Under the pieces are notes generated by a model. That model had not been told where the DNA came from, did not search any database, and worked only from the letters and a program-made list of their open reading frames with translations. Below are positions 1-64,000 of a stretch of 64,000 nt of DNA, one piece after another. The stretch covers positions 2,157 through 66,156 of the forward strand of contig JAUCBJ010000331.1 of NCBI GenBank assembly GCA_032718475.1. The letters run 5' to 3'. The translations under genes and the position numbers were made by a program. Numbering within the stretch: the first letter of the stretch is position 1; the number at the start of each line of letters is the position of its first letter. The DNA is from Nemertoderma westbladi. Its lineage: Eukaryota; Animalia; Xenacoelomorpha.

Positions 1-685
1 GGTTGCCAGACAAGTAGATCTTGTATGACCTCGTCTTTACTTCTCCAGCAGTGCCCACTGAACTGAATCTTAATTTGCGTTCACGGAGGGTGGTTGATAC
101 AGGTGGTATAGTACCATAGAGCTCGGCGTTTGTCATGTGTTGTCTCCAGCTGATGTTTAGGGCTGCCCTTAGTAGTCTTGTGTAGCAACCATCAATTCGT
201 TGTTCAAGTGATTTAGTCAGTGTCCAGGTCTCACCCCCATACACTTTCCACTGTGGCTCGAAAGAACTTAGTGTTCAGGTGCCTGGAGAGATCTGATTTC
301 CAGATTAGAGAGCAGGGCGATGTCATCCGCAAAGTCGGTGTCTGTGACTGTAGTTGCCGGATATCTACTACTTCTGCGTTCTTGAAGTGTGAATCCCAGA
401 TCTTCACCCTTTGTGGGGGTCCTCATTGCGTAATCCAGCACAATTACAAATAGTAATGGTGCTAATGTGTCACCTTGCAGTACGCCAGCCAGGATTGAGA
501 AAACTCAGTTTCACCATCTGGTGAGAGTACCTGCGCTTCTGTGTCACAATATAACAATCCAATGCCAGCAACAATTACTTCTGGTATTCCATAAGCTCTT
601 AGGATTTCAAGCATTTTATCTCTATGGATTGAGTCGAATGCCTTCATGAAGTCCACAAAAATCAAGACAGCGACAGCATTGAACC
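1..685 (-). pseudogene. Decayed non-LTR retrotransposon (RTE-like LINE) reverse transcriptase fragment
   Basis: Minus-strand translation gives FVDFMKAFDSIHR, then across frameshifts GVLQGDTLAPLLFVIVLDY and DFADDIALL, then the C-terminal ETWTLTKSLEQRIDGCYTRLLRAALNISW..GHCWR. It has frameshifts and an internal deletion and runs off the window edge. Confidence 0.85.
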
Positions 686-1873
686 TAATAATATTAATAG
701 GATAAATTATCCATATAAAATAAACGAAACATAAATTTGTAGACTTTTCGAAGGTTTGAATGATTTAGATAGTTTTATCCGGAAAACAGAAGGATCGCGA
801 ATAATTCTCTTCGGAAACAAAGATAATTTATCTGGTAAATGTTCTATATTTCCAATATCAATATCAGATAGATTTTTCATTAAACTATTTTAATATTTAA
901 TATATATATATATATATTATATGAACCGCGGTTGATGGCTGAAAATATGATAAATTATATAAATAAATCAAATTCAAATTTGTTGACCATCACTCAAAGT
1001 TGCCATTGGATACCCTAATATCTGTATGGATTAAATATTTTTATAATAATTAAATTAAAAAAAATGTTAAATTTTTTTTTATATTGATTAAATAAATATT
1101 TTTTCAGCCGTTTCCTAAACTAAGTTTATTGGATATCGTACTACTACTAGGATCGGCATGCTGCATTGCAGCTGCATTTTTAATAATGCTGTGCCGGCTT
1201 GTCGACAAAATTGCGCCGCCACAACTCCGTATCACCCATTACATTTGCTAGATCATCCGCATCTTCAAGGCCAGTGTCCTTTAAGATGCGTCTCAAGAAA
1301 GTCATGGGCTGTCCACTAGGGCGGTGCGTTTTTTACTTTTTTTCGATTTCATTGTTCTACCGGTGCACAAAAGTTGCCAAATGGTAAAAAAATAAGGAAA
1401 AAAAAATTTCTTTAAATTTCGTCTATATCTTCACGGATCCCAAGAGGGTTGAAATTTTGAGCCATCGCGATGCACCATAATGAAATTTATAGCAATATTA
1501 CACATTAATGAAAGATCAATGACTCAAGAAATAACTTCCTGCATGCATCAAATGTCATCAAATGGGTCCAAACTTAGTTAGATACCAAAGTTTATTTTTT
1601 GGATCAAGGGAACTAGTGCCACAGGCACATGGACAGAACCAACCATTTGGCGCAAGTGATGATAATTCTCAATTTTCGCGATGGCCAACTTTGAATTCTC
1701 CTATTGCATTAATAATATGCTCATTAGAACCGCAATGGCCGATTTAGTGGGGGTAGACACCTTCGAAACAAACGTAGAGCGAATAGTTCTTGAGATATCG
1801 CAGAAAATGTGAAGTCCGGCACAAGTCTACATTACCGCCTTGACGTGATATGAACAAATCCCCAAAAAAATTT

Positions 1874-2165
1874 ATTTTGAATTATCTCAAGGAATCAAGA
1901 ATAGACATATCAGTGCAACAAATTGATTTAGTGTATACAGGCACCTTCAAAATTAAAGAGTAGTCATTAATTCACTATAGTTTTTGTACAAAACGTGTGG
2001 AATGGGTCAACTCAATACCAAGTATTAATTGGTGGATATAGTCTTGACATTTTGTAAAATAACTTAAGAACTAATGACTCTACCCTTATTTTGAACGTGT
2101 ATACACCCACTACATCGATCATTTCTGTGATGTGTATATTCTTGATTCCTTGAGATAATTCAAAG
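1874..2165. mobile_element. Foldback/MITE-like inverted-repeat element
   Basis: ttgaattatctcaaggaatcaagaata (~1874) is the reverse complement of tattcttgattccttgagataattcaa (ends ~2163). Degenerate inverted similarity continues inward. Confidence 0.6.
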
Positions 2166-2563
2166 TATCATTTTTACTGTAGGATATGGTAGGTACAGCC
2201 GTACATAGGGTACAGTAATTGTATAAGTAGTAGACTAACCAACCCTCCCCTATCCACCAGAGACATGCACAAGGCGAAGGAATGCCCAGTCATTGGACTC
2301 GTCTTAGTTCTCCCAAAAATGCTTTGTAAACTTCTAATCGTATGCCAGTAGTCTTATAAATGACGGATTTTTCTCGGTCAAAAAAGCGGACTTTAATCCG
2401 GAGAAGTTATCAGTCTATTAGCCGCCAAAATTCGTAGCAATTTTTTTGACTAATTCACGCTATGTCTTTGCTGAGCTCTGATAGGCTAAAAACTGTCAAA
2501 ATACAAAGAGAATCGAGAATGGAACAGTGTTTTAATTTATTATTTCATGTTCAACATTTATCG

Positions 2564-2861
2564 GTGGTACCTACATTACATATATATGTGGTACCTACAT
2601 TACATATATATGTGGTACCTACATTACATATATATGTGGTACCTACATTACATATATATGTGGTACCTACATTACATATATATGTGGTACCTACATTACA
2701 TATATATGTGGTACCTACATTACATATATATGTGGTACCTACATTACATATATATGTGGTACCTACATTACATATATATGTGGTACCTACATTACATATA
2801 TATGTGGTACCTACATTACATATATATGTGGTACCTACATTACATATATATGTGGTACCTA
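2564..2861. repeat. 24-bp minisatellite (gtggtacctacattacatatatat) x ~12.4
   Basis: Directly visible perfect tandem copies. Confidence 0.97.
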
Positions 2862-3159
2862 ACCTACATTACATATATATTGCCATTTTATATTTTAAAA
2901 CCTAAACATTTTTTTTCATATTCACCGATTTTTTTATGATAAAGTAGTTAATTGTTTGTTTTCTAAATATAAGATTTAGTTATTTTATATTAAACCTGTA
3001 AATATTTATGGTAAATCTTATTCATTAAGTTTGATATTTGGAATATTTATTTACATTTGTTGACATTTTATTGCGAATTTAATTTGTCAGGTTAATTTTT
3101 TGTTCTATCTTATGTGTATTTAACGATGGAAGACCTTCCATGATTAAACCGTGTCCAGG

Positions 3160-3745
3160 AATATTTAGCCGTTATTCAGTGACCGCGGAACGTATTGGAA
3201 CACCAATTTTTTCTACAAATCAGAAACAGAGATAGTTCCACCTCCAGAATTGTTATTTTCGCTTTCATTCTTTACTAACAAGCGTTTTAAAAGGTTGTGA
3301 CGGTATTGCTGCTGGCTATGCAAGGATACCAAATATGTAACACAAACTGAATTTGGTTGGAAAATAGATGAGGTATGGGAATGTTCCAGAATAGGATTTA
3401 TTTATTAATTAAATATAATATAATAGCCTCGCGCTGATGCAAAACCATGCAACTTTCGAACGCCCGCATCTCAGTTATTTTATGACGAAATTCAGATTGT
3501 GTTACATATTTGGAATCCTTTCGCGGCCAGCTTTATAACAGTAGCTACAAATTACTATAAGAATGAATAATAACTGCTGTGTAAAAACGATTGTATCTAA
3601 AGAGTGAAAGCGATAATAACAATTCTGGCTAACCCAGTAAGCGGCCGGGAGGTGAAACTATCTTATGTTTCAAATTTCATTCAATCTCATTTACGATTTG
3701 TAGAAAAATTTGGCGGGGAGTCCAGGTACGGTTCCTAAATACAGT
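3160..3745. mobile_element. Degenerate palindromic (foldback) non-autonomous DNA element
   Basis: Nested inverted pairs: ttttctacaaatc/gatttgtagaaaa, ccagaattgttatt/aataacaattctgg, ccaaatatgtaacacaa/ttgtgttacatatttgg. Confidence 0.65.
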
Positions 3746-6700
3746 AACGGCACTATATTCCAGAACATGGTGTTTACTTGTGTTTAATGTAAATTCTTCA
3801 CCTAATGGGTACAGCCGTATGTATGTATGTATAATTTTTGAGGTAGCTGATAACTCGGATATTTTTACGCAAGTATTTTGTATAGATGTTGTACTACAGG
3901 AGAGACCACATGGCATGTTGGATTGCTGGTAACTTTTGCCTCAAAGAATATCAACCTAGCCACCTTCATTGTCTGTGTCGTTGTGTTTTGTTTTGAGTCT
4001 TATTAATTATAATATGTTTATTGAATACATTATTTTAACTTGCGCCGGGGGGGGGGGGTGGGTATTGATACAAATAATCCCATCTTGGTGGAGTGATTAA
4101 CTAGTCTCGGCGAATTAACAATGTTAATTATCAATTAATTAAATGAACTAACACTAAATTCAACTAGAAAGCCAGCAAGCTGGCTGGAAGGAGCCCGGGG
4201 GAAGAATCCTAGCCAAGACTATGACAAATGAACTATGTCAGTCAGCTGTAGGCCTAGTAAGTAGGCCTAAACTAAACAATTGTCTAAACTGTAAGGCGTG
4301 AGGCTAGCTGACTTTGTCGATCGTCCCACATAATAAAAAATTGAACTTTGCTACCACTAACAAAAATATAATATGAAGCAAATAATTTCATTATCAAGCA
4401 CGTTTACATGATTTAAGATTACCGAATATTTATGAAAAAATGCCCATGATGCACAACCAGGACACCGAGCGAGTGATGACCCTAAACCCACCATAGAACC
4501 CCATTTCCATACGAATATTACAACACCGGCTGCTAAGGCAATCAACCAATGCTGCATTATAGAACAAAACTAACAATAGAAAGGGGTAGCTATAGTTACT
4601 AAAACTAAAACACAAACAAAGCGCAAATATCCTAGCTGTTCCACATTAGTGTCAGTAGCTCTAGTAAGATAATAATAGTGATATCAATTTCATTCAATTT
4701 TTTGAATAAATACAAATTATATAATATATTATAGAGCAAATGTATAAACAAAAACTCAACTAATATATTATGAAAATTTAAGGTCTAAACAATATGAAAC
4801 AAAATAATACATTATCAAAGACAAATTAAATTTTAGCATCACAACAACTACTGTATATCCAAGAAATTTAACAAAACCGCAAATCAGTCAAAGTGAAAAG
4901 GAGGGACAGTTCCCCCCTTCAACCCCCCTTTAAATCAGCACAAAAGCAAAGTCGCACCCAGACCCAGTCAAGCAGAATAACCTATGGAGATAGATATTAT
5001 GACAACACACCCGGTTCTTTTAAATTTGTGTGATTTGAGTTTTATGTTCGCACCACTATTGAGTTTTATAATATTTGTAAGAAATGTTAAAACTTATCTT
5101 ATGCCAATGTAGTAATGGTATTCAAATATAATTAAATTAATTTGCACTATTAATGCTTCAGCTAAAAAATGATGCTAATCCTACAGTATGTAATAAAAAA
5201 AATAAGAATATTATTTTTAAGAACTTTCTACATATATCATATACAAAATAATCAGCGAATGATTCGTGGAGTAATAATATAATCCTACTGCAGTGGTATA
5301 ATTTATTTTTTTTATTGACAACTCAACTATTTTCTGTCTATCCCTGAGAGCTGATAAAGGATGTGTAGACTCAGACAGCAGCCAGCAGCAGGAGGGGTGT
5401 AGTCAAGAAATTCTGCCTTGATGGAATTCTATCTCAGGTAGCCCTGTGCTCAACCATTACTACACAGCTAGCTGCTGCAGCAGCTCAGGGAGGAGTTGTT
5501 ACTTTACCATTGCTTTTAATTTCGCGACAAAATAATTTCAAAAAAACGAAATATATCGAATACCACACATTGAATTGATCTGATATTTTGTAACGCGATT
5601 ACGAACCACCAAAGCAATTTACTTGTAAAATTTCAACAAAGTCGCCAGGCAGGAAGTGCCTGAACCTAGATAATTATCAGTCAGTCAGTCAGTCAGTGTT
5701 ATATATCCTGAGATTTTTACAGTAAGTATCCCGCAGATTTTTACAGTAAGTATCCCGCCTGTCGAGCGGGCTCCTAATAATAACAACAATTATAATTTTA
5801 CTTTAATTGCTTGTTTACACTTTACTGTACTAACATTTTCTAACACTGCATGTAAAGTTACAACAAAGCGAATTGTTTTTTTATGTATTTTTTTATTTTT
5901 ATTTATTGATAATTTCTATGGTATTTACTGCAATGATACTTATTAGCTTTACGAGCAAAAGTTAAGCCGTACCGGTAGCTTGTGGCATTGACTCTCGTTT
6001 ATTGTATGTTAGTTTTCGTGCTGTGGTCCTTTTCTGGCCATTTTCTTGGCATTTCAATTTTTGGTGTTTGAAATTTTATGCTACTTGTATATTTCGTCCC
6101 ACCATATAAGCACCAAAATGATACAGTAGTTGAGTTATACCTTTAATGATTTTTAAAGAGTTGTATCGTAATCACCGACCTTGAAAACCAGTATAGCTTT
6201 AGAATTACCCTACCAAAGGCCAAATATTAACAGTTTGTAATTTTTCCTACTTGTACTTTTCGTTCTGGGACACCAGAATGAAACCAAAAATGATGTTTGC
6301 ATTACCGGAAATATTTTTAACTAGTTTCATCGTGATCAGCGACCTTGATTACACCTTCAGAATTATCAAAACAAACACAACAGTTTTCAGTTTGAAATTT
6401 TTTTACGGTAACTTTTCGTCCAGGGGGACAAGAATAGCTCCAAATAGGCCTATGATGGTTACAATGCCATAAAATATTCTGAACAAGTTTTACTGTGATC
6501 AGCGACCCCGAAAACCCTTCAGTATTTTTAACTAAAACAATAAAAGAAAGTAGATTTCGACAGTAAGTGGAAGAAGCCGATTTCACCGTCAGTGTTTCTA
6601 ACAAAAACCAAACTATATTTCGCAATTAAGGGATTTAACAGGTAGGAGAAGCACTCTGTAAATTAATTACGACATACAGCCTCAGTACTAAAATATTGTA

Positions 6701-7619
6701 CAATGTGTACGTAACAGTTTAGTAGCGTAAAGTTGTTACTACCCTACCTACTGTACAGTTGCAGCTGTTATTTCCTGAAGAGTGGGGGGGGGGGGGGGGG
6801 GGGGGGGGTGACCGGGTTGAGAAGCGCCATATATTTTGGAGAGAAGTGACTGGGGAGGGGCGTGCATATAAAAATAGGCCTACTGTACGCATATTTGGCC
6901 TACCAATTGGGGTGACGTTTAGCCTGATTTAACATATCAATTTAATTTCGCGAATATTTAATTTCGATATTCACCATTTAAGGTAACATTTAAGGTATTT
7001 AATGAAAGTGTAGGTCATAATGGCAGGCTATTCTAACCAAAACAATAAACTAAATTTAGGAACACAGTTTACAGTAAAATTTTTACTTATACTGTAGCTA
7101 TAGGCACTAATTGTTTAATATTAATTTAACATTAACTATGTTAAGGCTGAAATGAAACACCAATTTATTGGCTTTTTGCCTACTGTACTGTATATAAAGG
7201 TTAACGGGAAAAATACGCTATATAACTTATAAATAGAAAGTTAAGAAAATATAATATTTTTATATTATATAAAATTTATACAGTACAACACGACCAATGA
7301 AATAGGTGAATGCGAATAAATAAATTAACAAAAGAAAACAACTCAATCGTACAGTATAGTATGTATTAAGTAGACCTACTCTGATACAAATACACACACA
7401 TAACGGCTTATCCTACTTGAGATTCCTCTTTGAAAATTTTGAATGAATCTGATTGGATGATTATGACTAATTAAATTCCGATAGATGTCATTTTGTTCTG
7501 ATAGAGCAGAAGTGTGAATAAATTTCTGATCAGAGAGTTTAAATAATGTGTTTTGAGCTCAATTTATTTTTCGATACTTCCTTGAATTTATTTCTGCTCA
7601 AAGCAAGCAAATAGTCTGT

Positions 7620-7815
7620 CGAACCAGGAGGCGACCCGAAGGCACGACCTTTCGATAACTGCTATAACCGAAGGTATGGCGGTGGGCTACTCCTATAACA
7701 AGATTTCTTCCAGTAATTCAACTGATCCTCATTTTCTTGACCCCAGTGGATGAAAGACTTAGTATACCGGCGGGGCTCGTACTTTCAACCAATAGATTGT
7801 AAGCCCCGCGGCGCT
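7620..7815 (-). mobile_element. Possible SINE/LINE-tail remnant
   Basis: ggcgacccgaagg... and ctcattttcttgaccccagtggatgaaagac resemble motifs I recall from invertebrate SINEs; recognition from memory only. Confidence 0.3.
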
Positions 7816-7881
7816 CATGGCTCTATCTATATTAAAATGTGTTATTAATTTCGCATACTTATGAGAAATAAATTATTTGGG

Positions 7882-8156
7882 CCCATGTGAAGAAAACCAG
7901 ACTTTCTGCCGTTATATTTCACTTTGCAGTTACCCCCATGTGAAGAATACCAGGTTTTAACCAAAAACACAGGTTTAGAGAAGGGCTGAATCTAGCCAAA
8001 ACAATAAACGAATTAGTATATGTACAGGTTATAAGACAGAAATAAGCGCTATAAAACACTTAATAAAGACAAATAAAAAAAAATAAAAAATCTTTATAGA
8101 TAAAATTCCAATAAAAGGTTGACCGAAAAGTGAAATCCTGGTATTCTTCACATGGG
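7882..8156. mobile_element. MITE-like element with CCCATGTGAAGAA termini
   Basis: cccatgtgaagaa(a/t)accag occurs at 7882 and ~7935, with an inverted copy ctggtattcttcacatggg ending at ~8156. Confidence 0.55.
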
Positions 8157-9020
8157 CGATTCTTTGATCACATGAAACAATAAAATCCGAATAGTACTAT
8201 TAATTATGAGAATGTAATAGCATTGAATAAAAATAACAAATTACGTCACAGCAGTGTCTTTTTATCCACTATTTTAATTTTGGCGGGCTAATTAAAAGAT
8301 CTGCTGATAAGAATCAGCTGTCAGCTGATCTCTCAGACACATGTCATCCCCATCTCAGTAAATCGGTGCCGTACAGCAGTACAGTGTCATCAGGTCAGAC
8401 CACAGACAGTAAACAGGTAACAGGGTAAAGCTGTAAAGCTGTGTAAAGCCTCTCGCTCTCACCTGTCAGCCTGTACGCCAGTACCGGTACTACAGCGCCA
8501 GACAGCAGTTCTGGCAGTAGGCTCTGTCACTGTCACACTTTGACACTGCCCGATCCCTACCAGCCTACACCTGTACACCTGTACACTGCACACTCAGACA
8601 CTGCCGCACTGTCTGACTGTATTGTCCAGTCGCCTTGCAGCCTTGTAGTACTGTAGTAGTCGTTCTACGTTGCAGGTCTCAGGTCTGCAGGTTGCCCAGT
8701 TGCCCTAGCACCTTGCTGCCTTGCTTGAACTATCTGCCTGTCGGTGTCGGTCTGTGTCAAGCTGTCAAGGTGTACGAAATAACACACAGTTATTTAGTAC
8801 ACCTTGATCTGTGTAGAGAAATTAACATTAAAAATACGAAATAAGCCAACTGCACTGCAACTGCTGTATCCTACAGTCCTACCCCTCAGTATAATTACCG
8901 GTACCAGTAGCGGAGTTCTGATATATCACTGTGTATCAGGAGGCCCCTGCATGTCAGCGTTCGCTCTGGCACTGGCGTTTCACCAGCATCAGGATATCCC
9001 ATTGTAAACACAACGAAAAA

Positions 9021-9079
9021 ATGTCGGCAAAAAACATTTACTATTCGGATAAATATACGGATGAGGAATATGAATATCG
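9021..9079 (+). CDS. CKS1: Cyclin-dependent kinases regulatory subunit (Cks1/Cks2/suc1), coding exon 1
   Basis: ATG..MSAKNIYYSDKYTDEEYEY(R) followed by the donor GTAAGT at 9080 (phase 2). Matches the Cks family N-terminus IYYSDKY.DE.YEYR. Confidence 0.96.
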
Positions 9080-9384
9080 GTAAGTTGAATATCGGTAAAC
9101 TAAAGGCATAAAATTAACCTATTTCCTACTGCTGTACTTGTCAGGGATGTTAAGAGTTCTTTTTTATTCTCTTTTTCTTTATTATTTTAGGCCTATAATA
9201 AAAGAAAATTTTTATTTATATGATAATAATTTTAGCGAATTTATTTATTGATCATGTTTTTTTATTTATTACTGAATTAGCCTAAACTAATTACTGTCCT
9301 AACTGCCTAATGCTTTAAATTGGAGTTTTTAAATTAAAATTAAATTAATATTATAAATTTACATTAAAGCTACAGTGCTGCAGT

Positions 9385-9600
9385 GCTGCAATTGCAACAA
9401 ATCTATTTCTCGTATTTTACTTCTAAATATATTTAAACTGCGCGCATTTACAACATCTGGGGGAAAACTATTCCAAATCGGCACTGCACGTTTGGTTCGC
9501 AAAACAATACTTGATAATTTGTAGTCTACAATGATTAAAAAATAATTTAAGACCTTTGCCAAGGTATTATTACGGGAGGCACTAAAAAATTAATTGTTCG
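9385..9600 (-). pseudogene. CR1/L2-type LINE 3'-end remnant in Cks intron 1
   Basis: RAVPIWNSFPPDVVNARSLNIFRSKI matches the typical CR1-group C-terminal motif R...WN.LP..VV.A.SL..FK..L. Confidence 0.65.
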
Positions 9601-10018
9601 TTTAAAATAGAACTACTATAAAACTCCAAAAGTAGTGCATAATGAGAAAATGTAAGAGTAAGTGCTACTATTTTATTTCATTGCATGACCAAGGGTTGGA
9701 AGGGAGTGAAGGACACATAAACCTCTACAGTATTATTATATGTGATGTGACCGCAATAACATAATCAATGATGTTTAGCTAACACACTTGATATTAACAT
9801 AAATACATAAAAAAAATAATCTTATATGTTCTTTTATGGTCTTTTATATAAAATGAACAACCATTTAAAAATTATTATTTTAACATCCCTGCTACTGGCA
9901 GACTAATTAAATTGAGTGGAATTTCTGACATTATCCATCCACACTGCAGATAGGTACCGGTACAGAGCTATGGTTTAGGGTTCTGTCTGCTTTTACTAAA
10001 TAAATTATTTATTTACAG

Positions 10019-10109
10019 CCACGTTATTCTTCCTAAAGATTTAGCTAAATTGGTTCCAAAATCACATTTAATGACAGAAACGGAATGGCGAAACATCGGT
10101 GTGCAACAG
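10019..10109 (+). CDS. CKS1: Cks1/suc1 coding exon 2
   Basis: Acceptor ttatttatttacag at 10018. Encodes (R)[30 protein letters not shown], with donor CAG|GTGAGT at 10110 (phase 0). Phase is compatible with exon 1. Confidence 0.97.
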
Positions 10110-13100
10110 GTGAGTGAACGGAATGGCGAAACATCGGTGTGCAACAGGTGAGTGAATGGAATGGCGAAACTTCGGTGTGCAGCAGGTGAGTGAACGGAAT
10201 GGCGAAACATCGGTGTGCAACAGGTGAGTGAACGGAATGGCGAAACATCGGTGTGCAACAGGTGAGTGAACGGAATGGCGAAACATCGGTGTGCAGCAGG
10301 TGAGTGAACGGAATGGCGAAACATCGGTGTGCAACAGGTGAGTGAACGGAATGGCGAAACATTGGTGTGCAACAGGTGAGTGAATGGAATGGCGAAACAT
10401 CGGTGTGCAGCAGGTGAGTGAACGGAATGGCGAAACATCGGTGTGCAGCAGGTGAGTGAACGGAATGGCGAAACATCGGTGTGCAGCAGGTGAGTGAACG
10501 GAGTGGCGAAACATCGGTGTGCAACAGGTGAGTGAACGGAATGGCGAAACATTGGTGTGCAACAGGTGAGTGAACGGAATGGCGAAACATCGGTGTGCAA
10601 CAGGTGAGTGAACGGAATGGCGAAACATTGGTGTGCAACAGGTGAGTGAACGGAATGGCGAAACATCGGTGTGCAGCAGGTGAGTGAACGGAATGGCGAA
10701 ACATTGGTGTGCAACAGGTGAGTGAATGGAATGGCGAAACATCGGTGTGCAGCAGGTGAGTGAACGGAATGGCGAAACATCGGTGTGCAGCAGGTGAGTG
10801 AACGGAATGGCGAAACATCGGTGTGCAGCAGGTGAGTGAACGGAATGGCGAAACATTGGTGTGCAACAGGTGAGTGAACGGAATGGCGAAACATCGGTGT
10901 GCAACAGGTGAGTGAACGGAGTGGCGAAACATCGGTGTGCAGCAGGTGAGTGAACGGAATGGCGAAACATCGGTGTGCAGCAGGTGAGTGAACGGAATGG
11001 CGAAACATTGGTGTGCAACAGGTGAGTGAACGGAATGGCGAAACATCGGTGTGCAGCAGGTGAGTGAACGGAATGGCGAAACATCGGTGTGCAACAGGTG
11101 AGTGAACGGAATGGCGAAACATCGGTGTGCAACAGGTGAGTGAACGGAATGGCGAAACATCGGTGTGCAACAGGTGAGTGAACGGAATGGCGAAACATTG
11201 GTGTGCAACAGGTGAGTGAACGGAGTGGCGAAACATCGGTGTGCAGCAGGTGAGTGAACGGAATGGCGAAACATCGGTGTGCAGCAGGTGAGTGAACGGA
11301 ATGGCGAAACATTGGTGTGCAACAGGTGAGTGAACGGAATGGCGAAACATCGGTGTGCAGCAGGTGAGTGAACGGAATGGCGAAACATCGGTGTGCAACA
11401 GGTGAGTGAACGGAATGGCGAAACATCGGTGTGCAACAGGTGAGTGAACGGAATGGCGAAACATCGGTGTGCAACAGGTGAGTGAACGGAATGGCGAAAC
11501 ATCGGTGTGCAACAGGTGAGTGAACGGAATGGCGAAACATTGGTGTGCAACAGGTGAGTGAACGGAGTGGCGAAACATCGGTGTGCAGCAGGTGAGTGAA
11601 CGGAATGGCGAAACATCGGTGTGCAGCAGGTGAGTGAACGGAATGGCGAAACATTGGTGTGCAACAGGTGAGTGAACGGAATGGCGAAACATCGGTGTGC
11701 AGCAGGTGAGTGAACGGAATGGCGAAACATCGGTGTGCAACAGGTGAGTGAACGGAATGGCGAAACATCGGTGTGCAACAGGTGAGTGAACGGAATGGCG
11801 AAACATCGGTGTGCAACAGGTGAGTGAACGGAATGGCGAAACATTGGTGTGCAACAGGTGAGTGAACGGAGTGGCGAAACATCGGTGTGCAGCAGGTGAG
11901 TGAACGGAATGGCGAAACATCGGTGTGCAACAGGTGAGTGAACGGAATGGCGAAACATCGGTGTGCAGCAGGTGAGTGAACGGAGTGGAGAAACATTGGT
12001 GTGCAACAGGTGAGTGAACGGAATGGCGAAACATCGGTGTGCAACAGGTGAGTGAACGGAATGGCGAAACATCGGTGTGCAACAGGTGAGTGAACGGAAT
12101 GGCGAAACATTGGTGTGCAACAGGTGAGTGAACGGAGTGGCGAAACATCGGTGTGCAGCAGGTGAGTGAACGGAATGGCGAAACATCGGTGTGCAGCAGG
12201 TGAGTGAACGGAATGGCGAAACATTGGTGTGCAACAGGTGAGTGAACGGAATGGCGAAACATCGGTGTGCAACAGGTGAGTGAACGGAATGGCGAAACAT
12301 CGGTGTGCAACAGGTGAGTGAACGGAATGGCGAAACATCGGTGTGCAACAGGTGAGTGAACGGAATGGCGAAACATCGGTGTGCAACAGGTGAGTGAACG
12401 GAATGGCGAAACATCGGTGTGCAACAGGTGAGTGAACGGAATGGCGAAACATCGGTGTGCAACAGGTGAGTGAACGGAATGGCGAAACATTGGTGTGCAA
12501 CAGGTGAGTGAACGGAATGGCGAAACATCGGTGTGCAGCAGGTGAGTGAACGGAGTGGCGAAACATCGGTGTGCAGCAGGTGAGTGAACGGAATGGCGAA
12601 ACATCGGTGTGCAGCAGGTGAGTGAACGGAATGGCGAAACATTGGTGTGCAACAGGTGAGTGAACGGAATGGCGAAACATCGGTGTGCAGCAGGTGAGTG
12701 AACGGAATGGCGAAACATCGGTGTGCAGCAGGTGAGTGAACGGAATGGCGAAACATTGGTGTGCAACAGGTGAGTGAACGGAATGGCGAAACATCGGTGT
12801 GCAGCAGGTGAGTGAACGGAATGGCGAAACATCGGTGTGCAACAGGTGAGTGAACGGAATGGCGAAACATCGGTGTGCAGCAGGTGAGTGAACGGAATGG
12901 CGAAACATCGGTGTGCAACAGGTGAGTGAACGGAATGGCGAAACATCGGTGTGCAGCAGGTGAGTGAACGGAATGGCGAAACATCGGTGTGCAGCAGGTG
13001 AGTGAACGGAATGGCGAAACATCGGTGTGCAACAGGTGAGTGAACGGAATGGCGAAACATCGGTGTGCAGCAGGTGAGTGAACGGAATGGCGAAACATCG

Positions 13101-16100
13101 GTGTGCAGCAGGTGAGTGAACGGAATGGCGAAACATCGGTGTGCAGCAGGTGAGTGAACGGAATGGCGAAACATCGGTGTGCAGCAGGTGAGTGAACGGA
13201 ATGGCGAAACATCGGTGTGCAGCAGGTGAGTGAACGGAATGGCGAAACATTGGTGTGCAACAGGTGAGTGAACGGAATGGCGAAACATCGGTGTGCAGCA
13301 GGTGAGTGAACGGAATGGCGAAACATCGGTGTGCAGCAGGTGAGTGAACGGAGTGGCGAAACATCGGTGTGCAACAGGTGAGTGAACGGAATGGCGAAAC
13401 ATCGGTGTGCAACAGGTGAGTGAACGGAATGGCGAAACATTGGTGTGCAACAGGTGAGTGAACGGAATGGCGAAACATCGGTGTGCAGCAGGTGAGTGAA
13501 CGGAATGGCGAAACATCGGTGTGCAGCAGGTGAGTGAACGGAATGGCGAAACATTGGTGTGCAACAGGTGAGTGAACGGAATGGCGAAACATCGGTGTGC
13601 AGCAGGTGAGTGAACGGAATGGCGAAACATCGGTGTGCAACAGGTGAGTGAACGGAATGGCGAAACATCGGTGTGCAGCAGGTGAGTGAACGGAATGGCG
13701 AAACATCGGTGTGCAACAGGTGAGTGAACGGAATGGCGAAACATCGGTGTGCAACAGGTGAGTGAACGGAATGGCGAAACATCGGTGTGCAACAGGTGAG
13801 TGAACGGAATGGCGAAACATTGGTGTGCAACAGGTGAGTGAACGGAGTGGCGAAACATCGGTGTGCAGCAGGTGAGTGAACGGAATGGCGAAACATCGGT
13901 GTGCAACAGGTGAGTGAACGGAATGGCGAAACATCGGTGTGCAGCAGGTGAGTGAACGGAGTGGCGAAACATCGGTGTGCAGCAGGTGAGTGAACGGAAT
14001 GGCGAAACATCGGTGTGCAGCAGGTGAGTGAACGGAATGGCGAAACATTGGTGTGCAACAGGTGAGTGAACGGAATGGCGAAACATCGGTGTGCAGCAGG
14101 TGAGTGAACGGAATGGCGAAACATCGGTGTGCAGCAGGTGAGTGAACGGAATGGCGAAACATCGGTGTGCAACAGGTGAGTGAACGGAATGGCGAAACAT
14201 CGGTGTGCAGCAGGTGAGTGAACGGAGTGGCGAAACATCGGTGTGCAACAGGTGAGTGAACGGAGTGGCGAAACATCGGTGTGCAGCAGGTGAGTGAACG
14301 GAATGGCGAAACATCGGTGTGCAGCAGGTGAGTGAACGGAATGGCGAAACATTGGTGTGCAACAGGTGAGTGAACGGAATGGCGAAACATCGGTGTGCAG
14401 CAGGTGAGTGAACGGAATGGCGAAACATCGGTGTGCAGCAGGTGAGTGAACGGAATGGCGAAACATCGGTGTGCAACAGGTGAGTGAACGGAATGGCGAA
14501 ACATTGGTGTGCAACAGGTGAGTGAACGGAATGGCGAAACATCGGTGTGCAGCAGGTGAGTGAACGGAATGGCGAAACATTGGTGTGCAACAGGTGAGTG
14601 AACGGAATGGCGAAACATCGGTGTGCAACAGGTGAGTGAACGGAGTGGCGAAACATCGGTGTGCAGCAGGTGAGTGAACGGAATGGCGAAACATCGGTGT
14701 GCAGCAGGTGAGTGAACGGAATGGCGAAACATCGGTGTGCAACAGGTGAGTGAACGGAATGGCGAAACATTGGTGTGCAACAGGTGAGTGAACGGAATGG
14801 CGAAACATCGGTGTGCAGCAGGTGAGTGAACGGAATGGCGAAACATTGGTGTGCAACAGGTGAGTGAACGGAATGGCGAAACATCGGTGTGCAGCAGGTG
14901 AGTGAACGGAATGGCGAAACATCGGTGTGCAACAGGTGAGTGAACGGAGTGGCGAAACATCGGTGTGCAACAGGTGAGTGAACGGAATGGCGAAACATCG
15001 GTGTGCAGCAGGTGAGTGAACGGAATGGCGAAACATTGGTGTGCAACAGGTGAGTGAACGGAATGGCGAAACATCGGTGTGCAGCAGGTGTGTTAACGGA
15101 GTGGCGAAACATCGGTGTGCAACAGGTGAGTGAACGGAATGGCGAAACATCGGTGTGCAACAGGTGAGTGAACGGAGTGGCGAAACATCGGTGTGCAGCA
15201 GGTGAGTGAACGGAGTGGCGAAACATCGGTGTGCAGCAGGTGAGTGAACGGAATGGCGAAACATCGGTGTGCAGCAGGTGAGTGAACGGAATGGCGAAAC
15301 ATCGGTGTGCAGCAGGTGAGTGAACGGAATGGCGAAACATCGGTGTGCAACAGGTGAGTGAACGGAATGGCGAAACATCGGTGTGCAGCAGGTGAGTGAA
15401 CGGAATGGCGAAACATCGGTGTGCAACAGGTGAGTGAACGGAATGGCGAAACATCGGTGTGCAACAGGTGAGTGAACGGAATGGCGAAACATCGGTGTGC
15501 AACAGGTGAGTGAACGGAATGGCGAAACATCGGTGTGCAACAGGTGAGTGAACGGAATGGCGAAACATCGGTGTGCAACAGGTGAGTGAACGGAATGGCG
15601 AAACATCGGTGTGCAGCAGGTGAGTGAACGGAATGGCGAAACATTGGTGTGCAACAGGTGAGTGAACGGAATGGCGAAACATCGGTGTGCAGCAGGTGAG
15701 TGAACGGAATGGCGAAACATCGGTGTGCAACAGGTGAGTGAACGGAATGGCGAAACATCGGTGTGCAGCAGGTGAGTGAACGGAATGGCGAAACATCGGT
15801 GTGCAACAGGTGAGTGAACGGAATGGCGAAACATCGGTGTGCAACAGGTGAGTGAATGGAATGGCGAAACATCGGTGTGCAACAGGTGAGTGAACGGAAT
15901 GGCGAAACATCGGTGTGCAACAGGTGAGTGAACGGAGTGGCGAAACATCGGTGTGCAACAGGTGAGTGAACGGAGTGGCGAAACATCGGTGTGCAACAGG
16001 TGAGTGAACGGAGTGGCGAAACATTGGTGTGCAACAGGTGAGTGAACGGAGTGGCGAAACATCGGTGTGCAACAGGTGAGTGAACGGAGTGGCGAAACAT

Positions 16101-17573
16101 CGGTGTGCAACAGGTGAGTGAACGGAGTGGCGAAACATCGGTGTGCAGCAGGTGAGTGAACGGAATGGCGAAACATCGGTGTGCAACAGGTGAGTGAACG
16201 GAATGGCGAAACATCGGTGTGCAGCAGGTGAGTGAACGGAATGGCGAAACATCGGTGTGCAACAGGTGAGTGAACGGAATGGCGAAACATCGGTGTGCAA
16301 CAGGTGAGTGAACGGAATGGCGAAACATCGGTGTGCAACAGGTGAGTGAACGGAGTGGCGAAACATTGGTGTGCAACAGGTGAGTGAACGGAGTGGCGAA
16401 ACATCGGTGTGCAACAGGTGAGTGAACGGAGTGGCGAAACATCGGTGTGCAACAGGTGAGTGAACGGAGTGGCGAAACATCGGTGTGCAGCAGGTGAGTG
16501 AACGGAATGGCGAAACATCGGTGTGCAACAGGTGAGTGAACGGAATGGCGAAACATCGGTGTGCAACAGGTGAGTGAACGGAGTGGCGAAACATTGGTGT
16601 GCAACAGGTGAGTGAACGGAGTGGCGAAACATCGGTGTGCAACAGGTGAGTGAACGGAGTGGCGAAACATCGGTGTGCAACAGGTGAGTGAACGGAGTGG
16701 CGAAACATCGGTGTGCAGCAGGTGAGTGAACGGAATGGCGAAACATCGGTGTGCAACAGGTGAGTGAACGGAATGGCGAAACATCGGTGTGCAACAGGTG
16801 AGTGAACGGAGTGGCGAAACATTGGTGTGCAACAGGTGAGTGAACGGAGTGGCGAAACATCGGTGTGCAACAGGTGAGTGAACGGAGTGGCGAAACATCG
16901 GTGTGCAACAGGTGAGTGAACGGAGTGGCGAAACATCGGTGTGCAGCAGGTGAGTGAACGGAATGGCGAAACTTCGGTGTGCAGCAGGTGAGTGAACGGA
17001 ATGGCGAAACATCGGTGTGCAACAGGTGAGTGAACGGAATGGCGAAACATCGGTGTGCAACAGGTGAGTGAACGGAATGGCGAAACATCGGTGTGCAACA
17101 GGTGAGTGAACGGAGTGGCGAAACATTGGTGTGCAACAGGTGAGTGAACGGAGTGGCGAAACATCGGTGTGCAACAGGTGAGTGAACGGAGTGGCGAAAC
17201 ATCGGTGTGCAGCAGGTGAGTGAACGGAATGGCGAAACATTGGTGTGCAACAGGTGAGTGAACGGAATGGCGAAACATCGGTGTGCAACAGGTGAGTGAA
17301 CGGAGTGGCGAAACATTGGTGTGCAACAGGTGAGTGAACGGAGTGGCGAAACATCGGTGTGCAACAGGTGAGTGAACGGAGTGGCGAAACATCGGTGTGC
17401 AACAGGTGAGTGAACGGAGTGGCGAAACATCGGTGTGCAGCAGGTGAGTGAACGGAATGGCGAAACATTGGTGTGCAACAGGTGAGTGAACGGAATGGCG
17501 AAACATCGGTGTGCAGCAGGTGAGTGAACGGAGTGGCGAAACATTGGTGTGCAACAGGTGAGTGAACGGAATG
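10079..17573 (+). repeat. 38-bp tandem array (aacggaRtggcgaaacatYggtgtgcaRcaggtgagtg) x 197, derived from the exon 2/intron 2 junction
   Basis: First donor GT is at 10110 and the last at 17558. The difference, 7448 = 196 x 38, shows no net indel. The first unit is the real exon end. Confidence 0.98.
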
Positions 17574-17575
17574 AG

Positions 17576-20500
17576 TGATCCTACTTACCTACTTATGATC
17601 CTACTCAGCTACTTATGATCCTACTTACCTACTTATGATCCTACTTACCTACTTATGATCCTACTTACCTACTTATGATCCTACTTACCTACTTATGATC
17701 CTACTTACCTACTTATGATCCTACTTACCTACTTATGATCCTACTTACCTACTTATGATCCTACTTACCTACTTATGATCCTACTTACCTACTTATGATC
17801 CTACTCAGCTACTTATGATCCTACTTACCTACTTATGATCCTACTTACCTACTTATGATCCTACTCAGCTACTTATGATCCTACTTACCTACTTATGATC
17901 CTACTCAGCTACTTATGATCCTACTTACCTACTTATGATCCTACTCATCTACTTATGATCCTACTTACCTACTTATGATCCTACTTACCTACTTATGATC
18001 CTACTCTGCTACTTATGATCCTACTTACCTACTTATGATCCTACTTACCTACTTATGATCCTACTTACCTACTTATGATCCTACTTACCTACTTATGATC
18101 CTAATTACCTACTTATGATCCTACTTACCTACTTATGATCCTACTTACCTACTTATGATCCTACTCAGCTACTTATGATCCTACTTACCTACTTATGATC
18201 CTACTTACCTACTTATGATCCTACTCAGCTACTTATGATCCTACTTACCTACTTATGATCCTACTTACCTACTTATGATCCTACTTACCTACTTATGATC
18301 CTACTTACCTACTTATGATCCTACTTACCTACTTATGATCCTACTTACCTACTTATGATCCTACTCTGCTACTTATGATCCTACTTACCTACTTATGATC
18401 CTACTTACCTACTTATGATCCTACTTACCTACTTATGATCCTACTTACATACTTATGATCCTACTTACCTACTTATGATCCTACTCAGCTACTTATGATC
18501 CTACTTACCTACTTATGATCCTACCCAGCTACTTATGATCCTACTCAGCTACTTATGATCCTACATTCCTACTTATGATCCTACTCAGCTACTTATGATC
18601 CTACTTACCTACTTATGATCCTACTCAGCTACTTATGATCCTACTTACCTACTTATGATCCTACGTACCTACTTATGATCCTACTCAGCTACTTATGATC
18701 CTACTTACCTACTTATGATCCTACTCAGCTACTTATGATCCTACTTACCTACTTATGATCCTACTTACCTACTTATGATCCTACTCATCTACTTATGATC
18801 CTACTTACCTACTTATGATCCTACTTATGATCCTACTTACCTACTTATGATCCTACTTACCTACTTATGATCCTACTTACCTACTTATGATCCTACTTAC
18901 CTACTTATGATCCTACTTACCTACTTATGATCCTACTTACCTACTTATGATCCTACTTACCTACTTATGATCCTACTTACCTACTTATGATCCTACTTAC
19001 CTACTTATGATCATACTTACCTACTTATGATCCTACTTACCTACTTATGATCCTACTTACCTACTTATGATCCTACTTACCTACTTATGATCCTACTTAC
19101 CTACTTATGATCCTACTTACCTACTTATGATCCTACTTACCTACTTATGATCCTACTCATCTACTTATGATCCTAATTACCTACTTATGATCCTACTCAT
19201 CTACATATGATCCTACTTACCTACATATGATCCTACTTACCTACTTATGATCCTACTTACCTACTTATGATCCTACTTACCTACTTATGATCCTACTTAC
19301 CTACTTATGATCCTACTTACCTACTTATGATCCTACTTACCTACTTATGATCCTACTTACCTACTTATGATCCTACTTACCTACTTATGATCCTACTTAC
19401 CTACTTATGATCCTACTTACCTACTTATGATCCTACTTACCTACTTATGATCCTACTTACCTACTTATGATCCTACTTAGCTACTTATGATCCTACTTAC
19501 CTACTTATGATCCTACTTACCTACTTATGATCCTACTTACCTACTTATGATCCTACTTACCTACTTATGATCCTACTTACCTACTTATGATCCTACTTAC
19601 CTACTTATGATCCTACTTACCTACTTATGATCCTACTTACCTACTTATGATCCTACTTACCTACTTATAATCCTACTTACCTACTTATGATCCTACTTAC
19701 CTACTTATGATCCTACTTACCTACTTATGATCCCACTTACCTACTTATGATCCTACTTACCTACTTATGATCCTACTTACCTACTTATGATCCTACTCAG
19801 CTACTTATGATCCTACTTACCTACTTATGATCCTACTTACCTACTTATGATCCTACACAGCTACTTATGATCCTACTTACCTACTTATGATCCTACTTAC
19901 CTACTTATGATCCTACTTACCTACTTATGATCCTACTTACCTACTTATGATCCTACTTACCTACTTATGATCCTACTTACCTACTTATGATCCTACTTAC
20001 CTACTTATGATCCTACTTACCTACTTATGATCCTACTTACCTACTTATGATCCTACTTACCTACTTATGATCCTACTTACCTACTTATGATCCTACTCAC
20101 CTACTTATGATCCTACTTACCTACTTATGATCCTACTTACCTACTTATGATCCTACTTACCTACTTATGATCCTACTTACCTACTTATGATCCTACTTAC
20201 CTACTTATGATCCTACTTACCTACTTATGATCCTACTCACCTACTTATGATCCTACTTACCTACTTATGATCCTACTTACCTACTTATGATCCCACTTAC
20301 CTACTTATGATCCTACTTACCTACTTATGATCCTACTTACCTACTTATGATCCTACTTACCTACTTATGATCCTACTCAGCTACTTATGATCCTACTCAG
20401 CTACTTATGATCCTACTTACCTACTTATGATCCTACTTACCTACTTATGATCCTACTTACCTACTTATGATCCTACTTACCTACTTATGATCCTACTTAC

Positions 20501-23500
20501 CTACTTATGATCCTACTTACCTACTTATGATCCTACTTACCTACTTATGATCCTACTCAGCTACTTATGATCCTACTCAGCTACTTATGATCCTACTTAC
20601 CTACTTATGATCCTACTTACCTACTTATGATCCTACTTACCTACTTATGATCCTACTTACCTACTTATGATCCTACTTACCTACTTATGATCCTACTTAC
20701 CTACTTATGATCCTACTTACCTACTTATGATCCTACTCAGCTACTTATGATCCTACTTACCGACTTATGATCCTACTCAGCTACTTATGATCCTACTTAC
20801 CTACTTATGATCCTACTTACCTACTTATGATCCTACTTACCTACTTATGATCCTACTTACCTACTTATGATCCTACTTACCTACTTATGATCCTACTTAC
20901 CTACTTATGATCCTACTTACCTACTTATGATCCTACTTACCTACTTATGATCCTACTTACCTACTTATGATCCTACTTACCTACTTATGATCCTACTTAC
21001 CTACTTATGATCCTACTTACCTACTTATGATCCTACACAGCTACTTATGATCCTACTTACCTACTTATGATCCTACTTACCTACTTATGATCCTACTTAC
21101 CTACTTATGATCCTACTTACCTACTTATGATCCTACTTACCTACTTATGATCCTACTTACCTACTTATGATCCTACTTACCTACTTATGATCCTACTTAC
21201 CTACTTATGATCCTACTTACCTACTTATGATCCTACTTACCTACTTATGATCCTACTTACCTACTTATGATCCTACTCAGCTACTTATGATCCTACTTAC
21301 CTACTTATGATCCTACTTACCTACTTATGATCCTACTTACCTACTTATGATCCTACTTACCTACTTATGATCCTACTTACCTACTTATGATCCTACTTAC
21401 CTACTTATGATCCTACTTACCTACTTATGATCCTACTTACCTACTTATGATCCTACTCAGCTACTTATGATCCTACTTACCGACTTATGATCCTACTCAG
21501 CTACTTATGATCCTACTTACCTACTTATGATCCTACTTACCTACTTATGATCCTACTTACCTACTTATGATCCTACTTACCTACTTATGATCCTACTTAC
21601 ATACTTATGATCCTACTTACCTACTTATGATCCTACTTACCTACTTATGATCCTACTCAGCTACTTATGATCCTACTTACCTACTTATGATCCTACTCAG
21701 CTACTTATGATCCTACTTACCTACTTATGATCCTACATACCTACTTATGATCCTACTCAGCTACTTATGATCCTACTTACCTACTTATGATCCTACTTAC
21801 CTACTTATGATCCTACTCAGCTACTTATGATCCTACTTACCTACTTATGATCCTACTTACCTACTTATGATCCTACTTACCTACTTATGATCCTACTTAC
21901 ATACTTATGATCCTACTTACCTACTTATGATCCTACTTACCTACTTATGATCCTACTTACCTACTTATGATCCTACTTACCTACTTATGATCCTACTCAT
22001 CTACTTATGATCCTACTTACCTACTTATGATCCTACTTAGGATCCTACTTACCTACTTATGATCCTACTTACCTACTTATGATCCTACTTACCTACTTAT
22101 GATCCTACTTACCTACTTATGATCCTACTTACCTACTTATGATCCTACTTACCTACTTATGATCCTACTTACCTACTTATGATCCTACTTACCTACTTAT
22201 GATCCTACTTACCTACTTATGATCCTACTTACCTACTTATGATCCTACTTACCTACTTATGATCCTACTTACCTACTTATGATCCTACTTACCTACTTAT
22301 GATCCTACTTACCTACTTATGATCCTACTCAGCTACTTATGATCCTACTTACCTACTTATGATCCTACTCAGCTACTTATGATCCTACTTACCTACTTAT
22401 GATCCTACATACCTACTTATGATCCTACTCAGCTACTTATGATCCTACTTACCTACTTATGATCCTACTTACCTACTTATGATCCTACTCAGCTACTTAT
22501 GATCCTACTTACCTACTTATGATCCTACTTACCTACTTATGATCCTACTTACCTACTTATGATCCTACTTACATACTTATGATCCTACTTACCTACTTAT
22601 GATCCTACTTACCTACTTATGATCCTACTTACCTACTTATGATCCTACTTACCTACTTATGATCCTACTCATCTACTTATGATCCTACTTACCTACTTAT
22701 GATCCTATTTAGGATCCTACTTACCTACTTATGATCCTACTTACCTACTTATGATCCTACTTACCTACTTATGATCCTACTTACCTACTTATGATCCTAC
22801 TTACCTACTTATGATCCTACTTACCTACTTATGATCCTACTTACCTACTTATGATCCTACTTACCTACTTATGATCCTACTTACCTACTTATGATCCTAC
22901 TTACCTACTTATGATCCTACTTACCTACTTATGATCCTACTTACCTACTTATGATCCTACTCATCTACTTATGATCCTACTTACCTACTTATGATCCTAC
23001 TCATCTACTTATGATCCTACTTACCTACTTATGATCCTACTCAGCTACTTATGATCCTACTTACCTACTTATGATCCTACTTACCTACTTATGATCCTAC
23101 TTACCTACTTATGATCCTACTTACCTACTTATGATCCTACTTACCTACTTATGATCCTACTTACCTACTTATGATCCTACTTACCTACTTATGATCCTAC
23201 TCAGCTACTTATGATCCTACTTACCCACTTATGATCCTACTTACCTACTTATGATCCTACTTACCTACTTATGATCCTACTTACCTACTTATGATCCTAC
23301 TTACCTACTTATGATCCTACTCAGCTACTTATGATCCTACTTACCTACTTATGATTCTACTTACCTACTTATGATCCTACTCAGCTACTTATGATCCTAC
23401 TTACCTACTTATGATCCTACTTACCTACTTATGATCCTACTTATCTACTTATGATCCTACTTACCTACTTATGATCCTACTTACCTACTTATGATCCTAC

Positions 23501-26500
23501 TTACCTACTTATGATCCTACTTACCTACTTATGATCCTACTTACCTACTTATGATCCTACTTACCTACTTATGATCCTACTTACCTACTTATGATCCTAC
23601 TCAGCTACTTATGATCCTACTTACCTACTTATGATCCTACTTACCTACTTATGATCCTACTTACCTACTTATGATCCTACTTACCTACTTATGATCCTAC
23701 TTACCTACTTATGATCCTACTCATCTACTTATGATCCTACTTACCTACTTATGATCCTACTCATCTACTTATGATCCTACTTACCTACTTATGATCCTAC
23801 TTACCTACTTATAATCCTACTTACCTACTTATGATCCTACTCATCTACTTATGATCCTACTTACCTACTTATGATCCTACTCATCTACTTATGATCCTAC
23901 TTACCTACTTATGATCCTACTTACCTACTTATGATCCTACTCAGCTACTTATGATCCTACTTACCTACTTATGATCCTACTTACCTACTTATGATCCTAC
24001 TTACCTACTTATGATCCTACTTACCTACTTATGATCCTACTTACCTACTTATGATCCTACTTACCTACTTATGATCCTACTCATCTACTTATGATCCTAC
24101 TTACCTACTTATGATCCTACTCATCTACTTATGATCCTACTTACCTACTTACCTACGGTCACCCTTCACAAAACTCACCTGTCTAAGGAAGAGTTCCGCG
24201 ACGCTCTGTGTCTGCGCTACGGCTGGCAACCGAAGTCGCTCCCTTCTCGTTGTGTCTGTGGGGAACGATTTTCCCCTTCACACGTCCTGTCGTGCCCCAC
24301 CGGGGGTTATCCCTCGATAAGGCACAACGAGATACGCGATTTCGTTGCCGACGCGCTAACTGAAGTAGCCCACAACGTCGCAGTAGAGCCAGCACTCCAG
24401 CCTCTTAACAGGTGAGGAGTTCACCCACAGATCCACCTCCACAGAAGATCAGGCGAGGTTGGACGTCTCTGTCAGCGGGTTCTGGGGTGGCCGGTTCGAG
24501 AAGACTTACTTCGACGTCTCGGTCTACAACCCTCTAGCGGCCACCAACGCAGCCATGACCACCGAGGGCGCTTATTCCCACCACGAGGCGCGGAAACGCC
24601 TGAAGTACGAGGAGCGCATCCGAGAGGTCGAACTGTCGTCGTTTGTGCCTCTGATACTTTCAGCCTTTGGTGGTACCGCGCCAGCGATGCAACAGTTCGT
24701 TAAGCGTTTATCGCTTAAACTCTCGGATCGTCGCGACCTCAGCTACTCTGAGTGTATCTGCTGGACGCGGAGGAAGATAAGCTTCGCGCTTCTCCGCTCC
24801 AGTTTGATGTGTCTCCGTGGAGCGAGATCCGCCACCAAACGCCCTGTTTATCATCAGGTGTCCGCAGACTCGATTCGCCTGACTAACGCTGATACCAACA
24901 CCGGCTAGACTGACTGTCAGTGGTAGTCATAGGCCTCTAAACAGGCCCTTCTTTCTTTATTTATTATTTTTTTTTATTATCGGTATCGGTGTAGGAATTA
25001 TTCATTTTGTTCTATTAATAAAGTGCCTGTAAAAGAGTTATGCTGATATTGTGCAAATTATATAATAAACTAGTAACTTAAAAAAAAAAAAAAACTTACC
25101 TACTTATGATCCTACTCAGCTACTTATGATCCTACTTACCTACTTATGATCCTACTTACCTACTTATGATCCTACTTACCTACTTATGATCCTACTTACC
25201 TACTTATGATCCTACTTACCTACTTATGATCCTAATTACCTACTTATGATCCTACTTACCTACTTATGATCCTACTTACCTACTTATGATCCTACTCACC
25301 TACTTATGATCCTACTTACCTACTTATGATCCTACTTACCTACTTATGATCCTACTCAGCTACTTATGATCCTACTTACCTACTTATGATCCTACTTACC
25401 TACTTATGATCCTACTTACCTACTTATGATCCTACTTACCTACTTATGATCCTACTTACCTACTTATGATCCTACTTACCTACTTATGATCCTACTTACC
25501 TACTTATGATCCTACTTACCTACTTATGATCCTACTTACCTACTTATGATCCTACTTACCTACTTATGATCCTACTTACCTACTTATGATCCTACTTACC
25601 TACTTATGATCCTACTCATCTACTTATGATCCTACTTACCTACTTATGATCCTACTCATCTACTTATGATCCTACTTACCTACTTATGATCCTACTCAGC
25701 TACTTATGATCCTACTTACCTACTTATGATCCTACTTACCTACTTATGATATCCTACTTACCTACTTATGATCCTACTTACCTACTTATGATCCTACTTA
25801 CCTACTTATGATCCTACTTACCTACTTATGATCCTACTTACCTACTTATGATCCTACTTACCTACTTATGATCCTACTCACCTACTTATGATCCTACTTA
25901 CCTACTTATGATCCTACTTACCTACTTATGATCCTACTTACCTACTTATGATCCTACTCACCTACTTATGATCCTACTTACCTACTTATGATCCTACTCG
26001 GCTACTTATGATCCTACTTACCTACTTATGATCCTACTCATCTACTTATGATCCTACTTACCTACTTATGATCCTACTTACCTACTTATAATCCTACTTA
26101 CCTACTTATGATCCTACTCATCTACTTATGATCCTACTTACCTACTTATGATCCTACTCATCTACTTATGATCCTACTTACCTACTTATGATCCTACTTA
26201 CCTACTTATGATCCTACTCAGCTACTTATGATCCTACTTACCTACTTATGATCCTACTTACCTACTTATGATCCTACTCAGCTACTTATGATCCTACTTA
26301 CCTACTTATGATCCTACTTACCTACTTATGATCCTACTTACCTACTTATGATCCTACTTACCTACTTATGATCCTACTTACCTACTTATGATCCTACTCA
26401 GCTACTTATGATCCTACTTACCTACTTATGATCCTACATTCCTACTTACCTACTTATGATCCTACTTGCCTACTTATGATCCTACTCAGCTACTTATGAT

Positions 26501-29500
26501 CCTACTTACCTACTTATGATCCTACTTACCTACTTATGATCCTACTTACCTACTTATGATCCTACTTACCTACTTATGATCCTACTTACCTACTTATGAT
26601 CCTACTTACCTACTTATGATCCTACTTACCTACTTATGATCCTACTTACCTACTTATGATCCTACTTACCTACTTATGATTCTACTTACCTACTTATGAT
26701 CCTACTTATGATCCTACTTACCTACTTATGATCCTACTTACCTACTTATGATCCTACTTACCTACTTATGATCCTACTTACCTACTTATGATCCTACTTA
26801 CCTACTTATGATCCTACTTACCTACTTATGATCCTACTTACCTACTTATGATCCTACTTACCTACTTATAATTCTACTTACCTACTTATGATCCTACTTA
26901 TGATCCTACTTACCTACTTATGATCCTACTTACCTACTTATGATCCTACTTACCTACTTATGACCCTACTTACCTACTTATGATCCTAATTACCTACTTA
27001 TGATCCTACTCATCTACTTATGATCCTACTTACCTACTTATGATCCTACTTACCTACTTATGATCCTACTTACCTACTTATGATCCTACTTACCTACTTA
27101 TGATCCTACTTACCTACTTATGATCCTACTTATGATCCTACTTACCTACTTATGATCCTACTTACCTACTTATGATCCTACTTACCTACTTATGATCCTA
27201 CTTACCTACTTATGATCCTACTTACCTACTTATGATCCTACTTTCCTACTTATGATCCTACTTACCTACTTATGATCCTACTCAGCTACTTATGATCCTA
27301 CTTACCTACTTATGATCCTACTTACCTACTTATGATCCTACTACAGCTACTTATGATCCTACTTACCTACTTATGATCCTACTTACCTACTTATGATCCT
27401 ACTTACCTACTTATGATCCTACTTACCTACTTATGATCCTACTTACCTACTTATGATCCTACTTACCTACTTATGATCCTACTTACCTACTTATGATCCT
27501 ACTTACCTACTTATGATCCTACTTACCTACTTATGATCCTACTTACCTACTTATGATCCTACTCAGCTACTTATGATCCTACTTACCTACTTATGATCCT
27601 ACTCACCTACTTATGATCCTACTTACCTACTTATGATCCTACTTACCTACTTATGATCCTACTTACCTACTTATGATCCTACTTACCTACTTATGATCCT
27701 ACTCAGCTACTTATGATCCTACTTACCTACTTATGATCCTACTTACCTACTTATGATCCTACTTACCTACTTATGATCCTACTTACCTACTTATGATCCT
27801 ACTTACCTACTTATGATCCTACTTACCTACTTATGATCCTACTTACCTACTTATGATCCTACTCAGCTACTTATGATCCTACTTACCTACTTATGATCCT
27901 ACTTACCTACTTATGATCCTACTTACCTACTTATGATCCTACTTACCTACTTATGATCCTACTTACCTACTTATGATCCTACGTACCTACTTATGATCAT
28001 AATCAGCTACTTATGATCCTACTTACCTACTTATGATCCTACTTACCTACTTATGATCCTACTCAGCTACTTATGATCCTACTTACCTACTTATGATCCT
28101 ACTTACCTACTTACCTACTTATGATCCTACTTACCTACTTATGATCCTACTTATGATCCTACTTACCTACTTATGATCCTACTTACCTACTTATGATCCT
28201 ACTTACCTACTTATGATCCTACTTATGATCCTACTTACCTACTTATGATCCTACTCAGCTACTTATGATCCTACTTACCTACTTATGATCCTACTTACCT
28301 ACTTATGATCCTACTTACCTACTTATGATCCTACTTACCTACTTATGATCCTACTCACCTACTTATGATCCTACTTACCTACTTATGATCCTACTCATCT
28401 ACTTATGATCCTACTTACCTACTTATGATCCTACTTACCTACTTATGATCCTACTTACCTACTTATGATCCTACTTACCTACTTATGATCCTACTTACCT
28501 ACTTATGATCCTACTTACCTACTTATGATCCTACTTACCTACTTATGATCCTACTTACCTACTTATGATCCTACTTACCTACTTATGATCCTACTCACCT
28601 ACTTATGATCCTACTTACCTACTTATGATCCTACTCAGCTACTTATGATCCTACTTACCTACTTATGATCCTACTTACCTACTTATGATCCTACTTACCT
28701 ACTTATGATCCTACTTACCTACTTATGATCCTACTTACCTACTTATGATCCTACTTACCTACTTATGATCCTACTTACCTACTTATGATCCTACTTACCT
28801 ACTTATGATCCTACTTACCTACTTATGATCCTACTTACCTACTTATGATCCTACTTACCTACTTATGATCCTACTTACCTACTTATGATCCTACTCACCT
28901 ACTTATGATCCTACTTACCTACTTATGATCCTACTCCTACTTATGATCCTACTTACCTACTTATGATCCTACTCATCTACTTATGATCCTACTTACCTAC
29001 TTATGATCCTACTTACCTACTTATGATCCTACTTACCTACTTATGATCCTACTCACCTACTTATGATCCTACTTACCTACTTATGATCCTACTCATCTAC
29101 TTATGATCCTACTTACCTACTTATGATCCTACTTACCTACTTATGATCCTACTCACCTACTTATGATCCTACTTACCTACTTATGATCCTACTTACCTAC
29201 TTATGATCCTACTCAGCTACTTATGATCCTACTTACCTACTTATGATCCTACTTACCTACTTATGATCCTACTTACCTACTTATGATCCTACTTACCTAC
29301 TTATGATCCTACTTACCTACTTATGATCCTACTCAGCTACTTATGATCCTACTTACCTACTTATGATCCTACATTCCTACTTACCTACTTATGATCCTAC
29401 TTACCTACTTATGATCCTACTCAGCTACTTATGATCCTACTTACCTACTTATGATCCTACTTACCTACTTATGATCCTACTTACCTACTTATGATCCTAC

Positions 29501-32500
29501 TTACCTACTTATGATCCTACTTACCTACTTATGATCCTACTTACCTACTTATGATCCTACTTACCTACTTATGATCCTACTTACCTACTTATGATCCTAC
29601 TTACCTACTTATGATTCTACTTACCTACTTATGATCCTACTTATGATCCTACTTACCTACTTATGATCCTACTTACCTACTTATGATCCTACTTACCTAC
29701 TTATGACCCTACTTACCTACTTATGATCCTACTTACCTACTTATGATCCTACTTACCTACTTATGATCCTACTTACCTACTTATGATCCTACTTACCTAC
29801 TTATAATTCTACTTACCTACTTATGATCCTACTTATGATCCTACTTACCTACTTATGATCCTACTTACCTACTTATGATCCTACTTACCTACTTATGACC
29901 CTACTTACCTACTTATGATCCTACTTACCTACTTATGATCCTACTCATCTACTTATGATCCTACTTACCTACTTATGATCCTACTTACCTACTTATGATC
30001 CTACTTACCTACTTATGATCCTACTTACCTCCTTATGATCCTACTTACCTACTTATGATCCTACTTATGATCCTACTTACCTACTTATGATCCTACTTAC
30101 CTACTTATGATCCTACTTACCTACTTATGATCCTACTTACCTACTTATGATCCTACTTACCTACTTATGATCCTACTTTCCTACTTATGATCCTACTTAC
30201 CTACTTATGATCCTACTCAGCTACTTATGATCCTACTTACCTACTTATGATCCTACTTACCTACTTATGATCCTACACAGCTACTTATGATCCTACTTAC
30301 CTACTTATGATCCTACTTACCTACTTATGATCCTACTTACCTACTTATGATCCTACTTACCTACTTATGATCCTACTTACCTACTTATGATCCTACTTAC
30401 CTACTTATGATCCTACTTACCTACTTATGATCCTACTTACCTACTTATGATCCTACTTACCTACTTATGATCCTACTTACCTACTTATGATCCTACTCAG
30501 CTACTTATGATCCTACTTACCTACTTATGATCCTACTCAGCTACTTATGATCCTACTTACCTACTTATGATCCTACTTACCTACTTATGATCCTACTTAC
30601 CTACTTATGATCCTACTTACCTACTTATGATCCTACTCAGCTACTTATGATCCTACTTACCTACTTATGATCCTACTTACCTACTTATGATCCTACTTAC
30701 CTACTTATGATCCTACTTACCTACTTATGATCCTACTTACCTACTTATGATCCTACTTACCTACTTATGATCCTACTTACCTACTTATGATCCTACTCAG
30801 CTACTTATGATCCTACTTACCTACTTATGATCCTACTTACCTACTTATGATCCTACTTACCTACTTATGATCCTACTTACCTACTTATGATCCTACTTAC
30901 CTACTTATGATCCTACGTACCTACTTATGATCATAATCAGCTACTTATGATCCTACTTACCTACTTATGATCCTACTTACCTACTTATGATCCTACTCAG
31001 CTACTTATGATCCTACTTACCTACTTATGATCCTACTTACCTACTTACCTACTTATGATCCTACTTACCTACTTATGATCCTACTTATGATCCTACTTAC
31101 CTACTTATGATCCTACTTACCTACTTATGATCCTACTTACCTACTTATGATCCTACTTATGATCCTACTTACCTACTTATGATCCTACTCAGCTACTTAT
31201 GATCCTACTTACCTACTTATGATCCTACTTACCTACTTATGATCCTACTTACCTACTTATGATCCTACTTACCTACTTATGATCCTACTCATCTACTTAT
31301 GATCCTACTTACCTACTTATGATCCTACTCATCTACTTATGATCCTACTTACCTACTTATGATCCTACTTACCTACTTATAATCCTACTTACCTACTTAT
31401 GATCCTACTCATCTACTTATGATCCTACTTACCTACTTATGATCCTACTCATCTACTTATGATCCTACTTACCTACTTATGATCCTACTTACCTACTTAT
31501 GATCCTACTCAGCTACTTATGATCCTACTTACCTACTTATGATCCTACTTACCTACTTATGATCCTACTTACCTACTTATGATCCTACTTACCTACTTAT
31601 GATCCTACTTACCTACTTATGATCCTACTTACCTACTTATGATCCTACTTACCTACTTATGATCCTACTTATGATCCTACTTACCTACTTATGATCCTAC
31701 TTACCTACTTATGATCCTACTTACCTACTTATGATCCTACTTACCTACTTATGATCCTACTTACCTACTTATGATCCTACTTACCTACTTATGATCCTAC
31801 TTACCTACTTATGATCCTACTCATCTACTTATGATCCTACTTACCTACTTATGATCCTACTCATCTACTTATGATCCTACTTACCTACTTATGATCCTAC
31901 TCAGCTACTTATGATCCTACTTACCTACTTATGATCCTACTTACCTACTTATGATCCTACTTACCTACTTATGATCCTACTTACCTACTTATGATCTTAC
32001 TTACCTACTTATGATCCTACTTACCTACTTATGATCCTACTTACCTACTTATGATCCTACTTACCTACTTATGATCCTACTCAGCTACTTATGATCCTAC
32101 TTACCTACTTATGATCCTACTTACCTACTTATGATCCTACTTACCTACTTATGATCCTACTTACCTACTTATGATCCTACTTACCTACTTATGATCCTAC
32201 TCAGCTACTTATGATCCTACTTACCTACTTATGATCCTACTTACCTACTTATGATCCTACTTACCTACTTATGATCCTACTTACCTACTTATGATCCTAC
32301 TTACCTACTTATGATCCTACTTACCTACTTATGATCCTACTTACCTACTTATGATCCTACTCAGCTACTTATGATCCTACTTACCTACTTATGATCCTAC
32401 TTACCTACTTATGATCCTACTTACCTACTTATGATCCTACTTACCTACTTATGATCCTACTTACCTACTTATGATCCTACTTACCTACTTATGATCCTAC

Positions 32501-32704
32501 TTACCTACTTATGATCCTACTTACCTACTTATGATCCTACTTATCTACTTATGATCCTACTTACCTACTTATGATCCTACTTACCTACTTATGATCCTAC
32601 TTACCTACTTATAATCCTACTTACCTACTTATGATCCTACTTACCTACTTATAATCCTACTTACCTACTTATGATCCTACTTACCTACTTATGATCCTAC
32701 TTAC
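17576..32704. repeat. 20-bp satellite (tgatcctacttacctactta) x ~710, interrupted by a LINE at 24152-25094
   Basis: Directly visible. Variants include ctcagct, ctcatct, ctcacct and 12-bp short units; larger duplicated blocks are present. Confidence 0.98.
24152..25094 (+). mobile_element. 5'-truncated CRE-clade-like non-LTR retrotransposon (CCHC + restriction-like endonuclease), poly(A) tail, 12-bp TSD
   Basis: Encodes CVCGERFSPSHVLSC, RHNEIRD, VEP, RLDV..GFW..YFDVSV, K..KY and FVPL..SAFGG, with a frameshift near 24407 and a stop at 24908. AATAAA and an A15 tail follow. cttacctactta flanks both sides (24140-24151 and 25095-25106). Confidence 0.88.
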
Positions 32705-32887
32705 TTGGTTAGGAAACACCGTCAATGTAACCTGCTCCTTCCCCTTAATGGTTTAATTTCAATAAATTTATATTTTTTCAAATAATTGCAATTCCGAAAT
32801 CTAGAAATCGTTATGACGTCATTATAATTGATAGCTAGATTTCTCGAAGGGCCGCCGTTTAGTAATTTAGTTTTTTTTTTATTCCAG

Positions 32888-33010
32888 AGCCAAGGCTGGA
32901 TCCATTACATGATGCATGAACCGGAACCCCATATCCTGTTGTTCCGCAGAGCAGCTCCGGGTCAAACAGCTGCTCAATCAAAGCAATCAGTCGTGCAGAA
33001 AGTCCATTAA
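32888..33010 (+). CDS. CKS1: Cks1/suc1 coding exon 3
   Basis: [21 protein letters not shown]... contains the diagnostic [12 protein letters not shown] hinge motif, with TAA at 33008-33010. The spliced product is 90 aa. Confidence 0.97.
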
Positions 33011-33134
33011 AGCCAACAAATAACCCGGTCGCAATAATTGTATATTGTGGACAGCCCACCATATATTATACTCGATGTTCGTTCGCTTTGTGATTAATAA
33101 CTAAATACATTATAAATAATACGTTAATATTTAC

Positions 33135-33140
33135 AATAAA
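33135..33140 (+). terminator. Candidate Cks polyadenylation signal AATAAA
   Basis: First canonical AATAAA seen after the stop, followed by T/GT-rich sequence. Confidence 0.45.
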
Positions 33141-33725
33141 CTTTCCTAGTTTACTTTACTGTGTTTGCTTATTGTTTCCGTTATACTTTACTATGCATCT
33201 TCGACTTACACAAACATGTCGTTATAGTTGTGTATTAAATAATACACGTGTAAATATATTTAGCAAAGTTATTGTTTGTGAGTTATATTTTTATTAAATC
33301 TTATTAAATATTGAATTACATTCTGGTCGTGATACTCAACTATATATTTCTTTTCCCCAACTGTATAAACCATATAACTTAATGTGTCTTTTGCTACTAA
33401 ACTTTTACATTTTAATAAGACATTTGTATGCATCTTCATTTGATAATTTCCTATTTACGCACGTCAGTGTAAAATAACACTTTGAGTGAAACACCGAAAA
33501 GTTGCCAAAAAGCTCCATAAATGTTAGACAATGTATAATTCCACTTCTACTAATCGAAATTTCATAAAATAAAGTTCATACGATGCCTTAAATTCTAAAC
33601 AATATTGGACACCACATCTGTGCAGCATATTATAAAAGTATAGTTTCGTAATTAACTCTTGAATGCAAAAAATATAGGAAAAATGCAATTTTCACATCAA
33701 TGTAGTGATCATTTCATTGATTTAA

Positions 33726-34148
33726 ATGTTATTCTTTATATATTAATATTTCAAAAGGTATGGATGCTGATACAGTATAACAATAGCGACAAAATAAGAA
33801 AGCTAAGGGGGGAGGGTGGGTGTGTAAGTTAGTCTGTTTCATTGGGGAGGGGGGGTATGTAAGTCCTTTCCGTCGGGTGGGGGGGGGGGGGGGGGGGGGG
33901 TGGTGGAGTATTAGGGGCCATTAATGAGTGAGGGGTCCACGGTCCCCGTAATGGAGGCCGCATTGCCGACCAGGATGGCGATTGCCAGCCTTTGCAGGAG
34001 GAAGCGGTGAGATCGAGGCTCCTGGGGGACAGAGTGGAGTCTTGCCCCGATCTCCTTCAGGAACTCGGATGCTTCAGGGCCGGGGCGGCCCAAGGTCTCG
34101 TAGGCTACCGGATGGAAGAGGTAGCCCCGGTCTATGAGTTCCTGGTAC
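33726..34148 (-). mobile_element. Short 5'-truncated RLE-type (CRE-like) LINE with 14-bp TSD
   Basis: Minus strand encodes KYQELIDRGYLFHPVAYETLG...FLLQRLAIAILVGNAASI. tttcattgatttaa flanks both ends (33712-33725, 34149-34162). Confidence 0.8.
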
Positions 34149-35337
34149 TTTCATTGATTTAATGGCCTATTGGAATTATAATAGTGTATAAGTGTTATAT
34201 ACCACTAGAAAGCCCGTTAAATTTGGAGTCAAACAGTGTACTGTACTCACGAACATGATTACATAGCTACACGGAACTTGATGAGCCACAAAAGCCTGAT
34301 TTTTAATTTATAGCTAAAAATTGTGCTCCAAGAGAATTGTGAGGTAAAAAAAAACCCCTTTACTTTTTTACGTTCGAATTAATTATTTTTGAAATCACAG
34401 CAGTTTATGCAGCAGAATTATGAAAATAAAATTGAATCAAATTAATTTAATAGCTTTGAAGTTACAGGTTGATAAGTATCTCCAAACATGGGTGTCCGAC
34501 CATAAATGTCCATCCCTGTGACCAGGGTATGCAAACACAGAACTGCAAATTTGTTTGAACTAGATTCTAGGAACCATGACCATATTTAGATCACCCTGCC
34601 TGGCAAGCTTTCTAATGGTATATAATACACGTACCCTCATATAATTCCATCGCCTGTGTAAACCAATGCATACCATAAAACGTCCCCCCACCTGTAACCG
34701 CCTGTAACCAGGCTCTCATTACATTTACACGGAAGGTTACAGAAGGACAAATGTCCCACGCCTTTAACCAATTATCCTATTAAAATAATGGTTACAGGCA
34801 GTGGACAGGAAGGGACAAGCAGTATATTTTTTTACAGATCATATTTAAGCTCGCACAATACTTGTACTGAATTCTACACAGACTCTGAGCTTTCAGAATA
34901 TATATGGTTTGTTAGGTTTTGGGAAACTTTATATTTTGCTAAATAATGTCTCCAATTTGGCAACTTTTCTGTGTTTTCACCCTTTATACTTTGTGGTAAT
35001 CCGGTATTTTATTCCACAAACAAACATAGTGAGTAATGTGATTTGTTCTCTAAGTCAAATCAATACCGGCAAACACAGGCCTTAATCACCCCACAAGTTA
35101 CAGTATAATTAATACGTGATTGGGAAGGGACTAACGTTTCTCCAACGAGCGGGGTTCTGTGGTAATTTATTCTAACCAAAACAACAATAATGAGTGTCAA
35201 TAGAACATATTAGGCCTACAGTTAAATTTTTAACGGGACGAAGTGGGAGCACCCCCCCCCCCCCCCCTGATGGCCACTTTCGGACCTTGGAGCCAATACG
35301 TTTATTACATAAGTGACTGGTCTTTGGTGAAATTACG

Positions 35338-38300
35338 ACTGTCTGTAACTGATCTGATCTGTAACTGCTCTGGACTGTAAGAACTGCTCTGGACTGTAAC
35401 TGCTCTGGTCTGTAACTGCTCTGGTCTGCAACTGCTCTGGTCTGTAACTGCTCTGATCTGTAACTGCTCTGGTCTGTAACTGCTCTGGTCTGTAACTGCT
35501 CTGGTCTGTAACTGCTCTGGTCTGTAACTGCTCTGGTCTGTAACTGCTCTGATCTGTAACTGCTCTGGTCTGTAACTGCCCTGGTCTGTAACTGCCTTGG
35601 TCTGTAACTGCTCTGGTCTATAACTGCTCTGATCTGTAACTGCTCTGGTCTGTAACTGCCCTGGTCTGTAACTGCCTTGGTCTGTAACTGCTCTGGTCTA
35701 TAACTGCTCTGGTCTGTAACTGATCTGGTCTGGTCTGTAACTGCACTGGTTTGTAACTGCTCTGGACTGTAACTGCACTGCTCTGTAACTGCTTTAGTCG
35801 GTAACTGCCCTGGTCTGTAACTGCTCTGGTCTGTTACTGCTCTGGTCTGTAACTGCTCTGGTCTGTAACTGCTCTGGTCTGTAACTGCTCTGGTCTGTAA
35901 CTGCTCTGGTCTGTAACTGCTCTGATCTGTAACTGCTCTGGTCTGTAACTGCCCTGGTCTGTAACTGCCCTGGTCTGTAACTGCTCTGGTCTATAACTGC
36001 TCTGGTCTGTAACTGCACTGGTTTGTAACTGCTCAGGACTGTAACTGCACTGGTCTGTAACTGCTCTAGTCTGTAACTGCCCTGGTCTGTAACTGCTCTG
36101 GTCTGTAACTGCTCTGGTCTGTAACTGCTCTGGTCTGTAACTGCTCTGGTCTGTAACTGCTTTGGTCTGTAACTGCTCTGGTCTGTAACTGATCTGGTCT
36201 GGTCTGTAACTGCTCTGGTCTGTAACTGCTCTGGTCTGTAACTGCTCTGGTCTGTAACTGCTCTGATCTGTAACTACTCTGGTCTGTAACTGCTCTGGTC
36301 TGTAACTGCCCTGGTCTGTAACTGCCCTGGTCTGTAACTGCTCTGGTCTATAACTGCTCTGGTCTGTAACTGCTCTGGTCTGTAACTGATCTGGTCTGGT
36401 CTGTAACTGCTCTGGTCTGTAACTGCTCTGGTCTGTAACTGCTCTGGTCTGTAACTGCTCTAGTCTGTAACTGCCCTGGTCTGTAACTGCTCTGGTCTGT
36501 TACTGCTCTGGTCAGTAACTGCTCTGGTCTGTAACTGCCCAGGTCTGTAACTACCCTGGTCTGTAACTGCTCTGGTCTGTAACTGCTCTGGTCTGTAACT
36601 GCTCTGGTCTGTAACTGCCCTGGTCTGTAACTGCCCTGGTCTGTAACTGCTCTGGTCTATAACTGCTCTGGTCTGTAACTACCCTGGTCTGTAACTGCTC
36701 TGGTCTGTAACTGCTCTGGTCTGTAACTGCTCTGGTCTGTAACTGCCCTGGTCTGTAACTGCCCTGGTCTGTAACTGCTCTGGTCTATAACTGCTCTGGT
36801 CTGTAACTACCCTGGTCTGTAACTGCTCTGGTCTATAACTGCTCTGGTCTGTAACTACCCTGGTCTGTAACTGCTCTGGTCTGTAACTGCTCTGGTCTAT
36901 AACTGCTCTGGTCTGTAACTGCCCTGGTCTGTAACTGCTCTGGTCTATAACTGCTCTGGTCTGTAACTACCCTGGTCTGTAACTGCTCTGGTCTATAACT
37001 GCTCTGGTCTGTAACTACCCTGGTCTGTAACTGCTCTGGTCTGTAACTGCCCTGGTCTGTAACTGCCCTGGTCTGTAACTGCTCTGGTCTATAACTGCTC
37101 TGGTCTGTAACTGCCCTGGTCTGTAACTGCTCTGGTCTATAACTGCTCTGGTCTGTAACTACCCTGGTCTGTAACTGCTCTGGTCTGTAACTGCTCTGGT
37201 CTGTAACTGCTCTGGTCTGTAACTGCCCTGGTCTATAACTGCCCTGGTCTGTAACTGCTCTGGTCTATAACTGCCCTGGTCTGTAACTGCCCTGGTCTGT
37301 AACTGCTCTGGTCTATAACTGCCCTGGTCTGTAACTACCCTGGTCTGTAACTGCTCTGGTCTGTAACTGCTCTGGTCTGTAACTGCTCTGGTCTGTAACT
37401 GCCCTGGTCTGTAACTGCCCTGGTCTGTAACTGCTCTGGTCTATAACTGCTCTGGTCTGTAACTGCTCTGGTCTGTAACTGATCTGGTCTGGTCTGTAAC
37501 TGCTCTGGTCTGTAACTGCTCTGGTCTGTAACTGCTCTGGTCTGTAACTGCTCTAGTCTGTAACTGCCCTGGTCTGTAACTGCTCTGGTCTGTTACTGCT
37601 CTGGTCAGTAACTGCTCTGGTCTGTAACTGCCCTGGTCTGTAACTACCCTGGTCTGTAACTGCTCTGGTCTGTAACTGCTCTGGTCTGTAACTGCTCTGG
37701 TCTGTAACTGCTCTGGTCTGTAACTGCTCTGGTCTGTAACTGCTCTGGTCTGTAACTGCTCTGGTCTGTAACTGCTCTAGTCTGTAACTGCCCTGGTCTG
37801 TAACTGCTCTGGTCTGTAACTGCTCTGGTCAGTAACTGCTCTGGTCTGTAACTGCCCTGGTCTGTAACTACCCTGGTCTGTAACTGCTCTGGTCTGTAAC
37901 TGCTCTGGTCTGTAACTACCCTGGTCTGTAACTGCCCTGGTCTGTAACTACCCTGGTCTGTAACTGCCCTGGTCTGTAACTACCCTGGTCTGTAACTGCC
38001 CTGGTCTGTAACTGCTTTGGTCTGTAACTACCCTGGTCTGTAACTACTCTGGTCTGTAACTGCTCTGGTCTGTAACTGCTTTGGTCTGTAACTGCTCTGG
38101 TCTGTAACTGCTCTGGTCTGTAACTGCTCTGGTCTGTAACTGATCTGGTCTGGTCTGTAACTGCTCTGGTCTGTAACTGCTCTGGTCAGTAACTGCTCTG
38201 GTCTGTAACTGCTCTGGTCTGTAACTGATCTGGTCTGTAACTGCTCTAATCTGTAACTGCTCTGGTCTGTAACTGCTCTGGTCTGTAACTGCTCTGGTCT

Positions 38301-41300
38301 GTAACTGATCTGGTCTGTAACTGCTCTGGTCTGTAACTGCTCTGGTCAGTAACTGCTCTGGTCTGTAACTGCTCTGGTCTGTAACTGATCTGGTATGTAA
38401 CTGCTCTAATCTGTAACTGCTCTGGTCTGTAACTGCTCTGGTCTGTAACTGCTCTGGTCTGTAACTGATCTGGTCTGGTCTGTAACTGCTCTGGTCTGTA
38501 ACTGCTCTGGTCAGTAACTGATCTGGTCTGTAACTGCTCTAATCTGTAACTGCTCTGGTCTGTAACTGCTCTGGTCTGTAACTGCTCTGGTCTGTAACTG
38601 ATCTGGTCTGGTCTGTAACTGCTCTGGTCTGTAACTGCTCTGGTCAGTAACTGATCTGGTCTGTAACTGCTCTAATCTGTAACTGCTCTGGTCTGTAACT
38701 GCTCTGGTCTGTAACTGCTCTGGTCTGTAACTGATCTGGTCTGGTCTGTAACTGCTCTAGTCTGTAACTGCCCTGGTCTGTAACTGCTCTGGTCTGTAAC
38801 TGCTCTGGTCTGTAACTGCTCTGGTCTGTAACTGCTCTGGTCAGTAACTGCTCTGGTCTGTAACTGCTCTGGTCTGTAACTGATCTGGTCTGTAACTGCT
38901 CTAATCTGTAACTGCTCTGGTCTGTAACTGCTCTGGTCTGTAACTGCTCTGGTCTGTAACTGATCTGGTCTGGTCTGTAACTGCTCTGGTCTGTAACTGC
39001 TCTGGTCAGTAACTGCTCTGGTCTGTAACTACCCTGGTCTGTAACTGCTTTGGTCTGTAACTGCTCTGGTCTGTAACTGCTCTGGTCTGTAACTGCCCTG
39101 GTCTGTAACTACCCTGGTCTGTAACTGCCCTGGTCTGTAACTGCTTTGGTCTGTAACTACCCTGGTCTGTAACTGCTCTGGTCTGTAACTGCTCTGGTCT
39201 GTAACTGCTTTGGTCTGTAACTGCTCTGGTCTGTAACTGCTCTGGTCTGTAACTGCTCTGGTCTGTAACTACCCTGGTCTGTAACTGCCCTGGTCTGTAA
39301 CTGCTTTGGTCTGTAACTGCTCTGGTCTGTAACTGCTCTGGTCTGTAACTGCCCTGGTCTGTAACTACCCTGGTCTGTAACTGCCCTGGTCTGTAACTGC
39401 TTTGGTCTGTAACTACCCTGGTCTGTAACTGCTCTGGTCTGTAACTGCTCTGGTCTGTAACTGCTTTGGTCTGTAACTGCTCTGGTCTGTAACTGCTCTG
39501 GTCTGTAACTGCTCTGGTCTATAACTGATCTGGTCTGTAACTGCTCTGCTGTAACTGCCCTGGTCTGTAACTGCACTGGTTTGTAACTTTGCTCTGGACT
39601 GTAACTGCACTGGTCTGTAACTGCTCTGGTCTGTAACTGCTTTGGTCTGTAACTGCTCTGGTCTGTAACTGCTCTGGTCTGTAACTGCTCTGGTCTATAA
39701 CTGATCTGGTCTGTAACTGCTCTGCTGTAACTGCCCTGGTCTGTAACTGCACTGGTTTGTAACTTTGCTCTGGACTGTAACTGCACTGGTCTGTAACTAC
39801 CCTGGTCTGTAACTGCCCTGGTCTGTAACTGCTTTGGTCTGTAACTACCCTGGTCTGTAACTGCTCTGGTCTGTAACTGCTCTGGTCTGTAACTGCTTTG
39901 GTCTGTAACTGCTCTGGTCTGTAACTGCTCTGGTCTGTAACTGCTCTGGTCTATAACTGATCTGGTCTGTAACTGCTCTGCTGTAACTGCCCTGGTCTGT
40001 AACTGCACTGGTTTGTAACTTTGCTCTGGACTGTAACTGCACTGGTCTGTAACTGCTCTGGTCTGTAACTGCCCTGGTCTGTAACTACCCTGGTCTGTAA
40101 CTGCCCTGGTCTGTAACTGCTTTGGTCTGTAACTACCCTGGTCTGTAACTGCTCTGGTCTGTAACTGCTCTGGTCTGTAACTGCTTTGGTCTGTAACTGC
40201 TCTGGTCTGTAACTGCTCTGGTCTGTAACTGCTCTGGTCTATAACTGATCTGGTCTGTAACTGCTCTGCTGTAACTGCCCTGGTCTGTAACTGCACTGGT
40301 TTGTAACTTTGCTCTGGACTGTAACTGCACTGGTCTGTAACTGCCCTGGTCTGTAACTGCACTGGTTTGTAACTTTGCTCTGGACTGTAACTGCTCTGGT
40401 CTGTAACTGCTCTGGTCTGTAACTGATCTGGTCTGGTCTGTAACTGCTCTGGTCTGTAACTGCTCTGGTCTGTAACTGCTCTGGTCTGTAACTGCTTTGG
40501 TCTGTAACTGCTCTGGTCTGTAACTGCTCTGGTCTGTAACTGCTCTGGTCTATAACTGATCTGGTCTGTAACTGCTCTGCTGTAACTGCCCTGGTCTGTA
40601 ACTGCACTGGTTTGTAACTTTGCTCTGGACTGTAACTGCACTGGTCTGTAACTGCCCTGGTCTGTAACTGCACTGGTTTGTAACTTTGCTCTGGACTGTA
40701 ACTGCTCTGGTCTGTAACTGCTCTGGTCTGTAACTGATCTGGTCTGGTCTGTAACTGCTCTGGTCTGTAACTGCTCTGGTCTGTAACTGATCTGGTCTGT
40801 AACTGCTCTAATCTGTAACTGCTCTGGTCTGTAACTGCTCTGGTCTGTAACTGCTCTGGTCTGTAACTGATCTGGTCTGGTCTGTAACTGCTCTGGTCTG
40901 TAACTGCTCTGGTCAGTAACTGCTCTGGTCTGTAACTGCTCTGGTCTGTAACTGCTCTGGTCTGTAACTGCTCTGGTCTGTAACTGCCCTGGTCTGTAAC
41001 TACCCTGGTCTGTAACTGCCCTGGTCTGTAACTGCTTTGGTCTGTAACTACCCTGGTCTGTAACTGCTCTGGTCTGTAACTGCTCTGGTCTGTAACTGCT
41101 TTGGTCTGTAACTGCTCTGGTCTGTAACTGCTCTGGTCTGTAACTGCTCTGGTCTATAACTGATCTGGTCTGTAACTGCTCTGCTGTAACTGCCCTGGTC
41201 TGTAACTGCACTGGTTTGTAACTTTGCTCTGGACTGTAACTGCCCTGGTCTGTAACTGCTTTGGTCTGTAACTACCCTGGTCTGTAACTGCTCTGGTCTG

Positions 41301-41346
41301 TAACTGCTCTGGTCTGTAACTGCTTTGGTCTGTAACTGCTCTGGTC
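35338..41346. repeat. 16-bp satellite (gtctgtaactgctctg) x ~370 with variant units and duplicated blocks
   Basis: Directly visible. Confidence 0.97.
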
Positions 41347-41425
41347 GGGTGGTCCAAGCTGAGTACAATACCTACGAGGAACTGTTTTACGACATCGCGT
41401 ATCTAGCCATCGACGAGGCGTTACA

Positions 41426-43981
41426 ATGACAACAAATAACGTATCCGATACCGACGAGATGGATCACCACACAGACTCGGAAGCCGACGAGGTACCAAAC
41501 GTCAACAACATGACCCGTCGGTTAGGGGCTCTTAAAGGCGGAGTATCCCGAGCGTATCAACGGATGGAGAAACAACTCAAGGGAGTCAAAACCCCCCTCA
41601 ATGAGGTACAAACTCAGCTTCAAAGTATCCGAAATATCCTACAGCGGTACGAAAGAATGATACAGGCGTACCAAGAGCTCGTTCCCCCCACCGATCTGGA
41701 AAACTACCCCAAGTTGGAAGAACATGTTGTACATCTAGATGGGTTCCGCAAACAACACCGGAGGACCCTCAGCCTTGTGAGAGGCTATGAGGAACAGTAT
41801 TACAAGAGGGCTGAAAGAACAGACGCGGAATCAGTACGATCCTCGAGCATCAGGACAGCAGTACATCGAAAGAGAACGGGGTCCGTTAGAAATCAGCACT
41901 CCAGCGCTAGGAGCGAGATATCCGGCTCAGCGCGCAGTTCTCAAGGGGCGCCGCCACTCCGAGACCAACTGCGAGAACGGAAGGCATTAGCCCTCAAAGC
42001 TCGGATGGAAGATGAGTATATTCAACTGCAAGCCGAGCAAGATGTATTAGCCGCCGAAACACAAAAGCGAGAGGCCGAACAAGCGGCCGAACGGCAGGCC
42101 GAACAACGCGAACAGGAGGCCGAACAACATAGACGAGAGGCCGAACGGCAGGCCGAACAACGCAAACAGGAGGCCGAACAACATAGACGAGAGGCCGAAC
42201 GGCAGGCCGAACAACGCAAACAGGAGGCCGAACAACGCGGACGAGAGGCCGAACGAGAGATTGAACAACGTAAATGGGAAGCGGAAATGCGTAAACAACA
42301 CGCCGAGGCCCAAGCAATTCTCATCCACAAAAAGAATGCGGATATTGCAAAACTCGCAGAATACGAAGCCGCACTTATAGAACGAGATATTCAACTCTAC
42401 GAGGACTGGGAAAGGGATATAGATCAGGAATATGAACCAATTCCGGTACCGGAGTTAGAAAAGTCATTTACACCAACAGCGGCGAAACCTCCGAAACCCG
42501 AGATCCCGCCTACCAAACAGTCTACGCTATCGGCACAAGCCCTGGTGTTCCATCCCCCACCGGCTACGCTAAAGAATGAGGAACCTTATTTCCCATCCAA
42601 CACCACGACAGCGAGTGTACCCAAGTACGAGCCTGAAAAGGACTCGGAACGGGACGCCACTCCCCGATCGAACAACCCATTTACATCAACACCACAAACT
42701 CGTAGCCGCGTCATTATTAAAACTCCACCTATTATTGATCCATCAAGTATGGGAGTGAGTGCCAATAACTATAACCCTCCGAGTCACTCCAGTTCAGATG
42801 ACGTCAGCATCATCCGGGTGTTGGAGAACCGCCTTGCCATGCCTAAGATGGAGATTCGCACCTTCGAAGGAGATCCCGTCGATTACCTCAGATTCAAGAA
42901 ACGGTTCTTTGCGCAGATCGGATCAACGGACATAGCCGACGCACAGAAATTGGTATATTTATCACAATACCTGGGTGACAAACCACGCAGAATTATTGCA
43001 TGTTTTGAAGGAGGTTCTCATGAGGCATACTATGACGCATGGAAAACTCTGGATAAAAGATACGGAAATACCGGAACTATAATTAATAAAACTCTAGAGA
43101 GACTGATACAGGACGCGGGATCACTAGGGGAACCACAGAACATACAGGAATTCTCCGACTCTATGAAGGATGCCTACTATACTCTGAAACCCTTAAATAA
43201 GGAGGACCAGGTGAACAACATTCTAAACCTCCGACAGATCGCCAAGAAGTTCCCCGGATGGTTACAAAGTAAGTGGGCTTATAAATGTGTAGATCTCCGG
43301 CGCAGACATCCAGATCGAGATCCTAGCTTCCTTGAAATGTCGGCATTCCTAGACGATATCTCCGAAGCCATGAATGACTCAATGTTTTCAAAACAAAGTC
43401 TCGCAAAGTTGGACGGAATAGAGAGCAACTCCAGGAGTAAGATAACCCCTCCGAAACCGAGATTCCGCCCCCCACCGGTAAGTACGATGGCCATTACCAT
43501 GGCCGAGGATTCCGACGACGAAGACTACGAGGAACCGACATCCGCCGAGGAATGGGCATGTTATCTCGCGAATTGGGCACCCGAAAGGGAAGGCATCACA
43601 AATTCCCTGCTCTGTCTCTTCTGTGGGGAGAAACATAAAGTGGAATTCTGCAGAAAGTTTCAGTTCGCCGAACTCGTCCCACGCTTCGAGGCAATAATGA
43701 AACACCGAGGATGCTTCCGGTGTCTTGGAACAGGTCACTATGTTCGGGAGTGCGACCAAAGATCATGCTGTGCTGTCTGTAACGACCAACGCCATCACAC
43801 GCTCCTCCACATCCCCACGAACTTCGATTTTACTACCCTCCCCTTTCGGATCGAAGCCAGGCGAAGAGGAGAAACAAACCACATCTTCAAAGGAACCCGG
43901 ACAACCCAACGGAGAGAAACCAACCCGTTTAAAATCTCCACCGATACACCACAAGTAACCAATATTTCTGGCCACGATTAA
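41426..43981 (+). CDS. gag: BEL/Pao Gag (coiled-coil repeats, DUF1759-like core, three Cys/His knuckles)
   Basis: PKMEIRTFEGDPVDYLRFKKRF..KLVYLSQYL, then CLFCGEKHKVEFC, CFRCLGTGHYVREC and CAVCNDQRHHTLLH. Confidence 0.92.
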   Translation: MTTNNVSDTDEMDHHTDSEADEVPNVNNMTRRLGALKGGVSRAYQRMEKQLKGVKTPLNEVQTQLQSIRNILQRYERMIQAYQELVPPTDLENYPKLEEHVVHLDGFRKQHRRTLSLVRGYEEQYYKRAERTDAESVRSSSIRTAVHRKRTGSVRNQHSSARSEISGSARSSQGAPPLRDQLRERKALALKARMEDEYIQLQAEQDVLAAETQKREAEQAAERQAEQREQEAEQHRREAERQAEQRKQEAEQHRREAERQAEQRKQEAEQRGREAEREIEQRKWEAEMRKQHAEAQAILIHKKNADIAKLAEYEAALIERDIQLYEDWERDIDQEYEPIPVPELEKSFTPTAAKPPKPEIPPTKQSTLSAQALVFHPPPATLKNEEPYFPSNTTTASVPKYEPEKDSERDATPRSNNPFTSTPQTRSRVIIKTPPIIDPSSMGVSANNYNPPSHSSSDDVSIIRVLENRLAMPKMEIRTFEGDPVDYLRFKKRFFAQIGSTDIADAQKLVYLSQYLGDKPRRIIACFEGGSHEAYYDAWKTLDKRYGNTGTIINKTLERLIQDAGSLGEPQNIQEFSDSMKDAYYTLKPLNKEDQVNNILNLRQIAKKFPGWLQSKWAYKCVDLRRRHPDRDPSFLEMSAFLDDISEAMNDSMFSKQSLAKLDGIESNSRSKITPPKPRFRPPPVSTMAITMAEDSDDEDYEEPTSAEEWACYLANWAPEREGITNSLLCLFCGEKHKVEFCRKFQFAELVPRFEAIMKHRGCFRCLGTGHYVRECDQRSCCAVCNDQRHHTLLHIPTNFDFTTLPFRIEARRRGETNHIFKGTRTTQRRETNPFKISTDTPQVTNISGHD

Positions 43982-44000
43982 TCTTATAAATCGCCGCTAC

Positions 44001-47000
44001 ATGGTTTTCGCAAAGGTAATCCCAGTAAGGATCCAAGGAGTCGGCAAATCTTTGACGACACTCGTGTTCCTCGATAACGGGTCTGACGGAACCATCATCG
44101 ACCGGGATTTCCTCGAGCAACTCGGCCTAGAATATGAACCTTGTAAACGGCCCATACAAACCATCACCGATAACAGAGAAGTAGAGTCCGGGGAGGTACA
44201 ACTCCAGATGGAAGGAGTGATGAAGGGCTACGAAACGGCTAAGTTAACCATCAAGAACGCCTTGTTACACACAGACCTCCGGGTGCGGTTCCGACAATCA
44301 GCCGAGTATGCCCCCCTCATACAATTGGACCGAGACGATGTAGACCTGAGGTGTCCGCAGTTGGACGTGAACCGTATCACCCTACTGATCGGACTTGATA
44401 TACTGGAACTACACATCCCCACCGGAGATATCGCTCGATCTATAAACCAGGATGATGGATTTTATGCTGAACGAACAATAATGGGATGGACACTCTGCGG
44501 CATTAAGGAGGAAACTACGGACACCTATACCTACCTTCCTAAATGTCAGATTAAAGAGAATGTAACCTCTGTGGGTTATTGCTCAGCTTCGGATCTCGAC
44601 GAGGATTTGTTTCTGGAAACCGAGAAAACCCAACGAGAGATGACGAAATATTTTAATTTGGAGACCCAGGAGTTCGCGGAAAAGGACGAAAACCCATCCG
44701 AAGAGGACCAATATTGTATGGACGTTCTCGACCAGGCCACGTTTAAAGACGGACATTGGTGTTCACCTATGTTATGGAAGGATCCAAACAAACCAATGGC
44801 AAACAACGCCAGCATGGCACTTAGGCGACTTAAAGGGATTCTACGCCGGCTGACTGACCAACCCGAGATAAAGGAGAAATATAATACCGTAATCCAAGGA
44901 TATCTCGATGATGGATTAGCAGAAATGGTACCACGGAATGAACTGCAAGGTGGTGAAAGAACATATTATCTCCCAACCCACTATGTAGTAGAAGCCCGCA
45001 AAGGTGGGAAAATCCGAGTGGTAAATGATGCTGCCGCTATGTACCAGGGCGAATCCCTAAACAGTCAGCTTTACACGGGACCCAACATATATAGTACACT
45101 CATCGGCGTATTGATCAGGTTCAGGGAAAACCGGGTAGCATTCACCTGTGACATCAAGGCCATGTTTCATCAAGTTCGTACGTTACCAAGAGACTCGGAC
45201 TGTCTACGTATCCTATGGACGGATAAAACGCTTACTCAACAGGAGATTAGCCAACTCACGATCAAGGACGTAGACGTAATGCGTATGGTCGTCAGGATCT
45301 TCGGCGCTAAGGACTCGCCGGTAGCATGCAGTAACATGCTAAAGAGGACAGCAACTATGTGCGAAAACGAGTTCCCTCCAACCGTCATAGAAACCATTCA
45401 ACGATGCTTCTATGTGGACGACGGATGCGCTGGCGCGGATAATGTGGATGAGGCATATCGGCTAGCAATGGGGATGGTAGAATGTCTGAAGAAAGGAGGG
45501 TTTCCGCTCGTGAAGTTCAGATCCCACGACAAAACACTTATGGAAAAGTTTCCAGAGGACATCCGGCTGGAAAATAACAAAATGTATTCGGAGGATGTGG
45601 AACATCGTGTACTTGGGATTGAATGGGACATAGAATCAGACGAATTCATCTTCAAATATAAACCCCTACCCAAGCCTATGACAAAAAGGGGATGTTTGTC
45701 GATAAAAAGCGCCATCTTCGACCCACTAAATTTCATATCTCCAGTAACCTTGGCCGGAATGAACCTGATTAAGGAAATGTGGATAGAAGGACTGGGATGG
45801 GACGAAGAGCTCCCCCCATACCTCAGCGTCAAATGGAGAAAATGGACGGAGCAGCTCGAACACCTACACCTTATGCGGATACCTAGACCGTTCTTCCTCG
45901 ATAAATTGCCCACCGATATCTTCCAGCTCCACACCTTTTCGGATGCTTCGAATACCGGAATCGGCGTAGTCACCTTCCTACGGAGACTAAGTAACGATGG
46001 AAACGGCGATACAAGCTTCTTATTCTCCAAAGCAAAGACAGTATCCGGGGAATTCGTAGCAACGATCCCGAGACTCGAGCTACAAGCTGCAGTTTGGGCA
46101 GTAAGACAGAATCGCATGGTCATGCGGAATCTACGGATCCCCATAGAATCTCAACACTTCTGGGTAGATTCGAGTATAGTTCTCTATTATCTCCACTCTC
46201 CATCACGGCGTCACACCACATTTGTTGCAAACCGAGCCACGGAGATTAAACAGTGTACCGGCCGAGAACAGTGGCATCACGTGAATGGGAAGGAAAACCC
46301 AGCGGACTTATCAAGCCGAGGCGCCACCCCAAAACAACTCGGTAAAAGTAAACTCTGGCTTACAGGCCCGGAATTCCTACGGCAGCCACAATTAACATGG
46401 AGTACCCGATTCGACCCCGAGCTCGATAGCGGAAAATACTCCGAGGACGATAAAGAGATCCGTAAAATCCATCGAAGCAACGCGGTGGAAATTTATAGTT
46501 GTCTGACTGAGCCTGCAAAGGACTCGGGCAGGCACTATAACGTCGCGACGATCACTCAACTAGCGGCGTCTTTACATCGGTTGATCGAGCGAACTTCATC
46601 CATGAGACGGCTCGTCCACTACGTTATAACCCTTCGCAACTTCCTACGGTGGAAAAACAACAAACCGATAGTTCAACGGAATATACAAGAACTTATTATC
46701 GCGGAGAAGTGTATTGTTAGATATGTCCAGAAAGAAAGTTTCCCCGATGAATGGGAACAACTTAGTGCGGGCAAAACGTTGAAACCGGACAGCCCAGTCT
46801 ACCAACTGAGACCAATGATGGGAGAGGACGGACTGATCCGACTGAATACCCGGATGGCAAACGCCCCGGTCGAATATGAGGTTAAATACCCGGCGCTTCT
46901 GCCCGGAACGTCGACACTAGCTAAGCTATTAATTCTACAATGTCACGAGGACAACCACCACGCAGGACAGAATTGGATTATAGCTAATATAAGACAAAGA

Positions 47001-48116
47001 TATTGGATCACCCACATCCAGCCACTGATCCGGAAAGTGTTGAAACGTTGCTTCACCTGCAGACGTTACCTAGCGCCACCAATCACCCAAAAGATGGCCG
47101 ACTTACCAGCCACCCGTCTACAAGCGGATTCCCCACCATTCTACGTCACCGGAGTGGACTGTTTCGGACCGTTCACGGTTATTGAACGACGATCCAACAT
47201 CAAATGCTGGGGAGCCATCTTCACCTGCCTAAGGTCTAGGGCAATTTACCTAGATATCGTGGTAAATCTGACACAACACGCATTCATCAACGCTCTGCGT
47301 CGATTCGTGGCGAACAACGGGACATGCCGCCACATGTATTCCGATAACGGTACAAACTTTGTGGGAGGAGAAAGAGAACTTAGAGAGGCGATCGAGGGAT
47401 GGTTTACCGATAACACCGCATCCCAAGTCTGGAAGGAACACCAGATACAGTGGCACTTCCAGACCCCCTTAGCACCCCATACGAGCGGGGTATGGGAGAA
47501 ACTGATCGACCTAGTGAAACGATCCATGCGCGTCGCTCTAGGCGATACCCGGGTAACCCATGACACCCTCCGCACAACATTCTGCGAGATCACGGCTACC
47601 CTGAACAACCGACCCATTGTTCCTATCCGCGACGACCCCACAGACCTGGAGCCCCTCACTCCTAACCACTTACTGGGGAGACCCAAAACCCACGTCCTCC
47701 CGGAAACCATGTTCCCGGATCCCAACGAGATCGCGAAACATACAAACTGGAAAAAGGCCCAAGCGTTGGCAGCGCATTGGTGGAGAATTTGGGCCCAGGA
47801 GTATCTCATAACCCTCCGGACCAGGAGGAAATGGAACAACACCTACAGGAACGTCGCAGTTGGCGACATGGTACTAGTTAGAGAAGATCTCAAAGACCGC
47901 GTTCACTGGCCTGTGGCGCGGGTCGTGACCATACACCCAAGCAAAGACGGACTTGCGAGGACTGTGACGATACGAACGAAATCGGGCCACTACCAACGCC
48001 CCATCCAAAAGCTGTGCCTTCTTGAAGGCAATGATAGCGGTGACTCTACGAGAGGTGATAAGTTCCCTACTCAAGATCCTGCTGCAGACATCGGTGACAA
48101 TTATAAATGCGTTTGA
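44001..48116 (+). CDS. pol: BEL/Pao Pol (aspartic protease, RT, RNase H, integrase)
   Basis: FLDNGSD; DIKAMFHQV..FYVDD; FSDAS..TIPRLELQAA..FWVDS..NPAD; H..H/C..C; GVDCFGP, SDNGTNF, GVWE; WPVARV..RPIQKLCLL. The frame is open from 43959. Confidence 0.96.
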   Translation: MVFAKVIPVRIQGVGKSLTTLVFLDNGSDGTIIDRDFLEQLGLEYEPCKRPIQTITDNREVESGEVQLQMEGVMKGYETAKLTIKNALLHTDLRVRFRQSAEYAPLIQLDRDDVDLRCPQLDVNRITLLIGLDILELHIPTGDIARSINQDDGFYAERTIMGWTLCGIKEETTDTYTYLPKCQIKENVTSVGYCSASDLDEDLFLETEKTQREMTKYFNLETQEFAEKDENPSEEDQYCMDVLDQATFKDGHWCSPMLWKDPNKPMANNASMALRRLKGILRRLTDQPEIKEKYNTVIQGYLDDGLAEMVPRNELQGGERTYYLPTHYVVEARKGGKIRVVNDAAAMYQGESLNSQLYTGPNIYSTLIGVLIRFRENRVAFTCDIKAMFHQVRTLPRDSDCLRILWTDKTLTQQEISQLTIKDVDVMRMVVRIFGAKDSPVACSNMLKRTATMCENEFPPTVIETIQRCFYVDDGCAGADNVDEAYRLAMGMVECLKKGGFPLVKFRSHDKTLMEKFPEDIRLENNKMYSEDVEHRVLGIEWDIESDEFIFKYKPLPKPMTKRGCLSIKSAIFDPLNFISPVTLAGMNLIKEMWIEGLGWDEELPPYLSVKWRKWTEQLEHLHLMRIPRPFFLDKLPTDIFQLHTFSDASNTGIGVVTFLRRLSNDGNGDTSFLFSKAKTVSGEFVATIPRLELQAAVWAVRQNRMVMRNLRIPIESQHFWVDSSIVLYYLHSPSRRHTTFVANRATEIKQCTGREQWHHVNGKENPADLSSRGATPKQLGKSKLWLTGPEFLRQPQLTWSTRFDPELDSGKYSEDDKEIRKIHRSNAVEIYSCLTEPAKDSGRHYNVATITQLAASLHRLIERTSSMRRLVHYVITLRNFLRWKNNKPIVQRNIQELIIAEKCIVRYVQKESFPDEWEQLSAGKTLKPDSPVYQLRPMMGEDGLIRLNTRMANAPVEYEVKYPALLPGTSTLAKLLILQCHEDNHHAGQNWIIANIRQRYWITHIQPLIRKVLKRCFTCRRYLAPPITQKMADLPATRLQADSPPFYVTGVDCFGPFTVIERRSNIKCWGAIFTCLRSRAIYLDIVVNLTQHAFINALRRFVANNGTCRHMYSDNGTNFVGGERELREAIEGWFTDNTASQVWKEHQIQWHFQTPLAPHTSGVWEKLIDLVKRSMRVALGDTRVTHDTLRTTFCEITATLNNRPIVPIRDDPTDLEPLTPNHLLGRPKTHVLPETMFPDPNEIAKHTNWKKAQALAAHWWRIWAQEYLITLRTRRKWNNTYRNVAVGDMVLVREDLKDRVHWPVARVVTIHPSKDGLARTVTIRTKSGHYQRPIQKLCLLEGNDSGDSTRGDKFPTQDPAADIGDNYKCV

Positions 48117-48389
48117 ACCCTTCTCATCATGTTGACAAACTCTTTTTAACTGTGATTTACTGACAATGAGTTATGGACCCCCCTTAAACCAACTGTAACC
48201 ACGCAATGGTATTTGTGTTTCCTCGTGTGTTATGTGGAGTCCAGCATCACCCTGCAGATGTTTCGACTGACGCAGGGTCGTTTATGTTTTGTTTACCCTG
48301 ATTTTGGTCATCAGGACCTACGATATTGGATTATTGGAGATGGAAAAGATTTGAAGTGGAATTCATTGTATTCATCGCAGTATGTTATG

Positions 48390-48812
48390 TTGTCCGTTGC
48401 GTGTGCAGTTCGGGGCGTAGGCGGTGTAACGAGTCCAGCTGTAGATCCCGGATTGCCGCGCAACACCCCCTCTATCCCGTTATTCTGGTGGGTCCATGGT
48501 GCATCCACATGACTTCGACGATAGAGGGTTTTATGTTTCTCAGTCGCGTTATTCTGGTGGGACCGTTGCGTGGATTTTGGGGCGTAGGCGGTGTAACGAG
48601 TCCAGCTGTAGATCCCAGAATGTTGCGTAACCCCATCCCACATGACTTCGTCGACTGAGCTTTATGTTGTTGGGAGTGTTATTCTGGTGGGTCCATGGTG
48701 CATCCACGTGACTTCACTCCCAGTGTCGTCATTGTCCGTTACGTGCGCAGTTTGGGGCGTAGGCGGTGTAACGAGTCCAGCTGTAGATCCCGGATTGCCG
48801 CGTAACACCCCT
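48390..48812 (+). repeat. Three ~170-bp spaced direct repeats between pol and ORF3
   Basis: ggggcgtaggcggtgtaacgagtccagctgtagatccc occurs at ~48412, ~48579 and ~48754, with ttattctggtggg also present three times. Confidence 0.85.
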
Positions 48813-49341
48813 TCCACGACAAAGATTAACCAAAGAAAATGATTGAATATAGTTGGAAACGATGAAAAGGATCAGACAACTCTACTATAAACCTGAATGA
48901 TGATGCGTATGCTGATGAAAATGAAATGATGCGCACCCTGGTGCTGCGCTTATAACAATGATGATAGCCGGGGGGCTATAAACCCAATGATGATGTGGAA
49001 ATAAATAAATGTGAAATAAATGGTGGAAATAAATATGTTGAAATATGTGGAAATAAATGAAATGAGATGAAATAATAATGAAATGAAAAAAGACAAAAAA
49101 AAGGTATAAAAAGGTCTAAGAAAAGAATTGGAAAAAAGAAAGGACAAAAAAGTCATAAAAAACTGGTTGGATATTAATGTATAGTTATAGTAACTGTAAA
49201 TGCTGAATGTATTAGCAATAAGATGATAGATGCCTATATAGCAATGTTATTAATAAACTGAATTAAATAAAAAACTGAATCATTCTGCTATCGCTATAGT
49301 TTCAGACTTTCTGGACTTATAATTAACTGATCTAATTTGTA

Positions 49342-51960
49342 ATGGATATAATCGTAAATATGGACCCAAATCGCCAAATTATCGGCGAATTACGTAACAC
49401 GGTAGATCTACTGGAATATTCGCAACCCGGATCCCCTGACTTTGATACAAATTGGAGCACCCTTCTAAATGAGAACGTGCGAGTCATTAAATTCACCGGG
49501 CGAGAGGGACCGGATTCTAAGAATCTACGAGCCCTCCGGTTAGCCGATGCTAGTACGAGACTGAAAAGAACTCGGAACGCAAAGGCAACCGGAGGGGACG
49601 ATCCGTCGTTTTGGGAAACGTTCCGGCAGAGCGTCTACAGATCCCGATGTTTGATCTACGACAACGAGGGAAACGCGACGCCCACCTCGAAAGCGATTAC
49701 GTTGGCGAGATGTCAAAGTTTCGTCGACGACAAGAGTACGTACCTCGCCCACTGGGGAAACCTTTCGGAGTGTACGGCGACGCTTCGAGAGGAACGCATA
49801 TCGATTATCCAAAACCGAGACGACTACCAGGAAAAGTACGGGGCGAAAGAATACGGTCGATCCTTAGTCGTCGTCCTCGGAACCCTGGACGGTTTGGTAC
49901 TGGTGTGCCGATTATTCCCGACACCCAGACAGGAAGTGCAGGCAGCCGGAGCGATCTGGTTGCTGCCTCCGGAAATCCAAAAGATCCTCTTCGACTTCGA
50001 CGTCATTAAAATCGGGTCGGATATCAAGGCAGACGTCCGGAACGACTACGCGAACGCTCCTGCAGGAAGAAACCGACGAGACGACCTCAACGCCCTTAGC
50101 CATTGCATCGACACTCAAACGCTACTAGCCTGGTTACGATTCGCCGAGTTCATGCGAGGATTCCAAGAGGTGAGACCGACGAAATCCGGGATCGGCTACC
50201 TCGCTGTGCTAAACGGCGGCATCGACTTCAAACCCCAGAAATTCCGGGACTATAATAAAATATACGGTGGATACCCGGGATTGGAAATAAAGAGCGAGCG
50301 AGAGGGTCGATGGAAGGACGTTGATCGGAAGTGGACGATACACCAAAGATGGGAGAATCCCGATCGACGGAACTACGTTTACGTCATTATGGAATGCTAC
50401 ACCGTCGCTAAGTTTATCTGTAAAACTCTCGATAATCTTATTACGGCGGTCCCCCTTTCCTTCGTCGACTACGACTGGAACGAGGTTATAAACCACGCGT
50501 TTAAAGCGGTCGAGAACATTACACCGGGAGAATCGAAAACGCCCGCCGTTATCGATTCCTGGGACGAGAGCGGACCTTACGACATCCCTACGATTACCGA
50601 ACTTCTCGGTGCGGAGGAGCCTCTGATCTCCTCGGAAGGGGAAGAGATATGGCTAAACGAGGGTGTTCTACTCTCCACCCCGAAGCGACAACTCGAGCCG
50701 GAGGCCGCGTATGGACCGGCCGCCAAACGGGTTGCCTCGGCCGAACCGATGAAGAGAGCAGGCGTTTACACCCCACGCGGCTCCGGTAGCCCCGCGAGGG
50801 AGGTAGCCACTACAGCTGCATTGAGCGACTTCGGCGACATATGCCAACGGTTATCCCCGTATCCTTTCCCGGGTGGCGAAGATTGGTCGTCGGAGATTCC
50901 GAGTACCAGCCACCAACGGACCCGCTCAGCGATACTGGTCGAGGAGGGCCCCAGCGATGCGCCGACCCCCGACGATCTCCTCGGTATCCCTCCGTCTAAA
51001 ACCCCGGCACCTCTTCGCCTACCAGCGGTGCCTACTACACCCGCCGTTCCTCAGGACCCTATGCGACTAACCCGTTGGTACGCCGAGCAAACTGAATGGA
51101 TCCACCGCCAGAAACGGTCATCCGAGTTAAGACCAGCGGGACACAAAGAAGGTTATCGGAGCGAGAACCTACTACGCAAAAGCCTAGCATTCCGCGGGCT
51201 ACCGACCACCGAGAATATTCCGAAGAGCGACCGACGACTCGAATACTACGTCGGCGTCCCGATTCCGATATTTCCTGGTCGAGAGATGCAGTTGGAGGTA
51301 TGCGGCGACTGTGGTTCGGAGCAGTGCCCACGCGGCAGAAGGAATCGGGTTACCGATTCATGCCTCCAGCTCCTCGGGATACTCTATTGCCCTTACTGCG
51401 CGACATCGGGCCACGACGTTTCCGTCTGCCCGATCCTTTATAACCTCTGCACCACGTGCGGTTTCCGTGGACATTCCTCTAGCCCCCGCTGCTATATCAA
51501 ATGTCCAACCAAAGACGTTACCGCTATGGGAAATATGGTCATGTTTGAAACGTACGCAAACAGCCACTTAAAGACCAAGGTTCGGAGAAACGCTCGGAAT
51601 ATCGCGCAGGAGATGGCGTGCGGATATTTCTCCTTCCCGGAACGCCTCCACACGTCGGCCACGCTACCCTTCCATTACGTGGATCTGCTACTGAGCGCCG
51701 GATTATTCGGTCCATTCGAAGTCATTAGACGATTATATTCGTATAAAGAGGAGTTCGGTGACGGAGAGTGGTTCCTAGAGGCACGCAAATCTGAGTTGGA
51801 AAGACGAACCGACATGATCCCTATGCCATCGAAAGGAAGAGCCGCCAGGAGACAAGCCGAAGCGTTACTCACGATGGATGTGGACGCTCCCCTACCAGCC
51901 ATAGCGATCGATGAGAGTCGACGGGCGAAGAGACAAAAGGCGTATCAGAGAAAGAAATAG
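49342..51960 (+). CDS. Retrotransposon ORF3: DEDDy-like 3'-5' exonuclease (WRN/Mut-7/EXD-like) with C-terminal zinc knuckles
   Basis: Intact 872 aa. ExoI IYDNEG, ExoII LPPEIQKILFDFDVIKIGSDIKAD, then CIDTQ and ExoIII-like YVIME. C-terminus has CGDC, CPYCATSGHDVSVC and CTTCGFRGH..C. Confidence 0.72.
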   Translation: MDIIVNMDPNRQIIGELRNTVDLLEYSQPGSPDFDTNWSTLLNENVRVIKFTGREGPDSKNLRALRLADASTRLKRTRNAKATGGDDPSFWETFRQSVYRSRCLIYDNEGNATPTSKAITLARCQSFVDDKSTYLAHWGNLSECTATLREERISIIQNRDDYQEKYGAKEYGRSLVVVLGTLDGLVLVCRLFPTPRQEVQAAGAIWLLPPEIQKILFDFDVIKIGSDIKADVRNDYANAPAGRNRRDDLNALSHCIDTQTLLAWLRFAEFMRGFQEVRPTKSGIGYLAVLNGGIDFKPQKFRDYNKIYGGYPGLEIKSEREGRWKDVDRKWTIHQRWENPDRRNYVYVIMECYTVAKFICKTLDNLITAVPLSFVDYDWNEVINHAFKAVENITPGESKTPAVIDSWDESGPYDIPTITELLGAEEPLISSEGEEIWLNEGVLLSTPKRQLEPEAAYGPAAKRVASAEPMKRAGVYTPRGSGSPAREVATTAALSDFGDICQRLSPYPFPGGEDWSSEIPSTSHQRTRSAILVEEGPSDAPTPDDLLGIPPSKTPAPLRLPAVPTTPAVPQDPMRLTRWYAEQTEWIHRQKRSSELRPAGHKEGYRSENLLRKSLAFRGLPTTENIPKSDRRLEYYVGVPIPIFPGREMQLEVCGDCGSEQCPRGRRNRVTDSCLQLLGILYCPYCATSGHDVSVCPILYNLCTTCGFRGHSSSPRCYIKCPTKDVTAMGNMVMFETYANSHLKTKVRRNARNIAQEMACGYFSFPERLHTSATLPFHYVDLLLSAGLFGPFEVIRRLYSYKEEFGDGEWFLEARKSELERRTDMIPMPSKGRAARRQAEALLTMDVDAPLPAIAIDESRRAKRQKAYQRKK

Positions 51961-52125
51961 TGGATCGGGATATTCCAGGAACATTTATCGAACATTTATT
52001 TTTATACAAACTCTAGGCCAAATTAATTAAAAACTATGCAATATTAAATTTGGGTTTTTTATATTGGGAATGACCTACGCAAACTCAATCGACCGACAGA
52101 CTTCACGAAGGTCATTGGGGGGGAC

Positions 52126-53645
52126 TGTTCGCGGTATTTCAACTTTCCATAACGCGAGTTGAATATTTTTGTATTTATTTAAAATTGATTATTCTGATAT
52201 TACTACTGGGTGCGGGACCATGGGTTTTGGGCACATTTAATAAACTGGGGGCGATTTATGGGCGAACTTTGGGGCAACTTACAGGGTACGGGAATAATTT
52301 CATAGTTATAAGGGCCAGGGGGGGATGGAAAATGCAAGCAGTATTCAGGTTAGCCTGAGTACTATTAGGCCCTGGCCAACTTCCTGCTGCCTGTAGGGGT
52401 GGATTTGGTAATGCGCCAGGCCTAAAGGACAAGGACTGCCCTTAGCGGTCCCTGGCCAACAGCAGCCATTACGAGCCTGAAAAGAACTCGGACCGCTGAC
52501 TGCTTGTGTCAGGGATTTGCGACGGGAAACGACGGCCCCTTAGTAGCCAAGCCGTTCTGGTTCTCGATGATCGAACCCTTCGGGGTTCGTGAGGGGTGGA
52601 GCGGACACGCGAACAGGTGGCCAACTAACGACTGCCCCCTGAGCTAAGCCGTACTGGTTCTCGATGACCGATCCCTTCGGGGTTCGCGAGGGGTGGGACA
52701 GACATGCGAAAGGGCTGGCCACAGGACGGGTTTGACGAGAACTGCCCTTAGCGGTCTCTGGTCAACGGCAGCTACTACGAGACTGAAAAGAACTCGGAAC
52801 GCTGACTGCTTGTACTGGGATTTGCGACGGGAACCGACGACAGACCCCTTAGCCAAGCCGTACTGGTTCTCGATGATCGTTCCCTTCGGGGTTCGTGAGG
52901 GGTGGAACGGACACGCGATGGGGTCGAAACCCACAGTGCGGGAAAGACAAGCTGGCTACCATTGAAATGAATAGGGGAAGGATAATATGGTGTGTTCGTG
53001 TTCCCATCCTAATAATGTCTGTCGTCTTGGCTCAGCTAAGCTTAAACAGAGCCACAGCCTACAATAGAGCTTTACCTAAATACACTTCCAGTGAGCCAAG
53101 CAGTAGTGGCGGCGGGTTAGCTCCAAAATGCCCATGTAGGATTTCTTCGAAAAAGGACCAATTGGTTGAGTTACGAGTTACAGTGAAAAAGTATTCATGA
53201 TTAGATTTTGCTTTGAACAGGAGAAACAGATGGAATATATATAGGTCATCTAATTATTTGTTTAAAGATTAGCAAACAATACAGTGTAATTGAATTGATG
53301 AAATCCATAAATAAAACTTGGATACAAAATCTAAAATCGGGATGAAAAATATAAATTTCTGAGCTAAGAAAGGGAAATTGGATACTGTTGGAGAGGGAAT
53401 GTGAGAATTGGATACTGTGGGGGTTGGGGAGGGAATGTCCGGAAATCGAAGCCTTTTTCTATCTGCCAACATCCTGGGCTTTACTTACACTCAGCCTCCA
53501 TTCACTGGCTGTGATTGACAAGCTAACGTGCCTCAGAAGTTCCTTTCATGAATGCCGCAATTTATATTTGGCCATTTTGGTCGTTTTGGCCGCCAAAATG
53601 ACCAAATTAATGTTTATTGGGATTGGGACTGTATGGGCCCTAACA
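52126..53645 (+). mobile_element. Probable LTR region between the two BEL elements (3' boundary uncertain), with ~306-bp internal direct repeats
   Basis: Begins TGTT after a purine tract. Repeats start at 52435 and 52741. A possible end is AACA|TGGT at 53645. There is no second LTR copy in the window to confirm the boundaries. Confidence 0.45.
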
Positions 53646-53742
53646 TGGTAACATCAACCCCAATACCAAATAGGGTGACATTCCCCCATTACAATATCAG
53701 CAATATACCCAACCAAGACCAAGAACAAAAACCCCAAACCCC

Positions 53743-56700
53743 TTGGACCAAAATAAATCGTGTGATACCGAGATATGGAGGGGACTGTTACCCCCAATGA
53801 TATATCCAACGCAGAAGAGGTTGACAGGCCCGACGGGCGAACCACACCCAGCAGCAGGGGAATCTGGACAGCACCCATCGAGCCCACTAGAAGTACAGGC
53901 AATGGGAATGGCAACACTCATCGATGCGCTTAAGACCAGGATCGAGCTGCCACCAGTGGAACCGTTCAAATTCGATGGAAGCAGACCGGAAGAATACCTG
54001 CAATTCCAACGCATGTACAGTAATGAAATATTAACAAAGAACTTGACACAGGCAGAGTGCCTAAAATATTTACAAGTTTACACAGGGGGCCCAGCATACG
54101 ACATCGTAAGGCAGTATCAAGGTATCGAAGGTGGATTCACAACTGCATGGCGGTCCCTAGACAGGGAATACGGGCATCCTGCTAAGATCATCCGACAAAC
54201 CTTAACGGGAATTACATCAGGCGGACTACAGGACAACTCTGTCAGCATTAAGACTTTCGCGAATAAAGTCGAAAAGGCGCTGATTGTGCTGAAGACCTTA
54301 GATGCGCCTTACGAACTCAATGCATCGAACAACATCACCACAATAGCGCAGGCACTGCTGATCTGGCTAAGAAACAAGTGGAGGAAGATTGCCTTCTCCA
54401 CCCGGGAGAAGAAAGGTGCGGAACCAGGCCTAGAGGAAATGTCGAACTTCCTCAATTACGAGGCGGAATTGATAACGGACCCAGTCTACAGCGAGGATAG
54501 TCTGGGGAGGGCGCCGAGGACCGAATACAACAGGCCAAAACCAGAACATAGTGCGGCAAATGCGTTACCAAAGTTAAGACAATCGCTACCATACGCGGCG
54601 ATGCAGGGGACTGCTAGTCCACAGATAGCCGGGGGTAGGGCCACACTGTGGCATGAACAGGGACAAAATAATAACACAAAAAAATACAACCCCAACATGC
54701 CCAGTAGGCCAAACCCAAATAATAAGAACGCTAGACAGCTAAGCATGAATATACGTGCAATACGCAATGCACTGTATAGAGAAGGCTATAATCCGAGAAA
54801 CAAATGCCAATTACACTCGAACGCACTCCATCAGACTATGAAATGCAAGTATTTACAGGCGTTTCCCAAACAAGATCAGGTAGAATACGCGAACAGAAGT
54901 GGAATCTGTCATCGATGTGTGGTAGGCGGACACAAGGTTGAACAGTGTAAGGAGACGCCAATAAAATTCGGTCAAGGCAAAGGCCAAACAATGGCGACAA
55001 GCACCATAGGAGCGAAGAAAAGGGGAACGGAACTACTTGGGGTGGTACCGGTGAGGGTGATGGGAGAAAGCAGTCGATCAGTCACGACATTGATGCTTGT
55101 CGACAGCGGAGCAGCCTTCACGCTGGTGGAGAATTAGGTGGCCGAGGAGATGAGGTTACAGACCAGGCCGAGTAGGATGGCGGTAACTACTATCTCGAGC
55201 AAGGATGAGGTCCTGGAGATGAGAACGGGACGGTGCGAGATATCAGCAATAGCACCAGGATGTGATTATGGGGTGACCATCGACCCCATTCAGATAATAG
55301 AATCGATTAATATAAACGCCAAGCGACCCACAAGGATCGAGGTCGAGCAATATCGGGTCCTGGACGATATCGATTTCTCAATACCGGAAGTGGACGTTTC
55401 GGAGGTATCCATTATAGTCGGAATGGATTGTCCGACAGCCCACGAGAGGATATGGACCATATTCGGAGAGAATAAGCAGCACGATCCGATGGTGATTCTC
55501 ACGCCATTCGGATGGACGCTTAGCGGCCCAATTGAGACCAAGATTCCATTCAGGGTGTCGGAGACATCAGGGTGCATGTTCGCAGGTACAATGAGGGAGA
55601 TGGAGGACGAAGGAGCAGAAGAGCAACTTAAGAGGCTGCTGCGGCAGGACTTCGAAGGATTAAAGGAGGCCGGGGTCGGAACCTCGGTAGAAGATAAACA
55701 AGCGATAGAGAGCGTAAAGGAGTCGATGAAGTGCAAAGGGGGACGGTACACCATAGGGATGGTGTGGAGACAACCAAAGCTGCCGTTGCCAGATAACAAA
55801 GGGATGGTACTCACGAGGCTTCGCAAACTGAAGGAGACACTCAGACGGAGCCCCGAGAAGGACGAGTACATCCACAGGACAATCAAGAAATACGTTGAGA
55901 AGGGATGGGCCATGGAGTTACCGGTCGACGAGCCAAACACGGACAGGACCTACTATCTGCCACTGCACATGGCTTTAGATCCAAAGAAGGGTAAACTGCG
56001 GATGGTGGTCGACGCGTCAGCCAAAATGAATGGCAAGAGCCTAAACGACTATCTGCTGGAGGGCCCCAATATCTATAACTCCGGGATAGAGGTCTTGTTG
56101 AGATTCAGAACTGGGAGGCACGCCTTCACGTGCGACATTGAAGGCATGTTCAACCAAGTCCATGTGACGGAAGAAGACAGCGATAGTCAGCGCTTCTTAT
56201 GGTATAACGGCGACGAAATGTTGGTGCAAAACATGGGGGCCAAGTCGTCCTCATTTACAACGACTACGGCTGTGAGAGATACGGTAGAGGGTAAGGAAGG
56301 AGAGCATAGTACGAAGGTGATCGATATGATTCCACACGATTTCTATGTAGACGATGGGATGGGATCTGGAAACATGGTTGAAGAAATACTGGAGATAGGG
56401 CGCGAGGTTTGAGACATCCTAAAAGGATCCTTGTTCAACCTCACTAAGTTCCAGTCCAGCTCCGAGGAATTCATGAAAGCCATAGAAGACAAGCAACCAG
56501 AGTCGACCATGGACAACCCCACAACAGCAAAGGGACAGGATCTGGCGAACAAGAGAGTTGAGTCTCAGCAAAAGGCACTAGGGATCGTGTGGTCCCGGGA
56601 AATGGACGAGTTGGAGTATCAACTGAGCCAAGAGGGTGCAGAGATCCACACTAAGCGGGGCTATGTATCGTACATAGCAAGGATATATGATCCCCTAGGC

Positions 56701-58499
56701 CTAGCATCCCCACTGTTAGTCACGGGGAAGCAACTATTAAAGAAAGTATACAAGTTAAAGGATGAATGGGATACAGAAGTCCCGGAAGAAATAAGTAGAC
56801 AGTGGAGCAAGTGGACGTGGAGTCTAGAGGAGATGGGGACGTACAGCATGCCACGCGTGTATTTCCCGGACGGAGACATGACGGACCTGGATCTACACAT
56901 GTTTTCCGATGCATCTTTGGAAGCATATGGAGCGGCACTTTATTTGGTACAGCGAAAGGGGGCTCATAAGCCCAGACTTGCATTTAGTAAAGCAAAGTTG
57001 ACGCCACCAGATTCAGCATCAGTGCCGAAACTCGAGCTGACAGCTGCGAGGTTAGGAGCAAGGGCCACAGCTTACTTGAGGGACACTATACCTAACATAG
57101 TGGAGACACACTACTGGACGGACTCCATGGTTGTGTTAGGGTGGCTACATAACGAGAAGACGAGATACCCTATATTCGTCGCGAATAGGATAAACGAGAT
57201 AAGGGCGACGACTGACCTAGAAAGGTGGCATTATTGCCCTACCGACGAGATTCCAGCAGATCTGTTATCGAGGCGCGTTGCACGCTGCACCTTTTCGAAG
57301 AAGGAAGAGTTGTGGCAACACGGGCCACACTTCCTTAATGATAGATCAGCATGGCCACCAATGAGGAAGGTGGACCCTGGCTCAGAGGAAGTAGTAGCAG
57401 AAGAGGAGGGGAAAGATCCAGAAGGGGAAGAGATATATAGCCAGTTGGAGAGGGAGATCAAGGAAGTGCCACCGAGATCAGAAGATCCATGTGATAATCC
57501 AACAGATAGGTTTCTCAGTTACAGCTCCAGCTGGTAGCATATTGGAGGGCCTACGGGGATTTCCTTAGGGGAGTTGGCAAGGATGCCAAAAGGAAACCAA
57601 CCATCGATCTGGAAGGAGCGGCTATAGCCATAATGCGATACGAGCAAAGAAAGGAGTACGCTGACGAAGTGGACAGAGTTAGCAAGCAACAACACCTTCG
57701 TCGAGACAGCGAACTCAAAACGCTGTCCCCGCAGTTGAACGAGGACGGGATTCTGGTGATGAATTCCAGAGTGGTGAACAATAACAGCTTAGTTATCCCA
57801 CCAAAACCCATAATAATCCCCAATAAATCACCAATAGTCCACCAGATCATATGGGACTCGCATAAATCGATACTACACGGAGGCACGAATCAGATACGAA
57901 GATACGAAGGACCTTCTGGATCACCCAACTTAGGAAGAAGGTGAAGGCGGTAGTGGGGCAGTGCCAGACCTGCCGACGGACGAGAAAGGAGAGGGCCGTA
58001 CAGGAGATGGCGCCATTACCGGCCAACAGAGTGAGACAACACGACCCGCCATTCACGCACTGCGGCGTGGACATGTTCGTGCCGATTAAGATAAAGGTGA
58101 TGCGGCATACGGAGAAACGCTACGGCATTATCTTTGTCTGCAACAACACAAGAGCGGTGGGAATAGAACTTGCGCAGGGCTACGGCATCGGCATTTATTA
58201 ATGCCTTAGAAAGATTTGTAAGCCACAAAGGGGGAACACTCAAGGTGATATATTCAGATAATGGGACCAACTTCGTGTGAGCGGAGAATGAGTTGAAGAA
58301 GGGTGACTTGGTAATCGTCACTGACGACACAATTTTCAATAACCAATGGAGACTAGCGAGAGTGGTAGATACTTACCCCGACGAGGGCGGAAGAGTCCGG
58401 TTGTTGGAAGTGAGGATAGGAGGCAAGATAGGGGCCAAAGATAGGAAGACATACAGGAGGGCTGTGGGAAAGTGCTGCCTATTGGAAGGGGCACCTTAG
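53743..58499 (+). pseudogene. BEL/Pao element 2, decayed gag-pol
   Basis: Motifs LPPVEPFKFDG, LVDSGA, FYVDD, FSDAS..PKLEL..YWTDS, GVDMF and SDNGTNF. In-frame stops at 55135, 56410 and 57535, several frameshifts, and a deletion in integrase near 58292. Confidence 0.93.
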
Positions 58500-58656
58500 A
58501 GTTTAGATGTCCAATATGTTGGACTGAGGGGGGTGGAATGAGGGCAAGACGCCCTTCCCACACACCAAAAAACACAAAAAAATAATAAAATAAGAAGTGA
58601 GATAGTAGAAAGTTAGAAAGTAATAGTAGTAGATAATAAGATAGTAAGTAGCACTA

Positions 58657-59220
58657 GTTAGAAGTTAGGGAGTGTGGTATATAGACATACCACGAGAGTA
58701 GTAGCAGGGTACATAGTACCGGAGTAGTAGGGTACATAGTACCGTAAGAAGCTAGAAGTTAAAAGTTAGGGAGTGTGGTATATTATTGACATACCACGAG
58801 AGTAGTAGCGGGGTACATAGTACCGGAGTAGTAGGGTACATAGTACCATTAGTAGTAGTTAGAAGTTAGGGAGTGTGGTATATGGACATACCACGAGAGT
58901 AGTAGCAGGGTACATAGTACCGGAGTAGCAGGGTACATAGTACCGTTAGTAGTAGTTAGAAGTTAGAGAGTGTGGTATATAGACATACCACGAGAGTAGT
59001 AACAGGGTACATAGTACCGGGGTAGCAGGGTACATAGTACCGTAAGAGGCAGAGGTTAGAAGTTAGGGAGTGTGGTATATAGACATACCACGAGAGTAAT
59101 AGTAGGGTACATAGTACCGTAAGAGTTAGAAATTAGAGTTAGTAGAAGTTAGTAGTAAGAGAGTAGAGAGTATGGTATATAGGTATACCATAAGATTAGT
59201 AGTAGGGTACATAGTACCGT
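58657..59220 (+). repeat. ~95-120-bp tandem repeats with internal hairpins downstream of element 2 pol
   Basis: agaagttagggagtgtggtatatagacataccacgagagtagtagcagggtacatagtaccg is repeated about 5 times. Confidence 0.85.
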
Positions 59221-59756
59221 AGAGGCTGTGGGCATTGAGAGCGCCCTGAAAGGGAGAGGGGGGCATATGGGTACAGCAGGATAGACCGTGTAGGCCGCAC
59301 GAGACAGACTACTGTACTGCACAGCCCATAGTGTAAGTCTAGGATGTTTGTTACAGTGCCAGGAAGTTGCCTGGTATGAAACTAGCACAGTAGAGAATAG
59401 CTAGTTTTCCCTGTATACAAACTACAGGGGTTATCTAGGTAGAAATAACCCACCATAACCAATAATAGCACACTAAGAGAGAATAAAATAGTATTAGGAG
59501 CAAAATTTAATAAATTACGGCAACAGTAGGCAAAGGATTCTAGAATCATAATTAAAGTAACGGACAGATTTGTAAAATTTAGGAAAATTGGCACTTTGGG
59601 GGACGTATAGGTATACTTAAAATTATACCACAAAATTAGGGTTTTTAGGAGGTAGGCCATTACTGAACAAATACACACCATCTTATTAAACGTCACTCAT
59701 CTAATTGAGCCTTGGTAAGGCACCACCAATAAGGTGAGCGCGCAAGAAAGTTCGTA

Positions 59757-60747
59757 ATGGTGGAGAGACTAGTTAAGAAGAGAAAGATGGAGAGGAGTGG
59801 AAAGGAGATACTAGTGGACTTCACGCAAAGGCATCCGGAGGAAAGGACGAGGGAATACTACAAGCCGCTACTGAAGGGTCACAAAGTGCGAGCGCTGCAG
59901 GACCACTTTAGGGAGATGCACTAGAGAGGACTGGTCGGGACCTACAGGATGCCGTCGTTGGACAACGCGATCCTCGAGGATTTTCGCTACATAGTGAAGG
60001 GAGACGAAGTGAAGTTCGGGATACCGAAGTATCCGGGGGAACCACCGAGAAATGAATGGAGGAGGTTTGTAGAGTCTGTGAGTAGGGGTGGATATGGATA
60101 CATGGTCCTAGACGACGAAGGGACTGTGGAGGATGACGAGGGCTCAAGAAGAGGGTCGGTGGGATCAGCTAGAACCCTACTACTGCATTTGGCCTCGCCA
60201 AATGGAGACATCTTTCTATTCGATCTGGGAACCTATGGGAAGAAGAGCGGGCCGAAGTTAAACCGGTTGCCAAGGGCGGAGCAGGACCTAGTGAGGGAGA
60301 AGACTACAGTGAAGGTGGGATCGGCGATCCGCGACGACGCGGAGAGGATCGTTGGACCGGAAACTCCCAACCTCCTGGACATGCAAGCGGTCTATATGGC
60401 CATGATGGGGCCAGACGGGTTGGGATTGGTAGAGAACACAGTACATTGCGGAGCAGTGGCGATAGGTCAGCTCATGGGGCTCGTCTGCCACAAGCCGATG
60501 GACTGGGGTAAGTTCCGGGAGGAGTACGGAGCGGAACTGGTGAACTCGCTGAAATGGGGAGTGAGGCCAGGGAAACAGGAGGTGTACCAGTTCCGAAGGG
60601 GAGCGATAAAGATATATCAGAAGAGATATATCCTACAGGAGGATTGGATAATGATAGGTTTACTAAACCTATTCATGGCCGTGGTTATCGGAGGAGAGCC
60701 AACAGCGTTTCTGCTATCAGGAGCACCTCTAAACTACAGAAGAGCCT
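59757..60747 (+). pseudogene. Element 2 ORF3 homolog: DEDDy-like exonuclease, premature stop and 3' truncation
   Basis: ATG at 59757 is in frame with 59949, with a TAG at 59922. Motifs WRRFVESVSR..VLDDEG, LLHLAS..IFLFDL, LP..DLVREKTTVKVGSAIRDD, LLDMQ and YILQE. Composition changes abruptly at ttaaccct (~60748). Confidence 0.72.
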
Positions 60748-61406
60748 TTAACCCTGTAAAAGCTTCTGTGGGATATAACTGGCCCCTTTTGCTTCGCAAT
60801 CCAGTTTCCCCCCAGGCGCTGGAATACTCTAAAAAGGTTCTCTAACTGTATATATATTCCCCTCGCCCGCAAGGTACCGTTACAGGTGTTTTAACGGACA
60901 TAAAAGTCATTCTGCTATATACGTGTTTTAGCGGACATGGTAAGGCAAAAAACCTGCAATGCACCAAATACCTTTCACAGCTTAGCCGTGATGATTCATA
61001 TTACGACATCTAACAGCTGGTTGCTGACATGGAAACAGCCATTGGATGCATGGTTCTTTGTTTGGCTTGAGCCAATCAGAGCGTTTTTTCCTGTCGACGT
61101 GTAGCTTTTCGGCCGATCATAAGGAGAGTGTTCAGTCTTACTGTTTTTACTTGATACTTTGTTGTTATTGCTGTCTAAGCTAGAAACACCGGCTCTAAGA
61201 ACTCTAGTAAAACTGCTTAGATTATAGAAAGTATAACTGTTACCGGCGGTGTTACCTCACTTAATTTAACTGCACTAATCATATTGTTTGTACTGCTATT
61301 TACCGTCAGTTATTAATTGTATCTATTTGTTGATGGAAATATTGCTCTTTGGAGAATACGGATAAATCACCCAAAATTCCCAATTTTCTTGATACACTAC
61401 AGGTTA

Positions 61407-61890
61407 GGGGCCGTCCAAGTATGACGTCAGCACTTTAGGGGGGGTAGGGGGGTTGGGAAAATCTGATGACGTGCTGATGAGGGGAGGGGAGGGGGTCAGC
61501 CAAAATCTGACGTCAGCATGTTCATTTATAGGTGCTAGAAGAGATATAGCAGAAGAGTAAATAGCTTGCCTATTTTAATTGTTCGAAGGCCCCTACTGCC
61601 CTAGCACAACCTTCTGTTTCAGTTACCAGTCACCATGTTTCAGTGATTAGGACGCGTGCTACTGGGGTACTGCGGTACTGGGGTTCGCCTGAAAATGAAA
61701 CATCTTCATAATAAAAAAAAATAAAATAAAAAAATTTTTGTAATAAACTATTAAGTTTATTACAAATTTTTTTTTAATCTGATTTAGGGGGGGGGGGGGG
61801 GGTCAACGCCTATCTGATGACATCTGATTTAGGGGAGGGAGGGGGTTAACATTTTGGGGAAAAGTGCAGACGTCATACTTGGACGGCCCC
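61407..61890. mobile_element. PIF/Harbinger-like MITE
   Basis: 30-bp TIRs ggggccgtccaagtatgacgtc(a/t)gcacttt with one mismatch, and a TTA target duplication at 61404-61406 and 61891-61893. Confidence 0.88.
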
Positions 61891-62823
61891 TTAGAGAGGC
61901 GGGCTATATATAACAATTGCGATTTATATCAATGTGGTGTGTATTGAATCTAATGTTATTTAGTAGACACTACCTGAGTCAATTGCTGTTCTCTTCATGT
62001 GTGATCAAATATACTGACGGTCGGCAGAATAGTGTGCATGATTGTGAGTGTGATGTGACTGGTAACAAAGCATTTCCTAAAGAATGCGACTTATACTTTA
62101 ATCATAAGCCTTATCGTTGCGTTTAGTATAAGTCCTAGCTCTGTTTAAATAGATAGAGCGCCACGTCCTAAAGGAACTGTTAATATTTCCCGAAAGTTAA
62201 TAATATCTGTCAGAAATTAATTATTAGTGATCTATCGAATAATACAATAGGTTTACACTGCAACCTTACACTGCAATAATAAAATCTAAGCATCCGAATT
62301 CAGCCTCCCGGGTGTAGATCCATCGGGTGAATGATCGCGCATGGGCTGGCTTCGGCTAATGTTTTGTTTATTAGCATAAAATATTGTCGTATGCTAAAGG
62401 TGTGTTAATTAACTAAAAGACATATAAATTTTGGCAGGTTAAACTGCTAAAGGTCTTCAAAAGCGCGAACAGTAACAGTTATAATCTTATTGCAGTAGGC
62501 AATAAGGTTGCAAAATACCGTAGTGACTGGTAAAACTGAACCGGTACTTTGTAGGTCAGTAGGCCTAACTGTCATCACCGGTACCGGTACTGCTGTACAA
62601 GTACATTTAGTATTATTTCGATTGTGATCTATTGTATATTGTAGGCTGCCAGGGGAATAGGGATTGATCACCCCTCATTCTTTTGTATAGTTTACTTATT
62701 TCTGTCGGTTTTATTTACTAGTAGGCTAATATTGAGCAGAAGGCGTGTGACCCTGCTCAGATTGTTCAGATAATTGTAGGCTGAGCTGCTGTCTGACTGT
62801 TGTTGAGTTTGGAGAGATTGCGG

Positions 62824-63258
62824 TGTGTGTAGAGTTGGTCTGATAAAGTGCCGTTAGTAAGTTGGGGCAACCATATGCTGAAGGTCAATCCCCTCTTAAA
62901 GAATAAGTCGTACTACCGTGTTAGAACGCATACTAACTAACAGTTTCAGAGTCTGCATATACTGTAGTTTATTTAGGCTTGATCGTAGTCTGCCAGTGTT
63001 TTAGCCTGTGTTTGTTTGTGTGGTCTGTTCAGGTACCGTAATAGTTATTACTCAAATATTTGTAGGCTGGATTGTTGTCTAGCTATTTTTGGGTCTGAAG
63101 GGATTGCTGCGTGTGTAGAGTTGGTCTGATCAAGTGCCGTTAGTAAGTTGGGGCAGCCATAAGCGGTAAGGTCAATCCCCTCTTAAAGAGTAAGTCGTAC
63201 TACCGTGTTAGAACGCATACTAACTAACAGTTTCAGAATCTGCACATACAGTAGTTTG
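62824..63258. repeat. ~145-bp direct duplication
   Basis: gtgtgtagagttggtctgat..gtgccgttagtaagttggggca..cagtttcaga occurs at ~62825 and ~63111. Confidence 0.8.
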
Positions 63259-64000
63259 TTCCCAGCAAATACATATCCAGCGATTAGCACGCTAATAGCG
63301 GGATGTACCATCCTGCTAATATCCCGCTATTTTTATAAGATAATATCCGGATAATCGCCGTAAAAGTGGTCCCCGCTATAGCGGTGTTTTTAGCGGGATA
63401 ATTATCCGGTTTTTAGCGGTTCCTTAGCGGCACTTTAGCGTGGATTTAGCGGCATTTGTAGCTGCCCAGGTTAAAAAAAATTAGCTTTGTCCAATCACAT
63501 AGCGTTCCTTGTGCATACTCTGTGGATAGAGGAGGGGAGGGGGGGGGGGGGGTGGGGCTGGAGTGGTTAGCCTACCATACCTACCCTATGCCTACACCCT
63601 ACGGCCCTACACCTACAATACTCTATACAAACTGAGATGTAATCGTTTGAGTATAATAAGAGAATATATAATGCATTAAGACTTAGGAGTATCCTATATA
63701 ACTTTAAGCGATCATCAAAAAATATTAATTCGATTATTAAAATCTATATATTTGATCTTATTTACAATCATATTAGATAATTCATAATTATGAATTTATT
63801 AAAAATAATAAATTGTAAACTGTTTCTAATCGATTATTCGAAGACAAGAAACCATATATCTATCCAATAATTTCAGTTTTCTGCAAATTGAGGTAGTGTC
63901 GGGGGGTTGGGGTTGGTGGTTTATGTAAATGCAGTTTAATTTTTGACAGTTTAATATTTTTTTTTGTTCACTGCAAAAATGTACAAATGAAAATTTAAAT

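Follow-up and report, generated by a model that had tools for sequence, protein, structure and literature searches.

A boundary-spanning minisatellite reiterates the exon 2 splice donor within intron 2 of a Cks gene of Nemertoderma westbladi

Minisatellites that span an exon–intron boundary and reiterate a splice donor within the intron have been known since before 2006. In the 37-bp VNTR of human F7 intron 7, physiological splicing employs the most upstream donor alone (Borensztajn et al. 2006, PMC1557585), and the function of the pseudo-sites, together with a scanning rule, was shown there with 50 constructs (PMC1557585). The same report describes LMNB2 (LAMIN B2; 10–15 repeats of 100 bp) and PDGF (16–18 repeats of 81 bp), in which the most upstream donor alone is used, and the interferon-inducible IFI6 (6-16; 25 pseudo-sites) and CBS (IVS13; 15–20 repeats), in which the first three are used (PMC1557585). 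In amphioxus, such 'mirage' minisatellites have been described in Adh3, TnC, the globins BflGb6/9 and PGBD5 (PMC3087553, PMC3902484). The locus presented here, in a Cks gene of the xenacoelomorph Nemertoderma westbladi, is an unusually large new member of this kind. It lies in a stretch of 64,000 nt (GenBank assembly GCA_032718475.1, contig JAUCBJ010000331.1, positions 2,157 to 66,156 of the forward strand), which we call the window and to which all coordinates below refer.

As in F7, the first unit of the Cks array spans the exon–intron boundary, placing the authentic donor ahead of identical pseudo-donors; the unit length is nearly equal (37 nt in F7, 38 nt in Cks), the RNA leaves from the first donor of the series, and neither locus showed a secondary structure that would set this donor apart. 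The two differ in copy number (5–9 in F7, 197 in Cks), in the make-up of the unit (4 exonic and 33 intronic nt against 31 exonic and 7 intronic nt) and in the donor itself, which is a weak UGG/gugggu in F7 and a full-consensus CAG/GTGAGT in Cks; moreover, F7 was tested with constructs, whereas Cks is known here from sequence and contigs. The donor is likewise reiterated in the intron in 6-16, CBS, LAMIN B2 and PDGF, but with roughly eight- to twenty-fold fewer copies than in Cks. With the amphioxus mirages the locus shares boundary-spanning repeats with AG/GT signals, undisturbed normal splicing, and unequal exchange with concerted evolution. The mirages, as described, are smaller (2–6 units in the globins, of 10–160 bp) and their array boundaries are excluded from homogenisation, whereas the Cks exon copy seems to share a polymorphism with the array.

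Two further systems bear comparison. Intron gain through tandem duplication of an AGGT site is the model reportedly put forward by Rogers, and potato RdRp is said to be a case of intron gain by tandem duplication. In the intron gain by duplication of an AGGT site described by Hellsten et al. (2011, PMC3265369), as at Cks, a tandem duplication carrying AG/GT does not alter the protein, since the spliceosome takes the extra copy out, but there one duplication creates a new intron inside an exon, whereas at Cks 196 extra copies add about 7.5 kb to an existing intron. Y-linked genes of Drosophila have gigantic, satellite-filled introns (PMC6508621), and like them the Cks intron is almost wholly simple tandem repeats that have to be transcribed and spliced out; unlike Cks, the Drosophila introns are of megabase size, with satellites unrelated to the exon, no reiterated donors in the account cited, and a dedicated expression programme.

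The features of the locus, with the evidence on which each was placed, are as follows.

9021 to 9079, + strand: coding part of Cks exon 1, from ATG to CG/gtaagt (sequence, translation, RNA contigs)
10019 to 10109, + strand: Cks exon 2, 91 nt (translation, Pfam CKS, contigs covering 10018–10109)
10079 to 17573, + strand: 38-nt boundary-spanning ('mirage'-type) array, 197 full units and a 9-nt partial unit (Tandem Repeats Finder, script)
15057 to 15094, + strand: unit 132, donor degraded to GTGTGTT, the sole such unit (donor spacing, unit comparison)
17576 to 24155, + strand: 20-nt array (TGATCCTACTTACCTACTTA), first block (repeat finding, sequence)
24156 to 25095, + strand: 940-nt insertion in the 20-nt array, retroelement-like, 5'-truncated (sequence)
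25096 to 32704, + strand: 20-nt array, second block (repeat finding, sequence)
32705 to 32887, + strand: unique intron tail, 183 nt, with a T-rich tract and the acceptor CAG (sequence)
32888 to 33010, + strand: coding part of Cks exon 3, 40 aa and TAA (translation, Pfam CKS, X4 contig)

From its predicted product we assign the gene to CKS, the cyclin-dependent kinase regulatory subunit, at the level of the family PF01111. Exon 2 matches positions 16–45 of the Pfam profile (E 2e-11, 44.3 bits) and exon 3 positions 46–67 (E 5.9e-10, 39.6 bits); both lie above the gathering score of 27 and the two ranges adjoin, leaving the CKS domain unbroken across the junction made from donor 1. Two public runs, X3 and X4, were read as assembled contigs (k = 31), in which rare forms are lost. 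The runs are labelled 'DNA?' and '?', and we have taken them to behave as cDNA because they show spliced joints, no cover of intron 1 and, in X3, adaptor-like loose 5' ends. The joint of exons 1 and 2 (9078/9079 to 10018/10019, with GT..AG ends) is carried by X3 contig 23 (278 nt, depth 4885) and X4 contig 24 (535 nt). Upstream of exon 1 is a 5' UTR that starts at about 8317 or 8533 and has alternative introns; X3 retains minor 5'-UTR junction forms at depths of 22–173, against 4885 for the main form. The 3' UTR reaches about 33203, since an X4 contig extends 316 nt beyond the junction of exons 2 and 3. A search of the whole window against Rfam gave no match at gathering scores.

Tandem Repeats Finder reported a single array of period 38 at 10079–17573 (197.2 copies, 96% matches, 0% indels). 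It begins 31 nt before the end of exon 2 at 10109, so that its first unit spans the boundary: the last 31 nt of the exon (10079–10109) are the first 31 nt of unit 1, and GTGAGTG, 7 intronic nt, completes the unit. By script, CAGGTGAGT occurs 196 times in the array, the authentic donor included, and 194 of the 195 gaps between copies are exactly 38 nt; the remaining gap, of 76 nt, is unit 132. The authentic donor is thus repeated unchanged within the intron, with one of 197 units degraded. The original prediction had named this composition of the unit, the 38-nt spacing, and a sole degraded donor, GTGTGT, at about 15088; all of this agrees with the sequence, the degraded donor being that of unit 132, but its count of 197 near-identical donors becomes 196 intact and one degraded. 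It had also proposed that the first donor alone gives an intact Cks, and computation of the reading frames agrees. Donor 1 yields the intact product of 90 aa and is the sole donor to keep the Cks frame; donor 2 yields 70 aa, with a stop within exon 3, and donors 3–197 (195 of 197) yield 63 aa, with a stop within the repeat. Each of the 195 intact decoys accordingly gives a premature stop.

Intron 2 is 22,778 nt long and about 95% tandem repeat, being made up of the 38-nt array, a 20-mer array of some 710 copies with a 940-nt retroelement-like insert, and 183 nt of unique sequence. The first block of the 20-nt array starts 6 nt into the probable original start of the intron (GTGAGTGATCC...). 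The insertion is in sense orientation, ends at its 3' side in a poly(A) run, carries AATAAA at 25017 and 25064, and is flanked on both sides by CTTACCTAC; its 173-aa open reading frame gave no match in Pfam. In the 20 nt preceding the acceptor CAG of exon 3 the pyrimidine fraction is 0.80.

Spliced RNA in the two cDNA-like runs joins exon 1 to exon 2 to exon 3, leaving at donor 1 (10109) and entering at 32888. Two 60-nt contigs of X3, with depths of 6000 and 1121.7, span 10076 to 10109 and continue with 26 loose letters; as both start at 10076, three exon-specific letters precede the 31 nt shared with the array. The X4 contig passes 10109 and runs 316 letters further. The loose ends past 10109 have an exact match at 32888–32917 and at no other place in the window, which fixes the acceptor where it had been predicted. 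Spliced Cks contigs are present in both X3 and X4. They support the original proposal of a choice of the first donor by this organism; the NMD-coupled control offered as its alternative gained no supporting result. Four contigs (three of X3, one of X4) fall in 9900–10190, and none matches 10110–10190 at a likeness of at least 90%. As rare forms are lost from contigs, the lack of such a match does not show that the decoys stay unused, and decoy use at a low level may be compatible with the data. RNA structure was considered as what sets donor 1 apart and rejected, because its predicted unpaired probability (0.66) lies within the range of donors 2–9 (0.44–0.68).

Our preferred explanation, which we consider probable, is that a piece of 38 nt, comprising 31 nt of the end of exon 2 and 7 nt of the start of intron 2, was amplified in tandem within the intron to give a boundary-spanning minisatellite of 197 copies, and that donor 1 is used, the choice likely being set by an upstream-first commitment of the splicing machinery and not by a feature of the repeat. 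Donor 1 would win through being the first to be transcribed and through its place 91 nt after a genuine acceptor. Such a preference would fit the oriented 5'-to-3' scanning of the F7 minigenes and the Pol II–U1 'intron loop' model (10.1101/2020.10.19.344200). The original prediction had held that competing identical donors usually favour the intron-proximal site. This is so in two-site constructs, in which that site takes nearly all splicing once the two are at least 45 nt apart (Hodson et al. 2012, PMC3413131), but not in the natural boundary minisatellites of F7 and the genes reported with it (PMC1557585). At Cks, as in the constructs, one acceptor faces competing donors that are identical and strong, but the donor seen is the intron-distal, first one. 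In view of the constructs we regard upstream-first choice as a rule of natural minisatellites and F7 minigenes, not as a settled general mechanism; since those minisatellites use the upstream donor, a special adaptation of this organism is unnecessary. The array is likely to be a harmless passenger and would be young, homogenised, and neutral or slightly costly, in a region rich in short-unit arrays.

The locus is a natural extreme of a known oddity, in which an essential cell-cycle gene tolerates 195 full-consensus decoys in an identical exonic context of 31 nt. It argues that the upstream-first choice described for the 5–9 weak sites of F7 extends to nearly 200 strong sites, outside mammals, and it offers a ready substrate on which to test scanning models against proximity models.

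The array might instead set the level of Cks, through a tunable use of decoys that yields frameshifted, unstable mRNAs. Every intact decoy does lead to a premature stop, and the human IFI6 and CBS minisatellites use donors 2 and 3 beside the first (PMC1557585). We judge such regulated unproductive splicing unlikely, given that the junction-carrying contigs of two runs leave from donor 1 and that the F7, LMNB2 and PDGF arrays are silent in the cited account (PMC1557585). With the three common variants set aside, 2 changes fall in 10 x 197 donor positions and 7 in 25 x 197 others, so variation at the donors is no lower than elsewhere and gives no sign of selection holding them, although these counts decide neither way. 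Another route to the same mRNA is stepwise removal, by which donor 1 would splice to the CAG of a unit, recreating an identical donor and trimming the array step by step before the final join. A recursive splice site is two-faced, an acceptor AG being followed directly by a donor GTRAGT, and this motif is present at the unit boundaries of the array as CAG/GTGAGT, where each step would restore the same sequence. The pyrimidine-rich tract expected before the AG of a recursive site was not found in the units, where pyrimidines make up 35% of the 20 nt before the CAG, compared with 55% and 80% before the real acceptors of the gene, and we hold this route to be quite unlikely. Very unlikely, in our estimation, is masking or looping in cis, by which the 20-mer array would pair with the decoys and hide them, or fold the intron, and let donor 1 meet the acceptor. 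The arrays abut within one intron, and ACTTACCT, which we take to resemble the 5' end of U1 snRNA, is present in 562 copies in the 20-mer array, whereas only 0.3% of shuffled units have it; a duplex of 9 bp with the donor has a predicted energy of -11.9 kcal/mol. One might picture a two-part device of 195 decoys and about 560 such U1-like motifs, in which the nascent intron masks the decoys or zips into a compact loop; that it does so is hard to credit, as is the corollary that it leaves free, for an acceptor 22.8 kb away, only a first donor that is already committed. The motif was picked out after the fact, donor 1 would be hidden too, and its predicted accessibility is that of its neighbours. 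By energy, 7.4% of shuffled units pair equally well with the donor and 42% reach the pairing energy of whole units; on these figures pairing between the arrays is nothing out of the ordinary. The F7 study found no auxiliary intronic element (PMC1557585).

Least probable of all is that the array or its size was created by the assembler, which had been put forward as a possible refutation. The figure of 197 copies is that of the assembled sequence, and a mis-assembled mirage is reported from the amphioxus draft genome in the globin paper (PMC3087553/PMC3902484). Against this stands X2, a DNA run from another sample and study than the DNA run X1, a possible source of the assembly. In X2, contigs that cross from unit to unit have depths of 157 (record 13, 10105–10156) and 90 (record 16, 10114–10160), several times the 26–34 of the single-copy flank, and depth summed over the bin 10076–10142 is hundreds of times that of the flank (8738; 24619 in X1), summed depths not being copy numbers. 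Because unit-to-unit junctions recur at many-fold depth in an independent run, the tandem units are not an invention of the assembler. In both runs the summed depths, again not to be read as copy numbers, exceed expectation for 197 copies at flank depth; the true array may be longer than assembled, or the unit may be present elsewhere in the genome.

The amplification preferred above is also reflected in the variation among units. Three variants are common (44, 38 and 77 of the 197 units), and each is a third-position transition that is synonymous in the frame of the exon, the chance of which is P about 0.034 for three sites. Six of the eight possible haplotypes of three sites are present, with all four combinations at sites 7/28 and at sites 7/19, and multi-unit strings recur in units 21–50 and 160–197. 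Such local multi-unit patterns and recombinant unit types are what unequal exchange in satellite DNA would be expected to leave. The contigs of X2 and X3 end at 10105, where X3 has a two-armed bubble, which places a polymorphism at 10106; by this contig geometry the exon copy appears to be polymorphic at the commonest variant site of the array. Common variants that are all synonymous, with an exon copy apparently polymorphic at one such site, appear to go beyond the known cases. Taken together they hint that the exon copy and the array continue to exchange sequence and, if confirmed, would mean that an intronic repeat can keep exchanging with its parent exon.

The 38-mer repeat forms a single array at 10079-17573 (Tandem Repeats Finder on the assembled window: period 38, 197.2 copies, 96% matches, 0 indels), the first unit of which consists of the final 31 nt of Cks exon 2, encoding 10 residues, followed by GTGAGTG. 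This composition of the unit had been claimed in the original prediction and is borne out by the sequence, as are the array, its register and the gene context, so that the observation as a whole is confirmed. A script count found CAGGTGAGT 196 times, with a spacing of exactly 38 nt in 194 of 195 gaps and of 76 nt in the other; the wider gap is unit 132 (15057-15094), in which the donor reads GTGTGTT, matching the one degraded donor previously placed at about 15088 as GTGTGT. The predicted figure of 197 donors was correct as to array and 38-nt register, but the number of intact donors is 196, the authentic one included. At its 3' end the array breaks off 9 nt into a last, partial unit, which is followed directly by AGTGATCC. 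From this junction we infer that the original intron started GTGAGTGATCC..., in which case the 20-mer array that follows would begin at intron position +6.

The Cks gene and its intron 2 (window positions)
9021-9079: exon 1, coding part
10019-10109: exon 2
10110-32887: intron 2, 22,778 nt, of which 7,464 nt are 38-mer array and 14,189 nt 20-mer array (TGATCCTACTTACCTACTTA)
24156-25095, + (sense): insertion splitting the 20-mer array, 940 nt, ending in a poly(A) run
Unique intron tail: 183 nt, including a T-rich tract ahead of the acceptor
32888-33010: exon 3, coding part

The three exons, joined by script, encode a 90-aa protein. The Pfam CKS family (PF01111) is matched above cut-off by exon 2 and exon 3 separately, in abutting stretches of the profile (16-45 and 46-67, respectively), and the junction from donor 1, the authentic exon 2 donor, therefore restores an unbroken domain. 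Script translation also upheld the claim that intact Cks is obtained from the first donor alone: donor 1 gives the 90 aa with the normal stop, donor 2 gives 70 aa with a stop in exon 3, and donors 3-197 (195/197) give 63 aa with a stop inside the repeat.

A run index located the exon 3 region in four public runs: two DNA runs (X1 and X2), one indexed as 'DNA?' (X3) and one as '?' (X4). Contigs of X3 and X4 placed on 8200-10190 cover the exons and nothing else, with an exon 1-exon 2 joint having GT..AG ends, and those of X3 carry adaptor-like loose ends at their 5' ends; on these grounds both runs are taken as cDNA-derived. In both, exon 2 is left at exactly 10109, and the loose letters that follow match the window once, at 32888-32917. 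Narrower placement gave three X3 contigs. One extends from exon 1 to 10105 (depth 4885); the other two, of 60 nt (depths 6000 and 1121.7), begin at 10076, take in three letters ahead of the shared 31 nt and cross 10109 into exon 3. X4 gave a single 535-nt contig, with 127 nt in exon 1, 92 nt attributed to exon 2 and a further 316 nt past it. Since the contigs are unbranched across the 31-nt stretch common to every unit, the splice form observed runs from donor 1 to exon 3, and selection of the most upstream donor, as proposed, is supported by contigs of two cDNA-like runs. Both DNA runs contain short contigs that cross from one unit into the next and are much deeper than the single-copy flank; in the first array bin, summed depth reaches hundreds of times the flank value in each run, a ratio that is not a copy number. 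X1 may be the source of the window. X2 comes from an independent sample and study, so that a second sample confirms the existence of the tandem units.

How donor 1 is chosen was considered in the light of several special mechanisms. Structural masking was rejected, the predicted accessibility of donor 1 (0.66) lying inside the range for donors 2-9 (0.44-0.68). The CAG of the unit is preceded by 35% pyrimidine, compared with 55% and 80% before the real acceptors, and this poor tract speaks against stepwise splicing. A bold and improbable reading has the 20-mer array pairing in cis with the decoy donors; this would draw on ACTTACCT, which we take to be part of the U1 snRNA 5' end, complementary to the consensus donor. 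The motif, noticed post hoc, occurs 562 times in the array and in just 0.3% of shuffled units; the duplex energy with the donor is, however, matched by 7.4% of shuffles. A minority of 11 units read ACTCACCT, the exact complement of Cks AGGTGAGT. On the minus strand (17576-32704), ACTTACCT reads as consensus donors (TAG/GTAAGT), and the plus strand of the array, insertion excluded, holds only three GT and 75 AG dinucleotides. The mechanism of donor choice is probably upstream-first commitment, which is consistent with both the scanning result for human F7 and the Pol II-U1 intron-loop model (10.1101/2020.10.19.344200).

In F7, a 37-bp minisatellite is described whose first unit lies across the exon 7/intron 7 boundary; it supplies five to nine donors of identical sequence, and the most upstream alone is used. 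On the basis of 50 constructs, the pseudo-sites are reported to be functional, with the donor chosen by a scan oriented 5'-to-3' (Borensztajn et al., 2006; PMC1557585). The same paper lists 6-16 (IFI6; 25 pseudo-sites) and CBS IVS13 (15-20 repeats), in which the first three donors are used, and LAMIN B2 (10-15 repeats) and PDGF (16-18 repeats), in which the authentic donor alone is used. Amphioxus 'mirages' are likewise described as exon-intron-boundary tandem repeats that leave splicing undisturbed (PMC3087553, PMC3902484). The earlier premise that identical donors favour the intron-proximal site finds support for two-site constructs only (Hodson et al., 2012; PMC3413131). The Cks array is of an already described kind, and an unusually large example of it, with 197 copies, as counted in the assembly, versus 5-26 in the human boundary minisatellites of these published accounts. 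Related ideas include intron gain through tandem AGGT duplication (PMC3265369), the gathering of splicing factors by donor-rich tandem-repeat RNA (LL2R preprint) and satellite-filled giant introns (PMC6508621).

Eight of the 38 unit positions vary. All three common variants (44, 38 and 77 of 197 units) are third-position transitions, synonymous in the exon frame, an outcome with a probability of about 0.034 if three exonic transitions are drawn at random. Rare variants are ACG to ATG (four units) and ATC to TTC (two units), both non-synonymous in that frame, CGA to AGA (one unit, synonymous) and two intronic donor changes in one unit (unit 132). Unit types are arranged in local multi-unit patterns and six of the eight haplotypes occur, which is what unequal exchange breaking within units would be expected to produce. 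Contigs extending from the exon end at 10105 in X2 and X3 and at 10108 in X1. In X3, a bubble with two arms opens 30 nt ahead of 10106, the position at which the commonest array variant (CAA/CAG, both Gln) lies. This contig geometry in X2 and X3, in which the variant letter is not read directly, suggests that the exon copy itself is polymorphic at 10106. Together with the synonymous common variants it hints, on weak statistics, at continuing sequence exchange between exon copy and array, or at an origin of the array from polymorphic exon alleles. Both X3 arms at the putative polymorphism are spliced to exon 3 (depths 6000 and 1122). Because the complement of the unit lacks a stop codon, each of the three frames on the reverse strand of the array (10013-17588, -) reads open (ORFs of 2523, 2511 and 1674+831 aa); these frames are probably meaningless, some 16% of units of this length being expected, by a rough estimate, to be stop-free in the complement.

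The 20-mer array has 757.7 copies over 17576-32704 by Tandem Repeats Finder, a span that includes the 940-nt insertion; its 14,189 nt correspond to about 710 units. The insertion looks like a 5'-truncated retroelement. It is flanked on both sides by CTTACCTAC and adds two AATAAA signals to the Cks intron, at 25017 and 25064; Pfam gives no match to its ORF of 173 aa. Two other short-unit arrays in the window, a 16-mer array (35341-41346, 371 copies), lying about 2.1 kb beyond the 3'-most position of the Cks mRNA reached by a contig (~33203), and a perfect 24-mer array (2564-2861, 12.4 copies), indicate that tandem arrays are common in the region; with intron 2 they bring tandem repeat to about 45% of the window. 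Also present are two Pao/Bel-type LTR retrotransposon bodies (41363-48116 and 53674-58201, +) with DUF1759 gag-like, Peptidase_A17, integrase zinc-binding and DUF5641 domains, the second broken into several frames. Long open frames at 49336-51960 (874 aa) and 59925-60845 (306 aa), both +, have no Pfam match. Upstream of the Cks coding region, the 5' UTR contains no fewer than seven alternative introns in X3 contigs, within 8316-8889 (+; donors 8357, 8359, 8364, 8423, 8472 and 8572; acceptors 8789, 8819, 8867, 8877 and 8889), and the adaptor-like loose ends found at 8316 and at 8532 suggest that transcripts start at two sites. A run of 25 G lies at 6784-6808. In intron 1, 665 nt (9164-9828) are replaced by nine other letters in some X1 and X2 contigs at a flank-like depth of 30-35, probably an insertion/deletion polymorphism.

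Follow-up and report, generated by a model that had tools for sequence, protein, structure and literature searches.

Can tandem copies of an exon end that lie in an intron carry the mark of protein selection? In the window (the whole 64,000-nt stretch of DNA analysed), exon 2 of a Cks gene ends inside the first unit of a 38-bp minisatellite that runs on into the intron, and the variants that are common among its units are all silent in the Cks reading frame. We describe the gene and the array, tally the variants unit by unit, and weigh the explanations for this pattern, from capture of exon alleles to mutation bias and selection.

The Cks gene and its intronic arrays

The host is a cell-cycle gene, Cks (cyclin-dependent kinase regulatory subunit). 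Exon 2 matches the Pfam CKS profile (PF01111) at positions 16–45 (44.3 bits, E = 2e-11) and exon 3 matches it at positions 46–67 (39.6 bits, E = 5.9e-10); the profile is contiguous over the exon joint (45/46), and both exons score above its curated cut-off of 27. No run with matching sequence is registered as RNA, but the contigs of X4 and X6 are spliced and serve here as RNA evidence. They join 9078/9079 to 10018/10019 (GT..AG), and in both runs the sequence passes from 10109 directly into the start of exon 3 (three records in X4, then two in a second alignment; one in each for X6). The features are as follows, with a slash marking the exon–intron junction.

9021 to 9079, plus strand: Cks exon 1, coding part (MSAKNIYYSDKYTDEEYEY and the first 2 nt of an Arg codon), with donor CG/GTAAGT, placed by the RNA joint
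10019 to 10109, plus strand: Cks exon 2, 91 nt, the last 31 nt being the exonic part of array unit 1; from translation, Pfam and the RNA joint
10079 to 10116, plus strand: array unit 1, comprising the working exon end and the used donor (CAG/GTGAGTG), in frame with exon 2 and abutting unique flank
10106, plus strand: CAA/CAG polymorphism in the exon copy (unit position 28), from mRNA contigs of X4
10079 to 17573, plus strand: 38-bp minisatellite of 197 units and a 9-nt partial unit, from Tandem Repeats Finder (TRF) and 38-nt cutting
15931 to 17564, plus strand: distal domain of the array, units 155–197, with the 6-unit repeat GTA GCA GCA GCG ACA ACA (letters at unit positions 7, 19 and 28) and a lag-6 identity of 0.49
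10110 to 32887, plus strand: Cks intron 2, 22,778 nt, made up of the 38-bp and 20-bp arrays except for about 190 nt
17576 to 32704, plus strand: 20-bp array of about 757 units, starting at intron position +6
32888 to 33010, plus strand: Cks exon 3, coding part, ending in VH and a stop; from Pfam and the letters of RNA contigs

Each unit of the 38-bp array consists of the last 31 nt of exon 2 followed by GTGAGTG, so that 196 copies of the donor lie unused in the intron; all of them are identical to the used donor except that of unit 132. TRF reports the array at 10079–17573 with period 38, 197.2 copies and 0% indels, and cutting every 38 nt yields 197 full units in perfect register. Across these 7,486 nt, exactly 8 of the 38 unit positions vary. 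Variant units are interspersed all along the array, which is organized in higher-order repeats of about 8–9 units proximally (lag 8–9 in units 20–70) and of 6 units distally (lag 6 in units 155–197). Such organization is the mark of block duplication through unequal exchange or slippage, and the array shows concerted evolution, or block turnover, within the cluster. It is known from one assembled allele, with which the depth of a unit type agrees (1414 against 18–23 for single-copy sequence, giving about 61–79 copies against 59 assembled); the DNA runs X1 and X2 consist of k=31 contigs and may themselves be the source of the assembly. A metagenome scan for the 38-bp unit, with the three commonly variable sites left open, returned 0 matches.

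The adjoining 20-bp array is older, as judged from its 89% matches, its indels and one 975-bp insertion that ends in an A-run.

At the level of contigs, the working donor is the first, most upstream donor of the array only; rare isoforms could escape this evidence. The X4 and X6 RNA contigs, which can miss rare forms, contain no extra array unit between exon 2 and exon 3. From the sequence, splicing at any later donor would lengthen the message in steps of 38 nt and bring in an in-frame TGA about 13–14 codons past the exon end.

Variation among the units and in the exon

The 197 units differ from the exon copy as follows (unit position, change, number of units, effect in the Cks frame).

Position 3, C>T: 4 units; ACG>ATG, Thr>Met, replacement
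Position 7, A>G: 44 units; GAA>GAG, silent
Position 11, C>A: 1 unit (unit 51, base 11989); CGA>AGA, silent
Position 17, A>T: 2 units; ATC>TTC, Ile>Phe, replacement
Position 19, C>T: 38 units; ATC>ATT, silent, at a CpG
Position 28, A>G: 77 units; CAA>CAG, silent
Positions 35, A>T, and 38, G>T: both in unit 132; donor part

The tally bears out the reading of the variants in the preliminary description, in which the three frequent sites (GAA/GAG, ATC/ATT and CAA/CAG) were all third-position and silent, the rare CGA>AGA was silent too, and the replacement forms were scarce; the two donor variants of unit 132 are absent from that description. The three common variants are silent transitions, each found in 19–39% of units, and none falls among the 21 replacement transitions that the unit offers or in its 7 donor positions. 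The rare variants (1–4 units each), by comparison, look random: one is silent, two are replacements and two lie in the donor. Written by the letters at positions 7, 19 and 28, the commonest unit is the exon type, A-C-A (64 of 197), which forms the centre of the unit network, followed by A-C-G (59 of 197), whose G at position 28 is the allele of the minor mRNA contig described below.

T at position 19 and G at position 28 never occur in the same unit (0 of the 38 units with T). Pairing of the two positions was considered as a cause and rejected: the non-pairing C-A combination is the commonest (82 units), and the wobble pair T-G is the absent one.

The exon itself is polymorphic. Two 60-nt contigs of X4 start at 10076, one with CAA (depth 6000) and one with CAG (depth 1121.7, or 16%); they fit an A-C-A and an A-C-G unit, respectively, with 0 mismatches each, and both continue into exon 3. 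This is the sole difference in the roughly 180 nt of exons 1 and 2 covered by X4 contigs. Both forms being present in the exon within one run, exon and array share a polymorphism, and the copy in the exon is not cut off from those in the intron. A neutral array variant that moved into the exon would fit the shared CAA/CAG equally well; exchange is thus shown, and its direction is not. Of the three array variants that the preliminary description had proposed to look for as exon 2 alleles, then, CAG was found in the X4 RNA, whereas GAG and ATT were seen neither in X4, where a 278-nt contig has A and C at these sites, nor in X6, with the proviso that contigs drop rare variants.

Among the flank-anchored DNA contigs, that of X2 ends at 10105, one base before the CAA/CAG site, and that of X1 at 10108. 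The stop in X2 could reflect heterozygosity in that sample.

Origin of the common silent variants

The reading we favour, at about an even chance, traces the common variants to silent alleles of the functional Cks exon: a still-short array would have picked them up through unequal exchange between chromosomes, and amplification in blocks would have followed. The minisatellite itself would have arisen at the boundary of exon 2 and intron 2. At a stage of few units, its pairing partners would mostly have been chromosomes carrying just the exon, and misaligned exchange or conversion would have brought in variation that had already passed protein selection and would for that reason be silent. Block amplification could then have multiplied these early silent variants to the 19–39% of units that they now occupy, and the rare variants would be later random mutations in a very large array, beyond the reach of protein selection.

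A less likely but plausible alternative is chance combined with mutation bias: two A>G changes and one CpG C>T arose in the array, were amplified in blocks and happen to lie on third positions, and CAG reached unit 1 by unequal crossover. The third-position enrichment that the preliminary description proposed to test does appear against transition and CpG nulls, with a probability of 0.006–0.027 that all three common sites are silent (transition/transversion ratios from 1 to transitions only, CpG weights of 1- to 20-fold); the significance is nominal, as the test concerns three sites, all of them transitions and one a CpG, in a pattern noticed post hoc. Under a null of GC-biased conversion, in which 5 of the 18 A/T positions offer a silent transition, P is about 0.02 (calculated by hand). 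Broader counts give weaker values: the silent share of exonic variable sites is 4 of 6 (P = 0.022 to 0.09), and, given 4 silent sites among the 8 variable ones, the top three are all silent with P = 0.071. Chance is also favoured by the variant frequencies, which reflect a few block amplifications and not many independent events. With 3 common and 5 rare variable sites, the observed ratio (0.6) is near the 0.42 expected from a neutral turnover spectrum, so no special source of common variants is required, and the neighbouring non-coding 20-bp array likewise has a few high-frequency variants (65, 28 and 11 of about 700 units).

Against chance stand the avoidance of replacement and donor positions by the common variants and an independent array, in the amphioxus globin gene BflGb6, with the same silent excess. 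In the published alignment (Additional file 4 of PMC3087553), which we counted by eye and which covers a small acceptor-side array, the 5 differences between the two alleles of the true exon are all silent. So are the 6 by which copies D3–D5 depart from their own exon, and 3 of these 6 carry the letter of the other exon allele. By the same hand count, the inner copies hold 13 silent and 4 replacement distinct substitutions, an excess over expected silent shares of 0.24–0.40 (P = 7.6e-6 to 2.5e-3).

Continuing purifying selection, by which inner units enter the exon position through contraction or conversion and replacement-rich arrays are weeded out, we regard as improbable. It had been put forward in the preliminary description as units cycling into the exon and being filtered there by protein selection. 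Exchange with the exon happens or has happened, as the shared CAA/CAG shows. The replacement and donor variants are also all rare, at 1–4 of 197 units. Continued filtering is not supported, for replacements are most frequent close to the exon, where units would be at the highest risk: they occur in 3 of the 18 units next to it (3, 9 and 18) and in only 2 of the 179 beyond (naive p = 0.006), and unit 3 has two of them. By our own reasoning, moreover, only breakpoints in unit 1 would be exposed, about 1 in 197 exchanges, and the selection coefficient would accordingly be tiny.

Still less probable is a conveyor-like growth, with the exon end as the sole source of new units and older ones displaced away from it, leaving a time-ordered record of former exon alleles with the oldest units at the far end. 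In human minisatellites, as Jeffreys and co-workers reportedly showed, mutation is concentrated at one end (polarity, defined by comparison between alleles or between mutants), and GAG units do cluster distally, as had been noted before (26 of the 43 units 155–197, at 15931–17564, against 18 of the 154 before them). The earlier claim that the variants are polarized along the array stands for GAG alone, however: ATT is flat (p = 0.83) and CAG runs the opposite way, being rarer distally (9/43 against 68/154 proximally, p = 0.0075). Similarly, proximal units match the present exon at the GAA site (136 of 154) but not as whole units, since exon-type A-C-A units make up 52 of the 154 proximal and 12 of the 43 distal ones (p = 0.58); the 25 units nearest the exon include 7 of this type, compared with 64 in the full 197. 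Privately mutated units are no commoner at the supposedly old end (1/43 distally, 6/154 proximally), and variant units alternate array-wide, leaving no age blocks. The suggestion that new units arise at the exon end and archive its past alleles is therefore not supported in this outward-moving form. The regular 6-unit repeat of the distal domain points instead to recent local amplification, and the GAG cluster is probably one locally amplified block that carries no time axis.

That the copies are not inert, with later donors used or the array translated and codons under direct constraint, is hardly credible: the identity of the unused donors outside unit 132 and a minus strand that is stop-free in all frames might suggest it, but 38 is not a multiple of 3, straight-through reading puts every variant site in all three codon positions, reading on past the exon end meets the TGA, and the X4 and X6 contigs, within their power to catch rare forms, show no extra unit. 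The minus-strand open frames were rejected as coding, since a 38-mer repeat is stop-free on a strand in about 16% of cases by chance and RNA support is absent.

Relation to known exon-boundary minisatellites

The Cks array is a large new case of a known kind, the exon–intron-boundary minisatellite of the F7 IVS7 type, or mirage. Human minisatellites whose first monomer lies over an exon–intron boundary include F7 IVS7, 6-16, CBS IVS13, LMNB2 and PDGF (Borensztajn et al. 2006, PMC1557585). As in the 37-bp variable-number repeat of F7 intron 7, nearly equal in unit length, the first unit of the Cks array contains the authentic end of the exon with its donor; splicing takes that donor alone, and the identical ones downstream are silent (PMC1557585). 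The two differ in scale and in coding content: the F7 repeat has 5–9 copies with 4 exonic nt per unit, whereas in the Cks array 197 units, each with 31 coding nt, extend over 7.5 kb (PMC1557585). The sections of that report drawn on here name 25 pseudo-sites for the largest human case and say nothing about silent versus replacement variation among F7 units (PMC1557585). The rule that only the upstream donor is used, known from F7, with its 5–9 copies, and from other human cases with at most 25 pseudo-sites, still holds at 197 copies at the level of contigs. With 31 of 38 nt coding, the Cks array permits a codon-position test for a mark of protein selection, unlike F7 with its 4 exonic nt.

Mirages in amphioxus Adh3 were reportedly described by Canestro et al. 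in 2002. The term covers minisatellite-like tandem duplications of exon–intron boundaries, found in amphioxus Adh3, the globin genes BflGb6 and BflGb9, TnC and PGBD5 (PMC3087553, PMC3902484). The Cks array resembles them in its tandem exon end and splice signal with normal splicing kept (PMC3087553). Mirages show concerted evolution within clusters, from which the boundary units are excluded (PMC3087553). Those published have 2 to a few copies, unlike the Cks array, with units of 10–160 bp, and the BflGb6 array counted above is acceptor-side whereas that of Cks is donor-side (PMC3087553). PMC3087553 uses none of the terms 'synonymous', 'silent' and 'third codon', and we found no statement on a silent bias of common unit variants there or in the literature searched.

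In its interspersed variants, its blocks and a variant whose density differs between the ends, the Cks array resembles the human hypervariable minisatellites, whose turnover is largely driven by interallelic processes (PMC2599865). Those arrays differ in being non-coding, without a reading frame (PMC2599865).

From the Cks and BflGb6 arrays we tentatively propose, at somewhat less than an even chance, a general rule: exon-boundary minisatellites archive silent exon alleles. Misaligned exchange between chromosomes with different silent alleles of the working exon would start such an array and for some time supply it with further alleles, so that its common variants would sample the allelic diversity of the exon after a protein filter, and its rare ones alone would be new mutations that escaped this filter. 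The Cks array is also a trap for gene prediction. If the silent bias is general, arrays of this kind would be shown to derive from functional exon alleles and to trade sequence with them. They would then give access to unequal exchange between alleles, to the age of arrays and to the possible passage from duplicated splice junctions to new exons or introns, an idea discussed in PMC3087553. If the archive rule is true, past allele pools and the tempo of array growth would become readable from the units themselves.

The Cks gene and its intron 2 arrays

On its + strand the window contains a Cks gene of three exons, in which the Pfam CKS matches of exon 2 and exon 3 each exceed the curated cut-off. 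Intron 2 spans 22,778 nt and consists almost entirely of two tandem arrays, with a unique part of only ~190 nt.

Features of the window
2564-2861, 24-bp-unit array upstream of Cks, 12.4 copies, 100% identity
9021-9079, + strand, Cks exon 1, coding part
10019-10109, + strand, Cks exon 2 (Pfam CKS, PF01111, profile positions 16-45)
10079-17573, 38-bp array in Cks intron 2, from the exon 2 end
17576-32704, 20-bp array in Cks intron 2, ~757 units
32888-33010, + strand, Cks exon 3, coding part (PF01111 profile positions 46-67)
35341-41346, 16-bp-unit array downstream of the Cks stop codon, ~371 copies
41363-48116, + strand, BEL/Pao-type retroelement
53674-57537, + strand, second BEL/Pao-type retroelement, broken into three frames

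The two retroelements jointly carry DUF1759, Peptidase_A17, integrase zinc-binding and DUF5641 domains, and no exon link was seen for either the 16-bp or the 24-bp array.

Each unit of the 38-bp array comprises the final 31 nt of exon 2 followed by GTGAGTG. The working end of the exon and its donor thus make up unit 1, and 196 donor copies follow it. When the array is cut every 38 nt, all 197 units stay in perfect register and none has an indel; it ends in a 9-nt partial unit joined directly to AGTGATCC, with which the 20-bp array starts. Units are typed here by their letters at variable positions 7, 19 and 28, the exon type being A-C-A. In the DNA run X1, which is possibly the assembly's own source, the A-C-G-type contig has a depth of 1414 versus 18-23 for single-copy flank; the resulting estimate of ~61-79 copies versus 59 assembled indicates that the assembly is not grossly collapsed.

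The 20-bp array starts at intron position +6, immediately after the 38-bp array. The minus-strand reading of every standard unit, AGGTAAGTA, matches the 5′ splice-site consensus perfectly, and common variants destroy this motif (TTACC to TCAGC in 65 units, TCATC in 28 and TCACC in 11). At ~24135-25110 it is interrupted by a 975-bp insertion with a terminal A-run, which looks like a 5′-truncated retroposon tail and whose open frame of 173 aa (24387-24908) matches nothing in Pfam; the insertion shows the 20-bp array to be older than the 38-bp array, which holds none. The minus strand of the 38-bp array (10013-17588) is stop-free in each of its three frames, which stay open for 2523, 2511 and 1674+831 aa, the sole stop being made by a variant of unit 132; a stop-free 38-mer strand is expected by chance in ~16% of cases, and these frames have no RNA support. 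The exon 1 donor is also tandemly duplicated, at 9072-9100, with the used donor (GAATATCG joined to GTAAGTT, exon end 9079) directly followed by GAATATCGGTAAAC, so both Cks donors carry junction duplications. Further along intron 1, DNA contigs from runs X1 and X2 connect 9163 with 9829 through 9 other letters (depths 35 and 30 versus 18-26 nearby), reflecting either an allele without 665 bp of this intron or further repeat copies.

Variants and their distribution along the 38-bp array

The preliminary description held that the array variants are synonymous in the Cks frame and polarised, with GAG units distal. A unit-by-unit count revealed eight variable positions and confirmed the variants described, unit 132 being the sole omission.

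Variable positions of the 38-bp unit (197 units compared)
Position 7, A>G, 44 units, GAA>GAG
Position 19, C>T, 38 units, ATC>ATT, a CpG
Position 28, A>G, 77 units, CAA>CAG
Position 11, C>A, 1 unit, CGA>AGA, silent
Position 3, C>T, 4 units, Thr>Met
Position 17, A>T, 2 units, Ile>Phe
Positions 35 and 38, both in unit 132, donor part

The three common sites combine into six unit types (ACA 64, ACG 59, ATA 30, GCA 18, GCG 18 and GTA 8), and T19 and G28 are never found in one unit. The claimed polarity stood for GAG, which clusters distally (26/43 in units 155-197 versus 18/154 in the rest), and failed elsewhere: ATT is flat (9/43 versus 29/154, p = 0.83) and CAG runs the opposite way (9/43 versus 68/154, p = 0.0075), in Fisher tests that assume an independence array units do not have, and neither exon-type units (12/43 versus 52/154) nor private-variant units (1/43 versus 6/154) form a gradient. 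A higher-order repeat of 6 units, GTA GCA GCA GCG ACA ACA (lag-6 identity 0.49), makes up the distal domain, indicating that the GAG cluster is one locally amplified block and not a time axis; the proximal part has a higher-order repeat of 8-9 units. The array turns over in blocks, and the interspersed unit map contradicts a conveyor belt, in which new units are made at the exon end. The suggested polar archive of past exon alleles is not supported.

Donor use and a polymorphism shared by exon and array

Spliced contigs were found in two runs, X4 and X6, that bear no RNA label in the run index. These contigs skip 9079-10018 (GT..AG) and depart from the window at 10109, where their next letters are the exon 3 start, and the first donor is used in every aligned spliced record (three in X4, one in X6). 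Two 60-nt X4 contigs share the start 10076 and differ by a single letter: compared with units 5-7, the one of depth 6000 fits A-C-A and the one of depth 1121.7 fits A-C-G, with 0 other letters in each. Both run on into exon 3, which makes CAA/CAG a polymorphism of the exon itself in the X4 sample, with a CAG share of about 16%. At positions 7 and 19 the RNA contigs, which drop rare variants, carry A and C alone. A paralogue of very recent origin is an unlikely source of the two forms, because the 30-nt flanks are identical on both sides. The X2 DNA contig anchored in unique flank ends at 10105, one base short of the CAA/CAG site, and that of X1 reaches 10108; the X2 sample is possibly heterozygous at this site.

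Exon and array share the CAA/CAG polymorphism, which bears out the proposed exchange between the array and the working exon. A transfer took place between them, and the data fit exon-to-array and array-to-exon movement alike. Of the exchanges in a 197-unit array, selection would see only those that break within unit 1, so the inner units should be under very weak continuing selection. The position of the replacement variants agrees with this: they lie nearest the exon, in units 3, 9 and 18 (three of the first 18 units versus two of the other 179). The protein-selection filter proposed for array variants remains a hypothesis.

Silent variants in the Cks array and in known exon-boundary arrays

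Among the changes possible at the 31 exonic positions, 20/93 are silent (10/31 for transitions), and three distinct common sites would all be silent with a probability of 0.006-0.027 under nulls spanning ts/tv = 1 to transitions only, CpG weights of x1-20 and the 7 donor positions in or out. Four of the six exonic variable sites are silent (P = 0.022 for all changes to 0.09 for transitions only), and three common against five rare variable sites (3:5) come close to a neutral turnover spectrum, for which a ratio of 0.42 is expected. The pattern reaches nominal significance; it is post hoc and drawn from three sites, each multiplied by block amplification, and pure chance is a possible, if somewhat doubtful, explanation of it.

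Amphioxus 'mirages', described by Ebner et al. (2010, PMC3087553) as tandem duplications of exon-intron boundaries, provided an independent comparison. We counted substitutions by hand in the alignment of BflGb6 globin mirage units from two haplotypes (Additional file 4 of PMC3087553), in the frame set by the stated intron phase, which is also the sole stop-free frame. Between the true exon alleles there are five differences, each of them silent. At six sites copies D3-D5 depart from their own exon, again always silently, and 3/6 carry the other exon allele's state. D1 shows five silent and three replacement differences together with a 6-nt insertion that keeps the frame, D2 shows six silent and two replacement differences, and D1 and D2 of haplotype 2 show four silent codons and one replacement; the boundary copies are degenerate. 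Distinct substitutions in inner copies number 13 silent versus 4 replacement (P = 7.6e-6, 3e-4 and 2.5e-3 at expected silent shares of 0.24, 0.33 and 0.40), or 8 versus 4 once the five sites in common with exon alleles are left out (P = 0.0095 to 0.057).

A young array would pair mostly with chromosomes bearing the exon only, and misaligned exchange at this small-array stage could bring in exon alleles, which would differ at silent sites only. Block amplification would then set the share of each captured allele, and later mutations within the large array would be random and still rare. We give about an even chance to such early capture, as a reading that fits both the Cks and the globin array. 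Common variants of exon-boundary arrays may prove, as a rule, to be silent exon alleles, a rule that appears undescribed and is open to a cheap genome-wide test: our literature search found no paper on point, and the words synonymous, silent and third codon are absent from PMC3087553.

Arrays of this type are known from other genes. The first monomer of a 37-bp minisatellite in human F7 lies across the exon 7/intron 7 boundary, and with 5-9 copies present the most upstream donor alone is used (Borensztajn et al. 2006, PMC1557585); the same source lists 6-16, CBS, LMNB2 and PDGF as further cases, and TnC and PGBD5 are additional mirages (PMC3902484). The 38-bp Cks array is a large case of an object known in kind.

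Follow-up and report, generated by a model that had tools for sequence, protein, structure and literature searches.

The window, i.e., the whole stretch of 64,000 nt that was analyzed, contains two BEL/Pao gag-pol regions on the forward strand, the first of which (element 1) is followed by an additional open reading frame, ORF3 (Table 1). The gene content of both elements is that of BEL/Pao retrotransposons, with DUF1759 and a zinc knuckle in gag as well as peptidase_A17, reverse transcriptase (RT), integrase, and DUF5641 in pol. For element 1, Pfam assigned Peptidase_A17 (4.8e-38), DUF5641 (1.6e-28), and Integrase_H2C2 (1.8e-8) to the pol product, and the zf-CCHC match of gag, at E 0.0066 and 16.9 bits, is weak and stays under the 20.8-bit cut-off. 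According to the usual view, the genes of LTR retrotransposons are gag and pol, in some cases with env in addition. The initial annotation had described an intact 872-aa ORF between pol and the PPT/TGT, interpreted as an exonuclease/zinc-knuckle gene carried as cargo, and the reading frame is indeed open from its ATG to its TAG.

Table 1. Features of the two BEL/Pao elements and of ORF3 in the window.
Feature	Position (nt)	Residues	Strand	Basis or remark
16-nt satellite array, about 371 units, in place of element 1 5' LTR and PBS	35341..41346		.	Tandem Repeats Finder, junction sequence
Element 1 gag, 851 aa	41426..43981		+	intact ORF; Pfam DUF1759 8.6e-15
Element 1 pol, 1371 aa: protease, RT (YVDD visible), Pao peptidase_A17 region, integrase, DUF5641	44001..48116		+	intact ORF
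pol-ORF3 spacer, 1.2 kb, AT-rich tail	48117..49341		+	self-blastn, sequence
ORF3	49342..51960		+	open for 872 codons, ATG to TAG; no Pfam family at E<=1
Predicted DnaQ-fold DEDDy exonuclease domain	49603..50436	~88-365	+	HMM, AlphaFold models, VIA-align
Candidate ExoI YDNEG (D107, E109)	49657..49671	106-110	+	HMM, MAFFT, alignment A5
~60-aa insertion after ExoI, with the rival register ISIIQNR (aa 153-159)	49672..49857	111-172	+	
ExoII segment VIKIGSDIKAD (D231)	50002..50034	221-231	+	
ExoIII segment (Y347-x3-E351)	50374..50394		+	
Pro/Ser/Glu-rich linker	50542..51261	401-640	+	composition; without conserved columns in alignment A1
Three zinc knuckles (one His-less Cys cluster and two CCHC)	51301..51492	654-717	+	
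Conserved C-terminal module 3' of the knuckles	51493..51741		+	conservation in alignment A1
G7A polypurine-like run, one C, then TGT: likely PPT and 3' LTR start	52117..52128		+	sequence
Likely 3' LTR, end undefined; internal tandem repeats 52428-52918	52126..52976		+	inferred; self-blastn repeats
Element 2, degraded second BEL/Pao gag-pol	53674..58490		+	in-frame stops 55135-55137 and 56410-56412
Tandem repeat, 97-100 nt, in element 2 pol-ORF3 spacer	58644..59222		+	
Element 2 ORF3 remnant, exonuclease domain only (LDDEG, GSAIRDD, LDMQ, Y-x3-E)	59925..60845		+	

The spacer of element 1 contains ~80-nt units that are repeated ~170 nt apart (48390-48817; self-blastn). The ORF3 stop lies 157 nt upstream of the G7A run (52117-52124), the TGT follows at 52126, and breaks of many contigs fall within 52918-52976, around the putative 3' LTR end. 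At the other end, the satellite abuts element 1 DNA 80 nt upstream of the gag ATG. Contigs from four runs have non-satellite DNA upstream of 41341-41347, and short pieces of such DNA of other copies upstream of 41341 gave no credible match within the window. Comparison of the window with itself by blastn identified no LTR pair within the 64,000 nt, and no Rfam family was found over 41000-64000. With no LTR pair in the window and with its 5' end replaced by the 16-nt satellite, element 1 is not a whole BEL/Pao retrotransposon, a point in which the initial annotation needs correction. Since the satellite array replaces the 5' LTR and the primer-binding site, this copy cannot move by itself.

The lack of an LTR pair in the window, together with the 1.2-kb spacer after pol, could indicate that ORF3 belongs to the host or to a different mobile element and came to lie between two BEL/Pao copies. 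Also consistent with this are two related metagenome loci without an adjacent pol, one with an intact ORF3 homologue but no BEL/Pao pol within 8.5 kb upstream (L001) and one with a homologue and no such pol within 4.1 kb upstream (L005). However, the order of pol, ORF3, and PPT/LTR recurs elsewhere. Element 2 (DUF1759 5.7e-11, Peptidase_A17 2.1e-42), whose similarity to the element 1 pol amounts to 31% identity (tblastn, E 2.5e-100), has a homologous exonuclease ORF 1.4 kb downstream of its pol. This remnant is matched by P0006, a relative of ORF3, at 60048-60710 (tblastn, E 1.3e-9) and has kept six of six catalytic-site columns, with the knuckle part absent. A pairwise comparison of the element 1 and element 2 exonuclease domains gave no significant similarity (BLASTP E 0.18); the link between them rests on third sequences and profiles. 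Among the 14 related metagenome loci, which were found with a 5-sequence alignment, eight have a same-strand BEL/Pao pol just upstream of the ORF3 homologue. In two of the loci (L006 and L010), the gag-pol is intact and, within 96-270 nt of it, there is an intact ORF3, with lengths of 638 and 955 codons from stop to stop. An LTR pair with PBS and PPT around all ORFs, which is absent in the element 1 copy, is present in the relative L012, where a 94%-identical repeat ending in ACA (a TGT...ACA LTR pair), a PBS, and a PPT/TGT surround pol and an ORF3 remnant. L012 shows the same order as the window, its ORF3 stop preceding PPT and TGT by about 160-175 nt. Furthermore, 14110 and 6222 contigs from two DNA runs match the window family, thousands of them over gag, pol, spacer, and ORF3 alike, and contigs from other runs bridge both the junction of pol end and spacer and that of spacer and ORF3 start. 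As to the question whether the ORF lies inside the LTR-bounded element, the LTR pair of L012, element 2, and the eight loci answer it in the affirmative, and an origin of ORF3 outside the element is close to refuted. Several BEL/Pao lineages that are very divergent from each other thus have ORF3 between pol and the PPT/LTR, and an exonuclease ORF3 is found in at least five such lineages, namely, two in the window and three represented by metagenome locus groups.

Within the ORF3 protein, the YDNEG motif, the ExoII-like segment, the Pro-rich linker, and the CCHC knuckles that had been named in the initial annotation are all present, and this observation is confirmed. The segment LLPPEIQKILFDFDVIKIGSDIKAD ends with D231 as its C-terminal residue. 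The linker contains 30 Pro within its 240 residues. It is followed by a His-less Cys cluster (C654, C657, C662, C674), which precedes both canonical knuckles (C683-x2-C686-x4-H691-x4-C696 and C703-x2-C706-x4-H711-x5-C717), and the knuckle Cys/His columns are invariant or nearly so in alignment A1. In the C-terminal module, F735, A739, and G761 are nearly invariant in the same alignment. An atlas search with the C-terminal part of ORF3 yielded scores that were all <0.9, with DUF8363 and CCHC as the only sub-threshold leads. A sequence scan of the whole protein detected no signal peptide. The hydropathy peak is a 19-residue window at aa 174-192 (Kyte-Doolittle 2.04), which, judged by hydropathy and model together, represents the beta2-beta3 hairpin of the exonuclease fold and not a membrane helix. 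With this as the sole hydrophobic segment, the absence of transmembrane env features noted in the initial annotation holds. Env-bearing BEL/Pao and other LTR elements are known, such as nematode Cer/Tas and Drosophila roo. Like the window element, they have a third ORF between pol and 3' LTR, but env ORFs encode membrane glycoproteins, whereas ORF3 is devoid of membrane features. ORF3 occupies the env position 3' of pol and might in principle replace env and serve cell exit or entry. In addition to the missing signal peptide and the nature of the hydrophobic segment, there was, however, no viral glycoprotein match in BFVD, where the best matches were giant-virus exonucleases (E 0.03 or weaker), and we regard a role as env as extremely improbable.

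The kinship of ORF3 to DEDDy exonucleases is visible at the profile level alone, and Pfam gives no family. PF01612 reaches no threshold on the ORF3 protein in Pfam, and a word-indexed homologue search with the single protein as query gave no match. HMMER identified 11 relatives among 1.84 billion representative proteins (E 2.5e-14 to 9e-4), each of which covers the N-terminal domain and/or the knuckle region, and for which Pfam yielded only sub-threshold zf-CCHC. An HMM that was built without the ORF3 protein matched aa 91-363 of ORF3 with 76.7 bits (E 9e-26). By sequence, the family profile fits best to the CCHC-type RNase D of T. brucei (TbRND), to which the profile of alignment A3 aligned with an E value of 1.1e-9 (7c45_A), with one stretch per domain (29-147 and 254-298). 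Other matches were EXD2 (7.5e-9), the Lin28 knuckles (4e-8), Egalitarian (1e-4), and the WRN exonuclease (0.03), and the knuckles also matched Air2 and retroviral NC, more weakly than Lin28. PF01612 occurred in 24 of the 30 nearest clusters by ESM features. A first AlphaFold model (pLDDT 58.6) had the Nibbler EXO domain (4.9e-4), TbRND, EXD2, RNase D, and Rrp6 as top Foldseek matches. The second model, derived from alignment A5, reached pLDDT 69.7 and pTM 0.69, with 43 residues at pLDDT >=90 versus none in model 1; this higher confidence arises because the model is driven by its alignment. Its Foldseek matches were weaker than those of model 1 (best E 7.6e-3), and the top matches belonged to the same exonuclease class. 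When model 2 was run against 48161 chains with VIA-align, all 50 listed entries matched via a DnaQ/RNase H-like exonuclease or a CAF1/PARN deadenylase domain, one of them being named RNase H-like (ESRP1, Z 7.8). The best entry was the Nibbler EXO domain (Z 11.0, rmsd 3.7, 174 aligned), and further Z scores were 10.2 for WRN, 9.9 for RNase D, 8.8 for TbRND, and 8.0 for EXD2. As to the question whether ORF3 has DnaQ-fold matches at all, the profile matches EXD2, T. brucei RNase D, and WRN, and both AlphaFold models match DnaQ-fold DEDD exonucleases only, so that neither the fold nor the position of ORF3 refutes the initial interpretation. The ORF3 domain has the DnaQ/RNase H-like fold by these models, and together with the profiles they support the interpretation of ORF3 as a putative DEDDy exonuclease/zinc-knuckle cargo. 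EXD2, WRN, and Nibbler/Mut-7 (PDB 6k17, 2e6l/2fbt, 7jw2/7jw6) share the DnaQ fold and the DEDDy motif layout with ORF3, but they lack knuckles and serve the cell in repair or in the trimming of small RNAs, and the identity is 12-19%.

Alignment A5 comprises 14 members with 18-29% identity to the ORF3 exonuclease domain. The ExoI Asp is conserved in 14/14, the ExoI Glu in 12/14, and the ExoII Asp in 11/14 of the members, and D-x-E as such is present in 12/14. At ExoIII there is Tyr in 11/14 and His in 2/14, and the acidic residue is kept in 12/14. All catalytic columns are retained in 11 members, ORF3 keeping every one of them in the A5 register, and the other three are without one or more catalytic residues. 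The columns of D231 and of Y347-x3-E351, with Glu for Asp, are stable across all alignments, and the family profile aligns them to the ExoII Asp and the Y-x3-D of EXD2, which bears out the ExoII match that had been made by eye. The assignment of YDNEG to ExoI fared less uniformly. The HMM without ORF3, alignment A5, and seven of eight local MAFFT runs (4/4 and 3/4) had D107-N-E109 in the D-x-E column of the family, whereas alignments A1 and A3, model 1, and one E-INS-i run on a mixed set placed ISIIQNR (aa 153-159) at beta1, and alignment A4 gave a third register. In the A5 model, the ExoI strand lies in a 10-residue block (aa 95-104) whose mean pLDDT is 95, the next block has 68, and the insertion at aa 111-172 has 45-55. 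An internal duplication of the ExoI segment as the cause of two registers was considered but found no support (aa 61-116 versus 117-175, BLASTP E 6.8). The ExoI register varies with the alignment, and YDNEG is the candidate that most of the evidence favors.

The register matters for catalysis: ISIIQNR contains no D-x-E, and with this stretch as beta1 the enzyme would lack two catalytic residues. As the main alternative, ORF3 might belong to the element but represent a catalytically dead DEDD fold, acting as an RNA-binding adaptor or chaperone in which the knuckles do the main work. This would resemble EXD1, Egalitarian, and Maelstrom, which have the same fold and are described in passages of PMC5408684 as catalytically inactive DEDD derivatives. 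Both EXD1 (Z 10.3) and Egalitarian (profile E 1e-4; Z 9.1) are among the matches, and two relatives, P0005 (D-F-K, without the ExoII Asp) and P0008 (D-T-V, Gln, Lys), have lost catalytic residues but keep the knuckles. The same possibility was raised for rotifer ORFs in a passage of Rodriguez et al. (PMC5408684). In contrast to these inactive proteins, most ORF3 family members keep the acidic residues. Furthermore, the HMM, the seven MAFFT runs, and A5 choose the D107/E109 register, and the model that was built on A5 is the more confident one. We therefore consider a dead enzyme unlikely, if well worth keeping in mind. The preservation of the catalytic columns in 11 of 14 members at <30% identity argues for selection on catalysis and suggests that the activity of ORF3 is used, and we infer from the sequence that the copy in the window is probably catalytically competent.

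We thus favor, with some confidence, the view that ORF3 is the third gene of a BEL/Pao element and encodes a predicted zinc-knuckle-tethered 3'-5' exonuclease, whose targets within the element ribonucleoprotein would be the ends of single-stranded RNA (or cDNA). Catalysis would proceed via D107/E109 (ExoI), D231 (ExoII), and Y347/E351 (ExoIII), presumably with two metal ions in the active site, as in RNase D. By analogy to T. brucei RNase D, whose zinc-finger domain is described in part of Gao et al. (2020/21, NAR 49:568, PMC7797062; PDB 7c42-7c4c) as enhancing RNA binding and cleavage, the knuckles of ORF3 may hold the single-stranded substrate. The substrate could be element-bound RNA, i.e., the transcript of the element itself, the primer tRNA, or small RNAs of the host. 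In ORF3 as in TbRND, a single chain contains an RNase D-class exonuclease domain and, C-terminal to it, a CCHC zinc finger. TbRND differs from ORF3 in that it is, according to the part of PMC7797062 that describes it, a cellular mitochondrial enzyme that acts on guide RNAs. Its only zinc-finger domain lies near the exonuclease domain, whereas ORF3 has three knuckles beyond a long linker, and the C-terminal module of ORF3 is without counterpart in TbRND. Why a retroelement should need a 3'-5' exonuclease is a question raised by this gene, and RNA/cDNA end processing, primer handling, or the beating of small-RNA silencing come into consideration. The roles suggested in the initial annotation, which besides anti-silencing and processing included proofreading of RT, are conjecture. 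As to silencing, ORF3 could serve a widespread and highly successful BEL/Pao lineage as a counter-defence of its own, in which Nibbler/RNase D-like trimming under guidance of the Lin28-like knuckles would be directed against the 3' ends of host piRNAs/siRNAs or the tails of element RNA. We regard this as rather improbable; if true, such a nuclease could help to explain the wide representation of the family in the host sequencing runs.

DEDDy ORF3s as such are not new. They are known from the Juno/Vesta LTR retrotransposons and the Athena/Terminon Penelope-like elements of bdelloid rotifers, as described in passages of Rodriguez, Kenefick, Arkhipova (2017, Viruses 9:78, PMC5408684). As far as that source describes them, Juno/Vesta resemble the window element in having an extra ORF 3' of pol inside an LTR retrotransposon, and the element in the window likewise has its DEDDy-homologous ORF in this place. 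Both the rotifer ORF3s and the window ORF3 have RNase D-like DEDDy homology and are without transmembrane or coiled-coil features, and in both the final Asp may be Glu (DEDD to DEED in rotifers, Y-x3-E at ExoIII here). The likeness is one by description, and the host elements differ, being BEL/Pao here and Juno and Vesta in rotifers. Unlike the rotifer ORF3s in this description, the window ORF3 also possesses three knuckles, a linker of 240 aa, and a module conserved at the C-terminus, and a search of the available text of PMC5408684 found no "Pao", "CCHC", or "zinc knuckle". The abundance differs as well, with one to two full-length copies per rotifer family in this account versus the 14110 and 6222 contigs for the window family.

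Literature searches on BEL/Pao or Belpaoviridae in combination with exonuclease or ORF3 revealed no such ORF by title or abstract, whereby the phrase "bel pao" may not match the printed "BEL/Pao". The mention of an exonuclease in the part of PMC5029228 that was retrieved is a row of a Pfam table. For DEDDy and retrotransposon, only the rotifer paper and two reviews were relevant by title. The statement that such a cargo was not known thus holds in so far as none was found for BEL/Pao, but DEDDy ORF3s were already in print for rotifer Juno/Vesta (passages of PMC5408684). In the literature searched, as judged from the parts seen, nuclease cargo has so far been reported from low-copy rotifer Juno/Vesta and Athena elements only. 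What is new here is the BEL/Pao host and the added triple-knuckle module, so that the same enzyme class now appears, together with three zinc knuckles, in the env position of BEL/Pao. For annotators, the profile of this family makes it possible to recognize an ORF that escapes Pfam.

Two minor observations concern the sequencing runs. One run with junction-bridging contigs carries a second organism label. None of the runs listed as containing ORF3 is an RNA run, and in a run labelled "DNA?" a contig has a loose end at 52336 that resembles what we take to be a cDNA template-switch adaptor, which may hint at a transcript start within the putative LTR.

The initial annotation had placed an intact open reading frame of 872 aa (ORF3) between pol and the PPT/TGT of a BEL/Pao retrotransposon (element 1), and both the coordinates and the integrity of ORF3 were confirmed. 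In element 1, the RT motif YVDD is seen in the pol translation, and the spacer between pol and ORF3 carries repeated units about 170 nt apart (48390–48817). A blastn search of 41351–64000 against the whole window yielded no LTR pair. The 16-nt satellite array ends 80 nt 5' of the gag ATG, exactly at the truncation point of element 1, and element copies in contigs of four sequencing runs have non-satellite DNA upstream of 41341–41347. Thus, satellite has taken the place of the 5' LTR and primer-binding site in the window's copy. The upstream DNA of these other copies has no match elsewhere in the window, which leaves the likely 3' LTR, starting at 52126, without a fixed end here.

Features of elements 1 and 2 and of the adjoining satellite arrays (window coordinates)
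Feature	Position	Strand	Remarks
Satellite array, 38-nt unit	10079–17573		~197 copies
Satellite array, 20-nt unit	17576–32704		~758 copies
Satellite array, 16-nt unit	35341–41346		~371 copies; adjoins element 1
Element 1 gag	41426–43981	+	intact, 851 aa; DUF1759 (8.6e-15), weak zf-CCHC match
Element 1 pol	44001–48116	+	intact, 1371 aa; Peptidase_A17 (4.8e-38), DUF5641, Integrase_H2C2
ORF3	49342–51960	+	intact, 872 aa; separated from pol by 1.2-kb spacer
Purine run	52117–52124		seven G plus A, then TGT at 52126; begins 157 nt past ORF3 stop
Element 2 (degraded BEL/Pao)	53674–58490		two in-frame stops; pol 31% identical to element 1 pol
Tandem repeat	58644–59222		97–100-nt unit, five to six units; 3' of element 2 gag-pol, 5' of ORF3 remnant
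Element 2 ORF3 remnant	59925–60845		LDDEG, GSAIRDD, LDMQ, Y-x3-E; match to ORF3 relative P0006 (E 1.3e-9)

That ORF3 might lie outside the LTR-bounded element is contradicted by four independent lines of evidence, which together bear out its position between pol and PPT. Firstly, the degraded element 2 possesses an ORF3 remnant in the corresponding place. This remnant is without the knuckle part, and divergence between the exonuclease domains of elements 1 and 2 is too great for a direct match (BLASTP E 0.18). Secondly, the knuckle motif was used to scan metagenome contigs, which yielded 14 related loci, in which BEL/Pao pol was then sought by BLAST with the element 1 pol. It was found upstream on the same strand in eight of the 14 (L004, L006, L007, L008, L010, L011, L012, and L013); L002, L003, L009, and L014 have less than 2 kb of sequence upstream of the ORF, and no BEL/Pao pol was found in the 8.5 kb upstream in L001 or the 4.1 kb upstream in L005. 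Two of these loci are fully open. In L006, the gag-pol measures 2277 aa and ORF3 638 codons, and in L010, which has gag and pol, ORF3 measures 955 codons (both ORF3s counted from stop to stop). Pao Pfam domains are present in both, and both ORF3s show FDTE[SG] at ExoI. Thirdly, L012 contains a 407-nt repeat (94% identical) at 3–409 and 10458–10864, with ACA ending both copies, and a tRNA-Lys-like primer-binding site starting with TGG after the first copy. Its ORF3 remnant (9379–9969) lies between pol and a PPT, seen as a purine run with TGT at ~10125–10147. Fourthly, contigs of other sequencing runs, one of which bears a second organism label, span both the junction of the pol end with the spacer and that of the spacer with the ORF3 start. 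In both DNA runs (14110 and 6222 contigs), thousands of contigs cover gag and pol as well as spacer and ORF3.

The pol–ORF3 spacer bears repeats in elements 1 and 2, whereas it is short (96–270 nt) in the intact relatives L006 and L010. These spacer repeats could act in the expression of ORF3, as an internal promoter or as a signal. In L001, a 642-codon open frame (8495–10420, stop to stop) encodes an ORF3 homologue with VDTES, knuckles, and the C-terminal module, and its neighbouring ORFs gave no Pfam matches. It may represent a gene copy that is free-standing or hosted differently.

ORF3 has no signal peptide and its sole hydrophobic peak is the beta2–beta3 hairpin. No viral glycoprotein was matched in BFVD, where the best matches, all to giant-virus exonucleases, had E values of 0.03 and above. 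That ORF3 is an envelope protein is very unlikely. No Pfam family matched ORF3 with E ≤ 1. When 1.84 billion representative proteins were searched in full with HMMER, the search revealed 11 relatives (E 2.5e-14 to 9e-4), all of them unnamed or annotated as "hypothetical protein" and none with a Pfam family. Common to the aligned relatives are the N-terminal domain and a C-terminal block, in which (nearly) invariant Cys/His columns form three knuckles and a conserved F...A...G module comes after them.

A profile of 14 members was searched against all PDB sequences. It matched T. brucei RNase D (7c45_A, E 1.1e-9; a stretch each in the exonuclease domain and the CCHC finger), EXD2 (7.5e-9), the Lin28 knuckles (4e-8), Egalitarian (1e-4), the WRN exonuclease (0.03), and a Mut-7 homologue (0.58), whereby the aligned columns take in the D-x-E, ExoII Asp, and Y-x3-D of EXD2. 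Two AlphaFold models of the window's exonuclease domain were built. Model 1 (alignment A3, aa 61–420) reached a mean pLDDT of 58.6 and a pTM of 0.61, with no residues at pLDDT ≥ 90; its best Foldseek match in the PDB was Nibbler EXO (4.9e-4), followed by T. brucei RNase D, EXD2, RNase D, and Rrp6. Model 2 (14-member alignment A5, aa 85–385) reached 69.7 and 0.69, with 43 residues at pLDDT ≥ 90, and best matched the At5g06450 gene product (1vk0, 7.6e-3), then EXD2 (1.6e-2). When model 2 was compared with 48161 chains by VIA-align, the best 50 entries all matched via a DnaQ/RNase H-like exonuclease or CAF1/PARN deadenylase domain, with one of them (ESRP1, Z 7.8) bearing the name RNase H-like. 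Nibbler (Z 11.0, rmsd 3.7, 174 aligned) and an apicoplast polymerase exonuclease domain (11.0) ranked at the top, then EXD1 (10.3), Klenow (10.3), WRN (10.2), and RNase D (9.9), and further down Egalitarian (9.1), T. brucei RNase D (8.8), and EXD2 (8.0). By ESM features, 24 of the 30 nearest clusters bear PF01612, in line with these matches. The DnaQ-type exonuclease fold that had been predicted is confirmed.

The motifs named in the initial annotation are all present. ExoII (D231), the D257-T-Q segment, and ExoIII (Y347-x3-E351) are stable in the alignments, whereas ExoI is unstable and falls into three registers. The YDNEG register (D107 and E109, then ~60 inserted residues) was chosen by an HMM from which the window's protein had been left out (76.7 bits), by four of four MAFFT modes with domain-trimmed sequences and three of four with the mixed set, and by A5. 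The competing register at ISIIQNR (aa 153–159), which is without the acidic pair, came from alignments A1 and A3, model 1, and one E-INS-i run, and a third from A4 (eight sequences). YDNEG as ExoI thus stands in most alignments, but not in these. Model 2, which uses YDNEG, is the more confident model, its confidence following its own alignment. An internal duplication as the source of the competing registers was unsupported. The main rival reading is that ORF3 is a catalytically dead RNA-binding form like EXD1 and Egalitarian, both of which are among the structural matches. In A5, whose members share 18–29% identity with the window's domain, the ExoI Asp is kept in 14 of 14 and the Glu in 12, the ExoII Asp in 11, and the final acidic residue in 12; ExoIII has Tyr in 11 and His in two, and every acidic column is kept in 11 members. 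We lean towards the window's protein being an active exonuclease.

Several homologues deviate in architecture. P0005 (L003:79–2022) has lost the ExoI Glu and ExoII Asp and carries the knuckles plus C-terminal module in two tandem copies. The ORF3s at L010:7178–10042 and L011:5517–8447 have the ExoIII Tyr replaced by His (DEDDh-like), are extended at the C-terminus by a long Ser/Lys-rich stretch, and past the knuckles align poorly to the module of other members. L014 (3–3485) holds a 1161-codon open frame running off the contig start, with about 640 extra N-terminal residues ahead of the exonuclease and knuckle domains; these are without a Pfam family and, by eye, partly coiled-coil-looking.

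The observation is real and its earlier reading correct. The cargo class, a DEDDy exonuclease in retroelements, is already known. RNase D-like DEDDy ORF3s were described in Juno and Vesta, which are LTR families of bdelloid rotifers, and likewise in Athena/Terminon elements, with a DEDD-to-DEED change, no membrane features, and no function assigned there (Rodriguez, Kenefick and Arkhipova, 2017; PMC5408684). Text searches of that paper returned no occurrence of Pao, CCHC, or zinc knuckles. A literature search returned no description of such an ORF in BEL/Pao, whereby the phrase "bel pao" could miss the printed "BEL/Pao" and some papers were judged by title or abstract. Novelty, as far as checked, lies in the BEL/Pao host, in the addition of a knuckle and C-terminal module, and in the distribution across several divergent lineages.

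The closest solved architecture to ORF3 is T. brucei RNase D, in which the C-terminal zinc-finger domain boosts RNA binding and cleavage and two cations take part in catalysis (PMC7797062). By analogy, ORF3 would be a two-metal 3'-5' exonuclease, whose knuckles are predicted to hold single-stranded nucleic acid, most likely RNA. Candidate targets are the 3' end of the element's own RNA, the primer tRNA, cDNA ends, and host small RNAs.

Further observations concern the surroundings of ORF3. The arrays with 38-, 20-, and 16-nt units adjoin one another and show a marked strand composition skew; long "ORFs" over them (e.g., 10013–17584, minus strand) are repeat artefacts. Within element 1 gag, a 54-nt (18-codon) tandem repeat (42085–42306) encodes a Glu/Gln/Arg/Ala-rich stretch, which is probably a coiled-coil. 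The 10-mer GGGGACTGTT at the PPT/TGT junction 3' of ORF3 (52120–52129) recurs 1660 nt downstream (53780–53789), directly preceding the likely start of element 2 gag, with ~0.06 chance occurrences expected in 64 kb. At 52336–52337, a loose end (before 52337) in one contig of run X4, which is labelled "DNA?", resembles the terminus of a cDNA template-switch adaptor. The loose end is a hint of cDNA in run X4 and of a transcript start ~210 nt inside the putative LTR.

Follow-up and report, generated by a model that had tools for sequence, protein, structure and literature searches.

The question raised by this locus is what kind of gene was once encoded by an open reading frame that begins at position 59757 of a 64,000-nucleotide stretch of the Nemertoderma westbladi assembly (contig JAUCBJ010000331.1; this whole stretch is referred to here as the window). 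A sequence-only reading had taken the frame for an exonuclease gene carried by a second, very divergent BEL element and homologous to a gene carried by a first such element. At issue, then, are whether the frame belongs to a BEL/Pao element, whether the two genes are related, and whether either of them derives from an exonuclease.

The right third of the window contains the bodies of two BEL/Pao LTR retrotransposons, both on the + strand, and three large satellites precede both of them:

10079-17573, satellite of 38-bp units
17576-32704, satellite of 20-bp units
35341-41346, satellite of 16-bp units
41363..48116, + strand, gag and pol of element 1 (gag 41363-43981, pol 43959-48116, both open)
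53674..58499, + strand, decayed gag-pol of element 2 (pol stop 58497-58499)

Both elements are BEL/Pao by their Pfam domains DUF1759, Peptidase_A17, Integrase_H2C2 and DUF5641, which were found with E-values of 8.7e-15, 4.9e-38, 1.7e-8 and 1.6e-28, respectively, in element 1 and of 5.7e-11, 2.1e-42, 1.4e-6 and 3e-10 in element 2; in the gag of element 1, DUF1759 is accompanied by a zinc knuckle. The pol proteins of the two elements share 31% identity over 817 aa (tblastn, E 2e-100) and the gag proteins share 29% identity (E 2e-22), bearing out the claim that a second, very divergent BEL element is present. Element 1 is truncated at its 5' end by the 16-bp satellite ending at 41346, and other copies of this element diverge in sequence before 41341, where loose contig ends are found. 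The gag-pol of element 2 carries in-frame stops at 55135 (TAG), 56410 (TGA) and 57535 (TAG), and its integrase part has undergone frame changes and has lost a stretch matching residues ~1153-1302 of the element 1 pol; this gag-pol copy is dead. (Searches of the window with Rfam at gathering thresholds and with ARAGORN returned no matches.)

Behind pol, each element continues on the same strand into a further open reading frame, referred to here as ORF3, and the following features can be placed:

48390..48817, + strand, repeats behind pol of element 1 (self-blastn)
48900..49300, + strand, AT-rich spacer of element 1 (GC 0.22-0.33)
49342..51960, + strand, ORF3 of element 1 (872 codons, intact, TAG 51958-51960), with an exonuclease-like part at ~49612-50394
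52113..52935, + strand, putative PPT and 3' LTR of element 1 (G-run 52113-52121, then TGT... to ...ACA)
58644..59222, + strand, tandem repeats behind pol of element 2 (period 97-100, ~5-6 copies)
59400..59700, + strand, AT-rich spacer of element 2, immediately 5' of the ORF3 start (GC ~0.33)
59757..60715, + strand, ORF3 of element 2 (ATG 59757, in-frame TAG 59922-59924, cut at ~60716)
60716..61300, strand not assigned, unrelated and very abundant repeat, followed here as far as 61300 (depth jump and loose ends)

Judged by self-repeats and GC content, the order of pol, repeats, AT-rich spacer and ORF that had been proposed for both elements is indeed present in both. In element 1 the repeats are recognizable as matches of 48390-48472 to 48732-48814 (94%) and of 48394-48641 to 48563-48817 (68%). 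The distance from the pol stop to the ATG of ORF3 is 1225 nt in element 1 and 1257 nt in element 2.

To place these features among other copies of the elements we used contigs from three DNA-type runs (X1-X3) that share one organism label and in which about one third of the sampled words were present; the contigs were placed on the window at 85% likeness. ORF3 of element 1 would be internal to its element, because the G-run and the following TGT, which we read as PPT and 3' LTR, lie 3' of it. This putative 3' LTR (~52125-52935) includes tandem repeats at 52428-52918, its contig depth is 2-4 times that of the interior (depth being a poor measure in contig runs), loose contig ends cluster at 52918-52929, and the region is tied to gag by a contig joint from 42651 to 52464. 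The LTR assignment is by inference, as self-blastn found no LTR pair in the window for either element and the putative LTR has no 5' copy there.

The sequence-only reading had itself cautioned that a PPT-like tract at ~58528 might leave the ORF of element 2 inside or beyond an LTR. For element 1 the equivalent worry is countered by the PPT-like G-run on the 3' side of ORF3, from 52113 onward; for element 2 the caution stands. Taken to its conclusion, it would mean that the purine tract at ~58526-58552 is the PPT of element 2, that the repeats at 58644-59222 are its LTR, and that the ORF at 59757-60715 is a separate repeat unit or part of another element. Such an arrangement would suit the purine run directly 3' of the pol stop, the presence of tandem repeats in the inferred LTR of element 1 as well, and a drop in depth to 170-466 in bin 59700-59753 that is reversed from 59754, and there is no LTR pair in the window to settle the borders. 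However, depth carries little weight in runs of this kind, and one contig from X3, though divergent (36 other letters and 6 gaps over 326 nt), covers 59538-59863 and so joins the spacer to the start of the ORF. Moreover, element 1 has the same order of parts at near-equal distances, with its PPT-like tract and high-depth LTR-like stretch on the 3' side of ORF3. We thus consider it very unlikely that the ORF lies outside element 2, and we treat it in what follows as the ORF3 of that element.

The extent of this ORF3 differs from the 59757..60747 originally given to it. As claimed, the frame includes the ATG at 59757, but the TAG at 59922 interrupts it, and 60747 is not an end, since the frame reaches a TAA at 60843-60845 (stop to stop, 59925-60845). 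At position 59922, 35, 48 and 38 contigs (in X1, X2 and X3, respectively), representing almost the full depth, differ from the letter in the window. Because nearly all of the contig depth reads another letter, the TAG is private to this copy; in the family of element 2 the ORF is open at the position where the window copy has a stop. At the other end, depth in X1-X3 changes from 8,298-11,836 in bin 60672-60725 to 141,954-165,476 in bin 60726-60779, and from bin 60726 it is up roughly 15-80-fold, reaching 142-972 thousand. Loose contig ends occur at 60715, 60755 and 60801, and the contigs of the abundant repeat carry other DNA before 60715. The rise in depth and the differing DNA before 60715 therefore indicate that an unrelated repeat contributes the TAA and the ~43 codons before it, and since this other repeat starts at ~60716, the ORF3 copy is dead and truncated at its 3' end. 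ORF3 of element 2 in the window is accordingly a decayed, 3'-truncated copy, and further study is better directed at the intact homologue in element 1.

Contigs were abundant over both elements. A 19.9-kb region spanning the two was covered by 15,024, 29,765 and 19,402 contigs in X1, X2 and X3, respectively, and the interval 59700-61300 was covered by 2,162, 5,254 and 2,663; these counts indicate that the families of element 1 and element 2 are both high-copy. Among the 40 variants listed, out of 163, 35 fall in ORF3 of element 2 and are mostly private to this copy, so that they reflect its decay and say nothing about the active lineage. The 35 are distributed over the three codon positions as 10, 13 and 12; only 11 of them leave the amino acid unchanged and 24 alter it (the random expectation for the synonymous share is 23-34%), and 15 are of the CpG-decay type. 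This pattern, within the 40 of 163 variants listed, shows that the copy has drifted neutrally since its insertion. Indels with a share of at least 15% are few in ORF3 of element 2, namely one deletion of 6 nt at 60090 and a single -1/+1 pair that compensates itself; this argues mildly for maintenance of the reading frame during the spread of the family. (A fourth run, X4, which bears another organism label and is guessed to be RNA, has contigs that match the abundant repeat and element 1, among them one over 49203-49852. It contains none over 59700-60754, and we do not count it as evidence of expression.)

Whether the two ORF3s are related is a question that pairwise comparison answers incompletely. 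The six matching blocks proposed from the sequence were all found as written in both proteins. Numbering from the ATG at 49342 for element 1 and from the ATG at 59757 for element 2, the first block, which begins at aa 91 and aa 101, respectively, comprises WETFRQSVYR (91-100) and YDNEG (106-110) in element 1, and WRRFVESVSR (101-110) and LDDEG (118-122) in element 2. The others pair LVVVLGT (175-181) with LLLHLAS (141-147), KIGSDIKAD (223-231) with KVGSAIRDD (186-194), IDTQ (256-259) with LDMQ (207-210), FKPQKFR (296-302) with HKPMDWGKFR (245-254), and YVIME (347-351) with YILQE (291-295). MAFFT and Smith-Waterman paired the first five blocks unaided, and MAFFT, Smith-Waterman and semi-global alignment all paired the D-x-E-G, K[IV]GS.I[KR].D and [IL]D[TM]Q blocks. 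The pairing of YVIME with YILQE was reproduced by no aligner, MAFFT and Smith-Waterman included. At the DNA level no similarity between the two ORF3s was seen by self-blastn, in agreement with the sequence-only reading.

That reading had made the significance of the pairwise alignment decisive, and the alignment was not clearly significant. BLASTP of one ORF3 against the other gave a best E of 0.65, through a different local alignment, and tblastn between the two returned nothing at E<1. The observed Smith-Waterman score was reached in 29/500, 25/500 and 17/500 shuffles under three scoring schemes, and the untrimmed semi-global score was reached in 132/2000 and 107/2000 shuffles. After trimming to domains whose limits were chosen once the alignment had been seen, the semi-global score was reached in only 7/2000 and 3/2000 shuffles. 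(Six pieces of pol, used as controls for the trimmed test, gave z from -1.56 to 2.37.) Shuffle p across the tests thus ranges from ~0.002 to 0.07, depending on trimming. On these numbers one might hold that the two ORF3s are unrelated and that the blocks are chance matches picked by eye among many possible pairings, all the more so as one of the six control pieces itself reached the z of 2.37. Against this, the two ORFs occupy the same position, strand and distance behind a pol that, like gag, is clearly homologous between the elements, and their nearest clusters in the ESM-Atlas (see below) are identical, quite apart from the trimmed-domain score. We give the chance explanation little credence. 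Homology of the two ORF3s is quite probable in our view, and the shared position behind a homologous pol and the shared ESM-Atlas clusters provide stronger grounds for it than the alignments do.

What the two proteins are is suggested by the same clusters. In the ESM-Atlas the lists of nearest clusters for the two ORF3s open identically, with three unnamed clusters from Basidiomycota, with proteins of 213-214 aa, followed by a plant cluster named '3'-5' exonuclease domain'. For ORF3 of element 2 (P0002) the top scores were 0.96, 0.95 and 0.95, and the PF01612 cluster scored 0.94 with 184/256 features and a recognition of 2643. For ORF3 of element 1 (P0005) the corresponding scores were 0.93, 0.92 and 0.92, and 0.91 for the PF01612 cluster, with a recognition of 1974 and 157-167 shared features, both of which lie under the tool's own marks. 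Among the 30 nearest clusters, 25 for element 2 and 24 for element 1 belong to the PF01612 3'-5' exonuclease set. In addition, the strings D-x-E, K[IV]GS.I[KR].D, [IL]D[TM]Q and W..(R)P stand in the order of that family and roughly at its spacing. In element 2 they lie at 60111-60119 (D119-x-E121), 60312-60338 (KVGSAIRDD), 60375-60386 (LDMQ) and 60555-60569 (WGVRP), followed by YILQE at 60627-60641. The candidate ExoI motif would be D107-x-E109 in element 1 and D119-x-E121 in element 2, which were paired by all aligners in alignments that are not significant; the candidate ExoII aspartate would be D231 in KIGSDIKAD and D194 in KVGSAIRDD. An hhalign comparison of ORF3 of element 2 with 30 bacterial RNase D domains, not significant at E 0.26, placed the blocks and WGVRP on the DTE, K..HA...D.E, DTQ and W..RP columns. 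KVGSAIRDD was also the sole stretch that hmmsearch aligned for element 2, again on the K..HA...D.E columns (-4.7 bits).

Tests by profile, by solved structure and by fold were blank. Neither Pfam, with matches accepted to E 10, nor NCBIfam yielded a family for either ORF3, PHROGs gave only matches at E 0.36-0.9 to families of unknown function, and PDB sequences gave no relevant match to either ORF3 alone or to their 2-row profile. We built profiles from bacterial members of PF01612, comprising 30 loci of the RNase D type, 21 small exonucleases, and the 51 combined, and ran hmmsearch with its filters off. With the RNase D profile, element 2 scored -2.4 bits, a score reached in 226/1000 shuffles, and element 1 gave no match; the small-exonuclease profile matched neither ORF3; and with the combined profile the element 2 score was reached in 150/1000 shuffles and element 1 again gave no match. 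With a glocal profile, the scores of element 2 and element 1 were reached in 319/500 and 37/500 shuffles, respectively. Comparison of ORF3 of element 1 with the RNase D domains by hhalign gave E 0.48, out of register. AlphaFold2 produced no usable model, with a mean pLDDT of 32.7 from the single sequence and 33.6 from the 2-row alignment. Searches for relatives of P0002, P0005 (233-744 aa range) and P0001 (480-1530 aa range) found none, and two scans of metagenome contigs and one of viral contigs likewise brought up no relative. (A phmmer search over 1.84 billion representative proteins returned a single match, at E 3.1e-4, to a 1546-aa repeat protein of the GPDHPDTL type, which we judged spurious.)

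The term exonuclease, as used in the sequence-only reading, was therefore confirmed by no profile, solved-structure sequence or fold; its basis is the motif strings with their register and the ESM-Atlas clusters. An alternative that takes these negative results at face value is that the ORF3s are homologous accessory genes of BEL/Pao elements with an orphan nucleic-acid-binding fold that does not derive from an exonuclease, the motif strings being coincidental. The lack of any relative among the 1.84 billion representatives accords with this, and so do the CCHC knuckles of element 1, which hint at a nucleic-acid-binding role that would not require catalysis. Coincidence would nonetheless have to explain why the PF01612 set supplies 24-25 of the 30 nearest ESM clusters for each of two ORF3s that BLAST cannot relate to one another, and why the motifs occur in family order and approximate spacing, with four of them put in register by hhalign. 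We regard a non-exonuclease orphan as fairly unlikely, and we lean toward the view that the ORF3s carry an exonuclease-derived fold.

The third motif of such a fold appears to be altered. The canonical ExoIII motif Y-x3-D is absent from both ORF3s. The claim that both have YxxxE instead holds for element 1, which has Y347-x3-E351, and is insecure for element 2, in which the same pairing gives Y291-x3-E295 but the RNase D register set by W..RP in hhalign gives Y277-x3-R281, with an arginine in place of the acid. Given this alteration the domain may be an RNA- or DNA-binding derivative, as Maelstrom and EXD1 are described to be (PMC5408684), and an inactive binding module is just as likely as an active enzyme; that ORF3 has some catalytic activity is doubtful. 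Farther toward the C-terminus, ORF3 of element 1 has a Pro-rich linker and then two C-x2-C-x4-H-x4/5-C knuckles, at 51388-51429 (aa 683-696) and 51448-51492 (aa 703-717), and these two CCHC-type knuckles would fit nucleic-acid binding.

Putting these observations together, the ORF at 59757-60715 would be a decayed and 3'-truncated ORF3, the third gene of a BEL/Pao retrotransposon. The product of an intact ORF3 would bind the nucleic acids of the element and, while these are replicated, either trim their 3' ends or hold on to them, and the AT-rich spacer may be where a subgenomic or spliced RNA for ORF3 begins. The best explanation as a whole is a BEL/Pao ORF3, likely derived from a 3'-5' exonuclease, of which a decayed copy stands at 59757-60715; our belief in and our doubts about this explanation are evenly balanced. 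A more specific proposal, which we offer tentatively and think rather unlikely, is that a BEL/Pao lineage has kept, over a divergence that leaves pol at 31% identity, an ORF3 that is a strongly diverged DnaQ-like exonuclease with an altered third motif and added CCHC knuckles, without detectable relatives among public proteins. This product might act on small RNAs or 3' ends, whether those of the element itself or those of the host, either as a helper of replication or in counter-silencing, and it would be the first of its kind in BEL/Pao.

Third ORFs are familiar in BEL/Pao elements, in that roo, Tas and Cer7 have an env-like one. The ORF3s described here resemble these in their probable place between pol and the 3' LTR; unlike them, they have the appearance of enzymes or nucleic-acid binders and not of envelope proteins, a judgement made by reading the sequence. 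With PF01612, whose members include RNase D, the WRN exonuclease, Mut-7, Rrp6 and the proofreading domain of Pol I, they share the order D-x-E, K.G....D, D-T/M-Q, W..(R)P, Y-x3-acid, and the nearest ESM clusters of both belong to this family. They differ from it in giving no significant profile match, in the 46 residues that element 1 has inserted behind ExoI, in an ExoIII aspartate that is not conserved, and in being borne by transposons.

The closest parallel comes from bdelloid rotifers. According to Rodriguez, Kenefick and Arkhipova 2017 (PMC5408684), DEDDy ORF3s lie behind pol in the Juno and Vesta LTR elements and are found also in Athena/Terminon Penelope-like elements. As described there (PMC5408684), DEDD is changed to DEED in these ORF3s, Cys/His motifs occur in some members, no CC or TM domains are present, and the role proposed is 3'-end processing or Maelstrom/EXD1-like binding. 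Juno and Vesta resemble the present elements in having an extra ORF behind pol, an altered catalytic set, Cys/His motifs in some members, and a proposed role in 3'-end processing or RNA binding. They differ in that they are gypsy-like clades whereas the elements here are BEL/Pao; in that their ORF3 has strong DEDDy homology by profile searches whereas no profile sees homology here; in that the altered catalytic position is the third residue there and the ExoIII acid here; and in that element 1 has the domain and then the CCHC knuckles in one long ORF. A second parallel is provided by the Dada DNA transposons, for which Kojima and Jurka 2013 (PMC3706591) describe a DEDDy domain in the transposase, with 3'-end processing as its presumed task. 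Dada elements are thus likewise mobile elements with a DnaQ-like exonuclease domain; they differ in being DNA transposons, in having the domain inside the transposase, and in keeping all four catalytic residues. Our literature searches, which reached sources in part, found no report of an exonuclease ORF in BEL/Pao. Capture of a DEDDy ORF3 by an LTR element has already been published (PMC5408684), and what would be new here, if the exonuclease reading holds, is the BEL/Pao superfamily, the greater divergence, and the fusion to zinc knuckles.

If the exonuclease derivation is not confirmed, the finding shrinks to a more modest one, an orphan ORF3 that two families of BEL/Pao have in common. If it is correct, then language-model features have pointed to a family that profile methods missed, and ORF3 of element 1, at 872 aa, offers an intact and testable protein. 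Moreover, exonuclease-type accessory genes would then not be confined to the gypsy-like and Penelope-like elements of bdelloids and would be present also in BEL/Pao, in a high-copy family of another animal, suggesting that DnaQ-like 3'-end processing or RNA binding may be a recurrent solution among retroelements.

Element 1, a BEL/Pao retrotransposon, carries gag (43981 being the last base) and pol in different frames, and the frame changes at position 43969 of the window. When contigs of the three DNA-type sequencing runs (X1, X2 and X3) were compared with the window at 85% likeness, every contig covering this site (2, 5 and 5, respectively) had a one-base indel there relative to the window. 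Because of this indel, gag and pol may form one frame in other copies of element 1; a single gag-pol frame is usual in BEL/Pao elements. Within gag, upstream of DUF1759, there is a tandem repeat (54/108 nt, 42085-42306) that encodes a reiterated Glu/Gln/Arg/Ala-rich stretch, with units such as REAERQAEQRKQEAEQ.

Directly adjoining this gag is a 16-bp satellite array, which stands in place of the 5' end of element 1. The satellites to the left of the element, together with an ORF lying among them, are as follows.

10079-17573: satellite, 38-bp unit, 197 copies, strong strand skew
17576-32704: satellite, 20-bp unit, 758 copies, strong strand skew
24387-24908: 173-aa ORF, inside a GC-richer island of the 20-bp array
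35341-41346: satellite, 16-bp unit, 371 copies, strong strand skew

The GC-richer island breaks the 20-bp array near 24-25 kb.

Downstream of ORF3 (the putative exonuclease-like third gene) of element 2, a decayed BEL/Pao copy, contig depth marks a further feature.

60716 to at least 61300: very abundant repeat

Its summed contig depth was 140,000-970,000, roughly 15-80 times that of the part of ORF3 just upstream (bin 60672-60725), and searches of the window for tRNAs and Rfam families gave no match in this repeat. The run X4, which is guessed to be RNA and bears another organism label, also contains the repeat, at 95-100% likeness. Contigs of element 1 were likewise present in X4 (95-99% likeness, window 41300-53200), including 49203-49852, which spans the spacer and the start of ORF3; these contigs may derive from RNA, from carried-over DNA or from a related species.

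A 32-nt stretch of element 1 ORF3 (49549-49580), which codes for ...STRLKRTRNA..., recurs with 97% identity at 52771-52802, in the tandem repeats that lie inside the inferred 3' LTR. This shared stretch may be the trace of recombination within element 1. Contigs of all three DNA runs (3, 2 and 2) contain a joint that leads from 42651 to 52464 and skips 9.8 kb. The joint probably comes from a derivative of element 1 with an internal deletion, in which the beginning of gag and the LTR-like end are retained.
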